From NCBI GenBank assembly GCA_934246625.1, contig CAKQHZ010000001.1, positions 540,001-572,000 on the forward strand: a stretch of 32,000 bases of DNA, given 5' to 3'. Under the pieces are notes generated by a model. The model was not told the origin of the DNA and made no database searches. It worked only from the letters and a program-made list of their open reading frames with translations. How positions within the stretch are numbered: position 1 is the stretch's first letter; every line of letters begins with the position of its first letter. The stretch is from an uncultured Alphaproteobacteria bacterium (lineage in GTDB: Bacteria; Pseudomonadota; Alphaproteobacteria; Rs-D84; CACZYB01). Of the stretch, positions 1 through 32,000 are shown piece after piece. The position numbers and the translations under genes are program-made.

Positions 1-16
1 TTGGATTTTTGTTTTT

Positions 17-166
17 ATGAAAAAGTCGGATTATGATTTTGCATCAGCTATATTTATAATTCCATTTATTGCTTTTTTGCGTTGTGTGCAAGTAATTTTA
101 TTTACGATTATTTGTGTATATTGCTATAACTATTTATCAACTAAATTGAAAAAGAAAGAAGGTTAA
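17..166 (+). CDS. possible small hydrophobic membrane peptide (49 aa, below the ORF-track size cutoff)
   Basis: ATG at 17 and TAA at 164-166. Translation is MKKSDYDFASAIFIIPFIAFLRCVQVILFTIICVYCYNYLSTKLKKKEG, with a hydrophobic core of about 30 residues. The stop lies 1 nt before the ATG of the 168..836 ORF. No SD is visible because the window edge is close. Confidence 0.25.
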   Translation: MKKSDYDFASAIFIIPFIAFLRCVQVILFTIICVYCYNYLSTKLKKKEG

Positions 167-167
167 A

Positions 168-836
168 ATGAAAGTATTTGAAAGTTTGATTCCAGAAGCT
201 AAATTTTTTAAAAAAACTATAGATATATATCGTAAATATACAAATAAAATAAATAGAATTAAACGTCGTTTTAAATTATCTTCTGATATTCGTGAAAAAG
301 ATATTTTAAAATTACGAGATTATAATTTTGTGCGTTTTCAATCTATACTTTATCAAATGGATATGTTTAATGTGTTGGAAGAACAAGAAAGAGGCTTGAC
401 TTGCGATTTTATTTCGGAACAACTTGATCCTTATGCTTTGTCAGATGTTTTTTATCAAGAACAAGAATCTCTTGATCTTGTGAATGCTTTGAAACTTAAT
501 CTTAATACAGATATGTTAAGTTCAGGTTTTAGTTTCTTTTTTAATAATATTGTTGTAGATACTGTTGATAGTGGTGTTGATTTGGAGGTCGTTCAAAATT
601 TATTGGAACCATTTGTTAAAAATCAAAATGATATATTACGACTTAAAAAGGCTGCTATGAATGAATATAAACGTCAACTTTATCTATCTGTTGGAAATTA
701 TGATAAGGAACGTTTTGATAATTTAAGATATAATTTAAACGTTTTATTTTCTTCTATGGATTGTTCTTATAGAAATGGAAGAAAAGGTAAAGTAGATAAT
801 CGTTTGTTTAAACCTGAGAATAATAACGAAAGATAA
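168..836 (+). CDS. hypothetical protein (222 aa)
   Basis: Long open frame in stop-rich AT-rich DNA. SD-like AGAAGG (157-162) lies 5 nt upstream of the ATG. No family motif recognised by eye. Confidence 0.6.
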   Translation: MKVFESLIPEAKFFKKTIDIYRKYTNKINRIKRRFKLSSDIREKDILKLRDYNFVRFQSILYQMDMFNVLEEQERGLTCDFISEQLDPYALSDVFYQEQESLDLVNALKLNLNTDMLSSGFSFFFNNIVVDTVDSGVDLEVVQNLLEPFVKNQNDILRLKKAAMNEYKRQLYLSVGNYDKERFDNLRYNLNVLFSSMDCSYRNGRKGKVDNRLFKPENNNER

Positions 837-850
837 AAATAAGAAAAATA

Positions 851-879
851 TTGACTTTTTTAGGAAAGTATTATATATT
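851..879 (+). promoter_or_regulatory. sigma70-type promoter upstream of rplU-rpmA
   Basis: TTGACT (851-856), 17 nt spacer, TATATT (874-879). It lies about 35 nt upstream of the rplU ATG, with SD GAGG at 901-904. Confidence 0.5.
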
Positions 880-913
880 TTGAAAACATTTAAAAGAATC
901 GAGGTAATGAAAA

Positions 914-1207
914 ATGTTTGCAATATTTACAACTGGTGGAAAACAGTATAAAGTTCAAAAAAACGAAGTATTAAAAGTTGAAAAACTTGACGCTGAAAAA
1001 AATGTTGAATTTTCAGATGTACTTATGGTTGATGGTAAAGTTGGTGCTCCTTTCGTTGAAGGTGCAAAGGTAAAAGCTGAAGTTGTTGACCAAATTCGTG
1101 ATGACAAAGTGATTGTTTTCAAAAAGAAAAGAAGACAAAATTACAGAAGAAAACAAGGTCATAGACAATATTTAACTGTTATTAAAATAACTGATATAAT
1201 TGCTTAA
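914..1207 (+). CDS. rplU: 50S ribosomal protein L21
   Basis: N-terminus [14 protein letters not shown] and the basic C-terminal [16 protein letters not shown] are typical of L21. It is adjacent to L27, the conserved gene order. Confidence 0.95.
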
Positions 1208-1231
1208 TTATTAAAGAAAAAGAGGTAAAAA

Positions 1232-1489
1232 ATGGCACATAAGAAAGCTGGCGGTAGTTCAAAGAATGGTCGTGATTCTGAAGGTAAAAGACTTGGAATC
1301 AAAAGATTCGGTGGTGAAAAAGTAACTGCTGGAACTATTATTGTAAGACAACGTGGAACAAAATATCACCCAGGAACAAATGTTGGTATGGGAACTGACT
1401 ATACTATTTTTGCAACTGTTGATGGTTCTGTTTCTTTCGTAAAAGGTGATGCAAAAGGAAGAACTTATATTTCTGTGATTCCTGCATAA
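1232..1489 (+). CDS. rpmA: 50S ribosomal protein L27
   Basis: [24 protein letters not shown]...[10 protein letters not shown] is the canonical L27 signature. SD AGAGG lies upstream. Confidence 0.95.
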
Positions 1490-1512
1490 TTACCGAAAAT
1501 CTTTTAAGAAAA

Positions 1513-1540
1513 TGCCCTCTTTTTAGAGGGTATTTTTTTT
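1513..1540 (+). terminator. rho-independent terminator after rpmA
   Basis: Stem CCCTCT (1515-1520) / AGAGGG (1525-1530) with a TTTT loop, followed by a T8 run (1533-1540). Confidence 0.7.
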
Positions 1541-1541
1541 G

Positions 1542-1570
1542 TTGATAAAAATTCTAAAAAGAGTTAATAT
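1542..1570 (+). promoter_or_regulatory. putative sigma70-type promoter for the 1598..2962 gene
   Basis: TTGATA (1542-1547), 17 nt spacer, TAATAT (1565-1570), 27 nt upstream of the ATG at 1598. Confidence 0.45.
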
Positions 1571-1597
1571 AATTTTATAAAAGAGAGAAAATGGACC

Positions 1598-2962
1598 ATG
1601 ATAAAATTTAGATTTTGTAAATATTTATTTGTATTTTTTGTTTTTTTATCAATAATTTCAGATGTAAATTCTGCACCAAGAAGAAATTCAAAGAGAGCAA
1701 GTGTTGTTGGAAAAAATAATTCAAAAAGAGCTGCAACAACTTCTCGACGAGATAGTCGTAGAAATTCCAAACGTGCTGCTGTAACAGGTCGTGGAAAAGC
1801 CTCTAATTTAAGAGTTTTAAATTCAAATGTTTCAACTAAGACAAATGTAGATACTTCTGCTTCTGTTAAAATATCAGATACGGATGAAAAATATGATAAA
1901 ATTTTAAGTGAAATTAATTTTTTGAAACAAAGTGTTTCTACTTATGAGAGTAAATTTTCTGAATATGATAATAAACTTAAAGAGGCGAATACAAAAATTT
2001 CTATGTTCGAAGAAAAATTAAAAGCAATAGATAATAAAAATCCTATTTCTAATACAGAATCTGCAGAACCTGTGTATACAGGTAAGATTTTTAAAAATAG
2101 CGAAATTACATTAAATGAAGGGCAAGGATACTATTTAGATGATATTATTGATAGTGCAAAATTTGCTAGCTATAAAGCTGTGAAATTTTATTTTTCTAAA
2201 TGTGGTTTTGAAGGATATTTTTCAGTTGTAAAAGATGCTGATATAAGTAAAGATTTTGGTGATTTCCCTATTGGTGGTTTCAATATGGATGAAGTTACTT
2301 ATTCATTTACCGATATATATTTAGATGCAAATACTTCTTATGATTTATCTAATACATTTAAAAATTATAGTTATAATAATGTAGATTATCCAATTATTAT
2401 TACACAAAAGAAGAACAAAAATAAGGGATATTCAGTATATTTTCAATATCGTCCAACATCTGCAAAAAGGTGTGATAATTATAATTTTGTAAAAGCTGTT
2501 GCATTAAATGGTGATGAGGATTTTGTTAAAATTAAAATTCGTGAACGTAATGAAATAACTTCTGATACACATAATAAATTAGTTTGGACAGGAAAAATAT
2601 TTAAAAATCCAGTGCTTCGTTTAAAGGAAGGCGAAACTTATGATTTAAGAAATTTGGCTAACTTTCCAAATGATGATATTGTGGATAAATATGGTAATAA
2701 GTTACGATATTTATATGTTTATGTTTCAGAGTGCGGATTTAATGGCGGATTTGGTAGCGGATTTTATGATTATAGTAATACAACAATTGATAATGTAAAA
2801 AATTATTCTCGTGATTATGCAAAAGAATTAAATTTTAACCAGCCTAGATTTGTTGTAAAGAAAGGTGCTTCGGATATTTGTAAAACGAACTTTATTCATG
2901 TCGCTGGAGCTGCTTCTGGTTTGATGTATCAAGATAGTGTGAAAGTAGAGTTTTATAAGTAA
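1598..2962 (+). CDS. exported hypothetical protein with basic NSKRA repeats, a coiled-coil segment and two copies of an internal domain
   Basis: Signal-peptide-like N-terminus MIKFRFCKYLFVFFVFLSIISDVNSA. NSKRA occurs three times within aa 28-62. A heptad-like segment covers about aa 97-146. The motifs TGKIFKN (aa 161-167 and 331-337), L.EG..Y.L and S.CGF.G.F recur in the same order. Confidence 0.75.
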   Translation: MIKFRFCKYLFVFFVFLSIISDVNSAPRRNSKRASVVGKNNSKRAATTSRRDSRRNSKRAAVTGRGKASNLRVLNSNVSTKTNVDTSASVKISDTDEKYDKILSEINFLKQSVSTYESKFSEYDNKLKEANTKISMFEEKLKAIDNKNPISNTESAEPVYTGKIFKNSEITLNEGQGYYLDDIIDSAKFASYKAVKFYFSKCGFEGYFSVVKDADISKDFGDFPIGGFNMDEVTYSFTDIYLDANTSYDLSNTFKNYSYNNVDYPIIITQKKNKNKGYSVYFQYRPTSAKRCDNYNFVKAVALNGDEDFVKIKIRERNEITSDTHNKLVWTGKIFKNPVLRLKEGETYDLRNLANFPNDDIVDKYGNKLRYLYVYVSECGFNGGFGSGFYDYSNTTIDNVKNYSRDYAKELNFNQPRFVVKKGASDICKTNFIHVAGAASGLMYQDSVKVEFYK

Positions 2963-2964
2963 GA

Positions 2965-3435
2965 TTAAAAATTCATACTATCCAAAACATTTTGTAATAT
3001 ATAGGAAGCGGATACTTTATCCAAGATTTGTTTTCTTTTTTGACGGGAAAGGTCAAATTCGCGGATTAGCATTTTTTCGGAAATAGAAGAGGTTAGACGC
3101 TCATCGGATAAAACTATATCAATATTTGGAAATTGTTTTTCAAGGGCCTCTTTAAATTTATGGACCTTTTGTGCGGTTTCACCTTCTTGTCCATTCATTT
3201 GTAGTGGAAGACCTATGATTATGGCTCCTATATCCATTTCCTTTATAATATCAGCAAATTCGTCGAATAAAATTGTATAGCTTTTGTTTTTTAGCATTTT
3301 ATATGGGCTTGCAATGCTTCGGGATACATCTGAAATGGCGGTTCCTATGTTCACATCGCCGTAATCTATTCCAAGAAATCGTTTTTCAGTTGATGAATAT
3401 TTTTCTTTTAAATTCTTGAAAATGTTTGTAATCAA
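2965..3435 (-). CDS. ruvX: Holliday-junction-resolvase-like / pre-16S rRNA nuclease YqgF (RuvX)
   Basis: FLGIDYGDVNIGTAISD near the N-terminus, IIIGLPLQMNGQEGETAQKV and DERLTS match the YqgF/RuvX RNase H-fold family pattern. Confidence 0.85.
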   Translation of the reverse strand: MITNIFKNLKEKYSSTEKRFLGIDYGDVNIGTAISDVSRSIASPYKMLKNKSYTILFDEFADIIKEMDIGAIIIGLPLQMNGQEGETAQKVHKFKEALEKQFPNIDIVLSDERLTSSISEKMLIREFDLSRQKRKQILDKVSASYILQNVLDSMNF

Positions 3436-3511
3436 TGCTATACTCCTTTTATATTGGTTTTAATATAATCTATAAAAAAAACAATGTAAATATAAATATA
3501 AGGGGGATAAA

Positions 3512-3943
3512 ATGGTAGCTAAAAAAAATATATCTAAAAAAACTACTGTAAAAAGTGTTAAGAAAAATTCTGCTGTGAAGGCTTCTGTTAATGCAAAGTC
3601 AGAAATGAAAAAGGAATGTGATTGCAAATGTTGTGATCATGCTTATGGTTGTAATTGTGCTTTAAGTTGCAGATGTGGTTGTTTTAAACGTGCTTTGATT
3701 TTTGAAGCAATTATTATTCTTGCAACTGTGTTTATTACACTTGCTTTTGTTGGCACAGGTTGTCAAAAACATAAACCAGACTTTTTCTCACCAAAATGTG
3801 AAAAAATGAGAGAAGGTCAACCTTGTCCTTGTGCAAAAAAGTATGATGATAGAAAAGATAACAGAAAAGGTTGGTGGAAAAAGGGACCAAAGGACGAAAA
3901 GAAAGCTAAAGCTCCTGCTCCTGTTCCTGCACCAGAAAAATAG
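3512..3943 (+). CDS. Cys-cluster single-pass membrane protein (143 aa), hypothetical
   Basis: SD AGGGGG lies upstream. Lys-rich N-terminus. Nine Cys fall within aa 36-57 (CDCKCCDHAYGCNCALSCRCGC). A hydrophobic helix covers about aa 61-81. Four more Cys follow, then a Lys/Pro/Ala-rich tail. Confidence 0.65.
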   Translation: MVAKKNISKKTTVKSVKKNSAVKASVNAKSEMKKECDCKCCDHAYGCNCALSCRCGCFKRALIFEAIIILATVFITLAFVGTGCQKHKPDFFSPKCEKMREGQPCPCAKKYDDRKDNRKGWWKKGPKDEKKAKAPAPVPAPEK

Positions 3944-3960
3944 TTAAAGTTTTTGCTTTT

Positions 3961-3992
3961 AAAACCAGTCTGTTTTTAGGACTGGTTTTTTT
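3961..3992 (+). terminator. rho-independent terminator
   Basis: AAAACCAGTC (3961-3970) pairs with GACTGGTTTT (3980-3989), with the T run continuing to 3992. It lies 18 nt after the stop at 3943. Confidence 0.75.
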
Positions 3993-4028
3993 ATGTGCTT
4001 TGATGTATTATGTTTATAGGAGGAAATT

Positions 4029-4397
4029 ATGGAACAAGCAAAGTTTTACAATATTTTGATAAATCCAAATGGTGATATTTGTATTATTTTAAAGCCAGTG
4101 AAACCTTATATTGGAATGATTGATAATCCTGAAATTATTTATGATGGTGGGGATAATGCTTTCCTTTACAGAAATTCAAATAGTATGGTTTTGCTTGATT
4201 ATATTCCAAAGGAGCAACAAAGACTTATCCTTGATAAGGAAAAGATTTTGGTTGTGGAATATGATTTGGAAGGGGATAAGGTTGTAAATGAGTATTTTGC
4301 CTTTGTTATAAAGGTTAAAAAGATGTTGGATTTGGGTTCAAATTTTGTTGATAGGGAAAGTTTGAATGCTGAATTAAAAAATCTTGGTTTGTTATAA
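4029..4397 (+). CDS. hypothetical protein (122 aa)
   Basis: Strong SD AGGAGG lies about 7 nt upstream of the ATG. Open frame in AT-rich DNA. No recognisable motif. Confidence 0.6.
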   Translation: MEQAKFYNILINPNGDICIILKPVKPYIGMIDNPEIIYDGGDNAFLYRNSNSMVLLDYIPKEQQRLILDKEKILVVEYDLEGDKVVNEYFAFVIKVKKMLDLGSNFVDRESLNAELKNLGLL

Positions 4398-4420
4398 TTT
4401 TTTTTGATGTTTTATGTAAT

Positions 4421-4453
4421 AAAAAAACCCTCCTTTCGGAGGGCTTTTATTTT
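4421..4453. terminator. bidirectional rho-independent terminator between convergent 4029..4397 and tuf
   Basis: Stem CCCTCC (4428-4433) / GGAGGG (4438-4443) with a TTTC loop. It is flanked by A7 on the left and a T-rich run on the right, so it reads as a terminator on both strands. Confidence 0.75.
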
Positions 4454-4472
4454 AGCTAAAAATGATAGAAAC

Positions 4473-5648
4473 TTACTCTATAATTTTAGAAACAACACCA
4501 GCACCAACTGTTCTACCACCTTCACGGATAGCAAAACGGAGACCTTCGCTCATAGCAACTGGAGTGATAAGTTCTACTGTCATTTTTACGTTATCGCCAG
4601 GCATTACCATCTTTACATCATCTGGAAGGATAACTGAACCTGTAACGTCTGTTGTTCTGAAATAGAATTGTGGACGATAGTTTGACAAGAATGCAGTGTG
4701 TCTTCCACCTTCTTCTTTAGTCAAAATATAGCATTCACATTCAAATTTCTTGTGTGGTGTAACTGAACCTGGTTTAGCAAGTACTTGTCCACGTTCAACT
4801 TCTTCTTTCTTTGTTCCACGAAGAAGAACACCGATGTTATCACCAGCTTCACCTTCATCAAGAAGTTTTCTGAACATTTCAACACCTGTAACAGTTGTTT
4901 TTTGTGTAGGTTTAATACCAACGATTTCAACATCATCACCAACTTTTACAATACCTGTTTCAACACGACCTGTAACAACAGTTCCACGACCAGAAATTGA
5001 AAATACGTCTTCGATTGGCATCAAGAATGGTTTATCAAGTGGACGAACTGGAGTTGGAATAAATTCGTCAACAGCTTTCATAAGTGCACGGATTGCATCT
5101 TCACCTAATTCTTTGTTTGTGCCTTCAAGAGCGCAAAGTGCAGAACCACGAACGATAGGAGTTGTATCGCCAGGGAAGTTATATTTGTTAAGAAGTTCAC
5201 GAACTTCCATTTCAACAAGTTCTAACATTTCTGGATCATCAACCATATCGCATTTGTTTAAAAATACTACGATAGCAGGAACACCAACTTGTCTTGCAAG
5301 AAGAATGTGTTCACGTGTTTGAGGCATAGGACCATCAGCTGCTGATACAACGAGGATAGCACCGTCCATTTGAGCAGCACCAGTGATCATGTTTTTAACA
5401 TAGTCAGCGTGTCCTGGGCAGTCAACGTGTGCATAGTGTCTTGTATCTGTTTCATATTCAACGTGTGCTGTGTTAATTGTAATACCACGTGCCTTTTCTT
5501 CTGGTGCAGCATCGATTTGATCGTAAGCTTTAAATTCACCAAAGAATTTTGTAATAGCAGCAGTAGTTGTTGTTTTACCATGGTCAACGTGGCCAATTGT
5601 ACCAATGTTAACATGTGGCTTATTTCTTACATATGTTTCTTTTGCCAT
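4473..5648 (-). CDS. tuf: translation elongation factor Tu
   Basis: Full-length 391 aa with [21 protein letters not shown] and SAL motifs. SD AAGGAG lies upstream of the ATG. Confidence 0.98.
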
Positions 5649-5735
5649 ATTATTAGCTCCTTTTAGTTTATTTAATAAAAGTTTTTCAAAGGATTATCTA
5701 TCAGGAATCTCCTGATTTAAAATCACATACGCGAT

Positions 5736-5764
5736 ATTTTATAAAAAATCTTTTGAAAATGCAA
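5736..5764 (-). promoter_or_regulatory. putative sigma70-type promoter for tuf
   Basis: On the minus strand: TTGCAT (5764-5759), 17 nt spacer, TAAAAT (5741-5736), about 88 nt upstream of the tuf ATG. Confidence 0.5.
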
Positions 5765-5791
5765 GCTCTTTTTATATTAAATTAGTGATAA

Positions 5792-6565
5792 TTATCTTAT
5801 TTTTTGCATTAGTTGTTTGAAAAGAGTTTGTCTTTTATCTTCTTTGAGTTTTATTTTTTTTAATATTTCAGAATGAGAATTTGTTTTGTTTGTATATGAT
5901 ATTATGTTTTCAAGATTTTCAAGGTTGTATTCAAAGTGAACTCCTGAAATTATGACTTTGCCTTTGCCGTATGTTTTTTGTAGTATAGCAGGGAGCTTTT
6001 TGCCAGATTTTAGTTTATAGTTGGCAATGATTTGGCAATTTTTTTCAATTAAATCAAAAAATGGTCCGCCGTGGTAAAGTGCAGATGAATTTGTCTTAAT
6101 AACAGAATTTATATATTCTATATCTACAATAGTTGTTGCATCGATTGAGTGAGAAAATGGTTGTATGTCAAGTTCCTTATATAATGTACCTTTTGCACAA
6201 GAATTTATTAGGTCGAGTTTGTATTGGGCATTTATTTTTGAATTTGGAATGTCGTTTTCGAATTCGACTTTGTTGCAAGCATAGTATGCTCCTCCACATA
6301 TACCAAAATATATTCCGCCATTTTTTATATAATTTTGGATATTTTTGTTGCCTTTGATACCTATTTTTTCAAAGTATTTATTGGCAATGCCTCCTGGAAT
6401 AAAAAGTGCCAAAATATCATTAGTTAATTTTGTATTGTTGACTATTTCAGTTGAAGAAATTGTGTCTATTTCAATATTGTTTTTGAAATATGTTTCAAGA
6501 GCAGTTTTCAAAGGGTGGATATTAAATACACCAACATCGTTATAAATAAGTATTTTATTTTTCAT
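5792..6565 (-). CDS. stand-alone BPL_N-like / class I glutamine-amidotransferase-like domain protein
   Basis: The pattern ILIYNDVGV...ALFIPGG...NYIKNGGIYFGICGGAYYACNKVEFE resembles the N-terminal domain of eukaryote-type biotin-protein ligases (BPL_N) as I recall it. No ligase catalytic domain is attached. Confidence 0.55.
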   Translation of the reverse strand: MKNKILIYNDVGVFNIHPLKTALETYFKNNIEIDTISSTEIVNNTKLTNDILALFIPGGIANKYFEKIGIKGNKNIQNYIKNGGIYFGICGGAYYACNKVEFENDIPNSKINAQYKLDLINSCAKGTLYKELDIQPFSHSIDATTIVDIEYINSVIKTNSSALYHGGPFFDLIEKNCQIIANYKLKSGKKLPAILQKTYGKGKVIISGVHFEYNLENLENIISYTNKTNSHSEILKKIKLKEDKRQTLFKQLMQKIR

Positions 6566-6613
6566 AATAACATATTTTTAATATTAAAATAACTTGATTT
6601 CAATGAATATTTT

Positions 6614-6775
6614 TTATATTGCTAGAATAATAAAGAGAGAGGGTATGTATTTTAAAATAGCACCTATAAAATTATCCTGATAAAAAGTAATATTAAATTT
6701 ATTATCTATATAATACAATTTGTGTGTATATTCTCTAATTTTATCTACAGATTGTGATGTAGTATTTTCTACCAT
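6614..6775 (-). CDS. possible 53-aa ORF translationally coupled to the DUF45-like gene (below ORF-track cutoff)
   Basis: The ATG (6775-6773, minus) overlaps the upstream TAA by 1 nt (TAATG), the same junction used between hsdR and the DUF45-like gene. Translation is MVENTTSQSVDKIREYTHKLYYIDNKFNITFYQDNFIGAILKYIPSLFIILAI. The SD (GGGA) is weak. Confidence 0.3.
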   Translation of the reverse strand: MVENTTSQSVDKIREYTHKLYYIDNKFNITFYQDNFIGAILKYIPSLFIILAI

Positions 6776-7464
6776 TAATATTTTCCCAATAATTTATTTT
6801 CTAATTTTAGTTCAATATCTTGCCAATTAGGGATTTTAGATGATAATAATTTATAAAATTCTGTTGAATGAGTTTCATAATAATAATGGCAAAGTTCATG
6901 TGTAATAATATAATCAATTGCCTTTTTAGAGGCTTGTATTAAAGCTGGATTTAATATTATTTCATGTTTTTTTAAATAGCTTCCCCATCTTTTGTTTAAT
7001 TTTCTAACTTTTAATGTAGGTATAGGAAAATCAAATGTTTTCATTATTTCCTTTAATCTATTATTAAAGATTGTTATGGATTTTTTTAATAACCATTTAT
7101 TGAAAATGTGATTGATTTCATTTATTTTTTGAGGATGAGAAGAATAAAAAATAATTTTATTTCTTTCAACTTTTACTAAATTATTTAAACATGATTTTTG
7201 AATTATAAATTGATATTGTCTTCCAAGATACAAAATACTACTTCCAGATACAATATTTTTTTGTTTTACAGGATTAAACTTTGAAAAATATTCAATTTTA
7301 TCATTTATCCATTGTTTTTTCCTTTTAACAAAATCTTGAATTTTATCTTCGGTTGCATCTATTGGTGTTTTAATAACAACAGAACCATCAGGAAAAACTG
7401 TTGCAGAAATAGTTTTTCTCTGTTCTTTAATAATCTCTTTAATTCTTATATCAGATATAACCAT
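6775..7464 (-). CDS. DUF45 / YgjP-like (M48-type) zinc metallopeptidase
   Basis: HELCH (HExxH) is followed by a downstream His (ETHSTEFYKLL) near the C-terminus, and the size of about 230 aa fits the DUF45 (COG1451) layout. The start codon overlaps the hsdR stop (TAATG). Confidence 0.75.
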   Translation of the reverse strand: MVISDIRIKEIIKEQRKTISATVFPDGSVVIKTPIDATEDKIQDFVKRKKQWINDKIEYFSKFNPVKQKNIVSGSSILYLGRQYQFIIQKSCLNNLVKVERNKIIFYSSHPQKINEINHIFNKWLLKKSITIFNNRLKEIMKTFDFPIPTLKVRKLNKRWGSYLKKHEIILNPALIQASKKAIDYIITHELCHYYYETHSTEFYKLLSSKIPNWQDIELKLENKLLGKY

Positions 7465-10400
7465 TAAAACATCTCTTCATTTAATACAGCAATATCCCAA
7501 CATTTATTTGCTATCAACTCAACATCCGGTATAGTCAAATCAGATTCTATATCATCAAGTAAGAAATCTTCTATAGTTATAATAAATTTTCTTTTTATCG
7601 AAATATCATTATACCAATCTACTTTTTTCAATGATATTATTGTATCAACTATATGATTTATAATATTAGGAATATCATCATTTTCTATTTTATTTTCAAT
7701 TAACTCTTTGATATTTCTATAAATTGGATGAGTTGATTTTCTTTCTTTTAATTCATTTGGAATATCATTAGCTTCATAATTTTCAACACATTGTTGAATT
7801 TCTTTAACTTCATTAAATAGAGATGAAATATCTTCACGTTTTGCTTGTTCAAGATCGTGTAATAAAGCATTTAATCTTTCTGAAAGTTTACTATAAAAAA
7901 CTTCATCTCGTTTATATCTTTCACTAATAGTCTTTTTTGTCTGTGCAGCAATAGCAGCAGCCTTTGACCTATCAGATAGACCTTGCTTTTCGTCTTCAAT
8001 ATATTGATTAAACTCTCTCATATCAGACAAACTAATTTCTTTCGAAAGAATTTCAACTTCATTTGCAGTTACATATTTATCCAATAACTTATGTAATTGA
8101 TCCTTATATTTTGAAAAATCAACTTTTTCTGCTGCTGCCAATTGTGTAGTTTTTTTGATTTCAACGAATTTCTTCAAATCCATTTTATATCTATTTAACT
8201 TCTCATCATCAAACTTTTGTTGAAAATCGTATAAAGAGTAACAAGTTGCAAACATTCTAATAAACTGATTAACATTTGTATAAAATTTATTTTTTTTATC
8301 TTCATCTTTCATCAAAGCATGAACATAAGCATCAGTATTATTTGTGTCTTTAATATCCTTAAATTGCTCATGTATTTTTTGATAAATATTATCCAAAAGT
8401 TGTATTTGATCGTCAGTATTTAATAATGCTCCTTCTATATCCTCTGGATCATAATTACTAAATAATGTTAATGCATTTTTAAGATTTTTTGCATTTTTGG
8501 AATAATCTACAATCAATCCAGCAACCTTTGATTGCTTATTATTATCTCCATTATAAACTCTATTTACACGAGCAATTGCCTGTAAAAGATTATGATCTTT
8601 TAATTGTTTAGCCAAATAAAGAACAGTATCACAAGGAGCATCAAATCCAGTTAAAAGTTTATCAACAACAATTAAAATCTCACAACCATCAGGATTTTTC
8701 TTATAATCTTTAATAATGGTATCTTCTCGTTTTTCAAGAGATCCATATCTTCTTTTTTCCTCTTTTATAAAGTCGTTAACAACTTTTTTATGATTTGCAA
8801 GTTTATCTTCTTCTGTATCTGTCTTTTGTGTATCTGAAATGATAACTTCTGATTTTATTCCACCAAGCATATCCAATGCTTCCTTAAATAAAACAGCTGT
8901 ATATTTCGATGGAGCAACAAGCTGTCCCTTCAATCCAGTTCTCTGAAAATTATCTTTGAAATGCTTCCAAATATCAAAGGCAATCATTTCTACCCTAGCA
9001 GAAGTTTCCTCAAGCAATGACGCAGAAATAAACTTCTTTTCAAAATCCTTTTTTTGTTGTTCTGTAAAGTTCGATGAAATATTTTCATAAAATAAATCTA
9101 CCGTATTATTAACAGCTTGATCAACAAATCTTCCCTGATAAATAAGAGGAAGAATTGCACCATCCTCTTCAGCTTCTGATATAGTATATGCATCAATAAG
9201 TCCACCAAATTTCTTTTCTGTAATAGATTTATCCTTTGTCATCAAAGGTGTTCCTGTAAATGCAATTTGACAAGCACGAGGTAAAATTCTATTCATACTA
9301 TCATTTGCATCACCGCCTTGTGTTCTATGTGCTTCATCAATCAAAATAAAGATATTATCATCTTCATCCTTAAAAGAAGTAGTTGTTTCAAATTTATGAA
9401 CAAGCGTAGTGATAACATCAGTCGTTTTACTTTTAATTTTCTTAATCAAATCATCTTTTGATGTAGCTTGTTTTGCCTTAACTTTTATATTACAAGCATT
9501 AAAAGTATCATTAATTTGATCATCCAAATCAGTTCTATCAGTCACTACGATAACTCTTGGATTACTAATTGTTTCAATTAAATTCTTTACGAGCATAACC
9601 ATAGTTAAAGACTTACCACTTCCTTGTGTATGCCAAACAAGTCCACCTTTACGTTTTCCATTTTCTTCACGATTTTCAATTTTTTTCAAAATCTTTTTAA
9701 TAGCAAAATATTGCTGATATCTTGTAACTTTCTTTATGCCGTTATCATAAACGATAAAGTTTCTTACCAAATCCAAAAATCTTTCTGGTTCCAAAAGACT
9801 ATAAATTCCCCTGTCTTGTGGAGTTATATTTCCTTTTGGAGCTTGAACATAATTACTTCTTAACAAATCATTCGAAATCTTATCTAAATCTTCCTTACTT
9901 ATAGGATTATTTACAGACTTCAAAACCTTATCTTCAAAATCTTTACTAAAGTCTTTTTCCTTCCATACAGAATAAAAATCCCTTGGTGTTAGCATTGTTC
10001 CATATTTAATTTCGCTAACATTAGTTGCTATTAAAATTTGGGGATAAAGGAAGAATTTAGGAGTTTGATCTCCCTTTTGGTTTCTTATCATCTGAGTCAC
10101 AGCTTCATCAACAGGAACAGAACTTTTTTTATTTTCAATAACAGCAAAAGGTATTCCATTAACAAATAAAACTATATCAGGACGACGATTTTGCTCTTCT
10201 GATATTTCAAATTCAGGCACAACATGAAATGTATTTTTATCCCAATTTTTCCAATCAATAAACTTTAATTGTGGGGATGATTTTTTACCGTCAATAATCT
10301 CGGAAACAGCAACACCACCCAAAAGATTAGCATAAATATTCTTTGATACATTTACAACACCATCATCCATTTTTACCTTTTCCAACGAAATAATAGCATC

Positions 10401-10622
10401 CTTTATACTTTTATCAGAAATATTTGATCCGTTAATATTCCTTATTGCCTTAAATGCAATATCCCTAAGAATATATTGAGATTTACTGTCCCTATACTTA
10501 TCAATTTCATGTCTTCCAATATAGTTATAACCAAGATTTATAAGTTGAATTATTGCTGGAATTTGTGACGAGTTTGCTTCATCAAAGTTTGGTAAATAGT
10601 ATGGATCATTAATATTAGTCAT
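7464..10622 (-). CDS. hsdR: type I restriction enzyme, R (endonuclease/translocase) subunit
   Basis: 1052 aa. N-terminal PD-(D/E)xK-like segment RPDIVLFVNGIPFAVIENKK. SF2 helicase motif I is HTQGSGKSLTM and motif II is LIDEAHRTQ. Helicase C-terminal motifs LTGFDAP and QAIARVNR are present. It sits in an operon with hsdM and hsdS. Confidence 0.95.
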   Translation of the reverse strand: MTNINDPYYLPNFDEANSSQIPAIIQLINLGYNYIGRHEIDKYRDSKSQYILRDIAFKAIRNINGSNISDKSIKDAIISLEKVKMDDGVVNVSKNIYANLLGGVAVSEIIDGKKSSPQLKFIDWKNWDKNTFHVVPEFEISEEQNRRPDIVLFVNGIPFAVIENKKSSVPVDEAVTQMIRNQKGDQTPKFFLYPQILIATNVSEIKYGTMLTPRDFYSVWKEKDFSKDFEDKVLKSVNNPISKEDLDKISNDLLRSNYVQAPKGNITPQDRGIYSLLEPERFLDLVRNFIVYDNGIKKVTRYQQYFAIKKILKKIENREENGKRKGGLVWHTQGSGKSLTMVMLVKNLIETISNPRVIVVTDRTDLDDQINDTFNACNIKVKAKQATSKDDLIKKIKSKTTDVITTLVHKFETTTSFKDEDDNIFILIDEAHRTQGGDANDSMNRILPRACQIAFTGTPLMTKDKSITEKKFGGLIDAYTISEAEEDGAILPLIYQGRFVDQAVNNTVDLFYENISSNFTEQQKKDFEKKFISASLLEETSARVEMIAFDIWKHFKDNFQRTGLKGQLVAPSKYTAVLFKEALDMLGGIKSEVIISDTQKTDTEEDKLANHKKVVNDFIKEEKRRYGSLEKREDTIIKDYKKNPDGCEILIVVDKLLTGFDAPCDTVLYLAKQLKDHNLLQAIARVNRVYNGDNNKQSKVAGLIVDYSKNAKNLKNALTLFSNYDPEDIEGALLNTDDQIQLLDNIYQKIHEQFKDIKDTNNTDAYVHALMKDEDKKNKFYTNVNQFIRMFATCYSLYDFQQKFDDEKLNRYKMDLKKFVEIKKTTQLAAAEKVDFSKYKDQLHKLLDKYVTANEVEILSKEISLSDMREFNQYIEDEKQGLSDRSKAAAIAAQTKKTISERYKRDEVFYSKLSERLNALLHDLEQAKREDISSLFNEVKEIQQCVENYEANDIPNELKERKSTHPIYRNIKELIENKIENDDIPNIINHIVDTIISLKKVDWYNDISIKRKFIITIEDFLLDDIESDLTIPDVELIANKCWDIAVLNEEMF

Positions 10623-10624
10623 TT

Positions 10625-10972
10625 TTATTTATCCTTATTTTTTAATATATATTGTTGTAAATCATCCAAAAAACTATCAGGTAAAATAAACCACGTCGGA
10701 TATCCACGAGTATTGGGATAACCGGTACAAGTTTTATCTTTATTATTAGCATGCGTTTCGTATTCTGAAGAAGCAATATTCCAACGCATAGCTAAATGAA
10801 TTCCATTATCATCTTCTATTTTAGCAATAATATAATTTTTTCCATCATAAACCGTTCCAGAAAATTTATACCTCATCGGAGAAATACTTTTTTCATAATC
10901 ATAACAATTATAATATTTCCCTTTATATTCTATTTCTATTTTTTTCTTTTTTTCTAAAATTTTACTTACCAT
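10625..10972 (-). CDS. hypothetical protein (115 aa) between hsdS and hsdR
   Basis: SD AGGAG overlaps the hsdS stop, 8 nt before the ATG. Its stop lies 2 nt before the hsdR ATG. No recognisable motif and no hydrophobic segment. Confidence 0.65.
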   Translation of the reverse strand: MVSKILEKKKKIEIEYKGKYYNCYDYEKSISPMRYKFSGTVYDGKNYIIAKIEDDNGIHLAMRWNIASSEYETHANNKDKTCTGYPNTRGYPTWFILPDSFLDDLQQYILKNKDK

Positions 10973-10981
10973 ATCTATCTC

Positions 10982-12151
10982 CTATTTATTCACTTTTACT
11001 CTTATCTTTCCGGTAAGAAGTTGTTGCATAAGGCCTTTCTTTTGTGTTTTAAGAGCTTCTAATTTTTGATTAAGTAAGTTAATTTCATCATCTGCCGTTG
11101 ATAAAACATCCGCAATAGCTTGTTGTTCAGATATGTCGGATGGGATAAATAGTTTAATTTTTTTAATATCATTACTTCCAATATTTGGTTGAGCTCCACC
11201 ATAAGACATTCTAAGAATTTTATTATTAAAACGCATTAAATATTGATTGATGAAGCATTGATTACTTTTTTTAGCCCTTATAATTCCTACACGTTGGTTA
11301 AGAAGCATAGGAGTAACAGTTTTATTTATTCCCATTTTTCCTGTAGTTGCACCAGACATGGCGATTAATAAATCTTGTTGTTTAATACAATATTTTTGAT
11401 ATTTTTGCAAAGATGATGTGTCTAAAAAAACAGTATCTTTATCTAAAGATAATTTATCATCTTCTATATTAGATATACGAATTAAGGGAATACCATTTTC
11501 CTTAAAATCATTACTATCAAAAGAGTAACCTAAAATAAATTCTGCAATCTCACCTAACTTTACTTCTTTCCAAGGTTGTGTGAAGCCGGATAGGCGGGTT
11601 TTGTCGGTCAAGAGTTTTTGCATCAGGCCTTTTTTGAGGAGCTTTTTCTGCTCTATCAGATCAGACACCTTTTCAATCGCCTCATCCCAACAACTCAATA
11701 TCTCCGCAATCTTCTCCTGTTCAGCAAGTGGGGGAACAACTACTTTATACCAAGAAACTTGAGGAACTGTCAGTTGAGGAACACCTGTATTTTCATTAAA
11801 AAATTTAATACGACTACAAGAATAACTCATAAATTTTGTATTTATATTATTTTTTGGAATAGCTGTAATTAAACGTACTATAGGAGTGAACTTTCCCTCA
11901 CGATAAAAGACTTTTCCTATATCTCCTCTACCTGTAATAGTAATGCATTCATTTTTTATTTTATACTTTGAACTGTATCCATATAAACCTTTGTTTGTAA
12001 GAGCATTAGCATATATAGGATACGGATGTAAATCATCTTTTACATCAGAAAAACAATCCTTATCAACATCACCTCCTGCTGAAAAGGAAAATATTTCTCC
12101 AAGTTTTTTAATATCCCATCCTTTTGGTATATTTATGTTATTTGTTGCCAT
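10982..12151 (-). CDS. hsdS: type I restriction-modification specificity subunit (two target-recognition domains)
   Basis: 389 aa with two variable halves, each followed by a conserved helical region: PPLAEQEKIAEIL...KKGLMQKLLT and ISEQQAIADVL...KKGLMQQLLTGK. This is the classical HsdS architecture. Confidence 0.9.
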   Translation of the reverse strand: MATNNINIPKGWDIKKLGEIFSFSAGGDVDKDCFSDVKDDLHPYPIYANALTNKGLYGYSSKYKIKNECITITGRGDIGKVFYREGKFTPIVRLITAIPKNNINTKFMSYSCSRIKFFNENTGVPQLTVPQVSWYKVVVPPLAEQEKIAEILSCWDEAIEKVSDLIEQKKLLKKGLMQKLLTDKTRLSGFTQPWKEVKLGEIAEFILGYSFDSNDFKENGIPLIRISNIEDDKLSLDKDTVFLDTSSLQKYQKYCIKQQDLLIAMSGATTGKMGINKTVTPMLLNQRVGIIRAKKSNQCFINQYLMRFNNKILRMSYGGAQPNIGSNDIKKIKLFIPSDISEQQAIADVLSTADDEINLLNQKLEALKTQKKGLMQQLLTGKIRVKVNK

Positions 12152-13106
12152 TTGTTTTACTCTTATCCATATAATTAAATAATTCTAATTCTTTAATTTC
12201 TTTATCGACAATATCTATTTTTATTTGTTTTGTTTCTTTTTCTGTTGTTTTATAGATAGATAATGCTGTAATTTTTTTCTTTTTTAAGACATTATAATCA
12301 AAATTTAAAATTCCAGAAATTGATAGGTTAGCATAAACAAAATCTCCTTGAGTAAAAGATATTTCTTTATTTTGCATAAGATGTTTAAAGCCATCATCTT
12401 CCACAGAAAAATAAATTATATCTCCATCAATTAAAACTGGAATATCTCCTCTCTTTATAGTACTTCCTTGATATATTCCAACCCATAATCTTTTACTATT
12501 ATCGACTAATACTGGAGAAACTAATTCAATAATAACTTTATCAAAATTTTCTGAATATATTTTTTCTTCAGCTACATAATCAAAATTTTTGAATTGTGAA
12601 CGTTGAATCTTTGTATCAGACAAAATAGTATTATCTTTTTTGACTATTAAATTTTCAGATTTTAAACTTTCATCTTTATTTAATGCTTGATATTTTTTTG
12701 ATAATGCTTTTTTTATGTCAACATCTTCACAAACCTCATGTAATATACCTTGAAAGTTAGCTGTATCACAATCAACTCCTAAATTTTTAGCCTTCATTGC
12801 TAAATCTAATTTTTTATTTGCTTCATCGTATTTGTTTGAAAATAATATTGGCCATAATGCTACTAATAACGAAATCCAAGGAAGTATTTTTTCGCTATTA
12901 AATTTTATTTTTATAGTATCTTGGTAACACCCATTTTTAGGAATTGTAAGTTTTATTTCATAATAATCTTCAGATATTCCCATTTTATCTAAAACCGAAT
13001 TTAAAACTTTTATTGTAGCTTCAGACGCTATATTTCTAGCTTCTGGAACAATTTCGGCATTTAATACTTCATAATGAGATTCAAAAAATAAAACATTATC
13101 TTCCAT
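12138..13106 (-). CDS. hypothetical protein (322 aa) with one internal hydrophobic helix, embedded between hsdM and hsdS
   Basis: SD GGAG lies 9 nt upstream. The 3' end overlaps the hsdS start by 14 nt. Hydrophobic segment ILPWISLLVALWPILF at about aa 74-89. The C-terminal half looks beta-rich. I found no Walker A, HExxH, HEPN Rx4-6H or nuclease motif. Confidence 0.7.
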   Translation of the reverse strand: MEDNVLFFESHYEVLNAEIVPEARNIASEATIKVLNSVLDKMGISEDYYEIKLTIPKNGCYQDTIKIKFNSEKILPWISLLVALWPILFSNKYDEANKKLDLAMKAKNLGVDCDTANFQGILHEVCEDVDIKKALSKKYQALNKDESLKSENLIVKKDNTILSDTKIQRSQFKNFDYVAEEKIYSENFDKVIIELVSPVLVDNSKRLWVGIYQGSTIKRGDIPVLIDGDIIYFSVEDDGFKHLMQNKEISFTQGDFVYANLSISGILNFDYNVLKKKKITALSIYKTTEKETKQIKIDIVDKEIKELELFNYMDKSKTNGNK

Positions 13107-13124
13107 TTAATAGTCTCCATAATA

Positions 13125-13865
13125 TTAATTACTCTTATCACTAGTTTTATCTATATATTTAGCATCAATAACTTTTCCATTTTCTTTATTTTTTGGATTT
13201 TCTTTTTTATTAACAATGTTTATAATATTGTTAATAACAAGCATATTTGTTTTGTTATTTAATTTTTCTTTATTTATTAGATGCATTAAATGATCTATTT
13301 TATATTTTGCAGGCAAAAATTTACAAAAATAAAATATAAATTCCTTTATTTTGGAATATATTTTTTCAATAATGTTTTTATCATCATTAAATACTTTACG
13401 CAAAATTAACTTATCTAATTTTATAGATACATATCTTAATGTATTATAACTTTCGATGAGTTTATTTTGTAACATTCGCTTATATGGACTATTTTTTTCA
13501 CACTTTGAAATAATTTCATATTGATCTAAAATATATTGAGAATAGAAAAAAATTCGTGTAAATAATAGTGATGCCTTAGGATTTAAAAGTTGAAATTCTA
13601 AAAAATCTTTTTCTTTTGTCCATTTTAATATAAAATTAAACGCTTGAGATATATTTTTATTTATTACTTCAACTCTTTTACATTTTTCTAGTCCTGTGAT
13701 TTTATTATGTATAAAAAGAGAGATAAAATTTAACTGTTTATTGTAAAAAACATCCTGACGTTGTTTTTCCATTATTTTCATTTGTCTATACATCCAAAAT
13801 AATGTAACTAGACCAACAAATAATGTTATAACATGTTGATAATTTGCTAAATATATTTTTTCCAT
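13125..13865 (-). CDS. hypothetical N-terminally membrane-anchored protein (246 aa), embedded between hsdM and hsdS
   Basis: Strong SD AAGGAG lies upstream. N-terminal hydrophobic helix HVITLFVGLVTLFWMY. The rest looks helical and Lys/Asn-rich. No catalytic motif recognised. Confidence 0.7.
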   Translation of the reverse strand: MEKIYLANYQHVITLFVGLVTLFWMYRQMKIMEKQRQDVFYNKQLNFISLFIHNKITGLEKCKRVEVINKNISQAFNFILKWTKEKDFLEFQLLNPKASLLFTRIFFYSQYILDQYEIISKCEKNSPYKRMLQNKLIESYNTLRYVSIKLDKLILRKVFNDDKNIIEKIYSKIKEFIFYFCKFLPAKYKIDHLMHLINKEKLNNKTNMLVINNIINIVNKKENPKNKENGKVIDAKYIDKTSDKSN

Positions 13866-13889
13866 TTTAATACTCCTTTTATTATTTAA

Positions 13890-15398
13890 CTATTCTTTCA
13901 ATTCCAATTCTTTCAAATATTTATTCATTTTTTCTTCTATTTGTTTTATTTCTTCCTCAACTTTTTTTATTTCTGCACGAGTGTTTGGAATATCAACAAT
14001 TTCTTCCTCTTCATAGGTATCAACATAACGAGGAATATTAAGATTATATTCATTTTCCTCAATTTCTTTTATTGTTGCGATATGAGAGTATTTTTCAATT
14101 TCCTTACGATTTTTATATGTATCAACAATCTTTGCAATATGTTCATCAGAAAGGTTATTTTGATTTTTCCCTGGAACAAATTCCCTTGATGCATCAATGA
14201 ATAAAATATCTTTACGATTTTCATTTGCACCACCTTTTTCCCTTGATCTATCAAACACAAGGATTGCAACAGGAATACCAGTTGTTTGGAAAAGTCCAGC
14301 GGGAAGCCCAATAACTGCATCCAAAATATTTTCTTCAATAAATGCTTTTCTGATACGACCTTCGGCAGAACCACGGAACAAAACTCCGTGAGGAACAACT
14401 ACTGCAACACGACCTTCTTTTGCTTTTGCTGTTTCAATCATATGAGTAATAAATGCATAATCTCCTTTACTTGCAGGAGGCATACCTCTATGAAAACGAT
14501 TGTATTTGTCGTTATTGACTTTTCCTTCATCAGCCCATTTATCCAAAGAAAATGGTGGATTTGCAACAATTACATCAAACTTCATCAAACCATCATCATC
14601 AGTAAGTTTTGGTTCATTTATTGTATCACCCCACTCAATACGAGCTGAATCTTGTTTATGTAAAAACATATTCATACGAGCAAGATTGTATGTAGTTCCT
14701 GTTTTTTCCTGACCATACAATGCATAATTAGTTGAGCCGCTTTCACGAACTTCATTTCCCGCAATAATAAGAAGACCTGCAGAACCACAAGTTGGATCAC
14801 AAATCTTATCTCCTTCTTTTGGATTAGCTAATTTTGCAACAAGTTTACATATTTGTTTTGGGGTAAAGAATTCTCCCGCTTTCTTTCCTGCTTCCGAACC
14901 AAACTTTTCAATCATATACATGTATGAGTTACCAAGAATATCATCTCCAACTTCTGTTAAATCAATTTTATTAAAATCATTTAACAAATCTCTTATCATT
15001 TTGGATCGTTGAGATGTTGGTCCAAGTATCTTCTCATCATTAAAATCAACTGTAAAAATACCTTTTAATGCTTCATTTGCATCTTCAATCTTTCTAAGTG
15101 CAATATTTAATAATTCCCCAATATTACTTTCCGATTGATGAATATAAATATCTTTAAAAGAAGTTCCTTTTGGCATAATAAATCTTGAATTTTGAAGACG
15201 CATTTCAATACGAGCTTCATCATCACCATATTTCTCTTTTAACTTTTTGTATTCGACTTCATGCAAATCACTCATATATTTATAAAACAAAAGTGAAAGT
15301 ACATAATCCTTAAATACACCACTATCAACAGTTCCTCTTGAAGAGTCTGCAGCTGACCATAATGTTTTATTTAATTCGTCTTGAGTTATACTAGCCAT
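13890..15398 (-). CDS. hsdM: type I restriction-modification N6-adenine DNA methyltransferase subunit
   Basis: N-terminal HsdM_N-like segment LWSAADSSRG...LLFYKYMSD. AdoMet motif I is DPTCGSAGLL and catalytic motif IV is NPPFS. SD AAGGAG lies upstream. Confidence 0.95.
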   Translation of the reverse strand: MASITQDELNKTLWSAADSSRGTVDSGVFKDYVLSLLFYKYMSDLHEVEYKKLKEKYGDDEARIEMRLQNSRFIMPKGTSFKDIYIHQSESNIGELLNIALRKIEDANEALKGIFTVDFNDEKILGPTSQRSKMIRDLLNDFNKIDLTEVGDDILGNSYMYMIEKFGSEAGKKAGEFFTPKQICKLVAKLANPKEGDKICDPTCGSAGLLIIAGNEVRESGSTNYALYGQEKTGTTYNLARMNMFLHKQDSARIEWGDTINEPKLTDDDGLMKFDVIVANPPFSLDKWADEGKVNNDKYNRFHRGMPPASKGDYAFITHMIETAKAKEGRVAVVVPHGVLFRGSAEGRIRKAFIEENILDAVIGLPAGLFQTTGIPVAILVFDRSREKGGANENRKDILFIDASREFVPGKNQNNLSDEHIAKIVDTYKNRKEIEKYSHIATIKEIEENEYNLNIPRYVDTYEEEEIVDIPNTRAEIKKVEEEIKQIEEKMNKYLKELELKE

Positions 15399-15954
15399 TT
15401 ATTACTCCTTTTATAGTTTTATTGATTCTTTGAGTTTCAAGATTTAACAACTCTTTTAATAAAGTCGTTTTCCTCTCATATAATTTTACAATCTCCGAAA
15501 GTTTTTTTTGTTTTTCCAATGAAATCAATGGAATTTCAACTTGCTTTAAGGTTTTTAGTGTTATTGCAGGTATAGTCATAACTTCCTGCAAAGAAAATAA
15601 TTGTTTTTGACCTTCCGAGGAATTCAAATATGCAGAAATATATTCCGGTAAAATATTACTATCATCTTTTACTGAAAGAATAAAAATACCACCTGATGCA
15701 ACTGTGTTTTTGGAAGGATTAAACACGCAAGATTTAAACACCCCTCTATTTGTTATAAGTATACTGTTTTTATTAAGACAATGTTTTCTCCTAACTGTTT
15801 CATCAGAAACCTTAACCAAATCAGAAAAATCACCACTTAGAATATTTTTGGGCTGAATTACAGAAATAACACCATTATGTTCAGGAAGTATCTTACCACG
15901 AAAAGCATACCCTAAACAAATTTCACAAATAGAATCTAACATTACCACATTCAT
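15391..15954 (-). CDS. hsdS: half-size type I specificity subunit (single target-recognition domain plus one conserved helix)
   Basis: HsdS-like pattern: LDSICEICLGYAFRGK, ITNRGVF, LPEYISAYLNSSEGQKQL, then IPLISLEKQKKLSEIVKLYERK. There is only one TRD. I place the start at ATG 15954 because the ORF-track TTG at 15990 is itself the -35 hexamer of the promoter. ATG 15942 is an alternative start. It overlaps the hsdM start by 8 nt. Confidence 0.7.
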   Translation of the reverse strand: MNVVMLDSICEICLGYAFRGKILPEHNGVISVIQPKNILSGDFSDLVKVSDETVRRKHCLNKNSILITNRGVFKSCVFNPSKNTVASGGIFILSVKDDSNILPEYISAYLNSSEGQKQLFSLQEVMTIPAITLKTLKQVEIPLISLEKQKKLSEIVKLYERKTTLLKELLNLETQRINKTIKGVING

Positions 15955-15961
15955 ACCTATA

Positions 15962-15990
15962 AATATATAGTATAAAACGAAATCTGTCAA
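15962..15990 (-). promoter_or_regulatory. near-consensus sigma70-type promoter of the type I R-M operon
   Basis: Minus strand: TTGACA (15990-15985), 17 nt spacer, TATATT (15967-15962). The first in-frame ATG begins 7 nt after the -10 hexamer. Confidence 0.55.
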
Positions 15991-16251
15991 GAAAAATTTG
16001 CAATATTTTAATATTGTTATACTTTCTTTCTGCTTTAAGGTATTTCAAAAAATATTGGTATCTTTGTAAATGTTCTAAAATAATAAGTTTCAAGAAAAAT
16101 AATGCTTTTCATATTATATCCCTAATTTTAGTAAAGGGGTGGGGATTTTGAATAATTGTTTTTAATGGTGGATTGATTTTTTTAATCAGTAAAAATCCTT
16201 CAAAAATAAATTTTAAAGTTTGGATATTCAATAAAATCAAGGAGTTAATAT

Positions 16252-16325
16252 TGGAGCGGGTGAAGGGAATCGAACCCTCACGGCCAGCTTGGAAGGCTGG
16301 AACTCTACCATTGAGCTACACCCGC
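16252..16325 (-). tRNA. tRNA-Gly, anticodon UCC, CCA encoded
   Basis: The reverse complement is GCGGGTGTAGCTCAATGGTAGAGTTCCAGCCTTCCAAGCTGGCCGTGAGGGTTCGATTCCCTTCACCCGCTCCA. It folds as a cloverleaf: 7-bp acceptor GCGGGTG/CACCCGC, anticodon stem CCAGC/GCTGG with loop CTTCCAA, and a T-arm with GTTCGATTC. Confidence 0.93.
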
Positions 16326-16589
16326 AAAGATAAAGATGTAGAAAAGAATATATCTTTTTTTTATAAGTTGCAAGTAAAAAATACAAAGTATGCTGATTTT
16401 ATTCTTTTTTATTTAAAATTTTTGTAAACTCTTTGAAAATAATTTTACTTTAACTTAAATAATTTAACTATTTGATTTTTTATAAATAATATTTTTTGTT
16501 TGAAAAAATGAAAAAAAATAGTGGAAATTTCTAAAATATACTATATATTTGTTTTTGTAAGATAATATTTCATATATAAGGAGATAAAA

Positions 16590-17588
16590 ATGGAAGAAAT
16601 TATTTTCCCTAATAAAATAAGATTATTAAGAAAAATGGCTGGTAAATCTATGCAAGATTTGGCTGACCAACTTGGTGTAAGTTTATCTGCAATTTCAAAA
16701 ATTGAAAAAGGTTATAGAAAAATTGACCAAGAACAAATGATGATTGTTGCAAATTTCCTTGGTTGTTCTATGACAGATATTTTTATTTCTGAAGATGAAG
16801 ACGATGAAGCAATACTTGTTGCTTGGAAAAAAGAAATTGAAAGACGTGTCCAACTTAATCAAAATAATGGACTTAAAATTTTTGGTGCTGGCTTAAGACT
16901 TATCAGAAGTAATAAAGATATGACTTTGATGGAAGTCGCAGAAGCTGCTGGATTGACTTTGTCTGTGTATCATAGAATTGAAATAGGTCAACGTGAAATT
17001 TATGAACAAGAATTGTTTAATATTGCACGTGCTCTTGGTATGACAACCAAAGAAGTTTTAACAAAAATTTATGAGCTTAAAAAAGATGGAAGTCTTGATA
17101 GATTTATCAATTCAGGTAATAACCCAATCGATTCTATTGCAAAAATGAGTGATATTCTTAAAACAACAGAAAATGTTTATACTCCATCTGGTGTTGTTAA
17201 GTTTAATAAGGTTCTTGTTTATTCAAAAACTTTGGAAAATGGAAATATGATTGTGGATAAGGCAAACAAAGATTATGTCGTATATCCTGTAAGTGATAAA
17301 AAAGTTGAAAATATTTATGCTTTGGAACTTTCAAGCAGACGTCTTGGAAACATTATTCCTATGCGTTCAATTCTTTTTGTTGATGCAAATCAAGCTGTAA
17401 GAAGTGGTGATATTGCGGTTCAAGTTCTTCAAGATTTGGACGATAAAATGGAAATCCGCTTTGTTTCTGTGAAGGAAGACATTGATGGAAAGTTTTATGG
17501 TGTAATGTTCAATCCAGATGAAAAGGTTGAATTAAGCTCAGCAGATTTGGCAAAACTTCAAAGAGTTGTTCTTATTTCAATGAGCTAA
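16590..17588 (+). CDS. XRE-family transcriptional regulator with two tandem HTH domains and an S24/LexA-like (apparently non-catalytic) C-terminal domain
   Basis: HTH 1: IRLLRKMAGKSMQDLADQLGVSLSAISKIEKG. HTH 2: LRLIRSNKDMTLMEVAEAAGLTLSVYHRIEIG. The C-terminal 120 aa or so resembles the S24 beta-fold (..IIPMRSILFVDANQAVRSGDIAV..), but the Ser and Lys positions appear substituted. SD AAGGAG lies upstream. Confidence 0.8.
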   Translation: MEEIIFPNKIRLLRKMAGKSMQDLADQLGVSLSAISKIEKGYRKIDQEQMMIVANFLGCSMTDIFISEDEDDEAILVAWKKEIERRVQLNQNNGLKIFGAGLRLIRSNKDMTLMEVAEAAGLTLSVYHRIEIGQREIYEQELFNIARALGMTTKEVLTKIYELKKDGSLDRFINSGNNPIDSIAKMSDILKTTENVYTPSGVVKFNKVLVYSKTLENGNMIVDKANKDYVVYPVSDKKVENIYALELSSRRLGNIIPMRSILFVDANQAVRSGDIAVQVLQDLDDKMEIRFVSVKEDIDGKFYGVMFNPDEKVELSSADLAKLQRVVLISMS

Positions 17589-17648
17589 AAAAAATAAATT
17601 AGTTTGAGGGGAAAAAGAAATTATTTTGATGATTTCTTTTAGGGGCTA

Positions 17649-18434
17649 ATGGATAATAAAAATAACTTAAATTTTAGTGAATTTCAATCAAGGGAAAGAG
17701 CTATCGCAGTTGGAAAAAGGTATCTTAACCTTTTTCATCAACTTCATGTGATTCAAGCTGGATTAACAGTGTTGAATAAGGATTTTATTGCTTTGCCTGA
17801 TGATGTTATTGCTATATTGCCAGAGCTTGCTGGTGGTGCAAAGTTCAGACAACATATTTTAAATTTGAAATCTGGTATTACTCCGATTGATAAAATTGAT
17901 GCAGATTTGCTTCCTTTTGGTGAAGAAGTTTTTGATGATAAGGATTTGTATATAAAATATACTCAATATAATACAAATTCTAAAGCTAAAAAAACGGAAA
18001 ATAAAGTTTCTGATAAAAAAGAGGTTGTCTCTGAAGTTGTCAAAGAAGAAGTTGCAGAAAGTCTTGATGATGAAAATGCAAAGGTGATTTTTGAACTTCT
18101 TAGAAAATTTCAAAATAATCCAAAGGATTTAGAAGCATTTAAGTCAAAGGAAGAAGTTCGTGATTTTGGACCAGAATGGAAATCAAAAATTTCAGAATTG
18201 ATTGAAAAATCAAATGAAAAGGATAAGTCCAATTTGAAAAAGATTTTTGATGGTCTTTGTATTTTTGATTATGCTTTGAATATTTGGCAAGAATGTGTTG
18301 CATTGATTAAAAATCCAAAATCAAAGAGTAAAGAAGATGTTGCATCAAAACTTGACGAATATAAAAAGTATTTGAATATGTTTGGAGATGCGGGAAATCG
18401 TTTGTATGAAAAAGTCGAATCTTTAACTAAATAA
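17649..18434 (+). CDS. hypothetical acidic protein (261 aa); C-terminal domain paralogous to the N-terminal domain of the next gene
   Basis: SD AGGGG lies 3 nt upstream of the ATG. No signal peptide. Central Lys/Glu-rich linker. The C-terminal FGPEWK...FDYALNIW...EYKKYLNMFGDAGNRLYEK aligns with aa 42-123 of the 18445 gene. Confidence 0.65.
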   Translation: MDNKNNLNFSEFQSRERAIAVGKRYLNLFHQLHVIQAGLTVLNKDFIALPDDVIAILPELAGGAKFRQHILNLKSGITPIDKIDADLLPFGEEVFDDKDLYIKYTQYNTNSKAKKTENKVSDKKEVVSEVVKEEVAESLDDENAKVIFELLRKFQNNPKDLEAFKSKEEVRDFGPEWKSKISELIEKSNEKDKSNLKKIFDGLCIFDYALNIWQECVALIKNPKSKSKEDVASKLDEYKKYLNMFGDAGNRLYEKVESLTK

Positions 18435-18444
18435 GGAATAAAAG

Positions 18445-19443
18445 ATGAGTTTTTTTCAAAAATTCTTTCAGAAAAAAATAACTATCCAAGATGTTTTATT
18501 ATCTTTGGAAAATTTTTCAAATGATGTAAAGTCATTGAATAATGTTTCACAAATTTCATCTGAATTTTTTGGGGTGAATTGGAAATTTAATTTGGAAATG
18601 TATATCAATACTATACCAAAAGATGATAAGGAAAAATATTTATCCTTGTTTTATAATGTATTGACTTTTGATAAGGCTTTGGGGCTTTGGACTTCGGCAC
18701 AGCAGGTTTTAAAGGGTGCGAAAACTTTGTCTGCTGATATGATAAAGGATATTGGTGAGTATGAGGAGTATTTACCAAAATTTGGTGTTGAAGGAGTAAG
18801 GCTTCTTGAAAAATTTAAGGAAAAATTTAATTTCCCTAATGTTATAACTCCAAAAGATGAAAATGTTGTTGAAGATACAAAAAAGGTTGAAGATGTCGTT
18901 GATGTAAACGAAAACGAATCCGAACCTGAGACTGAAAAAGTTGAAGTGCAGGAAGATGTTAAGACTACTCCTGTGTCCTCAAAAATTTTGCATAAAGTTT
19001 CAGTAAAAGATTTGGAAGAGGGTGTATTTTGTAAATTCCCACGTGAAGAAAAAACTTTTGAAGAAGATAAAGTTGAACCAGTTGTTAATAATAGTATGGG
19101 TGATGATTGGGAATTGAAAAATTTTAGAATGGTTCATAATTTTGTTTCACAGGTTCGTGAGGTAATGTCTGCTATTTCTTTGTTTAAAAATGCTCAATCA
19201 TTGGAAGAATATCCTTACTATGGTTTTGTTATTGACACTATTGATTATTTGATTGCTCAGGGAAACAAGATTTTATCAATAAAATCCAATGAAGAAATAG
19301 AAAAGTATTTTCCCGCTGGGGCAAAGGAAGTTGAAGATATAATTTCATTTTATACTAAACAAAAACAAGATGAAGTTGTTATGCCAGTTGAAATGAAATC
19401 TGATGAAAAAGATAAAAAAGAATATGAAATTATAGAAGATTAA
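18445..19443 (+). CDS. hypothetical acidic protein (332 aa); N-terminal domain paralogous to the preceding gene
   Basis: 10-nt gap after the previous gene, containing AGGAA. FGVNWK...FDKALGLW...EYEEYLPKFGVEGVRLLEK matches the previous protein. Asp/Glu/Val-rich linker at aa 135-215. No signal peptide. Confidence 0.65.
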   Translation: MSFFQKFFQKKITIQDVLLSLENFSNDVKSLNNVSQISSEFFGVNWKFNLEMYINTIPKDDKEKYLSLFYNVLTFDKALGLWTSAQQVLKGAKTLSADMIKDIGEYEEYLPKFGVEGVRLLEKFKEKFNFPNVITPKDENVVEDTKKVEDVVDVNENESEPETEKVEVQEDVKTTPVSSKILHKVSVKDLEEGVFCKFPREEKTFEEDKVEPVVNNSMGDDWELKNFRMVHNFVSQVREVMSAISLFKNAQSLEEYPYYGFVIDTIDYLIAQGNKILSIKSNEEIEKYFPAGAKEVEDIISFYTKQKQDEVVMPVEMKSDEKDKKEYEIIED

Positions 19444-19498
19444 ATTTTTGCTGGTATTTATTGAAAATACAATATAAAATAAATCCGTGTGAGGTAAA

Positions 19499-20785
19499 AT
19501 GAAGTTAAATAAATTTTTATATATAGCAAGTTTTTTATTTATAATTTCTTGTTCAGATGATTATAACAATGGTATGGTTATGCAAACACCTTATGTTGTA
19601 GAAAATTCTTCTTATGATATAAAGGTTAATGATTATGTTCCTGTGTTTGATAAAACTCCATCTCGAACTTTGGAAAATGTAGAAAAATTTAATTTGGAAA
19701 CTCCTCTTCGTTGTGAAGTCGATTGGGATTCTCAATCTATTATTTCAACACAACCTTTTGCAAGACGTGATTTCTTCTTGGAACGTGTTGATAAGGGTGA
19801 TGCCTTGCCAGTATTAAAAGTTGATAACCTTTCTTTTGAAAATAAACCTGTAGATGAAGTTTTAAGAACTTTGCTTAAAAATACAGGGATTCAGGTTTAT
19901 GCAACCGATTTATATTATAAAAAGATTTCACAAAGTGAATTAAGTGGTGATTTGACAAAGGTTGTTGATTTAATTGCTTCACTTGGAAATGTTTATTATT
20001 CTTATGATAACAGAATTAAACGAATCACATTACGAAAATTTGCAAAATGGAATTTGCATGTGCCACTTTCTTCTGATGTAATACTTGCAATGGAAGATGC
20101 TTTGCGTGGTGCGGATATTGATGATATTGTTATTGATTGGGAAGACAAGGTTATTATATTTCAGGGTGATGTTGTTGTTGAAGACAAGGTTAGAAATATA
20201 GTTAATAAGTTTGAACGTGAGAATTATTTGCTTGCCTTTGATATTGATGTTTATCGTGTTTATCCAAAAACTTTGAATGGTTCAATTATTTGGATGAATA
20301 TTTTAGAGGCGTTTAATCCTAGGTCAATAAAGTTATCTCAAAAGGGTTTGATTGGTAGAGCTTTGGTTGTATCATCAAACTTTAATAGAGATAGTTTGAA
20401 CGAATTCCTTATTCCACAGGCTAATGTTGTGCTTGTATCAAGTGGAACTTTTATTACTCCTGACAGATGGCAAGGTAGATTTGATATTGGTAGATGTGGC
20501 CGTGAAGTAAGATTGGAAACTGATTTGAATATTTTGACTCAGGCTCAATTTTATCCAAATGATAAAAATGTTGGAAAACTTGATTCAACTATTGTGCTTA
20601 GAACTTCAAATGGTGATATTGCAAAATATACTGTGCCAAGTAGGTTAGGTGATAATATCCTTATTATTGGTATTCCAACACAATATTTTGTTGATGGAAA
20701 GGAAACTATTATTCCTCCTAATGCTGAGTTAGTTGTGCTTGTAAGTCCAAGAATTATTAAAATTGTTCATCCTCTTGAAAAATAG
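19499..20785 (+). CDS. secretin-like outer-membrane lipoprotein (428 aa; one N0-type domain plus a secretin-like C-terminal domain)
   Basis: Lipobox FIISC, with Cys at residue 18. N0-like segment LSFENKPVDEVLRTLLKNTGIQVYATD. The C-terminal region follows the secretin pattern as I recall it: FDIDVYRV..., ...VVLVSSGTFITPDRWQGRFDIG, IIGIPTQYF. It ends in ELVVLVSPRII, the typical secretin terminal motif. SD GAGG lies upstream. Confidence 0.55.
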   Translation: MKLNKFLYIASFLFIISCSDDYNNGMVMQTPYVVENSSYDIKVNDYVPVFDKTPSRTLENVEKFNLETPLRCEVDWDSQSIISTQPFARRDFFLERVDKGDALPVLKVDNLSFENKPVDEVLRTLLKNTGIQVYATDLYYKKISQSELSGDLTKVVDLIASLGNVYYSYDNRIKRITLRKFAKWNLHVPLSSDVILAMEDALRGADIDDIVIDWEDKVIIFQGDVVVEDKVRNIVNKFERENYLLAFDIDVYRVYPKTLNGSIIWMNILEAFNPRSIKLSQKGLIGRALVVSSNFNRDSLNEFLIPQANVVLVSSGTFITPDRWQGRFDIGRCGREVRLETDLNILTQAQFYPNDKNVGKLDSTIVLRTSNGDIAKYTVPSRLGDNILIIGIPTQYFVDGKETIIPPNAELVVLVSPRIIKIVHPLEK

Positions 20786-20792
20786 GTTTTTT

Positions 20793-22073
20793 ATGTTTAT
20801 TAAATATTTTGAACTTTTGGTCGCTTGGCGTTATTTGAAATCAAAAAGAAAAGATGGATTTATTTCTATTATAACTTATCTTTCCCTTATTGGTATTATG
20901 CTTGGTGTGGCAACTCTTATTATTGTTATGTCTGTGATGAATGGGTTTCGTGAAGAAATGCTTTCAAAAATTCTTGGTATGAATGGGCATATTACAGTAA
21001 TGTCAGCTTTTACTCGTGAAATCGATAATCAAAATAAGGTTGTGAATAAGATTGTGTCTTCTGATTTGTCCTCTTTTATAAAAGATAATGATTTTATTAT
21101 TCCGATTATCGAAGATCAGGTGATGATGTCATCTGAAGGAACTTCTTTGGGTGGAATGCTTCGTGCGATGAATATTGGGGATATAAAAAAGTTGTCTCCT
21201 GTGTTTAAAAGTGTGTATGGGCTTGATATGGAAGGTAATGATTTTCCTGTGCTTGAAAATGGTGATATTCTAATTGGTTATCAACTTGCAAATAAACTTG
21301 GGGTTGATATTGGTGATGAAATTACTTTGACTACAGCAAAAGGAAATATTACAGCATTTGGCACTATACCAAGGATAAAATCTTATCGTGTTGGTGCAGT
21401 GTTTAATACAGGAATGTCAATGTATGATTCTGGGTTTGTGTTTATGCAAATGCAAGATGCTCAACTTTTCTTTGATATGGAAAATAAAGTTTCTCATATT
21501 GAAATATTTTTAAACAATCCAGATGATGCAGGTGTGTTTGCAGGTTTACTTAAAAAGGCAATTTCTCCTATGTTTAGGGTTTATACATGGCAAGACCAAA
21601 ATTCATCTTTTGTGTCTGCATTAAATGTTGAACGTAATGTTATGTTTTTGATTTTGACTTTGATAATCCTTGTTGCTTCATTTAATATTATTTCATCTTT
21701 GGTTATGTTGGTGAAGGATAAATCTCATGATATTGCAGTGTTTAGGACTATTGGTGCAAGTCGTGGAAATATTATGAAAATATTTTTTATTGCGGGAAGT
21801 TTGATTGGTGTTGTTGGAACGTTTTTGGGGGTTGGACTTGGACTTGCGATAAGTTTTAATATTGAATGGGTAAGGCAAGTTTTTCAAAAATTAACAGGAA
21901 CAAAGTTATTTCCTGATGATGTTTATTTCTTGACTGAACTTCCTTCAAAGGTTGAATATAGTGAAGTTTTTTGGGTTGTGGCAATGTCATTGGCAATTTC
22001 ATTTTTGGCAACACTTTATCCATCACGAAAGGCTGCAAAACAAGAACCAATAGATGTGTTAAGGTATGAATAA
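20793..22073 (+). CDS. lolE: lipoprotein-releasing ABC transporter permease, LolC/E family (single permease gene)
   Basis: FELLVAWRYLKSKRKDGFISIITYLSLIGIMLGVATLIIVMSVMNGF is the characteristic LolC/E N-terminus. There is a large periplasmic loop and a C-terminal FtsX-like 3-TM bundle. I use ATG 20793 because the ORF-track TTG at 20763 would overlap the upstream gene. Confidence 0.88.
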   Translation: MFIKYFELLVAWRYLKSKRKDGFISIITYLSLIGIMLGVATLIIVMSVMNGFREEMLSKILGMNGHITVMSAFTREIDNQNKVVNKIVSSDLSSFIKDNDFIIPIIEDQVMMSSEGTSLGGMLRAMNIGDIKKLSPVFKSVYGLDMEGNDFPVLENGDILIGYQLANKLGVDIGDEITLTTAKGNITAFGTIPRIKSYRVGAVFNTGMSMYDSGFVFMQMQDAQLFFDMENKVSHIEIFLNNPDDAGVFAGLLKKAISPMFRVYTWQDQNSSFVSALNVERNVMFLILTLIILVASFNIISSLVMLVKDKSHDIAVFRTIGASRGNIMKIFFIAGSLIGVVGTFLGVGLGLAISFNIEWVRQVFQKLTGTKLFPDDVYFLTELPSKVEYSEVFWVVAMSLAISFLATLYPSRKAAKQEPIDVLRYE

Positions 22074-22827
22074 AATGGCTGATAATGTTATTTTAGAGTT
22101 GAAAAATATTACCAAAACTTTTAATCAAGGGGACAGTAAACTTGTGATTCTTGATGATGCTTCTTTTTCAATTAAAAGGGGTGAAATTGTTGCACTTATT
22201 GGTCCATCTGGAACTGGAAAATCTACACTTCTTTATATTGCTGGATTGCTTGATAAGGCAAGTAAAGGAGAAGTCATTATTGATGGAAAAAATACGCATA
22301 AGTTAAATGATAATCAAAAAACAAAACTAAGATGTAAAAAAATTGGGTTTGTGTATCAACAGCATAATTTATTTGCGGATTTTACTGCACTTGAAAATGT
22401 TATGATGCCGTTGTTGATTGCTGGTGTAAAAAAGAAAAGAGCCGTTGAAATTGCTTCTGTGCAGTTGGATAAAATGGGGCTTTCAAATCGATTGAATCAT
22501 AAATCAAGTGAGCTTTCTGGTGGTGAACAACAACGTGTGGCGATTGCCAGAGCTTTGGCAAATGCTCCTCAACTTTTGCTTGCCGATGAGCCGACTGGAA
22601 ATTTGGATCCGTATAATTCGGAATTTGTTTTTGAAAATTTGTTATCTCTGGTAAAAAATGATGGAATGACAGCATTTATTGCAACACATAATCCTATACT
22701 TGCAAATAAAATGGATAGAAAAGTTGCTTTGATTGATGGCAAATTAGTTGACATTGATTTAAAAGAAAATTATAATCTGCTTCACAAATCAATTATTGGT
22801 AAAAGAATTTTAGAATCATTTAAGTAG
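22066..22827 (+). CDS. lolD: lipoprotein-releasing ABC transporter ATP-binding protein
   Basis: Walker A GPSGTGKST, signature LSGGEQQRVAIARA, Walker B LLLADEPTGNLD. The start overlaps the lolE stop (ATGAATAA). ATG 22075 is an alternative start. Confidence 0.9.
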   Translation: MNKMADNVILELKNITKTFNQGDSKLVILDDASFSIKRGEIVALIGPSGTGKSTLLYIAGLLDKASKGEVIIDGKNTHKLNDNQKTKLRCKKIGFVYQQHNLFADFTALENVMMPLLIAGVKKKRAVEIASVQLDKMGLSNRLNHKSSELSGGEQQRVAIARALANAPQLLLADEPTGNLDPYNSEFVFENLLSLVKNDGMTAFIATHNPILANKMDRKVALIDGKLVDIDLKENYNLLHKSIIGKRILESFK

Positions 22828-22842
22828 TGAAAAGTTTTTGTT

Positions 22843-23304
22843 ATGAAGAATAAGCGTATTTTTAATTCTGACGATGTGTATAATTTTCGTGAATCTTTAA
22901 GTCATTATGGTATAATTCCAATTTTTCAACGATGGAATGAAATAAGTGATCGTTTTTATGAATTAGTTGGGTTTGCACGACCTTTGGATAATTCTGACCT
23001 TGATGTGATTAACTTTTTTAAGCAGAAGTTTTTTACAGAGATTTCTTTTGAAGATGCAAAGTATATGTTGAAAGGTTATATATATGTTATAAAGCATACT
23101 GATATTTATCATAAGGAAAATGATAAGTTAGAGATAAAAGTCCTTTCAAAAAAGTTGCCTGTTTCTGATAAAATGTTTCAAGATTTTTTTATGAAAATGA
23201 AAAAATTTCGAAAGGAAAAAATTTTGAATTACCTTCGTGAATTGGAAACTGCTCAATTTGCAAAAATTGCAACTTTTGATTTTGATGATGAAAAGAAACG
23301 ATAA
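22843..23304 (+). CDS. hypothetical protein (153 aa)
   Basis: Open frame 15 nt after lolD on the same strand. No motif recognised. Confidence 0.55.
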   Translation: MKNKRIFNSDDVYNFRESLSHYGIIPIFQRWNEISDRFYELVGFARPLDNSDLDVINFFKQKFFTEISFEDAKYMLKGYIYVIKHTDIYHKENDKLEIKVLSKKLPVSDKMFQDFFMKMKKFRKEKILNYLRELETAQFAKIATFDFDDEKKR

Positions 23305-23910
23305 CTATTTTACCAAATCAAAAATTTCACCACGGATTTCTTCAAGTCCAGTTCCATTTTCTGAACTTGTTGCAATTATTATTGGGTGCATTGCAGGGTG
23401 TTCGTTGTAAATTTTTTCAGTTTCAGATTTGATTTTTTCAAGGTCCTTGGCTGATATTTTATCGGTTTTAGTTATAATTATTTGATAATTAACGGCGGCT
23501 GTATCAAGCATTTTCATCATATCTGTATCAACCTTTTTTATGCCTTGTCGCGAATCGATAAGTAAAAATACACGACGAAGTTGAGCACGACCCTTTAGGT
23601 AAGTATTAACATTTTCGTTCCAATTTTTTACCATATCTTTTGGTGCCTTTGCAAAGCCGTATCCAGGTAAATCAACAACCATCATTTTATCAATCATATT
23701 GAAAAAATTAAGGGTTTGAGTGCGTCCTGGGGTTGATGAGGTTTTTGCCAAATTTGGAGTGTTGAAAATTGCATTTATCAAAGATGATTTTCCAACATTT
23801 GAGCGTCCGATGAAAGCTATCTCTCTTTGTGAAGAATATGGAATTTGCATCACAGAAGGAAAACTTCCAACAAAGGTAGGTTTATTTTTGAAAAAATCCT
23901 TTAGTTTCAT
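23305..23910 (-). CDS. engB: ribosome-biogenesis GTPase YihA/YsxC (EngB)
   Basis: G1 GRSNVGKSSLIN, G2/G3 TPGRTQ...VDLPGYGFA and G4 TKTDK. It lies downstream of yidC, as in many proteobacteria. Confidence 0.9.
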   Translation of the reverse strand: MKLKDFFKNKPTFVGSFPSVMQIPYSSQREIAFIGRSNVGKSSLINAIFNTPNLAKTSSTPGRTQTLNFFNMIDKMMVVDLPGYGFAKAPKDMVKNWNENVNTYLKGRAQLRRVFLLIDSRQGIKKVDTDMMKMLDTAAVNYQIIITKTDKISAKDLEKIKSETEKIYNEHPAMHPIIIATSSENGTGLEEIRGEIFDLVK

Positions 23911-23917
23911 TTGATAC

Positions 23918-25585
23918 CTATTTTATATATTTTTGTTGAACGATACTTAATATATTATTTACAGTCCAATAAAGAACCAAACCACTTGGAAGTCCAGCAA
24001 ACATTATTGTGAATATCACAGGTAGGAATTTCATTATTTTTGTTTGGGTTGCATCAGTGGATATTGCTGGTTGCATTATTTGTTGTATATACATTGTTAT
24101 ACCCATAAGTATTGGTAAAATTCCAATGTGTGGAAGCCAGCCCCATGGTTGGTATGGAAGAAGTCCGAATAAGTTAAATATTGTTGTTGGGTCTGCCATT
24201 GATAAATCGTTTATCCAACCAAAGAATGGTGCTTGACGCATTTCAATAGAGATGACTAATGATTTATAAAGTGCAAAGAATACAGGTATTTGTAAAAGAA
24301 GTGGAAGACACCCAGAGAGTGGATTTACACCACTTTTTTTATAAAGCATTGCAAGTTCAATGTTCATACGTTGTTTGTCGTTTGCATATATAGTTTGAAT
24401 GCGTTTCATTTCTGGTTGCATCTTTTTCATCTTTTCCATACTTTTGAATGATTTTTGTGCAATAGGGAAAAGAAGAGCACGGATTAAAACAGTGAAAAGT
24501 ATAATTGCGATTCCGAAGTTTCCAGTTAGTGTATAGAACCATTTTAGTATTTGTGTGAATGGTTTTGAAAGAATGTAAAAGTATCCGTAATCAATTACCA
24601 AATCGAATTTTGGAATTGAAAATTCTTCGGCATATTTTGATATAATAGAAGATACTTTGGCTCCAATATAAATTTTTGATGAGGTTTCTTCGGATTTGCC
24701 CTTTGTAATAGTTATTGCATCACGGACATAATCTGCTTGGAATTGTTTATAGTTTGATTTTGAAGCTATTGTTGGAAGTTCAGATGAGCCGAGTTCCAAA
24801 AGTCTTGCTGTGAAGTTTTCTTTGTTTTGATTTGGAACTAAGATTGTCATAAAATAGTCATCGCCAAATCCAAGCCAACCATTTTTTGAATTAAATTCTA
24901 TATTTTTTTCCTTGGCAATTTTTTGGTAGGTGTATTCTTCCAAATTACCATTTAAGAATCCAACGAATCCAGTGTGTGAAGATGAATTTGCAGAAAGCAT
25001 ATTGTGTGATTTTACGACACGGGCATAAGGGAAAAGTTGCAAATCCTTTGTTGAATTATTTATGATTTTATCATTGATTGTTAACATATAGTTATTATCA
25101 AATGACAAGTCGCGAATAAATTTTACACCATTTTTATTTGTCCATGAAAGAGATATGGAATTATCACTTTTTGATATGATGTTCCATTTTGTTGTTTCGT
25201 TTGGAATTGTATTGTCATCTGGTGTTTCGGAAAGGAATCCAAATTCGACATAGGAAGATTGTTCCTTGTCCTTTCCATCATCTTTGATATATTTTAAAAG
25301 TTCAACATTTTTGGAATCCTTATCCAAAGTTTGTTTATATTTTGTAAGGATTACATCATCAATGCGAAGACCGATTGTGTTGAAATTTCCCTTAAGACTT
25401 TCTGTTTTAAAAGGGATAAGATTTCTTTCAATAATTTTTTGTTTTGCTTGAGGTATGTTAATAGAGTTTGTTTCAGTTTTATTTTTGCCAAACAACATTT
25501 GGAGTATTAAAAATACAGAAAATACATATAAAAATGTTTTAAAAAAACTTGGTTTTTGTTTGTTTGGGGTGATATTTTTTTCCAT
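23918..25585 (-). CDS. yidC: membrane protein insertase YidC
   Basis: 555 aa. N-terminal TM, a large periplasmic domain, and a C-terminal 60-kDa-IMP core with GCLPLLLQIPVFFALY and PSGLVLYWTVNNILSIVQQ. Confidence 0.93.
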   Translation of the reverse strand: MEKNITPNKQKPSFFKTFLYVFSVFLILQMLFGKNKTETNSINIPQAKQKIIERNLIPFKTESLKGNFNTIGLRIDDVILTKYKQTLDKDSKNVELLKYIKDDGKDKEQSSYVEFGFLSETPDDNTIPNETTKWNIISKSDNSISLSWTNKNGVKFIRDLSFDNNYMLTINDKIINNSTKDLQLFPYARVVKSHNMLSANSSSHTGFVGFLNGNLEEYTYQKIAKEKNIEFNSKNGWLGFGDDYFMTILVPNQNKENFTARLLELGSSELPTIASKSNYKQFQADYVRDAITITKGKSEETSSKIYIGAKVSSIISKYAEEFSIPKFDLVIDYGYFYILSKPFTQILKWFYTLTGNFGIAIILFTVLIRALLFPIAQKSFKSMEKMKKMQPEMKRIQTIYANDKQRMNIELAMLYKKSGVNPLSGCLPLLLQIPVFFALYKSLVISIEMRQAPFFGWINDLSMADPTTIFNLFGLLPYQPWGWLPHIGILPILMGITMYIQQIMQPAISTDATQTKIMKFLPVIFTIMFAGLPSGLVLYWTVNNILSIVQQKYIK

Positions 25586-25588
25586 TTA

Positions 25589-25834
25589 TTACTCCTTTGA
25601 TTTTTGTGGTGGAAGATCAAGTCCGCCTTTTGATAATGGATTACATCTTAATATTCGTTTTATTGTTAAATAACTGCCTTTTACTATACCAAAATTTTTT
25701 AAAACTTCAATAGAATAATCGGAACAACGAGGAATGAATCGACAACGGTATCTTCCTCCGATTATAGGGGATATAAATAATTGATAACCCTTTATCAATA
25801 TTATGGCGAAATTTGTAAGTATTTTATTTAACAT
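25589..25834 (-). CDS. yidD: membrane protein insertion efficiency factor YidD
   Basis: YQLFISP...CRFIPRCSDYSIEVL...G...GSYLTIKRILRCNP is the YidD signature. It lies 3 nt upstream of yidC. Confidence 0.9.
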   Translation of the reverse strand: MLNKILTNFAIILIKGYQLFISPIIGGRYRCRFIPRCSDYSIEVLKNFGIVKGSYLTIKRILRCNPLSKGGLDLPPQKSKE

Positions 25835-25882
25835 AATATATAAAGGTAATAATTAAATTGTATTTTTACAAGACTTTTAATG

Positions 25883-26695
25883 TTAAATATTTACTTGTGA
25901 TATATCAATTTTATCACCAAAGATTGAGAATGCCTGTTGAATATAACTGTCAGTCATATCTGTGATACCAAAAAATCGTGAAGATGTTTTTGTTAAATCC
26001 TTTTCAATTTCAGGGTGTCTTTGTAAATATGATTGTATCTTTTGTGGAATGATTTCGTCTTGGGATATAATATCTATATTTCGTTTTAAAAGAAGTTCTG
26101 CTTCCTTCTTTATTAAATCCTTATAATGTGGATAGTGAGTGCAACCTAAAATAATGCCTTCTATATCTGTATTTTCAAATGATTTTACATATTCCTTTAT
26201 TATTGGAAGGGCAAATTTATCACCATTGTTTTCAATAAGTGGAACCAAAAGAGGAGCAGGTGTTGAATATAGATGAATATTTTTGTTTAGCTTTCTTAAT
26301 TCTTGCCCAAAAACATCAGATGCAACTGTGCCATTTGTTGCAAGAAGACCTATAGAGTTGTATTTTTTTTCAATGATTGTTTCAATGGTTGGTATTACAA
26401 CGCCAAGAATACGTCTGTCTGGATAGTTGGCAGGTAGGTATTCTTGTTGAAGTCTTCTTAATCCAGCAATGCTTGCAGTATTACATGCAATTATTATAAG
26501 TTTGCAGTTTTGCACTTTGAATAAATAATCAATGCAATTTTTTGTGAATTTATAAATAGTTTCTTTTGAGCGAGAACCATAAGGAACATGTGCTGTGTCG
26601 CCAATATATGCAAAATCATATTCTGGCATTTTATTTATTATTGATTTTGTAATGATAAGTCCGCCAAGTCCGCTGTCAAATAAACCGATTTTCAT
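25883..26695 (-). CDS. murI: glutamate racemase
   Basis: IGLFDSGLGGL at the N-terminus, with catalytic Cys motifs IIIACNTAS and ILGCTHYP. Confidence 0.92.
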   Translation of the reverse strand: MKIGLFDSGLGGLIITKSIINKMPEYDFAYIGDTAHVPYGSRSKETIYKFTKNCIDYLFKVQNCKLIIIACNTASIAGLRRLQQEYLPANYPDRRILGVVIPTIETIIEKKYNSIGLLATNGTVASDVFGQELRKLNKNIHLYSTPAPLLVPLIENNGDKFALPIIKEYVKSFENTDIEGIILGCTHYPHYKDLIKKEAELLLKRNIDIISQDEIIPQKIQSYLQRHPEIEKDLTKTSSRFFGITDMTDSYIQQAFSIFGDKIDISQVNI

Positions 26696-26718
26696 TTTAT
26701 TTATTGCCTTGATTTTTT

Positions 26719-26742
26719 AAGGGAAGTTTTTACACCTCCCCT
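26719..26742 (-). terminator. strand-specific hairpin just downstream of pnp (possible terminator or processing barrier, no U-tract)
   Basis: The minus-strand RNA reads AGGGGAGG-UGUAAAAA-CUUCCCUU. It forms 8 bp, including 2 G-U pairs that would be A-C mismatches on the plus strand. No U-tract follows. Confidence 0.3.
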
Positions 26743-26747
26743 ATATT

Positions 26748-28868
26748 TTATTTTTTTGATTCTTCTTTTTTCTTTGCTTGTTTTATAGAAAGTCTGTTCT
26801 TTCCATCTTTGATTTCGGTAAGAAGAACTTTTACCTTATCACCAACTTTAAGAACATCTCCTACTTTACCAACTTTTTCTTCTTGGATTTCACTTATGTG
26901 AACCATACCATCGTTGTTGCCCAAGAAAGAAACTACTGCACCAAAGTCCATAATTCTTGAAACTGTGCCTTCGTAAATTTTACCAACTTCTGGTTCAACA
27001 CAGATTTCATTGATTATGTCAATTGCCTTTTGAATTTCTTCTTGTGATGTTCCAGCAATTTTTACAGAACCAGTATCTTCGATTTCAATTTTTGTATTTG
27101 ATTGTTCACAGATACTTCTTATAACACTTCCACCACTTCCGATGATTTCACGAATCTTTTTAGGATTTACTTGGATTTCAACGATAGTTGGAGCATATTT
27201 TGAAAGGCTTTCACGAGGAGCAGAGATTGCTTCTGCCATTTTGCCTAAAATATGTTTTCTTCCTTCGTGTGCTTGTGCAAGAGCTTGTTTCATAATTTCA
27301 AATGTAATAGATGTTATTTTAATATCCATTTGAAGGGCAGTAATACCGTTTGCAGTTCCTGCAACTTTGAAATCCATATCACCAAGATGATCTTCATCAC
27401 CCATAATATCAGTAAGAATTGCGAATTTATCACCTTCCTTGATTAAGCCCATTGCGATACCTGCTACAGGAGCCTTTACAGGAATACCAGCGTCCATCAT
27501 TGCCAAACTTGCACCGCAAGTTGTTGCCATAGATGATGAACCATTTGATTCTGTAATATCTGATACTACACGAATTGTGTATGGGAATTCTGCTTCTGAT
27601 GGAAGCATTGCATGATTTGCACGCCATGCAAGTTTACCATGTCCGATTTCACGACGTCCTGGTGAACCAAGTTTTCCACATTCACCAACAGAAAATGGAG
27701 GGAAGTTATAGTGAAGCATAAATCTTTCACCATGAACTCCGTTTAAATCATCTTCGAGTTGTTCGTCATCTTTGATTCCGATTGTAGCAGAAACTAATGC
27801 TTGGGTTTCACCACGTGTGAATAATGCTGAACCGTGATTTCTTCCAAGTATGCCAACTTCACATTCGATTGGGCGAACTGTTTTGTTATCACGACCATCA
27901 ATTCTTGGTTCGCCTTTTAATACAGCAGTTCTCATAATTTCAGCTTCTAAATCAGAGAAAACTGTTGGAGCAATTCTTAAAGATACTTCATCATCTTCTG
28001 GAAGTGAAGCAATAGCCTTTTCTTTGATTTCAGCAATTTTATCAGCACGTTCGTGTTTTGCCTTTATTGTATATGCCTTTTTAAGTTCTTTGCCGATTAA
28101 ATCCTTGAAAGATTGCATTACTGTTTCATATTCGGCTGGGCGAGCAGGGATTTCCCATTTTTCGTTGCCAACTTCCTTTGCCATAGTGTTGATAAGTTTG
28201 ATAATTGGTTGGAATGAATTGAAACCAGCTTCAACTGCACCAAGCATAACTTCTTCGGTTAATTCGTTTGCTTCTGATTCAACCATAAGAACACCTTCGT
28301 TTGTTCCAGCAACAACCAAGTCAAGTTTTGTGCCTGCTTGTTCCTTTAATGTTGGGTTGATTACATATTTGCCATCAACATAAGCAACACGAGCAGCACC
28401 GATTGGGCCCATAAATGGAATACCAGAAATTGCAAGAGCAGCAGATGATGCAATCATTGCAACTATATCTGGATTGTTTTCTTTGTCGTAATTGAATACG
28501 GTTGCAATTACTTGAACTTCATTTTTAAATGTTTCTGGGAAAAGTGGGCGGATAGGTCTGTCTATCAATCTTGAAATCAATGTTTCATGAACAGATGGGC
28601 GACCTTCACGGCGATTGAATGAGCCAGGTATTTTTCCAGCAGATGCATATTTTTCTTGATAATTTACTGTTAATGGGAAAAAGTCTTGATCTTCCTTTGC
28701 TTCCTTTGCAGCAACAACAGTAGCAAGAACCATTGTTTCACCGTATGTTGCCATTACGGCACCAGTTGCTTGGCGAGCAATTTTACCAGTTTGAAGAGTA
28801 AGTTTTTTACCTTCCCACATTATTTCTTTTTCAACTATGTTGAACATTGTTTTTTTCTTTCCAAACAT
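26748..28868 (-). CDS. pnp: polyribonucleotide nucleotidyltransferase (PNPase)
   Basis: 706 aa with two RNase PH domains, KH and S1 domains (...[20 protein letters not shown]...). The conserved N-terminus MFNIVEKEI...[14 protein letters not shown] suggests the true start could be the second ATG at 28847. AAGGA precedes the first ATG. Confidence 0.96.
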
Positions 28869-28922
28869 AATTTTATCCTTTCATTTGTTTGTTTTTGCAA
28901 AGGACGGAAAGCGACTTTTGAT

Positions 28923-28971
28923 AGTCAGAAAATACAATCCAAGTCATTTTATTGGATTCTATATTCTGACT
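28923..28971 (-). promoter_or_regulatory. long imperfect hairpin in the rpsO-pnp intergenic region (pnp leader)
   Basis: AGTCAGAA (28923-28930) pairs with TTCTGACT (28964-28971). The inner stem AATCCAA (28936-28942) pairs with TTGGATT (28952-28958). The two stems are separated by internal loops. Confidence 0.4.
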
Positions 28972-28994
28972 TTTCCACCTTTGCTTTTTTTTAA

Positions 28995-29026
28995 GTAAAA
29001 GGGAAGATAAATTTCTCCCCTTTTAC
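28995..29026 (-). terminator. hairpin immediately after rpsO (attenuating terminator candidate)
   Basis: The minus-strand RNA reads GUAAAAGGGGAGA-AAUUUA-UCUUCCCUUUUAC, a 13-bp stem with one G-U pair. The 3' arm ends U-rich (UUUUACUU) and is then followed by A8, so this is not a textbook U-tract. Confidence 0.45.
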
Positions 29027-29032
29027 GGTTAA

Positions 29033-29302
29033 TTATTTTCTTATGTTTAACTTTTTAATTGTTTCTTCATAAGATTTTGGGTTAGTTCTTTTTAAATAGC
29101 TTAATAATTTTTTTCTGTTATTAACCATTTTTGTTAAACCCATTTTTGAACCATTATCTTTTTTATTTGTTTTAAAATGTTCTGTTAAGTTATTGATTCT
29201 TTCAGTTAAAATTGCAATTTGAACTTCACTTGAACCAGTATCCTTTTCATTGATTTTAAAATCTTTGATAATAGCTTGTTTCTTTTCTTTTGTAATAGAC
29301 AT
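29033..29302 (-). CDS. rpsO: 30S ribosomal protein S15
   Basis: 89 aa. [28 protein letters not shown]...V..R..LL.YL matches the S15 pattern. Conserved truB-rpsO-pnp order. Confidence 0.95.
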
Positions 29303-29316
29303 TTTTGTTTCCCTTT

Positions 29317-30237
29317 TTATAAATTAAAAACACGGATGATTTTTAATTTGTTGTTAGTTGTTTTAACTATCGCTTGAAGGGTTGAGTTGTAGTGGACTTG
29401 ATAAAAGGTATTATCCCTTATATTTTTGAAAAGTGAAGTTGGAAGAATTATTCCATTTCTTAACTTTTCATTTTGTTCCTTTGATATATCTAAAACCAAG
29501 ATGTCGTTTAGTCCATAAGATACAGGATACAAAAAATCGCCAATACAATTTCGCACATCCAACGATTTGGTAGCATTTTGCATTATTTTTTGTAATTTGT
29601 CAAGAGTTATTGAATCTTTGATTGTGAAAATGCCATTTTGTGTTCTGTGAAGGTATGATATGTATCCAACTGTGTTAAGGGCATTTGCAATGTCGCGACC
29701 AATAGAACGAACATAAAAACCTTTGTTGGCACAAACTTCAAATTGAAATTCCTTATCTGATATTTGTTTTTTTAAGATTAGTTTGTGGATAAAGTTTTCA
29801 CGTGGGGTTATTTCAAAATCCTTTCCTTCTCTTGCAAGAAGATAGGCACGTTGTCCGTTTATTCTTATTGCCGAATATTTTGGTGGAGTTTGTAAAATAT
29901 GTCCCAAAAATGTTGGAAGAATTGTTTCAATTTGCTTTTTTGTTGGAATTGTGGTTGATGTTTGTATAACTTCACCGCCAGCATCATCAGTTGTTGTTGA
30001 TGTTCCAAAGATTATGTTAAATTCATAAGTCTTTTTGCCGTCCATTTGAAATTGGATTGTCTTTGTTGCTTCACCAAATGCGATTGGAAGAACTCCTGTT
30101 GCAAGTGGGTCAAGGGTGCCAGTATGTCCAATCTTTATTTTTCCAAGTGTTGGATAGAATATTTTTTTTACTTTGTAAAGGACATCGTTTGATGTCATAC
30201 CACTGTCTTTGTTTATATTTAAAAAGCCATTTAACAT
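29317..30237 (-). CDS. truB: tRNA pseudouridine-55 synthase
   Basis: [16 protein letters not shown] and the catalytic-Asp motif [23 protein letters not shown]. Confidence 0.93.
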
Positions 30238-30298
30238 TTTGTATTCTTTGTTTTTCCTTTATTATCGGTCTTTTTTTTATATTTACAATAAAAATATA

Positions 30299-30326
30299 TT
30301 GACAAATAAATAAAATTTGTTAAATT
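30299..30326 (+). promoter_or_regulatory. putative promoter with extended -10 for the 30358 ORF
   Basis: TTGACA (30299-30304), 16 nt spacer, TAAATT (30321-30326), preceded by TGT (extended -10-like). Confidence 0.4.
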
Positions 30327-30357
30327 AAATCAATATTTTATAAAAAAGAGGTGTGAT

Positions 30358-30636
30358 ATGAATTTGTTTAGAAATGAAAATAATTTTAAGTTTTTAGGTT
30401 CTATGGAAGAAAAAAAGGCTTTTGATGAAAGAGCTAAAAAATTTAGTGAACTTTATGAAGTTTCAGAAAATGAAGATGTTCTTCGTGCAATTTCCGCAAT
30501 TTATTTAATTAAAGCAAATAAATTAGTTAGGAGTAATTTAGTTAATAAAATCCTACTTGAGTTAGAAGTTAAAAAACTTAAAAAATTTTATAGAAAAGAA
30601 GAAGAATTTTTGCTTTTTACACCAAAAAGTCGTTAA
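30358..30636 (+). CDS. hypothetical protein (92 aa)
   Basis: SD AGAGG lies 7 nt upstream of the ATG. Helical, Lys/Glu-rich. No motif recognised. Confidence 0.5.
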   Translation: MNLFRNENNFKFLGSMEEKKAFDERAKKFSELYEVSENEDVLRAISAIYLIKANKLVRSNLVNKILLELEVKKLKKFYRKEEEFLLFTPKSR

Positions 30637-32000
30637 TTTAAAAGATTTTTTATTTCATATAATATTTCAAGTGCAGATTTAGGAGTCAATTCGTCAGGAT
30701 TGACTTCTTTTAATTTCTTTTCCAAAAGTTCAAGATTTTGATTTTGTTTTGGGGCAGGTGCTTCTTCCATTACATTATATGAAAATAGGTCAAGGTCGTT
30801 TATTTTTTTTATTGCATTTTTTGTTTTTGTTAAGTTTTCGTCGGATTCAAAGCTGTTTAAAATTTGTGATGCTCTGTTTATTACAGTTGTTGGAATTCCA
30901 GCAATTTTTGCAACGTGGATACCGTATGACTTATCAGCAATGCCTTTGCCTACCTTGTGAAGGAAAATTATGTCTCCTTCGTATTCCTTTATTTGCATTG
31001 TATGTGTGCTTACATTTGAAAGTTTTGAAACACTTTCAGTTAATTCGTGATAGTGGGTTGCAAATAATCCACGGCAACGATTGATATTGTTTAAATATTC
31101 AAGAACAGCCCATGCAATGGAAAGTCCATCAAAAGTTGCGGTTCCTCGTCCTATTTCATCAAGAATCACAAATGAGTGTTCATCGGCTTGGTTTAATATG
31201 GTTGCGGTTTCACTCATTTCAACCATAAATGTTGATTGTCCGCGTGCAAGATTATCAGATGCTCCGACACGACTGAATAACTTATTTACCACACCAATAT
31301 GTGCAGATGTTGCAGGAACAAATGAGCCAATTTGTGCCATAATTATGATAATTGCATTTTGGCGGAGGAATGTTGATTTACCAGCCATATTTGGACCTGT
31401 TAAAATCCAAAGTTTGCTACTGTTGTTTGTGTTTTCAAGTATGCAATCGTTTGGAATAAATGTTGCATTTTGTTTTTTGATGTTGGCTTCAACTATTGGG
31501 TGGCGACCATCAATTATTTCAAATGCCAAAGTATTATCGACTATTGGTTTTACATAATCATTTTCAAGTGCAATAAGGGCAAGATTTGTAAATACATCAA
31601 GTTCAGAAATGCTTTGTGCAAAAAGTTCTATATCCTCGACTCTGTTTAAAATATCTTTGCATAAATCCTTGAATAATGATTGCTCAAGGGATACATATTT
31701 ATCATCTGCAACAAGAATTTTTTGTTCAATTTCAGTTAGCTCTGGAGTTGTAAATCTTACTGCATTAAGAAGGGTCTGTCTGTGTTTAAAACCACTTTGT
31801 GGGTCCATAAGAGATGTTGCCTGTTTGATTGGCACTTCAATAAAATAGCCAGCAAGATTGTTATATTTTATTTTTAGTGATGATATACCTGTATCAAGGA
31901 TATATTTTGATTGTAAATCAAGGATTATTTGTTTTGCATTTGTTTGAATATTTCTGTATTCGTCAAGTGTAGGATTGTAGCCTTCCTTTATATATCCAGA
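30633..32000 (-). CDS. mutS: DNA mismatch repair protein MutS, 3' part (5'-truncated by the window edge)
   Basis: Walker A TGPNMAGKSTFLRQ, then DEIGRGT and ATHYHEL. The ORF-track start at 31835 is an internal GTG. I translated the same frame from 31836 to 32000 and found no stop. It reads ...IKEGYNPTLDEYR...LKIKYNNLAGYFIEVPIKQA, typical MutS sequence upstream of the ATPase domain. Confidence 0.93.
   Translation of the reverse strand, partial: SGYIKEGYNPTLDEYRNIQTNAKQIILDLQSKYILDTGISSLKIKYNNLAGYFIEVPIKQATSLMDPQSGFKHRQTLLNAVRFTTPELTEIEQKILVADDKYVSLEQSLFKDLCKDILNRVEDIELFAQSISELDVFTNLALIALENDYVKPIVDNTLAFEIIDGRHPIVEANIKKQNATFIPNDCILENTNNSSKLWILTGPNMAGKSTFLRQNAIIIIMAQIGSFVPATSAHIGVVNKLFSRVGASDNLARGQSTFMVEMSETATILNQADEHSFVILDEIGRGTATFDGLSIAWAVLEYLNNINRCRGLFATHYHELTESVSKLSNVSTHTMQIKEYEGDIIFLHKVGKGIADKSYGIHVAKIAGIPTTVINRASQILNSFESDENLTKTKNAIKKINDLDLFSYNVMEEAPAPKQNQNLELLEKKLKEVNPDELTPKSALEILYEIKNLLN

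Follow-up and report, generated by a model that had tools for sequence, protein, structure and literature searches.

Does a type I restriction-modification (R-M) locus with three unfamiliar genes among its hsd genes encode an enlarged restriction enzyme, or does it carry those genes as exchangeable cargo? The question is raised by nine ORFs in the window, the 32,000-nt stretch of DNA that was analyzed, all of which lie on the minus strand and span positions 15954 down to 6614 in the window's ORF list. The preliminary description had taken them for an expanded operon whose additional genes are functionally integrated with the R-M complex. We consider a different reading probable, namely, a type I cassette with two slots for exchangeable cargo, in which the cargo genes are accessory and supply no enzyme subunits.

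The type I backbone and its operon-like layout

In gene order, the junctions are an 8-nt overlap, a 24-nt gap, an 18-nt gap, a 14-nt overlap, a 9-nt gap, a 2-nt gap, and two 1-nt overlaps (TAATG). All of them agree with the first description, and each interior gene has its own Shine-Dalgarno (SD) sequence or an overlapping start. The one near-consensus promoter match also held up. This predicted promoter, TTGACA-17-TATATT (15962..15990, minus strand), is the sole 11/12 match in 11.2 kb and the best of the region, and it lies inside cassette-specific DNA; promoter-like sites as a class are not enriched, with 85 found versus 77 expected from shuffled sequence. The single strand, the tight spacing, the SD sequences or overlapping starts, and the one strong promoter match support an operon-like layout, and the cargo and R-M genes are probably cotranscribed from the cassette promoter. 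The -10 element ends only 8 nt ahead of the ATG at 15954, so the first gene would either be leaderless or have its true start further downstream. As previously described, no minus-strand terminator-like hairpin was found inside the operon; none was found 3' of it either, up to the BPL_N gene 48 nt downstream, and the missing internal terminators therefore carry little weight. Three minus-strand 10/12 promoter-like sites inside the operon (13622, 12721, and 8977) count against a single transcript.

The first gene (15391..15954, minus strand; Methylase_S, 6e-14) is a half-size hsdS that overlaps hsdM by 8 nt and encodes one target-recognition domain plus one helix. Its ORF, 15391-15990, opens at a TTG, and the likelier starts are ATG 15954, GTG 15948, and ATG 15942. 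The gene is only ~20% identical to the full hsdS and is thus no recent duplicate. Its dN/dS is 0.165 (versus the related locus L062), and a half-size S gene also stands ahead of hsdM in L062, L069, and the Proteus plasmid pZN5. HsdM (502 aa; 13890..15398, minus strand) matched N6_Mtase (PF02384, 1e-104), HsdM_N (PF12161), and TIGR00497 (301 bits versus a cutoff of 243 bits), and its DPTCGSAG and NPPF motifs are intact. HsdS (389 aa; 10982..12151, minus strand) has two target-recognition domains, with Methylase_S (PF01420, 4.5e-49) matched in two stretches. HsdR (1,052 aa; 7464..10622, minus strand) matched HSDR_N (PF04313), SWI2_SNF2 (PF18766), T1R_D3 (PF22679), and TIGR00348 (479 bits versus a cutoff of 285 bits), with intact GSGKS, DEAH, and D-x15-ENK motifs. 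The domains and motifs expected of a type I system were all present, comprising an HsdM N6-adenine methyltransferase, a two-domain HsdS, and an HsdR with PD-(D/E)xK nuclease, SF2 motor, and C-terminal helical domain. The order hsdM-hsdS-hsdR is that of the type IC subfamily (EcoR124I and EcoprrI), and at E≤1e-5 the window's HsdR matched a single solved HsdR, that of the type IC enzyme EcoR124I (1e-34, across the motor domain). Judged by its genes and motifs, the locus is a complete type I R-M cassette, probably most like type IC. MADS (mad1-mad8) was also considered and rejected, with scores of 34 versus 400 bits for mad5 and 61.5 versus 720 bits for mad2, both weaker than the type I models, and no NCBIfam match to mad1, 3, 4, 6, or 7 at the locus.

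The hsdR gene is followed by a gene for a YgjP-like (DUF45) zinc peptidase (6775..7464, minus strand), the start of which overlaps the hsdR stop (TAATG). The protein matched PF01863 at 2.8e-46 (158.6 bits, cutoff 26; residues 17-223 on profile positions 1-206 of 207), and its zinc-binding HExxH motif is HELCH, at residue 189. The gene is retained beside hsdR in L061 to L064 and lies downstream of hsdR in four of six sampled plasmid homologues from distant bacteria, namely, on Klebsiella, Vibrio, Proteus, and Neotabrizicola plasmids. By this gene order, hsdR and the peptidase gene are constant partners, and for this gene the proposed functional integration is supported. The final ORF (53 aa; 6614..6775, minus strand) is doubtful as a gene. 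It spans the cassette/flank junction at 6632, has a weak SD sequence and no Pfam family, and differs from its counterpart in L063 by no synonymous and 3 nonsynonymous changes. Its final 6 codons lie in flanking DNA common to unrelated cassettes, and it is missing from L061 and L064 and from places where the cassette sits elsewhere.

Two slots and the exchange of their contents

Other gut-metagenome contigs carry the backbone genes hsdM, hsdR, and the peptidase gene with 92-97% nucleotide identity, and in L061, L062, L063, and L064, where HsdR is at least 90% identical, unrelated genes occupy the same two positions. Slot 1, directly after the hsdM stop, holds an OLD/AriA-like ATPase in L061, 126-aa and 237-aa proteins in L062, and an unrelated 317-aa protein in L063. 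Slot 2, directly after the hsdS stop, holds a DUF2188 (PDC-S16) protein plus a 313-aa protein in L061 and 89-aa and 217-aa proteins in L064. In L006, a ~80%-identical copy, the 246-aa and 322-aa pair found in slot 1 of the window is kept and slot 2 contains a 121-aa coiled-coil/zinc-ribbon protein. The extra genes are confined to these two precise positions, which agrees with the earlier view that they are no random insertions. The homology breakpoints (window 13858-13891, with the hsdM stop at 13890; 10961-10966; 10625, 2 nt ahead of the hsdR ATG; and 6774-6776) coincide with gene boundaries, the cargo genes begin with their own SD sequence straight after the backbone stop codon, and no transposase, integrase, or repeat signature was found at the slot edges. 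The recognition domains of hsdS are also swapped in L004, L006, L061, and L063, although its central region (11736-11567) and 3' region (from 11173) are conserved.

Given that unrelated genes sit in the same slots of near-identical backbones, the three unknown genes are exchangeable cargo and probably not enzyme subunits. The conserved backbone consists of half-hsdS, hsdM, hsdS, hsdR, and the YgjP-like zinc peptidase gene, with slot 1 right behind the hsdM stop codon and slot 2 right behind that of hsdS. Each slot accepts one or two accessory genes, which have their own ribosome-binding sites and the orientation of the backbone, so that the cargo would be expressed alongside the R-M genes from the cassette promoter. 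Cargo is swapped, probably through recombination in the conserved backbone genes that adjoin a slot. In the window, slot 1 is filled by the 246-aa protein and a PDC-S42-family protein of 322 aa, and slot 2 by a 115-aa orphan.

The alternative, that the three unknowns serve an enlarged R-M machine as new integral subunits or as its dedicated regulators, could appeal to the tight spacing, overlapping starts, common strand, and single strong promoter match. Both slots are also filled in every close relative seen, and the backbone may need filled slots in order to function normally. In addition, the 246-aa and 322-aa pair stays by hsdM over ~20% nucleotide divergence (L006) and accompanies the cassette in a second genomic context (L069), a linkage that a functional tie to that hsdM could also explain. 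However, HsdM, HsdR, and peptidase genes of 92-97% nucleotide identity are accompanied by unrelated genes at these positions, L006 swaps the 115-aa gene and keeps the rest, homologues of the PDC-S42 protein can occupy either slot with no 246-aa-like gene beside them and in 7 of 18 cases lie outside hsd loci, and a cargo-free backbone is found on Proteus pZN5. These comparative data largely refute the enlarged machine, which we regard as very improbable, and the comparison lends no support to the idea that the three unknowns are integrated with the R-M complex. The preliminary description had suggested comparing related genomes for ORFs that travel with hsdMSR; the peptidase gene does so in L061 to L064, but the slot genes are exchanged.

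Distant hsdM-hsdS-hsdR operons with a YgjP/SprT-like peptidase gene directly after hsdR were found on plasmids, namely, Klebsiella virulence plasmids, Proteus pZN5, and plasmids of Vibrio campbellii and Neotabrizicola. Compared to the window, their HsdM proteins are 50-61% identical and their HsdR proteins ~34-36% identical; the peptidases are 33-36% identical in three and 27% identical in Klebsiella. These operons have slots as in the window but with other cargo (RhuM, Shedu, HAD, ATPase, YecA, and a cold-shock-domain protein). Proteus pZN5 has the backbone, including the half-size S gene ahead of hsdM, and zero cargo; it is the only cargo-free backbone and a distant one (peptidase ~35% identical). 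Close relatives with the same hsdMSR, none of the extra ORFs, and an identical phenotype had been named beforehand as evidence against integration, and the exchanged slots and pZN5 together come near to that case. Unlike these distant, plasmid-borne relatives, the window's cassette is chromosomal and adjoins tRNA-Gly.

The slot proteins and a possible role in defense

The second gene of slot 1 (12138..13106, minus strand) encodes the 322-aa protein, which has no Pfam family and belongs to the PADLOC candidate family PDC-S42. It matched PDLC05016 (PDC-S42) at 63.9 bits (E=4e-18; residues 24-293 on profile positions 29-294 of 320), above the threshold of at least 50 bits that the family's authors used for PADLOC hits. 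A search of 1.84 billion proteins yielded no more than 50 cluster representatives for it. The AlphaFold2 model (pLDDT 82.6) has an OB-fold/SSB-like C-terminal domain, and the final 9 residues are backbone encoded and common to an unrelated cargo protein. A C-terminal QxxLF motif (QLSLF, QLDLF, QLPLF, etc.) was present within the last 15 residues of 15 of 33 PDC-S42 representatives, compared to 1.1% of background windows. Among 18 strong homologues in genomes, 11 are co-oriented with flanking hsdM and hsdR genes and fill one slot or the other, with no conserved partner gene, and 7 lie outside hsd loci. No paper naming PDC-S42 was found in our literature search.

The first gene of slot 1 (13125..13865, minus strand) encodes the 246-aa protein, which has a moderately hydrophobic N-terminal helix. 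The 115-aa protein of slot 2 (10625..10972, minus strand) has an unusable AlphaFold2 model (pLDDT 55). For neither was a family found in Pfam, PADLOC, NCBIfam, or PHROG, nor a recognizable effector domain, and the PADLOC comparison that had been proposed for the locus therefore yielded a candidate for the 322-aa protein and no match for the other two. The 246-aa protein has no detectable relatives beyond this lineage, and no 246-aa-like gene was found beside other PDC-S42 genes. The 115-aa protein has only relatives of at least 98% identity among 5.8 billion proteins and no homologues outside this lineage; its gene is swapped for others in L006, L061, and L064 and has too few substitutions for dN/dS. 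Against L006, the 246-aa gene has a dN/dS of 0.23 and the 322-aa gene one of 0.29; both ORFs are thus real genes under purifying selection.

We infer from sequence comparison that the cargo genes are accessory anti-phage modules. Recognized defense types are found among the alternative slot occupants (an OLD/AriA/GajA-like ATPase and PDC-S16), and cargo would benefit from being regulated and transferred together with the R-M system, for which it might also serve as a backup. A more specific version is tentative: the cargo may comprise new anti-phage modules in which the PDC-S42 protein, alone or with the 246-aa protein, is directed at the replisome through an OB-fold-like ssDNA-binding domain and a beta-clamp-binding-type motif, and the 115-aa protein is a further defense or R-M-modulating protein. 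With low confidence, the OB-fold-like domain and the family-wide QxxLF motif suggest to us a site of action at DNA or the replisome for the PDC-S42 protein. Alternatively, the cargo may not be defensive at all and may consist of hitchhiking selfish, neutral, or other-role genes tolerated by a defense locus, as in the "genomic sink" idea discussed by Payne et al. (10.1101/2024.01.29.577857). The 246-aa and 115-aa proteins, without a known defense domain and with an extremely narrow distribution, would suit such an origin, but the purifying selection on both slot 1 genes, the slot edges free of transposase, integrase, or repeat signatures, and the defense types held by slots elsewhere (those above, and Shedu, RhuM, and DarTG in related backbones) make it unlikely.

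The chromosomal site and published counterparts

The replaceable R-M cassette as a whole measures 9.45 kb (6632..16085, minus strand), and its site, which varies between strains, is bounded by tRNA-Gly on one side and the BPL_N/tuf genes on the other. The tRNA-Gly(UCC) gene (16252..16325, minus strand; ARAGORN and Rfam) has the orientation of the cassette and lies ~165 nt upstream of its edge, within a flank common to all cassette types. Flanking DNA matches L057 and L058 at 97-99% identity up to window position 16086 and from 6632/6631, and between these points L057 and L058 hold unrelated type I cassettes. In strains with identical EF-Tu, two other unrelated type I cassettes are present at the site, each with its own embedded genes, and there are three cassette types in all. 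Inspection of the other types by eye showed separate -35/-10-like sequences at the corresponding position. The window's cassette recurs, from position 16051 onward, in a different genomic context in L069. Whole cassettes are swapped against other type I cassettes, probably via the conserved chromosomal flanks by tRNA-Gly.

Type I R-M operons with co-oriented accessory or defense genes embedded in them are documented (bioRxiv 10.1101/2024.01.29.577857; PMC12255303; PMC3874165), and an expanded operon is therefore not new; the locus is a fresh example of a known embedding pattern and no new enlarged restriction enzyme. The "guilt-by-embedding" approach of Payne et al. 2024 covered genes within type I R-M, BREX, DISARM, and Hma systems, found co-orientation with the host system in 96.7% of cases, and defined the PDC families, including the single-gene candidate PDC-S42 (10.1101/2024.01.29.577857). 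As in that work, the window's accessory genes nest between hsd genes on the same strand, with no pseudogenes and no transposase or integrase domains; unlike it, the window adds the lineage-specific 246-aa gene and the orphan 115-aa gene, neither of which is in PADLOC.

A precedent of exact gene order is prrC, an anticodon nuclease gene embedded in the type IC EcoprrI operon (PMC3874165), and the hsd loci of Campylobacter jejuni differ between strains in the ORFs they carry, the rlo ("restriction-linked ORF") genes, as PMC2610378 relates in citing Miller et al. 2005. The window shares with these the type IC-like gene order and the foreign ORFs between hsd genes. By analogy, the cargo could be latent toxins bound to the R-M complex and freed when a phage anti-restriction protein disables the enzyme, resulting in abortive infection. 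The precedent (PMC3874165; PMC2610378), an HsdR nearest that of type IC EcoR124I, and the co-oriented, probably co-expressed cargo are in keeping with such a guard. However, none of the three proteins resembles PrrC or RloC in sequence or domains, and none contains a motif of an ABC ATPase or a nuclease; a search of Pfam, PADLOC, and NCBIfam for an ATPase or PrrC/RloC match gave none, which led us to reject an anticodon-nuclease identity. Free exchange among near-identical backbones would be unexpected if the cargo needed specific HsdM, HsdS, or HsdR contacts, and PDC-S42 genes are also found away from hsd loci. We therefore think a guard improbable and favor exchangeable accessory cargo.

A close published counterpart is the RRDM island of EPEC, rptR-hsdM-hsdS-darT-darG-hsdR-M48 metallopeptidase, which is active against phage and in which the hsdS-hsdR position has been called a potential recombination hotspot for defense genes (NAR 2025, PMC12255303). 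By gene order, the two share hsdM, hsdS, cargo, hsdR, and a zinc peptidase gene behind one upstream promoter. They differ in that the window has half-hsdS and no RptR-like repressor gene at its head, its hsdM-hsdS position is also filled, and its cargo bears no relation to DarTG. Homologues of the window's peptidase in two plasmid records (H29 and H31) are named "M48 family metallopeptidase" in the GenBank annotation.

Exchangeable genes within one type I backbone

The operon layout proposed in the preliminary description, with nine minus-strand ORFs between 15990/15954 and 6614, was reproduced exactly by our ORF map, as were its junctions (an 8-nt overlap, a 24-nt gap, an 18-nt gap, a 14-nt overlap, a 9-nt gap, a 2-nt gap and two 1-nt TAATG overlaps). 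Searches of Pfam, NCBIfam and PADLOC identified a half-size HsdS (15391-15954), HsdM (13890-15398), a two-domain HsdS (10982-12151), HsdR (7464-10622) and a YgjP-like/DUF45 zinc peptidase (6775-7464), and the catalytic motifs of the R-M and peptidase genes are all intact. ORFs of 246 aa (13125-13865), 322 aa (12138-13106), 115 aa (10625-10972) and 53 aa (6614-6775) are without a Pfam family. A MADS classification of the locus was rejected on the PADLOC and NCBIfam results. The sequence TTGACA-17-TATATT at 15990..15962 is the sole 11/12 promoter match in the region; promoter-like sites there do not exceed the frequency in shuffled sequence, and the operon itself contains three 10/12 sites. With the -10 element ending 8 nt before the ATG at 15954, the transcript of the first gene would have no leader, or that gene would begin slightly downstream. 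The operon indeed lacks a terminator-like hairpin on the minus strand; the absence says little, because the 48 nt separating the operon from the next downstream gene contain none either. Inside the operon, a gene is preceded by a GGAG-type ribosome-binding site or its start overlaps the gene before it. The initiation regions of the 246-aa gene (13866-13887) and hsdM (15398-15419) are 86% identical over 22 nt, with AAAAGGAGTAWTAAA ahead of the ATG, a likeness that may simply be a strong Shine-Dalgarno consensus. No long direct or inverted repeats indicative of a shufflon or recombination were found between the two S genes, whose proteins are only about 20% identical. GC and GC3 content is no clear sign of a foreign origin of the inserted genes, since the peptidase gene is equally AT-rich.

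The unknown ORFs had been proposed to be functionally integrated with the R-M complex. We compared contigs whose HsdR falls into one 90%-identity cluster with the window's: hsdM, hsdR and the peptidase gene share 92-97% nucleotide identity, yet other genes lie between them, in a first slot after the hsdM stop and a second after the hsdS stop. The window carries the 246-aa and 322-aa genes, the latter of the PADLOC phage defence candidate family PDC-S42, in slot 1 and the 115-aa gene in slot 2. The 115-aa gene also fills slot 2 of contig L062, which has the same chromosomal site as the window and genes of 126 aa and 237 aa in slot 1, and of contig L063, whose slot 1 encodes a 317-aa protein unrelated to the 322-aa protein. 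Contig L061 holds a 605-aa OLD/AriA/GajA-like ABC ATPase in slot 1 and a DUF2188 gene (PADLOC PDC-S16) plus a 313-aa gene in slot 2, and contig L064, which does not cover slot 1, has genes of 89 aa and 217 aa in slot 2. On L006, a contig with a related cassette, the 246-aa and 322-aa pair occupies slot 1 and a 121-aa coiled-coil/zinc-ribbon protein replaces the 115-aa gene. Each slot has at least four different fillings on one backbone. Homology breaks off sharply where genes begin or end, at 13858-13891 (hsdM stop codon at 13890), at 10961-10966, at 10625, 2 nt ahead of the hsdR ATG, and at 6774-6776, where the peptidase gene ends, and each cargo block opens with its own Shine-Dalgarno sequence directly 3' of the backbone stop codon. 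DKSKTNGNK, the nine C-terminal residues of the 322-aa protein, also occurs in the unrelated 317-aa cargo of L063 and is encoded by backbone sequence overlapping the hsdS start; the 14-nt overlap is thus a by-product of the slot and no sign of co-evolved coupling.

These sequence comparisons indicate that the three unknowns (246, 322 and 115 aa) are exchangeable cargo and not parts of the enzyme. Their integration into the R-M complex is not supported, given that near-identical backbones carry unrelated genes in both slots, and the comparison of relatives, suggested as a check in the preliminary description, came out, with the same backbone but different cargo, close to the result set there against its own proposal. 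What stands of the original interpretation is that co-expression and non-random placement of the operon genes are plausible and that the peptidase is truly linked to hsdR. Two variants of the cassette were seen in passing. The main hsdS of L062 (L062:3525-4190) is also half-size (221 aa), giving a cassette with two half-S genes and no full-length one, and a near-identical copy (97% nucleotide identity) on contig L070 has its YgjP-like peptidase gene cut to 167 aa (L070:4172-4675), a truncation that may be a natural knock-out or stem from misassembly.

A widespread backbone, here at a strain-variable site

A tblastn search with the window's peptidase matched 509 plasmid records, 355 of them from Klebsiella; 'M48 family metallopeptidase' is what GenBank calls plasmid homologues of this peptidase. 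The peptidase gene lies directly 3' of hsdR in four of the six plasmid regions inspected, with the orders hsdM-RhuM-hsdS-Shedu-HAD-hsdR-peptidase (Neotabrizicola), hsdM-hsdS-ATPase-hypothetical-hsdR-peptidase (Vibrio campbellii), hsdM-hsdS-YecA-cold-shock-domain protein-hsdR-peptidase (Klebsiella pneumoniae) and, with no cargo, half-S-hsdM-hsdS-hsdR-peptidase (Proteus pZN5). Of the remaining two regions, one is IS-ridden and the other lies beside an integrase gene and lacks hsd genes. The Neotabrizicola, Proteus and Vibrio proteins are 50-61% (HsdM), about 34-36% (HsdR) and 33-36% (peptidase) identical to those of the window, and the only solved HsdR that matches the window's is the type IC enzyme EcoR124I. 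Gene order and homology point to a widespread backbone of which the YgjP-like peptidase is the constant member. Literature searches found no functional study of this very common HsdR partner and nothing useful on COG1451/YgjP together with restriction-modification.

The site of the cassette is itself variable. Contigs with an identical EF-Tu have flanks 97-99% identical on both sides, and between 16086 and 6632 the 22 contigs read hold one of three unrelated type I cassettes, as we found by comparing contigs L057, L058, L059 and L060 with window 6632-16085 and its flanks. The window-type cassette occurs in 5 contigs, an hsdM-51 aa-PIN_12-hsdS-190 aa-hsdR cassette in 4 and an hsdR-113 aa-GIY-YIG-DUF2513-hsdS-hsdM cassette in 13, and both alternatives have embedded genes and a promoter-like sequence of their own. 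About 165 nt separate the site from tRNA-Gly upstream of it, and none of the 22 contigs had an empty site between tRNA-Gly and the BPL_N/tuf genes. Given that no integrase is present at the site, the simplest reading is that cassettes would be exchanged by homologous recombination through the flanks. Contig L069 carries the same cassette from window position 16051 on in a different genomic context, with 91% amino-acid identity in the 246-aa gene. In the flank common to all three types, divergent from the cassette, 16590-17588 on the plus strand encodes a 332-aa protein with repeated HTH_3/Xre-type domains.

Embedding of this type is known, given four published cases on the same ground. In type IC EcoprrI, prrC is embedded in the operon (PMC3874165), and the Campylobacter rlo genes are a further case (PMC2610378, citing Miller et al. 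2005). An EPEC island, rptR-hsdM-hsdS-darTG-hsdR-M48 peptidase, is active against phage, and its authors regard the position between hsdS and hsdR as a probable hotspot of recombination (PMC12255303). A survey found that 96.7% of the genes embedded in type I R-M and related systems have the orientation of the host system (10.1101/2024.01.29.577857). With the claim of an expanded R-M machine failing, the basic picture of type I enzymes stays as it was. The locus remains a clear natural case of modular exchange of defence genes, within a site that itself swaps whole R-M cassettes, and adds two well-resolved slots with several alternative fillings on one backbone, two orphan cargo genes and a candidate family with a suggestive motif. 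It also draws attention to the peptidase. The PDC-S42, 246-aa and 115-aa proteins and the alternative cargo genes are candidates worth cloning.

Coding status and relatives of the cargo proteins

The L006 copy, about 80% identical to the window in nucleotides, has the same succession of hsdM, 246-aa gene, 322-aa gene and hsdS. Between the two, dN/dS is 0.23 for the 246-aa gene and 0.29 for the 322-aa gene, compared to 0.13 for the hsdM end, and both are therefore real protein-coding genes. Selection on the 115-aa gene is not measurable, because its known relatives are all at least 98% identical. The 53-aa ORF is doubtful as a gene: its last six codons and stop lie within flank DNA common to unrelated cassettes (boundary at 6632), it is missing where the cassette sits elsewhere (L061 and L064), its sole differences from L063 are three non-synonymous changes, and its ribosome-binding site is weak. 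Word-indexed homology searches with the three unknowns returned relatives from the same lineage only, and PHROGs gave nothing for them. The 246-aa and 115-aa proteins had no match in any library searched, and AlphaFold2 gave no usable model of the latter (pLDDT 55).

The PADLOC check matched the 322-aa protein to PDC-S42 (E=4e-18), a family whose nomination goes back solely to the embedding of its members in R-M-type systems (10.1101/2024.01.29.577857). A full HMMER scan found only 50 relatives among 1.84 billion cluster representatives. Genomes were scanned with a family sub-alignment (the full family alignment lacked a conserved stretch), and the relatives found were mostly from Patescibacteria. 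Of the 18 strong genome matches, 11 sit in one or other slot between hsdM and hsdR, and the 18 have no conserved neighbour gene, so the 246-aa protein is no partner of the family as a whole. Pfam gave nothing on 21 family members, and a literature search on PDC-S42 found nothing useful. The AlphaFold2 model of the 322-aa protein is good (pLDDT 82.6), with an N-terminal alpha/beta domain, a moderately hydrophobic helix (Kyte-Doolittle 1.44), a helical linker and a beta-rich C-terminal part predicted to resemble OB-fold ssDNA-binding proteins. Foldseek of this model against the PDB gave nothing below E=1e-3, with OB-fold/SSB and ferredoxin-like likeness at the domain level only, and a viral structure library returned uncharacterised phage proteins, one a DUF6575 protein, at about 1e-9. 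In family alignment A2 (P0008-P0054), 15 of the 33 full-length representatives have Qxx[LMI][FL] within the C-terminal 15 residues, compared to 1.1% of background windows; its forms include QLSLF, QLDLF and QLPLF, and the window's protein has ELELF there. We take these three forms to fit the bacterial beta-clamp-binding consensus. Together with the modelled OB-fold-like domain that precedes it, the motif suggests that PDC-S42 could act at the replisome or DNA, which we regard as a lead, not a finding.

In locus L013 of a Patescibacteria MAG (JAUCDK010000001.1), the ORFs are fragmented under table 11, despite which tblastn gives full-length hsdM, hsdR and PDC-S42 matches; this organism probably uses an alternative genetic code. 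The 30 ORFs of at least 90 aa in the window end in TAA (22) or TAG (8) and never in TGA. With TGG serving as a Trp codon 58 times and no TGA interrupting the conserved genes, TGA seems to be avoided in the window rather than reassigned to Trp. The hsdM gene as called on L057 has a TGA stop within the shared flank.

Follow-up and report, generated by a model that had tools for sequence, protein, structure and literature searches.

Introduction

The PrrC anticodon nuclease, co-transcribed within EcoprrI (hsdMSR), is the paradigm of a second-line defence that is held in check by a restriction-modification (R-M) complex. Payne et al. (bioRxiv 10.1101/2024.01.29.577857) used "guilt-by-embedding", the presence of genes within BREX, DISARM and type I R-M systems, to propose 145 phage defence candidates (PDC systems). 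No mention of PDC-S42 by name was found in the literature searched. The SocB toxin of SocAB binds DnaN by a clamp-binding motif and so stops replication elongation, and such motifs are defined as pentapeptides of the QL[S/D]LF type or hexapeptides of the QLxLxL type (PMC9690074).

Here we analysed a 32,000-nucleotide stretch of DNA from an uncultured Alphaproteobacteria bacterium (the window), in which two genes, ORF-A and ORF-B, lie inside a type I R-M operon. Like PrrC, ORF-B is accessory cargo of such an operon. Unlike PrrC and RloC, it showed neither a Walker A (ABC ATPase) nor a nuclease or HEPN motif in a motif scan and gave no PADLOC or Pfam match of that kind, and neither its sequence nor its fold relates it to PrrC. 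[quoted passage not shown] It also belongs by sequence to the superfamily of NCBIfam NF053583 (LAPAL_fam, "LAPAL motif-containing putative phage structural protein"), although its score of 21.8 bits lies below the cut-off of 60 and no phage or structural-module context was seen for the members examined.

Results

The R-M operon and its island

The operon is read on the minus strand and lies in an island that varies between strains:

6632-16085, strand not applicable: strain-variable island with the entire R-M operon, bounded by a BPL_N gene and tRNA-Gly(TCC)
7464-10622, minus strand: hsdR, 1052 aa, restriction subunit
10625-10972, minus strand: 115-aa orphan between hsdS and hsdR, in a second cargo slot
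10982-12151, minus strand: hsdS, 389 aa, specificity subunit (Methylase_S 4.5e-49, matched in two stretches) that has two target-recognition domains
12138-13106, minus strand: ORF-B, 322 aa, between ORF-A and hsdS
13125-13865, minus strand: ORF-A, 246 aa, between hsdM and ORF-B
13890-15398, minus strand: hsdM, 502 aa, type I methyltransferase subunit (Pfam N6_Mtase 1.1e-104, HsdM_N 2e-21)
15391-15990, minus strand: half-size hsdS at the operon head, with one target-recognition domain (Methylase_S 6e-14)
16252-16325: tRNA-Gly(TCC), flank of the R-M island

The original prediction had placed two ORFs between hsdM and hsdS. Our analysis confirmed this arrangement, including the gaps of 24 nt (hsdM to ORF-A) and 18 nt (ORF-A to ORF-B), the 14-nt overlap of ORF-B with hsdS, and the Shine-Dalgarno sequences AAGGAG at ORF-A and GGAG at ORF-B; it also supported the view that both genes are accessory cargo, embedded in a type I R-M operon and read in its direction. 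hsdR was assigned from contigs L002 and L049, where this 1052-aa gene of the operon has precomputed Pfam matches (HSDR_N, ResIII, SWI2_SNF2 and T1R_D3-like). The half-size hsdS overlaps hsdM by 8 nt; its counterpart on L049 was predicted as a gene of 185 aa. No terminator-like sites were found on the minus strand inside the operon and the junctions are tight, so the cassette would be co-transcribed with hsdMSR. Promoter-like sites were not above chance (80 found versus 70 ± 8.6 in shuffles); a single strong promoter-like site at 15990-15962 was only suggestive. A search for a tRNA-derived direct repeat bounding the island returned none longer than 11 nt. The source bacterium is from the human gut; its GC content is about 30%, and it has genes of diderm type.

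Both ORFs are long reading frames in DNA of 20-24% GC. A second copy of the cassette, in L001, keeps the gene order with 72% (ORF-A) and 79% (ORF-B) identity, and the dN/dS values against this copy were 0.24 for ORF-A and 0.29 for ORF-B. Judged by these comparisons, ORF-A and ORF-B are real genes under purifying selection.

ORF-B as a divergent PDC-S42 member

Matches were taken as significant at E <= 1e-3 or at the family's own cut-off. The cassette had been put forward as undescribed, which does not hold for ORF-B: it matched the PADLOC PDC-S42 model PDLC05016 at E=4e-18 (63.9 bits; residues 24-293 versus profile 29-294 of 320, which is 83% of the profile) and the second PDC-S42 model PDLC05017 at 3e-9. 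All 47 of the 47 aligned relatives of ORF-B matched PDC-S42 as well (best 2.4e-111). Both marks of the family, a near full-length profile match and same-strand embedding in a type I R-M system, were found for ORF-B. By sequence ORF-B is a divergent PDC-S42 member, with about 20-28% identity to most relatives and 36% to the nearest one outside its own clade. Members are about 320 aa long, and no domain fusions were present among those seen.

The sub-threshold match of ORF-B to NF053583 aligns at congruent positions (residues 226-279 versus model 227-284). This model was matched by 41 of the 47 relatives; P0028 (64.2 bits) and P0034 (63.0) exceeded the 60-bit cut-off over nearly the full model, and L053_320, a paralogue in the same species, reached 55.3 bits. 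Of the 47 relatives, 23 matched phrog_3243. These profile comparisons indicate that PDC-S42 and LAPAL_fam overlap and belong to the same superfamily. The most conserved family motif is the following, and it may correspond to the "LAPAL" motif of NF053583:

12507-12533, minus strand: ORF-B IIELVSPVL (E194, S197, P198, V199), column conservation 85-96%

The view that the ORFs are none of the usual R-M hitchhikers was borne out. For ORF-B nothing significant was found in Pfam or PHROGs, the NCBIfam match was far below threshold, and tblastn of ORF-B against plasmids and phages gave no match. The stated absence of known catalytic motifs stood for Walker A, HExxH and HEPN Rx4-6H, none of which a motif scan found in either ORF, and for PD-(D/E)xK in ORF-A, where a loose regex had no match. 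In ORF-B the same regex matched once, at residue 163, and the positions concerned are not conserved among family members.

The AlphaFold model of ORF-B (pLDDT 80.4) has strands across residues 148-287, which confirmed the proposed beta-rich C-terminal half; a single-sequence model (pLDDT 33.8) was unusable. The predicted layout of PDC-S42 begins with an alpha/beta domain, a hydrophobic helix and a helical linker, and continues with a beta-rich domain and a basic linker; it ends in a short, conserved peptide at the C-terminus. A fold search with the ORF-B model found nothing in the PDB at E <= 1e-3, and in the viral library it found uncharacterised phage proteins only. The second-best viral match led to DUF6575, a domain that one of the validated defence systems of E. 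coli contains (PMC9519451). This lead was dropped: neither Pfam DUF6575 nor any of the PADLOC PD-T4, PD-T7 and PD-lambda models matched a member of the family. The ORF probably behind the fold match, LE1-0037 of Leptospira phage LE1 (381 aa), has no sequence similarity to the family HMM. A GIY-YIG nuclease, prompted by a conserved W-x-GIY, was rejected in the lack of a YIG partner motif and of a fold match.

A clamp-binding-like C-terminal tail

The ORF-B family carries a short motif near its C-terminus, of which ORF-B has a degenerate copy:

12177-12191, minus strand: ORF-B residues 306-310, ELELF, 12 residues from the end

A beta-clamp-binding-like motif of the QL[S/D]LF type was present in 50 of 64 distinct family tails, a count that overstates independence since the tails are phylogenetically related. 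In the motif-bearing tails it ends 0-8 residues before the C-terminus. The control frequency was 8 in 957 windows (0.8%), and shuffled tails gave 3.8 ± 1.9 with a maximum of 11. The consensus of the non-Bacteroidales tails is [ED][DN]-Q-[LSQ]-[ST]-L-F, and exact QLDLF, QLSLF and QLPLF occur among the family tails. In ORF-B itself, E replaces the Q of QL[S/D]LF; the tail region has low model confidence and is preceded by a basic linker. The family thereby resembles SocB in having a QL[S/D]LF-type peptide, which terminates a flexible, basic tail. The two differ in that there is no homology, the ORF-B motif is degenerate and DnaN binding by the family is putative. The terms "clamp-binding motif" and "anti-phage" were not found together in any paper of the literature searched.

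Distribution and exchange of the ORF-B family

Relatives of ORF-B lie co-oriented inside type I R-M operons at about 16 distinct loci. Embedded relatives were found in L007, L010, L012, L015, L053, L062, L065-L069, L071 and L075, and, when read with genetic code 25, in L014, L072, L074, L077 and L080. Some of the embedded relatives are adjoined by Abi_C or Schlafen/AlbA_2 genes. The slot varies, being M-B-S here and S-B-R in candidate-phyla-radiation (Patescibacteria) loci.

The flanks of the island are 99.4% and 97.7% identical to those of L053, another strain of this species with a different R-M system, and nine alternative contents were seen at this hotspot. In the L053 operon the hsdM-hsdS slot holds a 28%-identical relative of ORF-B, without ORF-A. 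The backbone of L058 is nearly identical to that of L053 (hsdM 95.6%, hsdR 97.6%), but its slot holds a PIN_12 gene instead, which marks the ORF-B family gene as exchangeable cargo. The PIN_12 gene of this slot encodes a protein of similar size (322 aa), which is unrelated to ORF-B and is predicted to fold as a PIN nuclease; L006 likewise has a PIN_12 gene in the vicinity of an ORF-B homologue. These results show that the ORF-B family is a repeatedly inserted, exchangeable single-gene cargo of type I R-M operons. Recurrent insertion in two R-M systems of one species, together with the PIN_12 exchange, points to selected cargo.

Homologues outside defence contexts had been named as evidence that would count against the original prediction, and here the result was divided. 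Beside the R-M loci, about 30 Parabacteroides/Bacteroidales species have a family gene at a syntenic housekeeping site with no R-M genes nearby; its neighbours are DUF2148, formate-tetrahydrofolate ligase, a TonB receptor and a Na+/H+ antiporter. This setting fits a cellular role in DNA metabolism as well as it fits defence. It also agrees with an explanation that involves no defence, in which ORF-B is a DNA-metabolism or phage-derived protein carried as passive or selfish R-M cargo (a "genomic sink") and ORF-A is an unlinked, fast-evolving orphan. The name of NF053583 and its matches in most relatives, including the two above the cut-off, are in line with this explanation, as are the phrog_3243 matches and the phage proteins among the best fold matches; PDC-S42, moreover, is a candidate family only. 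Several observations argue against it. Five diverse family members had no tblastn match in 50,697 phage genomes, no ORF-B relatives were found in an IMG/VR scan, and no phage structural genes were recognised beside any family locus when selected neighbours were profile-scanned; the neighbours that could be identified are R-M, Abi-type or housekeeping genes. The purifying selection on both ORFs, the independent insertion in two R-M systems of one species and the allelic exchange with PIN_12 also speak against passive carriage. We regard this explanation as rather unlikely, though a serious competitor.

ORF-A and the question of membrane association

ORF-A has a short N-terminal hydrophobic segment, and the rest of the protein is rich in lysine and asparagine. 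Among 1.84 billion (1.84e9) representative proteins its homologues form one cluster, P0005 (72% identity). Nothing significant was found for ORF-A in Pfam, PADLOC, NCBIfam, PHROGs, PDB sequences or phage genomes. The best Pfam match, TPR_TTI1_2nd (E=0.0077), was far sub-threshold with 16.3 bits versus a cut-off of 27, and an NCBIfam match to glucose-6-phosphate isomerase was spurious (17.8 bits versus 492). ORF-A and ORF-B always occur together within this clade (L001, L002 and L049). In every other lineage examined, including L010, L053, L004 and the Bacteroidales loci, the relatives of ORF-B occur without ORF-A, and co-occurrence of the two across lineages was not found: ORF-B relatives have different upstream neighbours or none. 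Comparison of ORF-A with those neighbours by hhalign gave probabilities of at most 0.8%. By sequence ORF-A is a lineage-restricted orphan that accompanies ORF-B only in this clade. The family occurs without ORF-A, so the two are not the conserved pair that had been proposed.

Each ORF contains one hydrophobic segment of interest:

13788-13832, minus strand: ORF-A residues 12-26, VITLFVGLVTLFWMY, candidate N-terminal membrane anchor
12840-12887, minus strand: ORF-B residues 74-89, ILPWISLLVALWPILF, hydrophobic helix whose position is conserved across the family

Both segments are about 15-16 residues long, and the usual Kyte-Doolittle transmembrane threshold is 1.6 over 19 residues. The ORF-A segment scored 2.13 over 15 residues (2.48 in the homologue P0005) and 1.41 over 19 residues (1.63 in P0005), and it is followed by a basic stretch (R27, K30, K34, R36). 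The ORF-B helix (pLDDT about 65-69 in the AlphaFold model) scored 1.44 over 19 residues. At the same position 21 of 47 relatives scored at least 1.6 and L053_320 scored 1.96, whereas in P0002, which is 79% identical to ORF-B, the segment scored 1.17 and was not the hydrophobicity maximum; in the Bacteroidales clade the residues there are polar or charged. The hydrophobic segments of the original prediction are present in both proteins, but they are short and below threshold. Because of the short segments, the sub-threshold scores and the loss in P0002, membrane association is plausible for ORF-A and uncertain for ORF-B. Were the ORF-B helix a true transmembrane segment, the large C-terminal domain would, judging by the charge distribution, lie outside the cell. 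This would conflict with a clamp-binding-like tail of cytoplasmic type, and docking on the clamp would be hard to reconcile with it.

The cassette had been described as membrane-anchored or membrane-targeting, and the strong form of this idea is a dedicated A/B effector/sensor pair that kills by membrane disruption or depolarisation in abortive infection. The hydrophobic segment in each protein, the conserved and often transmembrane-like helix position of ORF-B and the consistent co-occurrence of the two genes in this clade are in its favour, and an unrelated, strongly hydrophobic protein is encoded just upstream of the ORF-B homologue in L064, L077, L072, L005 and L014. Against this stand the marginal scores, the lost hydrophobicity in P0002 and the polar or charged segment in Bacteroidales, the solitary ORF-B relatives, the cytoplasm-type tail motif of the family, and an ORF-A that has neither homologues outside its clade nor profile similarity to the other upstream neighbours. 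We consider such a pair improbable.

Proposed role of the cassette

A defence role remains the leading hypothesis, as first proposed. The reading that we prefer, and hold only tentatively, is that the cassette is a replication-directed second-line defence cargo of the R-M operon with a clamp-docking ORF-B. It would be an abortive-infection-type system rather than an R-M subunit. ORF-B would act in the cytoplasm on DNA replication, docking on the beta sliding clamp (DnaN) by its C-terminal QL[S/D]LF-like tail; once triggered, it would block replication as SocB does, or it might monitor the clamp for phage interference. By analogy with PrrC, the obvious candidate for a trigger is an R-M complex that fails or is inhibited. 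The role of ORF-A is pure conjecture, and it could be a clade-specific membrane-anchored partner or regulator.

A clamp-like tail would also put ORF-B on replicating DNA if, instead of being a separate defence, it assisted or regulated the type I enzyme, for example by coupling or restraining restriction at replication forks via clamps left on new host DNA, and the strict co-orientation and tight coupling at the R-M loci and the overlap with hsdS would suit such a function, but with PIN_12 replacing the ORF-B relative on the near-identical L058 backbone, a slot that varies between M-B-S and S-B-R, and many family members that have no R-M system nearby, it is hardly to be expected.

Replication-directed defence, if generalised, would make the PDC-S42/LAPAL proteins a new type of R-M-embedded immunity factor, acting via DnaN and either arresting replication on trigger or guarding the clamp against phage hijacking, with ORF-A as a novel membrane-anchored partner recruited in this clade. 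This wider proposal seems doubtful to us. If the clamp link is true, an R-M-embedded cargo is connected to the replisome; if it is false, the cassette is ordinary guilt-by-embedding cargo plus an orphan gene. The clamp-binding-like tail gives a concrete and cheaply testable mechanistic handle on the uncharacterised PDC-S42. The public annotations of this one superfamily conflict, with "phage defence candidate" on one side and "putative phage structural protein" on the other. The locus further offers a natural experiment: at one hotspot of one gut species, two type I R-M systems each have a family member in the hsdM-hsdS slot, and a sister allele of one backbone has a PIN nuclease gene there.

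In the second cargo slot, between hsdS and hsdR, the 115-aa orphan had no significant family match in Pfam, PADLOC, NCBIfam or PHROGs. The same slot is occupied by an unrelated 121-aa gene in L001 and by a 190-aa gene in L058.

Two genes inserted in a type I R-M operon

The type I restriction-modification (R-M) operon lies on the minus strand of the window, and Pfam matches support solid assignments for its R-M genes. From head to end, it reads:

15391-15990, minus strand, half-size hsdS heading the operon, with a single target-recognition domain and an 8-nt overlap with hsdM
13890-15398, minus strand, hsdM, 502 aa (N6_Mtase, 1e-104, and HsdM_N)
13125-13865, minus strand, ORF-A, 246 aa
12138-13106, minus strand, ORF-B, 322 aa
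10982-12151, minus strand, hsdS, 389 aa (Methylase_S, 4.5e-49)
10625-10972, minus strand, 115-aa orphan between hsdS and hsdR, without significant family match
7464-10622, minus strand, hsdR, 1052 aa (HSDR_N, ResIII and SWI2_SNF2 precomputed for the same gene on other contigs)
6775-7464, minus strand, YgjP-like metallopeptidase gene abutting the hsdR stop codon (Pfam, 2.8e-46)

The original prediction had placed both ORFs between hsdM and hsdS, and this was confirmed, together with the gaps of 24 nt (hsdM/ORF-A) and 18 nt (ORF-A/ORF-B), the 14-nt overlap of ORF-B with hsdS, and the ribosome-binding sites AAGGAG (ORF-A) and GGAG (ORF-B). Within the operon, the minus strand showed no terminator-like site. 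Contig L001 has a diverged copy with the same gene order, with amino acid identities of 72% for ORF-A and 79% for ORF-B and dN/dS of 0.24 and 0.29, respectively. ORF-A and ORF-B are both real genes. Neither protein has a Walker A, HExxH or HEPN Rx4-6H motif, as had been claimed; for PD-(D/E)xK, also said to be absent, a loose pattern gives one match in ORF-B, at non-conserved positions.

Some further features of the operon were observed. In PADLOC, the half-size hsdS best matches mad5 of the MADS system (1.3e-23). Among promoter-like sites of the minus strand, TTGACA-17-TATATT at 15990-15962 is the strongest, with such sites overall not above chance. The slot of the 115-aa orphan holds an unrelated 121-aa gene in L001 and a 190-aa gene in L058, a contig from another strain of the species, so the hsdS-hsdR slot also accepts variable cargo.

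ORF-B belongs to a catalogued defence-candidate family

ORF-B gave nothing significant or reaching a family cut-off in Pfam, NCBIfam or PHROGs, and it matched PADLOC family PDC-S42 (E=4e-18, 83% of the profile). PDC stands for "phage defence candidate"; Payne et al. listed 145 such candidates on the strength of their embedding in BREX, DISARM or type I R-M systems, and these candidates have since been added to PADLOC (10.1101/2024.01.29.577857). ORF-B had therefore already been catalogued, by the very argument of the original prediction. It is not undescribed, as had been proposed, and is a new, divergent member of PDC-S42.

ORF-A and ORF-B, concatenated as one query, were searched exhaustively with HMMER against 1.84 billion representative proteins. 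This returned about 25 relatives of ORF-B, those of full length having about 316-349 aa, and many further relatives came from genome and metagenome collections. All 47 aligned family members matched PDC-S42; 41 of the 47 matched NCBIfam NF053583 ("LAPAL motif-containing putative phage structural protein") and 23 of the 47 phrog_3243 (function unknown). The 60-bit cut-off of NF053583 was exceeded by two of these 41 (P0028 and P0034), and ORF-B scored 21.8 bits. The same superfamily thus carries conflicting public labels, defence candidate in PADLOC and putative phage structural protein in NCBIfam. No support was found for the structural label. Five diverse members had zero tblastn matches in 50,697 phage genomes, a scan of IMG/VR found no relative, and no phage structural gene was recognised among the selected neighbours that were profile-scanned.

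The C-terminal tail resembles a clamp-binding motif

The alignment of ORF-B and its relatives (the B family) has a conserved C-terminal end, Q-L-x-L-F. The patterns Q-x-x-[LMI]-[FL], QLxLx[LF] and Qxxx[LM]F were counted in the last 20 residues. They occurred in 50 of 64 distinct tails, ending 0-8 residues from the C-terminus, compared with 8 of 957 20-residue windows taken from elsewhere in these proteins and 3.8 ± 1.9 (maximum 11) for shuffled tails; the tails are related sequences, so these counts are not independent. The consensus is QLTLDLF in Bacteroidales and [ED][DN]-Q-[LSQ]-[ST]-L-F outside them, exact copies of QLDLF, QLSLF and QLPLF were found (for example in P0034, the L031 protein and P0007, respectively), and a basic linker stands ahead of the tail. 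The tail of ORF-B itself is degenerate (ELELF, 12 residues from the end).

QL(S/D)LF is the bacterial beta-sliding-clamp-binding motif, typically located at the C-terminus of clamp partners (PMC9690074). Judged by its sequence, the B-family tail resembles this motif at the family level. The SocB toxin blocks replication by means of such a motif (PMC9690074); the B family has a similar tail, and its binding to DnaN is putative. Our literature search found no paper with both phrases "clamp-binding motif" and "anti-phage".

Defence is the leading hypothesis for this R-M-embedded accessory cargo. To this extent the original interpretation stood, but novelty and pairing did not, and membrane targeting stands on weak ground. 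Our best explanation, still a tentative one, is that the cassette would be second-line defence cargo co-transcribed with hsdMSR. ORF-B would be cytoplasmic and act on replication by docking on the clamp, and ORF-A would be a clade-specific anchored partner. As guilt-by-embedding cargo the case is ordinary; it nevertheless offers a specific mechanistic lead that can be tested, and one hotspot supplies a natural series of alleles.

The B family inside and outside R-M operons

The B-family gene is found again and again inside type I R-M operons of Patescibacteria (candidate phyla radiation), mostly in the hsdS-hsdR slot:

L010, gene order M-S-B-R
L012, gene order M-381-S-Schlafen/AlbA_2-B-R
L007, gene order S-Abi_C-B
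L015, L062, L065-L069/L071 and L075, further embedded loci
L014, L072, L074, L077 and L080, embedded loci when read with genetic code 25

In the last five loci and L006, the B-family, hsdS and hsdR genes are intact only with UGA as glycine (code 25) and look fragmented under code 11.

About 30 Parabacteroides/Bacteroidales species carry a B-family gene at a syntenic site with R-M genes absent nearby, where it stands among DUF2148, formate-tetrahydrofolate ligase, TonB receptor and Na+/H+ antiporter genes. The Bacteroidales setting is counter-evidence to a purely defensive B family, and in Parabacteroides it belongs to the conserved chromosome and not to an island. ORF-B could also be a protein of DNA metabolism, or cargo that is passive or serves no defence. 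This reading is less likely than the defence one and is the strongest rival. Across 14 Parabacteroides species, the DUF2148 (ferredoxin-domain) gene mostly precedes the B-family gene by 0-11 nt (L019, L026, L029, L032, L035-L037, L039, L041, L043, L045, L046 and L048); the formate-tetrahydrofolate ligase gene precedes it in 5 other species.

Predicted structure and hydrophobic segments

The AlphaFold model of ORF-B, built on a 29-sequence alignment, is usable (pLDDT 80.4, pTM 0.62). Its predicted parts are:

residues 1-70, N-terminal beta-alpha-beta-beta domain
residues 75-88, hydrophobic helix (pLDDT ~65-69)
residues 95-144, helices
residues 148-287, beta-rich domain
C-terminal tail, low confidence

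Foldseek against the PDB gave nothing at E <= 1e-3, with weak matches to OB-fold/SSB and ferredoxin-like structures. Against a viral structure library, uncharacterised phage proteins ranked highest (1e-9 to 6e-7, low TM-scores). The conserved residues (E9, R24, R169, F172, E194, S197-P198-V199, W208, G210, Y212, F233, D237, F240, K241 and F251) form no recognisable catalytic motif.

Hydrophobic segments are present in both proteins, as had been described, but they are short. ORF-A residues 12-26 reach a Kyte-Doolittle score of 2.13 in a 15-residue window and 1.41 in a 19-residue window, and ORF-B residues 74-89 score 1.44 (19-residue window); both 19-residue scores are under the usual transmembrane cut-off of 1.6. 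If the ORF-B helix were transmembrane, the C-terminal domain would, to judge from the distribution of charges, lie outside the cytoplasm, a caveat to the clamp reading of the tail as well. Membrane targeting is therefore weakly founded, and a membrane-disrupting pair is improbable in spite of the two segments. The N-terminal stretch of ORF-A conserves its hydrophobic character and has basic residues behind it; this protein may plausibly consist of a short membrane anchor and a body in the cytoplasm. In several other loci (L064 3841-4752, L077 6646-7968, L072 4013-4651, L005 2636-3196 and L014 7460-7966), a strongly hydrophobic protein (19-residue scores 1.6-3.1) is encoded directly upstream of the B homologue; most of these proteins are unrelated in sequence. 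They hint weakly that a membrane partner may recur, in cases too few to be told apart from chance and not convincing statistically.

ORF-B is exchangeable cargo at a strain-variable hotspot

The R-M operon lies inside a strain-variable island (~6632-16085) with these flanks:

5792-6565, conserved BPL_N gene
16252-16325, tRNA-Gly(TCC)

No tRNA-derived direct repeat bounding the island was found. In L053, from another strain, the type I R-M system of the island is a different one (HsdM 28% identical to that of the window). Its hsdM-hsdS slot holds no ORF-A but a B-family gene, which scores 8e-33 with the family HMM and shows 28% identity to ORF-B across 156 aligned residues. L058 shares the L053 backbone (nucleotide identity 95.6% in hsdM and 97.6% in hsdR), and its slot holds a PIN_12 gene. 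Given these slot contents, ORF-B is exchangeable cargo, neither an obligatory R-M subunit nor obligatorily paired with ORF-A. The rival reading of ORF-B as a modulator of the R-M complex is improbable beside such exchange.

The proposed pair is not a conserved two-gene system. The sole homologue cluster of ORF-A in the exhaustive search of 1.84 billion representatives is P0005 (72% identity). ORF-A had no significant match in the profile libraries (Pfam, PADLOC, NCBIfam and PHROGs), no match among PDB sequences or phage genomes, and no profile similarity to genes preceding ORF-B relatives elsewhere. Accessory genes in the operons of these relatives are nearly all singletons.

The YgjP-like gene is part of the island, not of its conserved flank, and is followed by a 53-aa ORF on other contigs. 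In other strains, the island site is occupied by one of two further type I R-M families, whose embedded genes differ, by a NERD/resolvase/CsgG or a PIF1/Bro-N cluster, or by an element with an integrase. A conserved 51-57-aa ORF (86% nucleotide identity) in the hsdM-hsdS slot of L053 (6769-6942) and L058 (7735-7890) changes sides, standing after the B-family gene in the former and before the PIN_12 gene in the latter. At 17649-20785 (plus strand), three conserved ORFs of 261, 332 and 428 aa occur in all strains examined; none reaches a curated Pfam threshold, and a MacB/FtsX-type ABC transporter is encoded downstream of them.

Follow-up and report, generated by a model that had tools for sequence, protein, structure and literature searches.

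Secretins normally work with pilus, T2SS or T4SS-type machines, and the question raised by this locus is what a secretin-like lipoprotein might do when it is encoded together with its own regulator and lolED in a neighbourhood from which any such machine is missing. The host is an alphaproteobacterium of the gut whose genome is very small. A preliminary description of the window (the whole stretch of 32,000 nucleotides that was analysed) had placed six genes on the same strand, and their positions were confirmed both by the ORFs and by independent gene calls from the same species; these six ORFs are considered real genes because conserved homologues of each protein occur in many species. The first four form a block (16590-17588, 17649-18434, 18445-19443 and 19499-20785, all on the + strand) with intergenic gaps of 60, 10 and 55 nt, followed by 7 nt before lolE. 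The good ribosome-binding sites attributed to the block were found before each start codon (AAGGAG, AGGGG, AAGGAA and GAGG, in gene order), and that of lolE is weak only. There was likewise no terminator-like site between the genes, the sole match in 15900-23500 falling within the secretin ORF. Judged solely by this spacing and absence of terminators, the block may be co-transcribed with lolED.

The 428-amino-acid lipoprotein and the lolE-lolD junction

The last gene of the block (19499..20785, + strand) is predicted to encode a divergent lipidated secretin of 428 amino acids, with a signal peptide and a lipobox (IIS-C18, nt 19499-19552). These are followed by a family-specific N segment containing C72; an N0/STN-like domain (amino acids ~105-187); an N1-like domain (amino acids ~188-256); and a shortened secretin domain (amino acids ~257-428) containing C333. 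Residues C18, C72 and C333 are conserved, the cysteine pair C72 and C333 throughout the family.

The initial identification of this protein as a secretin-like lipoprotein was borne out by fold matches and by profile and hhalign homology to Secretin-domain proteins. Its AlphaFold2 model had a pLDDT of 80.9, and the top 36 Foldseek matches in the PDB were all secretins, with BfpB as the top match (8e-11) and PilQ (1.7e-10), InvG, GspD and pIV among the others. Monomer TM-scores against solved secretins were low (0.15-0.28), as would be expected when a single protomer is modelled. The Pfam Secretin model did not match the protein; its family profile reached PF00263 Secretin proteins with E-values of 1e-20 to 1e-12, and hhalign against PF00263 proteins aligned amino acids 78-428 (99.9%, E 4.6e-34) with three deletions of 19, 15 and 15 amino acids (~50 residues) in the secretin domain by comparison with classical secretins. 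An STN match was sub-threshold in 30 of the 43 family members. On these profile comparisons and the predicted fold, the 428-amino-acid protein is a real but very divergent secretin, homologous to Secretin-domain proteins, and its closest classical relatives are type IVb-pilus-like liposecretins. Both the secretin family that it represents and the gene context are new.

lolE (20793..22073, + strand) encodes a LolC/E-type lipoprotein-releasing ABC permease (NCBIfam TIGR02212 lolCE equivalog, 422 bits against a cut-off of 362; Pfam MacB_PCD and FtsX). Its ATG at 20793 lies 7 nt past the secretin stop, and the gene for a lolD-like ABC ATPase (22066..22827, + strand) overlaps it by 8 nt, both as first described, with an alternative lolD start at 22075. 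The best NCBIfam match of the ATPase was TIGR02211 LolD (264 bits, below the 307.75 cut-off), with Pfam ABC_tran at 4e-34. The linkage to lolE-lolD also held, in that the secretin-lolE-lolD junction persists throughout Rs-D84, an order with reduced genomes: lolE lies directly 3' of the secretin gene in 76 of 82 loci and lolD is present in 68 of 82, counts which overstate independent support since a single syntenic clade accounts for most of the 80 genome loci. The junction is not intrinsic to the module because it is missing in deeper relatives and in loci L018 and L022.

Partner proteins and regulator

The two genes immediately upstream of the secretin gene had been described as encoding a pair of acidic paralogues. 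The first (17649..18434, + strand) encodes a protein of 261 amino acids composed of an N domain (amino acids ~1-100), a charged linker and an X domain (amino acids ~146-261); it has neither signal peptide nor transmembrane segment (maximum hydropathy 1.29) and no match in Pfam, NCBIfam, PHROGs or PADLOC, and all 81 proteins of its family are annotated as hypothetical. The second (18445..19443, + strand) encodes a protein of 332 amino acids in which an X domain (amino acids 13-127) is joined by an acidic, disordered linker of ~90 amino acids and variable length to a Y domain (amino acids ~220-312, nt 19102-19380). It also has no signal peptide or transmembrane segment, and its AlphaFold2 model consists of two helical domains (pLDDT ~80-94) with linkers below 50, for which neither a PDB fold match nor a sequence match was found. 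The paralogy stands over a single helical domain of ~115 amino acids, the X domain (hhalign 99.5%, E 2.6e-22; BLASTP 29% identity, E 2e-10), and does not extend outside it; the acidic character is clear only for the 332-amino-acid protein (pI 4.7), the pI of the 261-amino-acid protein being 5.8.

Domain Y is encoded directly upstream of the secretin gene in 72 of the 82 related loci. In Enterousia and other clades it forms a stand-alone protein of ~107 amino acids encoded directly 5' of the secretin gene, and in L022 its gene overlaps the secretin start. Domain Y of the second protein is the universally conserved partner of the secretin.

The first gene of the block (16590..17588, + strand) encodes a regulator of 332 amino acids with two XRE/HTH_3 domains (amino acids 10-63 and 98-155), in agreement with the dual-HTH assignment made from the sequence (Pfam HTH_3, 7.9e-23, two stretches). 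Its C-terminal domain weakly resembles the LexA/CI S24 fold (Pfam Peptidase_S24, E 0.016, below cut-off). Upstream of this gene is a conserved block (16499..16550, + strand; TTGAAAAAATGAAAAAAAATAGTGGAAATTTC...TATATA) with an 8-bp palindrome, GAAATTTC, at 16524-16531. In a 220-nt alignment of 10 species, near-invariant columns 5' of the regulator gene were confined to this block and the ribosome-binding site; sigma-70-like matches lie at 16508-16537 and 16522-16549. The block is a candidate promoter or operator, from which the regulator would most likely control the module.

Downstream of the regulator gene, the spacer before the next gene contains a conserved GAGGGG motif (17606-17611) and then a 12-bp hairpin (17613-17640; together 17606..17640, + strand). 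The hairpin had been noted previously and is indeed present, with an A/U stem (z = -2.5 to -2.9) and a fold energy of -8.6 kcal/mol (z -2.9). GAGGGG with a hairpin of 9-12 bp was found in nine of ten orthologous spacers (z -1.8 to -4.65), with differing stem sequences. A classical terminator was ruled out for this hairpin because no U-tract follows the stem.

Explanations for a secretin without a nearby motor

The expectation that the four genes would be syntenic in relatives was upheld: the order regulator, N/X, X/Y, secretin is found in the clade of the window and in distant uncultured Alphaproteobacteria, and the regulator gene is also first in the module in the distant lineages L089, L091, L092, L093 and L095. 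In the closest relatives (loci L005-L007) the regulator has the highest identity of the block proteins (94-95%), against 88-90% for the secretin, 81-85% for LolE and 76-79% for LolD; the greater conservation of regulator and secretin by comparison with LolE and LolD indicates strong constraint. Outer flanks vary by clade, being a tRNA-Gly and a restriction-modification island here and ftsQ/ftsA in Enterousia. The reported lack of classical partners nearby was also substantiated, as no Pfam domain for a secretion ATPase, platform, pilin or phage morphogenesis protein was found in the window or 20 kb rightward.

On balance we lean towards this protein being a pared-down new member of the secretin superfamily in a lineage-specific module, acting with no classical pilus or T2SS motor, or else with unrecognised inner-membrane parts. 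The module would comprise the secretin, the cytoplasmic-looking helical proteins with the novel domains N, X and Y, and the dual-HTH CI/LexA-like regulator. From its lipobox, the secretin would be exported by Sec and lipidated at Cys18; the conserved junction and known Lol-dependent liposecretins suggest that LolE/LolD, encoded just downstream, would then extract it from the inner membrane, and by homology it would assemble as a secretin-type ring in the outer membrane. This ring would have only the N0 and N1 periplasmic domains and the shortened secretin domain, and the cysteine in the family-specific N segment may bond with the second invariant cysteine at a deletion site. Given the trimmed domain and the extra cysteine-bearing segment, the gating or plugging of the channel probably differs from that of T2SS, T4P and T3SS secretins. 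Domain Y would be an obligatory companion and, given its tight or translational coupling to the secretin, would most likely be a subunit or a dedicated factor for assembly or targeting. The putative partner proteins lack signal peptides and direct periplasmic contact with the mature secretin is not obvious, which speaks against this reading. Rs-D84 genomes are ~0.75-1 Mb, have no flagella and are without standard sugar, amino-acid and peptide uptake systems (PMC12306168). With most biosynthesis and the standard uptake transporters missing from these reduced genomes, the secretin would most likely serve as a large outer-membrane conduit exchanging macromolecules or bulk nutrients. A secretin with its own regulator and lolED in a motor-less neighbourhood suggests that a secretin is being used in a new way.

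It is rather unlikely that the secretin is a displaced component serving a T4P, competence pseudopilus, Tad, T2SS or rvh-type T4SS encoded elsewhere, with the local genes as accessories. Such machines are the normal partners of secretins, our view of this genome is restricted to ~50 kb in all, and one relative of the secretin, among its nearest classical relatives, sits in a cluster with VirB genes (conjugative T4SS), T2SSE and T2SSF. The module in deeper relatives additionally adjoins a gene for a bitopic inner-membrane protein and tandem genes for VirB6/TrbL-like proteins, a hallmark of Rickettsiales rvh (PMC11077975). However, ±10 kb of sequence in ~90 loci contained neither a T4SS gene nor one for a secretion ATPase, platform or pilin, and no homologue of T2SSE, T2SSF or VirB; a comparison of 19 Rs-D84 genomes reported type IV pili in another lineage only (PMC12306168); in every lineage the secretin gene has novel, conserved neighbours of its own; and its secretin domain is trimmed by comparison with those of pilus and T2SS secretins.

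We regard as improbable a domesticated remnant of a mobile element (a filamentous prophage, or the type IVb-pilus region of an element that was conjugative) that has kept a CI-like repressor and a pIV/PilN-like secretin and that would now act, if at all, in DNA transfer or uptake. The CI/LexA-like architecture of the regulator and its best NCBIfam and PHROGs matches, all phage repressors, would fit such an origin, as would the conjugative cluster around the secretin relative, the fold match to phage f1 pIV, and the adjoining tRNA-Gly and strain-variable defence island, which has an integrase in the copy of another strain. However, the variable island stops at the tRNA and excludes the block; the G+C of the block equals that of its flanks; of the block proteins only the repressor-like regulator matched a phage family; no morphogenesis or transfer gene is present; and the chromosomal site beside lolED is fixed across the order under strong purifying selection.

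Least credible is a lipoprotein-trafficking accessory, either an outer-membrane acceptor replacing a missing LolB (Alphaproteobacteria, to our knowledge, have no recognisable LolB) or an exporter of surface lipoproteins, which would explain the fixed site before lolE-lolD, retained though the flanks changed, and fits a protein that is itself a lipoprotein, but is opposed by full-length homology to channel-forming secretins, by deeper family members that lie away from lol genes and in several cases have ordinary signal peptides with no lipobox, and by conserved partners (cytoplasmic-looking proteins and a regulator) unexpected for a housekeeping Lol factor.

Comparison with known secretin systems

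The new-family reading can be set against the type IVb-pilus liposecretins (BfpB of EPEC, TcpC of Vibrio cholerae and PilN of plasmid R64), which, like the 428-amino-acid secretin, have an N-terminal lipobox, then an N0/STN-like domain and, at the C-terminus, a secretin domain that ends in an ELVV..PR.I motif. BfpB is its best solved-structure match, and bridging relatives scored best, at sub-threshold levels, against the MshL and PilN models, with one carrying a fused TcpQ domain. The small gene directly 5' of the secretin gene recalls bfpG-bfpB and tcpQ-tcpC, in which a small gene likewise lies directly 5' of the secretin gene. Unlike these liposecretins, however, the protein has no TIGR02520 or PF00263 match, has ~50 fewer residues in its secretin domain and has an extra N segment with a conserved cysteine pair; its upstream partner lacks both a signal peptide and a TcpQ domain, and genes for a pilin, ATPase, platform or prepilin peptidase are absent from the surroundings (±10 kb, ~90 loci).

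HxcQ, of the Pseudomonas aeruginosa Hxc T2SS, is a self-piloting liposecretin whose Bam and Lol dependence was reportedly the subject of a 2011 mBio paper. As for HxcQ, the lipidated secretin would be expected to use LolCDE with no separate pilotin; HxcQ, however, is a full-size GspD homologue within a complete T2SS operon, whereas the secretin here is limited to N0 and N1 domains, stands outside any T2SS context and is encoded by a gene joined to the lolE-lolD operon.

Secretin rings that conduct DNA or polymers and not T2SS substrates have precedents in HofQ, which NCBIfam names 'DNA uptake porin', and in the GspD/PilQ 'nozzles' through which cyanobacteria and myxobacteria export slime (PMC12475490). 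These precedents, however, are canonical PF00263 proteins needing pilus- or T2SS-type partners, and no such partners were seen here. Finally, the filamentous-phage protein pIV is, like the 428-amino-acid protein, a small secretin consisting of N0, N1 and secretin domains (7ofh fold match, E 1.7e-5); by contrast with pIV, the secretin described here matches no phage family and has no phage genes at its locus, and it is predicted to be lipidated, is chromosomal and is conserved across the order.

Gene layout, regulator and genomic setting

Open reading frames for the regulator (16590-17588), a 261-aa protein (17649-18434), a 332-aa protein (18445-19443) and a 428-aa lipoprotein (19499-20785) lie on the forward strand, followed in the same orientation by lolE (from the ATG at 20793) and lolD (from 22066, with an 8-nt overlap with lolE, or from 22075). 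Other contigs of this species, with gene calls made independently, have the same layout. Gaps from the regulator to lolE are 60, 10, 55 and 7 nt, and the first four genes carry the ribosome-binding sites AAGGAG, AGGGG, AAGGAA and GAGG respectively; a terminator scan returned no terminator-like site between the genes of the module. A preliminary description of four closely spaced genes with good Shine-Dalgarno sequences and no strong terminator, followed by lolE and lolD, is thereby confirmed. LolE was identified as the TIGR02212 lolCE equivalog (NCBIfam, 422 bits against an equivalog cut-off of 362), and LolD had TIGR02211 as its best match, at 264 bits and under the cut-off of 307.75.

The window has a G+C content of about 30%, and identical proteins are encoded by metagenome contigs, up to 262 kb long, from the human gut. 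Relatives occur in metagenome-assembled genomes (MAGs) from rumen, faeces and termite gut that are labelled Alphaproteobacteria, 'Rickettsiales bacterium' or Candidatus Enterousia. Enterousia, with MAGs of about 0.75-1 Mb, is placed in the uncultured order Rs-D84, in which genome reduction is general (PMC12306168); the order has no flagella, respiratory chain, biosynthesis of amino acids, nucleotides and lipids, or standard uptake systems for sugars, amino acids and peptides (PMC12306168).

To the left, the block is bordered by tRNA-Gly(UCC) (16252-16325, reverse strand) at the edge of a restriction-modification island (6775-15990) that differs between strains. In the window strain the island carries type I hsdR, hsdS and hsdM, interleaved with a PADLOC candidate PDC-S42 gene (12138-13106) and an hsdS-like ORF of half size (15391-15990). 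At this position a second strain of the species (L004) encodes an integrase and a type II system of the Bsp6I type. Further left, a 454-aa protein (1598-2962, forward strand) without a Pfam match combines a signal peptide and an Arg/Ser-rich stretch with a duplicated domain, the motif TGKIFKN being present twice; similar Arg/Ser-rich secreted proteins are encoded close to the module in one related locus (L010). The right flank comprises engB, yidC, murI, pnp, rpsO, truB and mutS, then a gene for an AI-2E-family transporter, ychF, mutL and dnaA. A perfect sigma-70 consensus (TTGACA, 17 nt, TATAAT; 22748-22776, forward strand) lies within the 3' end of lolD, and 67 nt past it starts a 153-aa ORF (22843-23304) that is conserved in the closest relatives only and has no family match.

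The regulator has two XRE-type HTH_3 domains, as expected from its description as a dual-HTH protein heading the block, and a weakly S24-like C-terminal domain (Pfam Peptidase_S24, E 0.016, a weak match whose 15 bits fall short of the cut-off of 23) in which, on comparison with CI/LexA-type repressors, a GDSM-like catalytic motif was not evident by eye. No other protein of the block is as well conserved: it has 94-95% identity in three close relatives (L005-L007), compared with 88-90% for the secretin, 81-85% for LolE and 56-59% for the 332-aa protein. A near-invariant block of about 50 nt (16499-16550), some 40-90 nt upstream of the regulator start and common to 10 species, has the palindrome GAAATTTC flanked by promoter-like hexamers. 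Its arrangement fits a transcription start with an operator, and we infer a candidate autoregulatory operator here; a repeat search for operators in three intergenic regions was uninformative, the DNA being AT-rich.

In nine of ten orthologous spacers that follow the regulator gene (L005-L013 and the window), GAGGGG precedes a hairpin of 9-12 bp; the two span 17606-17640 in the window. The hairpin at 17613-17640 that had been noticed previously is real, and A/U-rich. Stem sequences differ between species by compensatory changes, with z-scores of -1.8 to -4.65 when each orthologue was folded singly, and RNAalifold gave no consensus structure on a MAFFT alignment of the spacers because the stems were misaligned. 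In more distant relatives GAGGGG is an ordinary ribosome-binding site with no hairpin. Since no U-tract follows it, an attenuator, a processing site or a translation-coupling element is likelier than a terminator, and its conservation suggests that the regulator and the downstream genes may be coupled in a regulated manner.

Identity of the 428-aa protein and its companions

The last gene of the module had been described as encoding a secretin-like lipoprotein, with a profile check proposed. Pfam found no Secretin domain in the 428-aa protein and only a sub-threshold STN match, and NCBIfam gave no match at E ≤ 1; all 43 members of its family likewise had no Pfam Secretin match, with STN sub-threshold in 30 of the 43. 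A PDB sequence-profile search with the family also returned nothing significant, its sole match being the N0 domain of PilQ (4ar0, E 0.44). The description was upheld by three other, independent lines of evidence together with a lipobox. The first is fold: an AlphaFold2 model built with 43 homologues (pLDDT 80.9, pTM 0.69) was compared with the PDB by Foldseek, and every one of the top 36 matches was a secretin, the best being BfpB of a type IVb pilus (8e-11) and PilQ (1.7e-10), with InvG, GspD, PulD and phage pIV among the others. N-domain crystal structures of GspD, XcpQ and EscC were matched with a probability of 0.91-1.0. Global TM-scores were low (0.15-0.28), as expected for a lone protomer set against protomers derived from rings, so the match to the secretin fold is local and without global superposition.

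The second line is a search of 1.84 billion representative proteins with the family HMM, which recovered 327 proteins at E ≤ 1e-3. Among the matches listed, the tail (E 1e-20 to 1e-12) consisted of lipoproteins of 440-900 aa; nine of ten scanned had Pfam Secretin (PF00263) above threshold, several with STN in addition and one with a fused TcpQ. Third, hhalign aligned the family with 48 of these PF00263 relatives at 99.9% (E 4.6e-34, 348 columns) over residues 78-428, covering the N0 and N1 region and reaching the C-terminal ELVVLVSPRII motif. An N0 (STN-like) and N1 arrangement is found by sub-threshold STN, by hhalign and by the Foldseek N-domain matches. The 428-aa protein is a very divergent member of the secretin superfamily (PF00263 clan).

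This secretin is a small protein in which N0, N1 and a short secretin domain follow a signal peptide with lipobox. By hhalign, the secretin domain has no counterpart of three segments of 19, 15 and 15 residues present in the PF00263 relatives; these deletions would affect the inner-barrel and gate hairpins and a conserved stretch before the last strand. Residues from about 44 to 100 form an N-terminal segment specific to the family. Two cysteines, C72 in an 'RC' motif (codon 19712-19714, forward strand) and C333 in 'RFDIGxC' (codon 20495-20497, forward strand), are invariant in all 34 family members examined, deep non-lipoprotein branches included, and C333 is located exactly at the site of the 19-residue deletion. 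C72 and C333 may form a disulfide that would tether the N-terminal segment to the gate region. The lipobox reads IIS-C18, its Cys18 column being kept in at least 90% of close members; some deep members have a plain signal peptide and no lipobox. The protein shares the lipobox with the type IVb-pilus secretins (PilN/BfpB/TcpC). It had no match to their model TIGR02520, whose cut-off of 288 bits was missed even by the PF00263-bearing relatives (57-97 bits), which fell below every NCBIfam secretin cut-off and had their best partial scores with MshL and type IVb PilN.

The two proteins encoded between the regulator and the secretin had been called paralogous and acidic. They are paralogous in one domain only, and only one of them is clearly acidic (pI 4.7 for the 332-aa protein versus 5.8 for the 261-aa protein). 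In the 261-aa protein a linker joins a domain N to a domain X; the 332-aa protein has a domain X and then a domain Y, with an acidic, disordered linker between them whose length varies. Their X domains are homologous (hhalign 99.5%, E 2.6e-22). That N, X and Y might be versions of one domain was ruled out by hhalign probabilities below 2%. No signal peptide or hydrophobic segment was found in these N, X and Y proteins, and they had no match in Pfam, NCBIfam, PHROGs, PADLOC, PDB sequences or PDB folds: PDB sequence-profile searches with the acidic protein and domain Y gave nothing significant, and Foldseek with the acidic protein returned generic helical bundles only (E >0.8). Both companion families have few members (55 and 81 proteins, every one annotated 'hypothetical'), with no fusion to a known domain, including in a profile search with domain N.

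Domain Y is the constant partner of the secretin, a Y-bearing gene lying immediately upstream in 72 of the 82 loci compared. Enterousia has Y as a stand-alone protein of about 107 aa, and in a hydrothermal-sediment MAG (L022) the Y gene overlaps the secretin start codon. Within the clade of the window the secretin travels with the regulator and with the N and X proteins, the four-gene block being syntenic. More distant loci have the orders regulator, N/X protein, secretin (L089) and X/Y protein, secretin (L090), and four deep branches (L091, L092, L093 and L095) repeat the order regulator, N protein, X..Y protein, secretin. Conservation of the block, put forward for checking in the preliminary description, thus extends well beyond close relatives, and since the pattern recurs in deep branches the module is much older than the order Rs-D84. 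In Enterousia (coordinates of L027), Y-secretin-lolE-lolD is flanked by a divergently oriented gene for a 129-aa lipoprotein (9192-9581, reverse strand) and, downstream of lolD (13380-14850, forward strand), by genes for a 254-aa bitopic protein and a highly acidic, Cys-rich secreted protein; these three flanking genes are conserved in 42-54 loci.

Search for a secretion machine and deeper relatives

Every ORF in the window and in about 90 loci was compared with T2SSE, T2SSF, VirB4, VirB8, VirB9 and VirB10 from an alphaproteobacterial MAG (L085). No homologue was found within ±10 kb; two weak P-loop matches were both lolD. No secretion or pilus gene is present in a stretch of about 50 kb comprising the window and 20 kb to its right, and by the comparison with the L085 proteins none of the secretin loci (±10 kb, about 90 loci) shows a T2SS, type IV pilus, Tad, T3SS or phage-machine context. 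The earlier observation that no secretion machinery lies nearby therefore extends to the 20 kb on the right and to the related loci.

A machine encoded elsewhere, of which the secretin would be a displaced component, is an unlikely explanation. One PF00263-bearing relative does occur beside such genes, in L085 (131-21989), where it lies between virB9 and the T2SSE/T2SSF genes; it is a canonical Secretin-domain protein in a cluster ordered virB3-virB4...virB8-virB9...virB10-virB11. For Rs-D84 itself, a study of 19 genomes names type IV pili for another lineage only (PMC12306168).

The L085 cluster, a T4SS/type IVb-pilus hybrid, looks like the pilus region found in conjugative elements. Set beside this likeness, derivation of the block from a mobile element, as a domesticated remnant, is improbable: an inovirus module (pIV with a Zot/pI ATPase and coat genes) was not found, the secretin and the helical proteins having no PHROGs match and no ATPase lying nearby. 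A phage-module or defence-system reading was rejected because, among the four proteins of the block, the matches in PHROGs and PADLOC were confined to the regulator, as a generic HTH repressor.

Deeper relatives have clusters of eight genes (L091, 1-11989; L092, 1159-11725; L093, 2-10538; L095, 2952-13637) encoding three tandem VirB6/TrbL-like paralogues, the dual-HTH regulator, the N and X..Y proteins, the secretin and a bitopic protein. Two of the three paralogues preceding the regulator are above the Pfam TrbL/VirB6 threshold; the rvh T4SS of Rickettsiales is characterised by VirB6 in multiple copies (PMC11077975). In the bitopic inner-membrane protein after the secretin, a single transmembrane helix joins a Pro/Gln-rich cytoplasmic part, which varies, to a periplasmic domain of about 90 aa, which is conserved. 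Neither this protein nor the VirB6-like proteins were found near the secretin in Rs-D84 loci or the window. In L092 and L095 the cluster directly follows secD-secF, and in L095 yajC is also upstream.

The Lol junction and a proposed role

lolE-lolD directly follows the secretin gene in 76 of the 82 loci, most of them from the broadly syntenic and well-sampled clade Enterousia, which inflates the counts, so that these loci are not independent observations. Y-secretin-lolE-lolD is kept between the clade of the window and Enterousia although their outer flanks are wholly different (tRNA-Gly with a restriction-modification island and engB-yidC in the former; ftsA-ftsQ-uvrB in the latter). The linkage to lolE on which the preliminary description relied holds in this way for Rs-D84; it is missing from L018, L022 and all deeper relatives, and the junction is therefore a derived feature of the order.

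Self-piloting liposecretins are known clients of the Lol machinery, and the simplest explanation of the junction is that the lipidated secretin would be such a client; it may alternatively have arisen by chance operon compaction. That the secretin is itself an accessory of lipoprotein trafficking, as its place beside lolE-lolD might suggest, is very improbable for a secretin-superfamily protein whose deep relatives include members with neither lipobox nor Lol junction.

We lean, on balance, towards the explanation that the module encodes a lineage-specific, lipidated and trimmed secretin that forms a Lol-delivered channel with a Y-protein factor and no classical motor. The secretin would reach the outer membrane through the co-encoded LolE and LolD and there form a channel, presumably as a ring; the Y-domain protein would be a dedicated factor made along with it; and the dual-HTH regulator would control the block. 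Such a channel would operate with no motor of the classical pilus or T2SS kind, and would probably pass macromolecules or bulk nutrients, its hosts being bacteria that have to take up nearly everything.

A broader reading, which we offer tentatively and consider doubtful, is that the block is the core of an undescribed secretin-based envelope system for transport of macromolecules or bulk nutrients over the outer membrane in reduced-genome, partner-dependent Alphaproteobacteria. It would combine a gate-trimmed, Cys-tethered liposecretin ring with non-pilus partners, the helical N, X and Y proteins, to which the bitopic inner-membrane protein and the polytopic VirB6-like proteins would be added in the deeper lineages.

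The 428-aa protein is a new family in a known superfamily and in a new genetic context. Database entries for the family and its companions are all 'hypothetical protein' without Pfam domains, and a literature search found neither the family nor the N, X and Y proteins described, and no secretin adjacent to lolE. A secretin homologue is strongly conserved in Rs-D84 genomes of about 0.75-1 Mb that have shed most biosynthesis, flagella and, reportedly, pili (PMC12306168). Its channel could explain import or export of large molecules by abundant uncultured gut and rumen Alphaproteobacteria. As a naturally minimal secretin, comprising N0, N1 and a shortened barrel, the protein also lends itself to structural study of gating and Lol-dependent self-piloting. 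Secretins are, to our knowledge, known solely as the outer-membrane gates of T2SS, type IV pili, T3SS and filamentous phage. If this one works alone or with new partners, the known uses of secretins would be widened; and should the block prove to be the core of an undescribed envelope system, it would constitute a new class beside the T2SS, type IV pilus, T3SS and phage uses of secretins.
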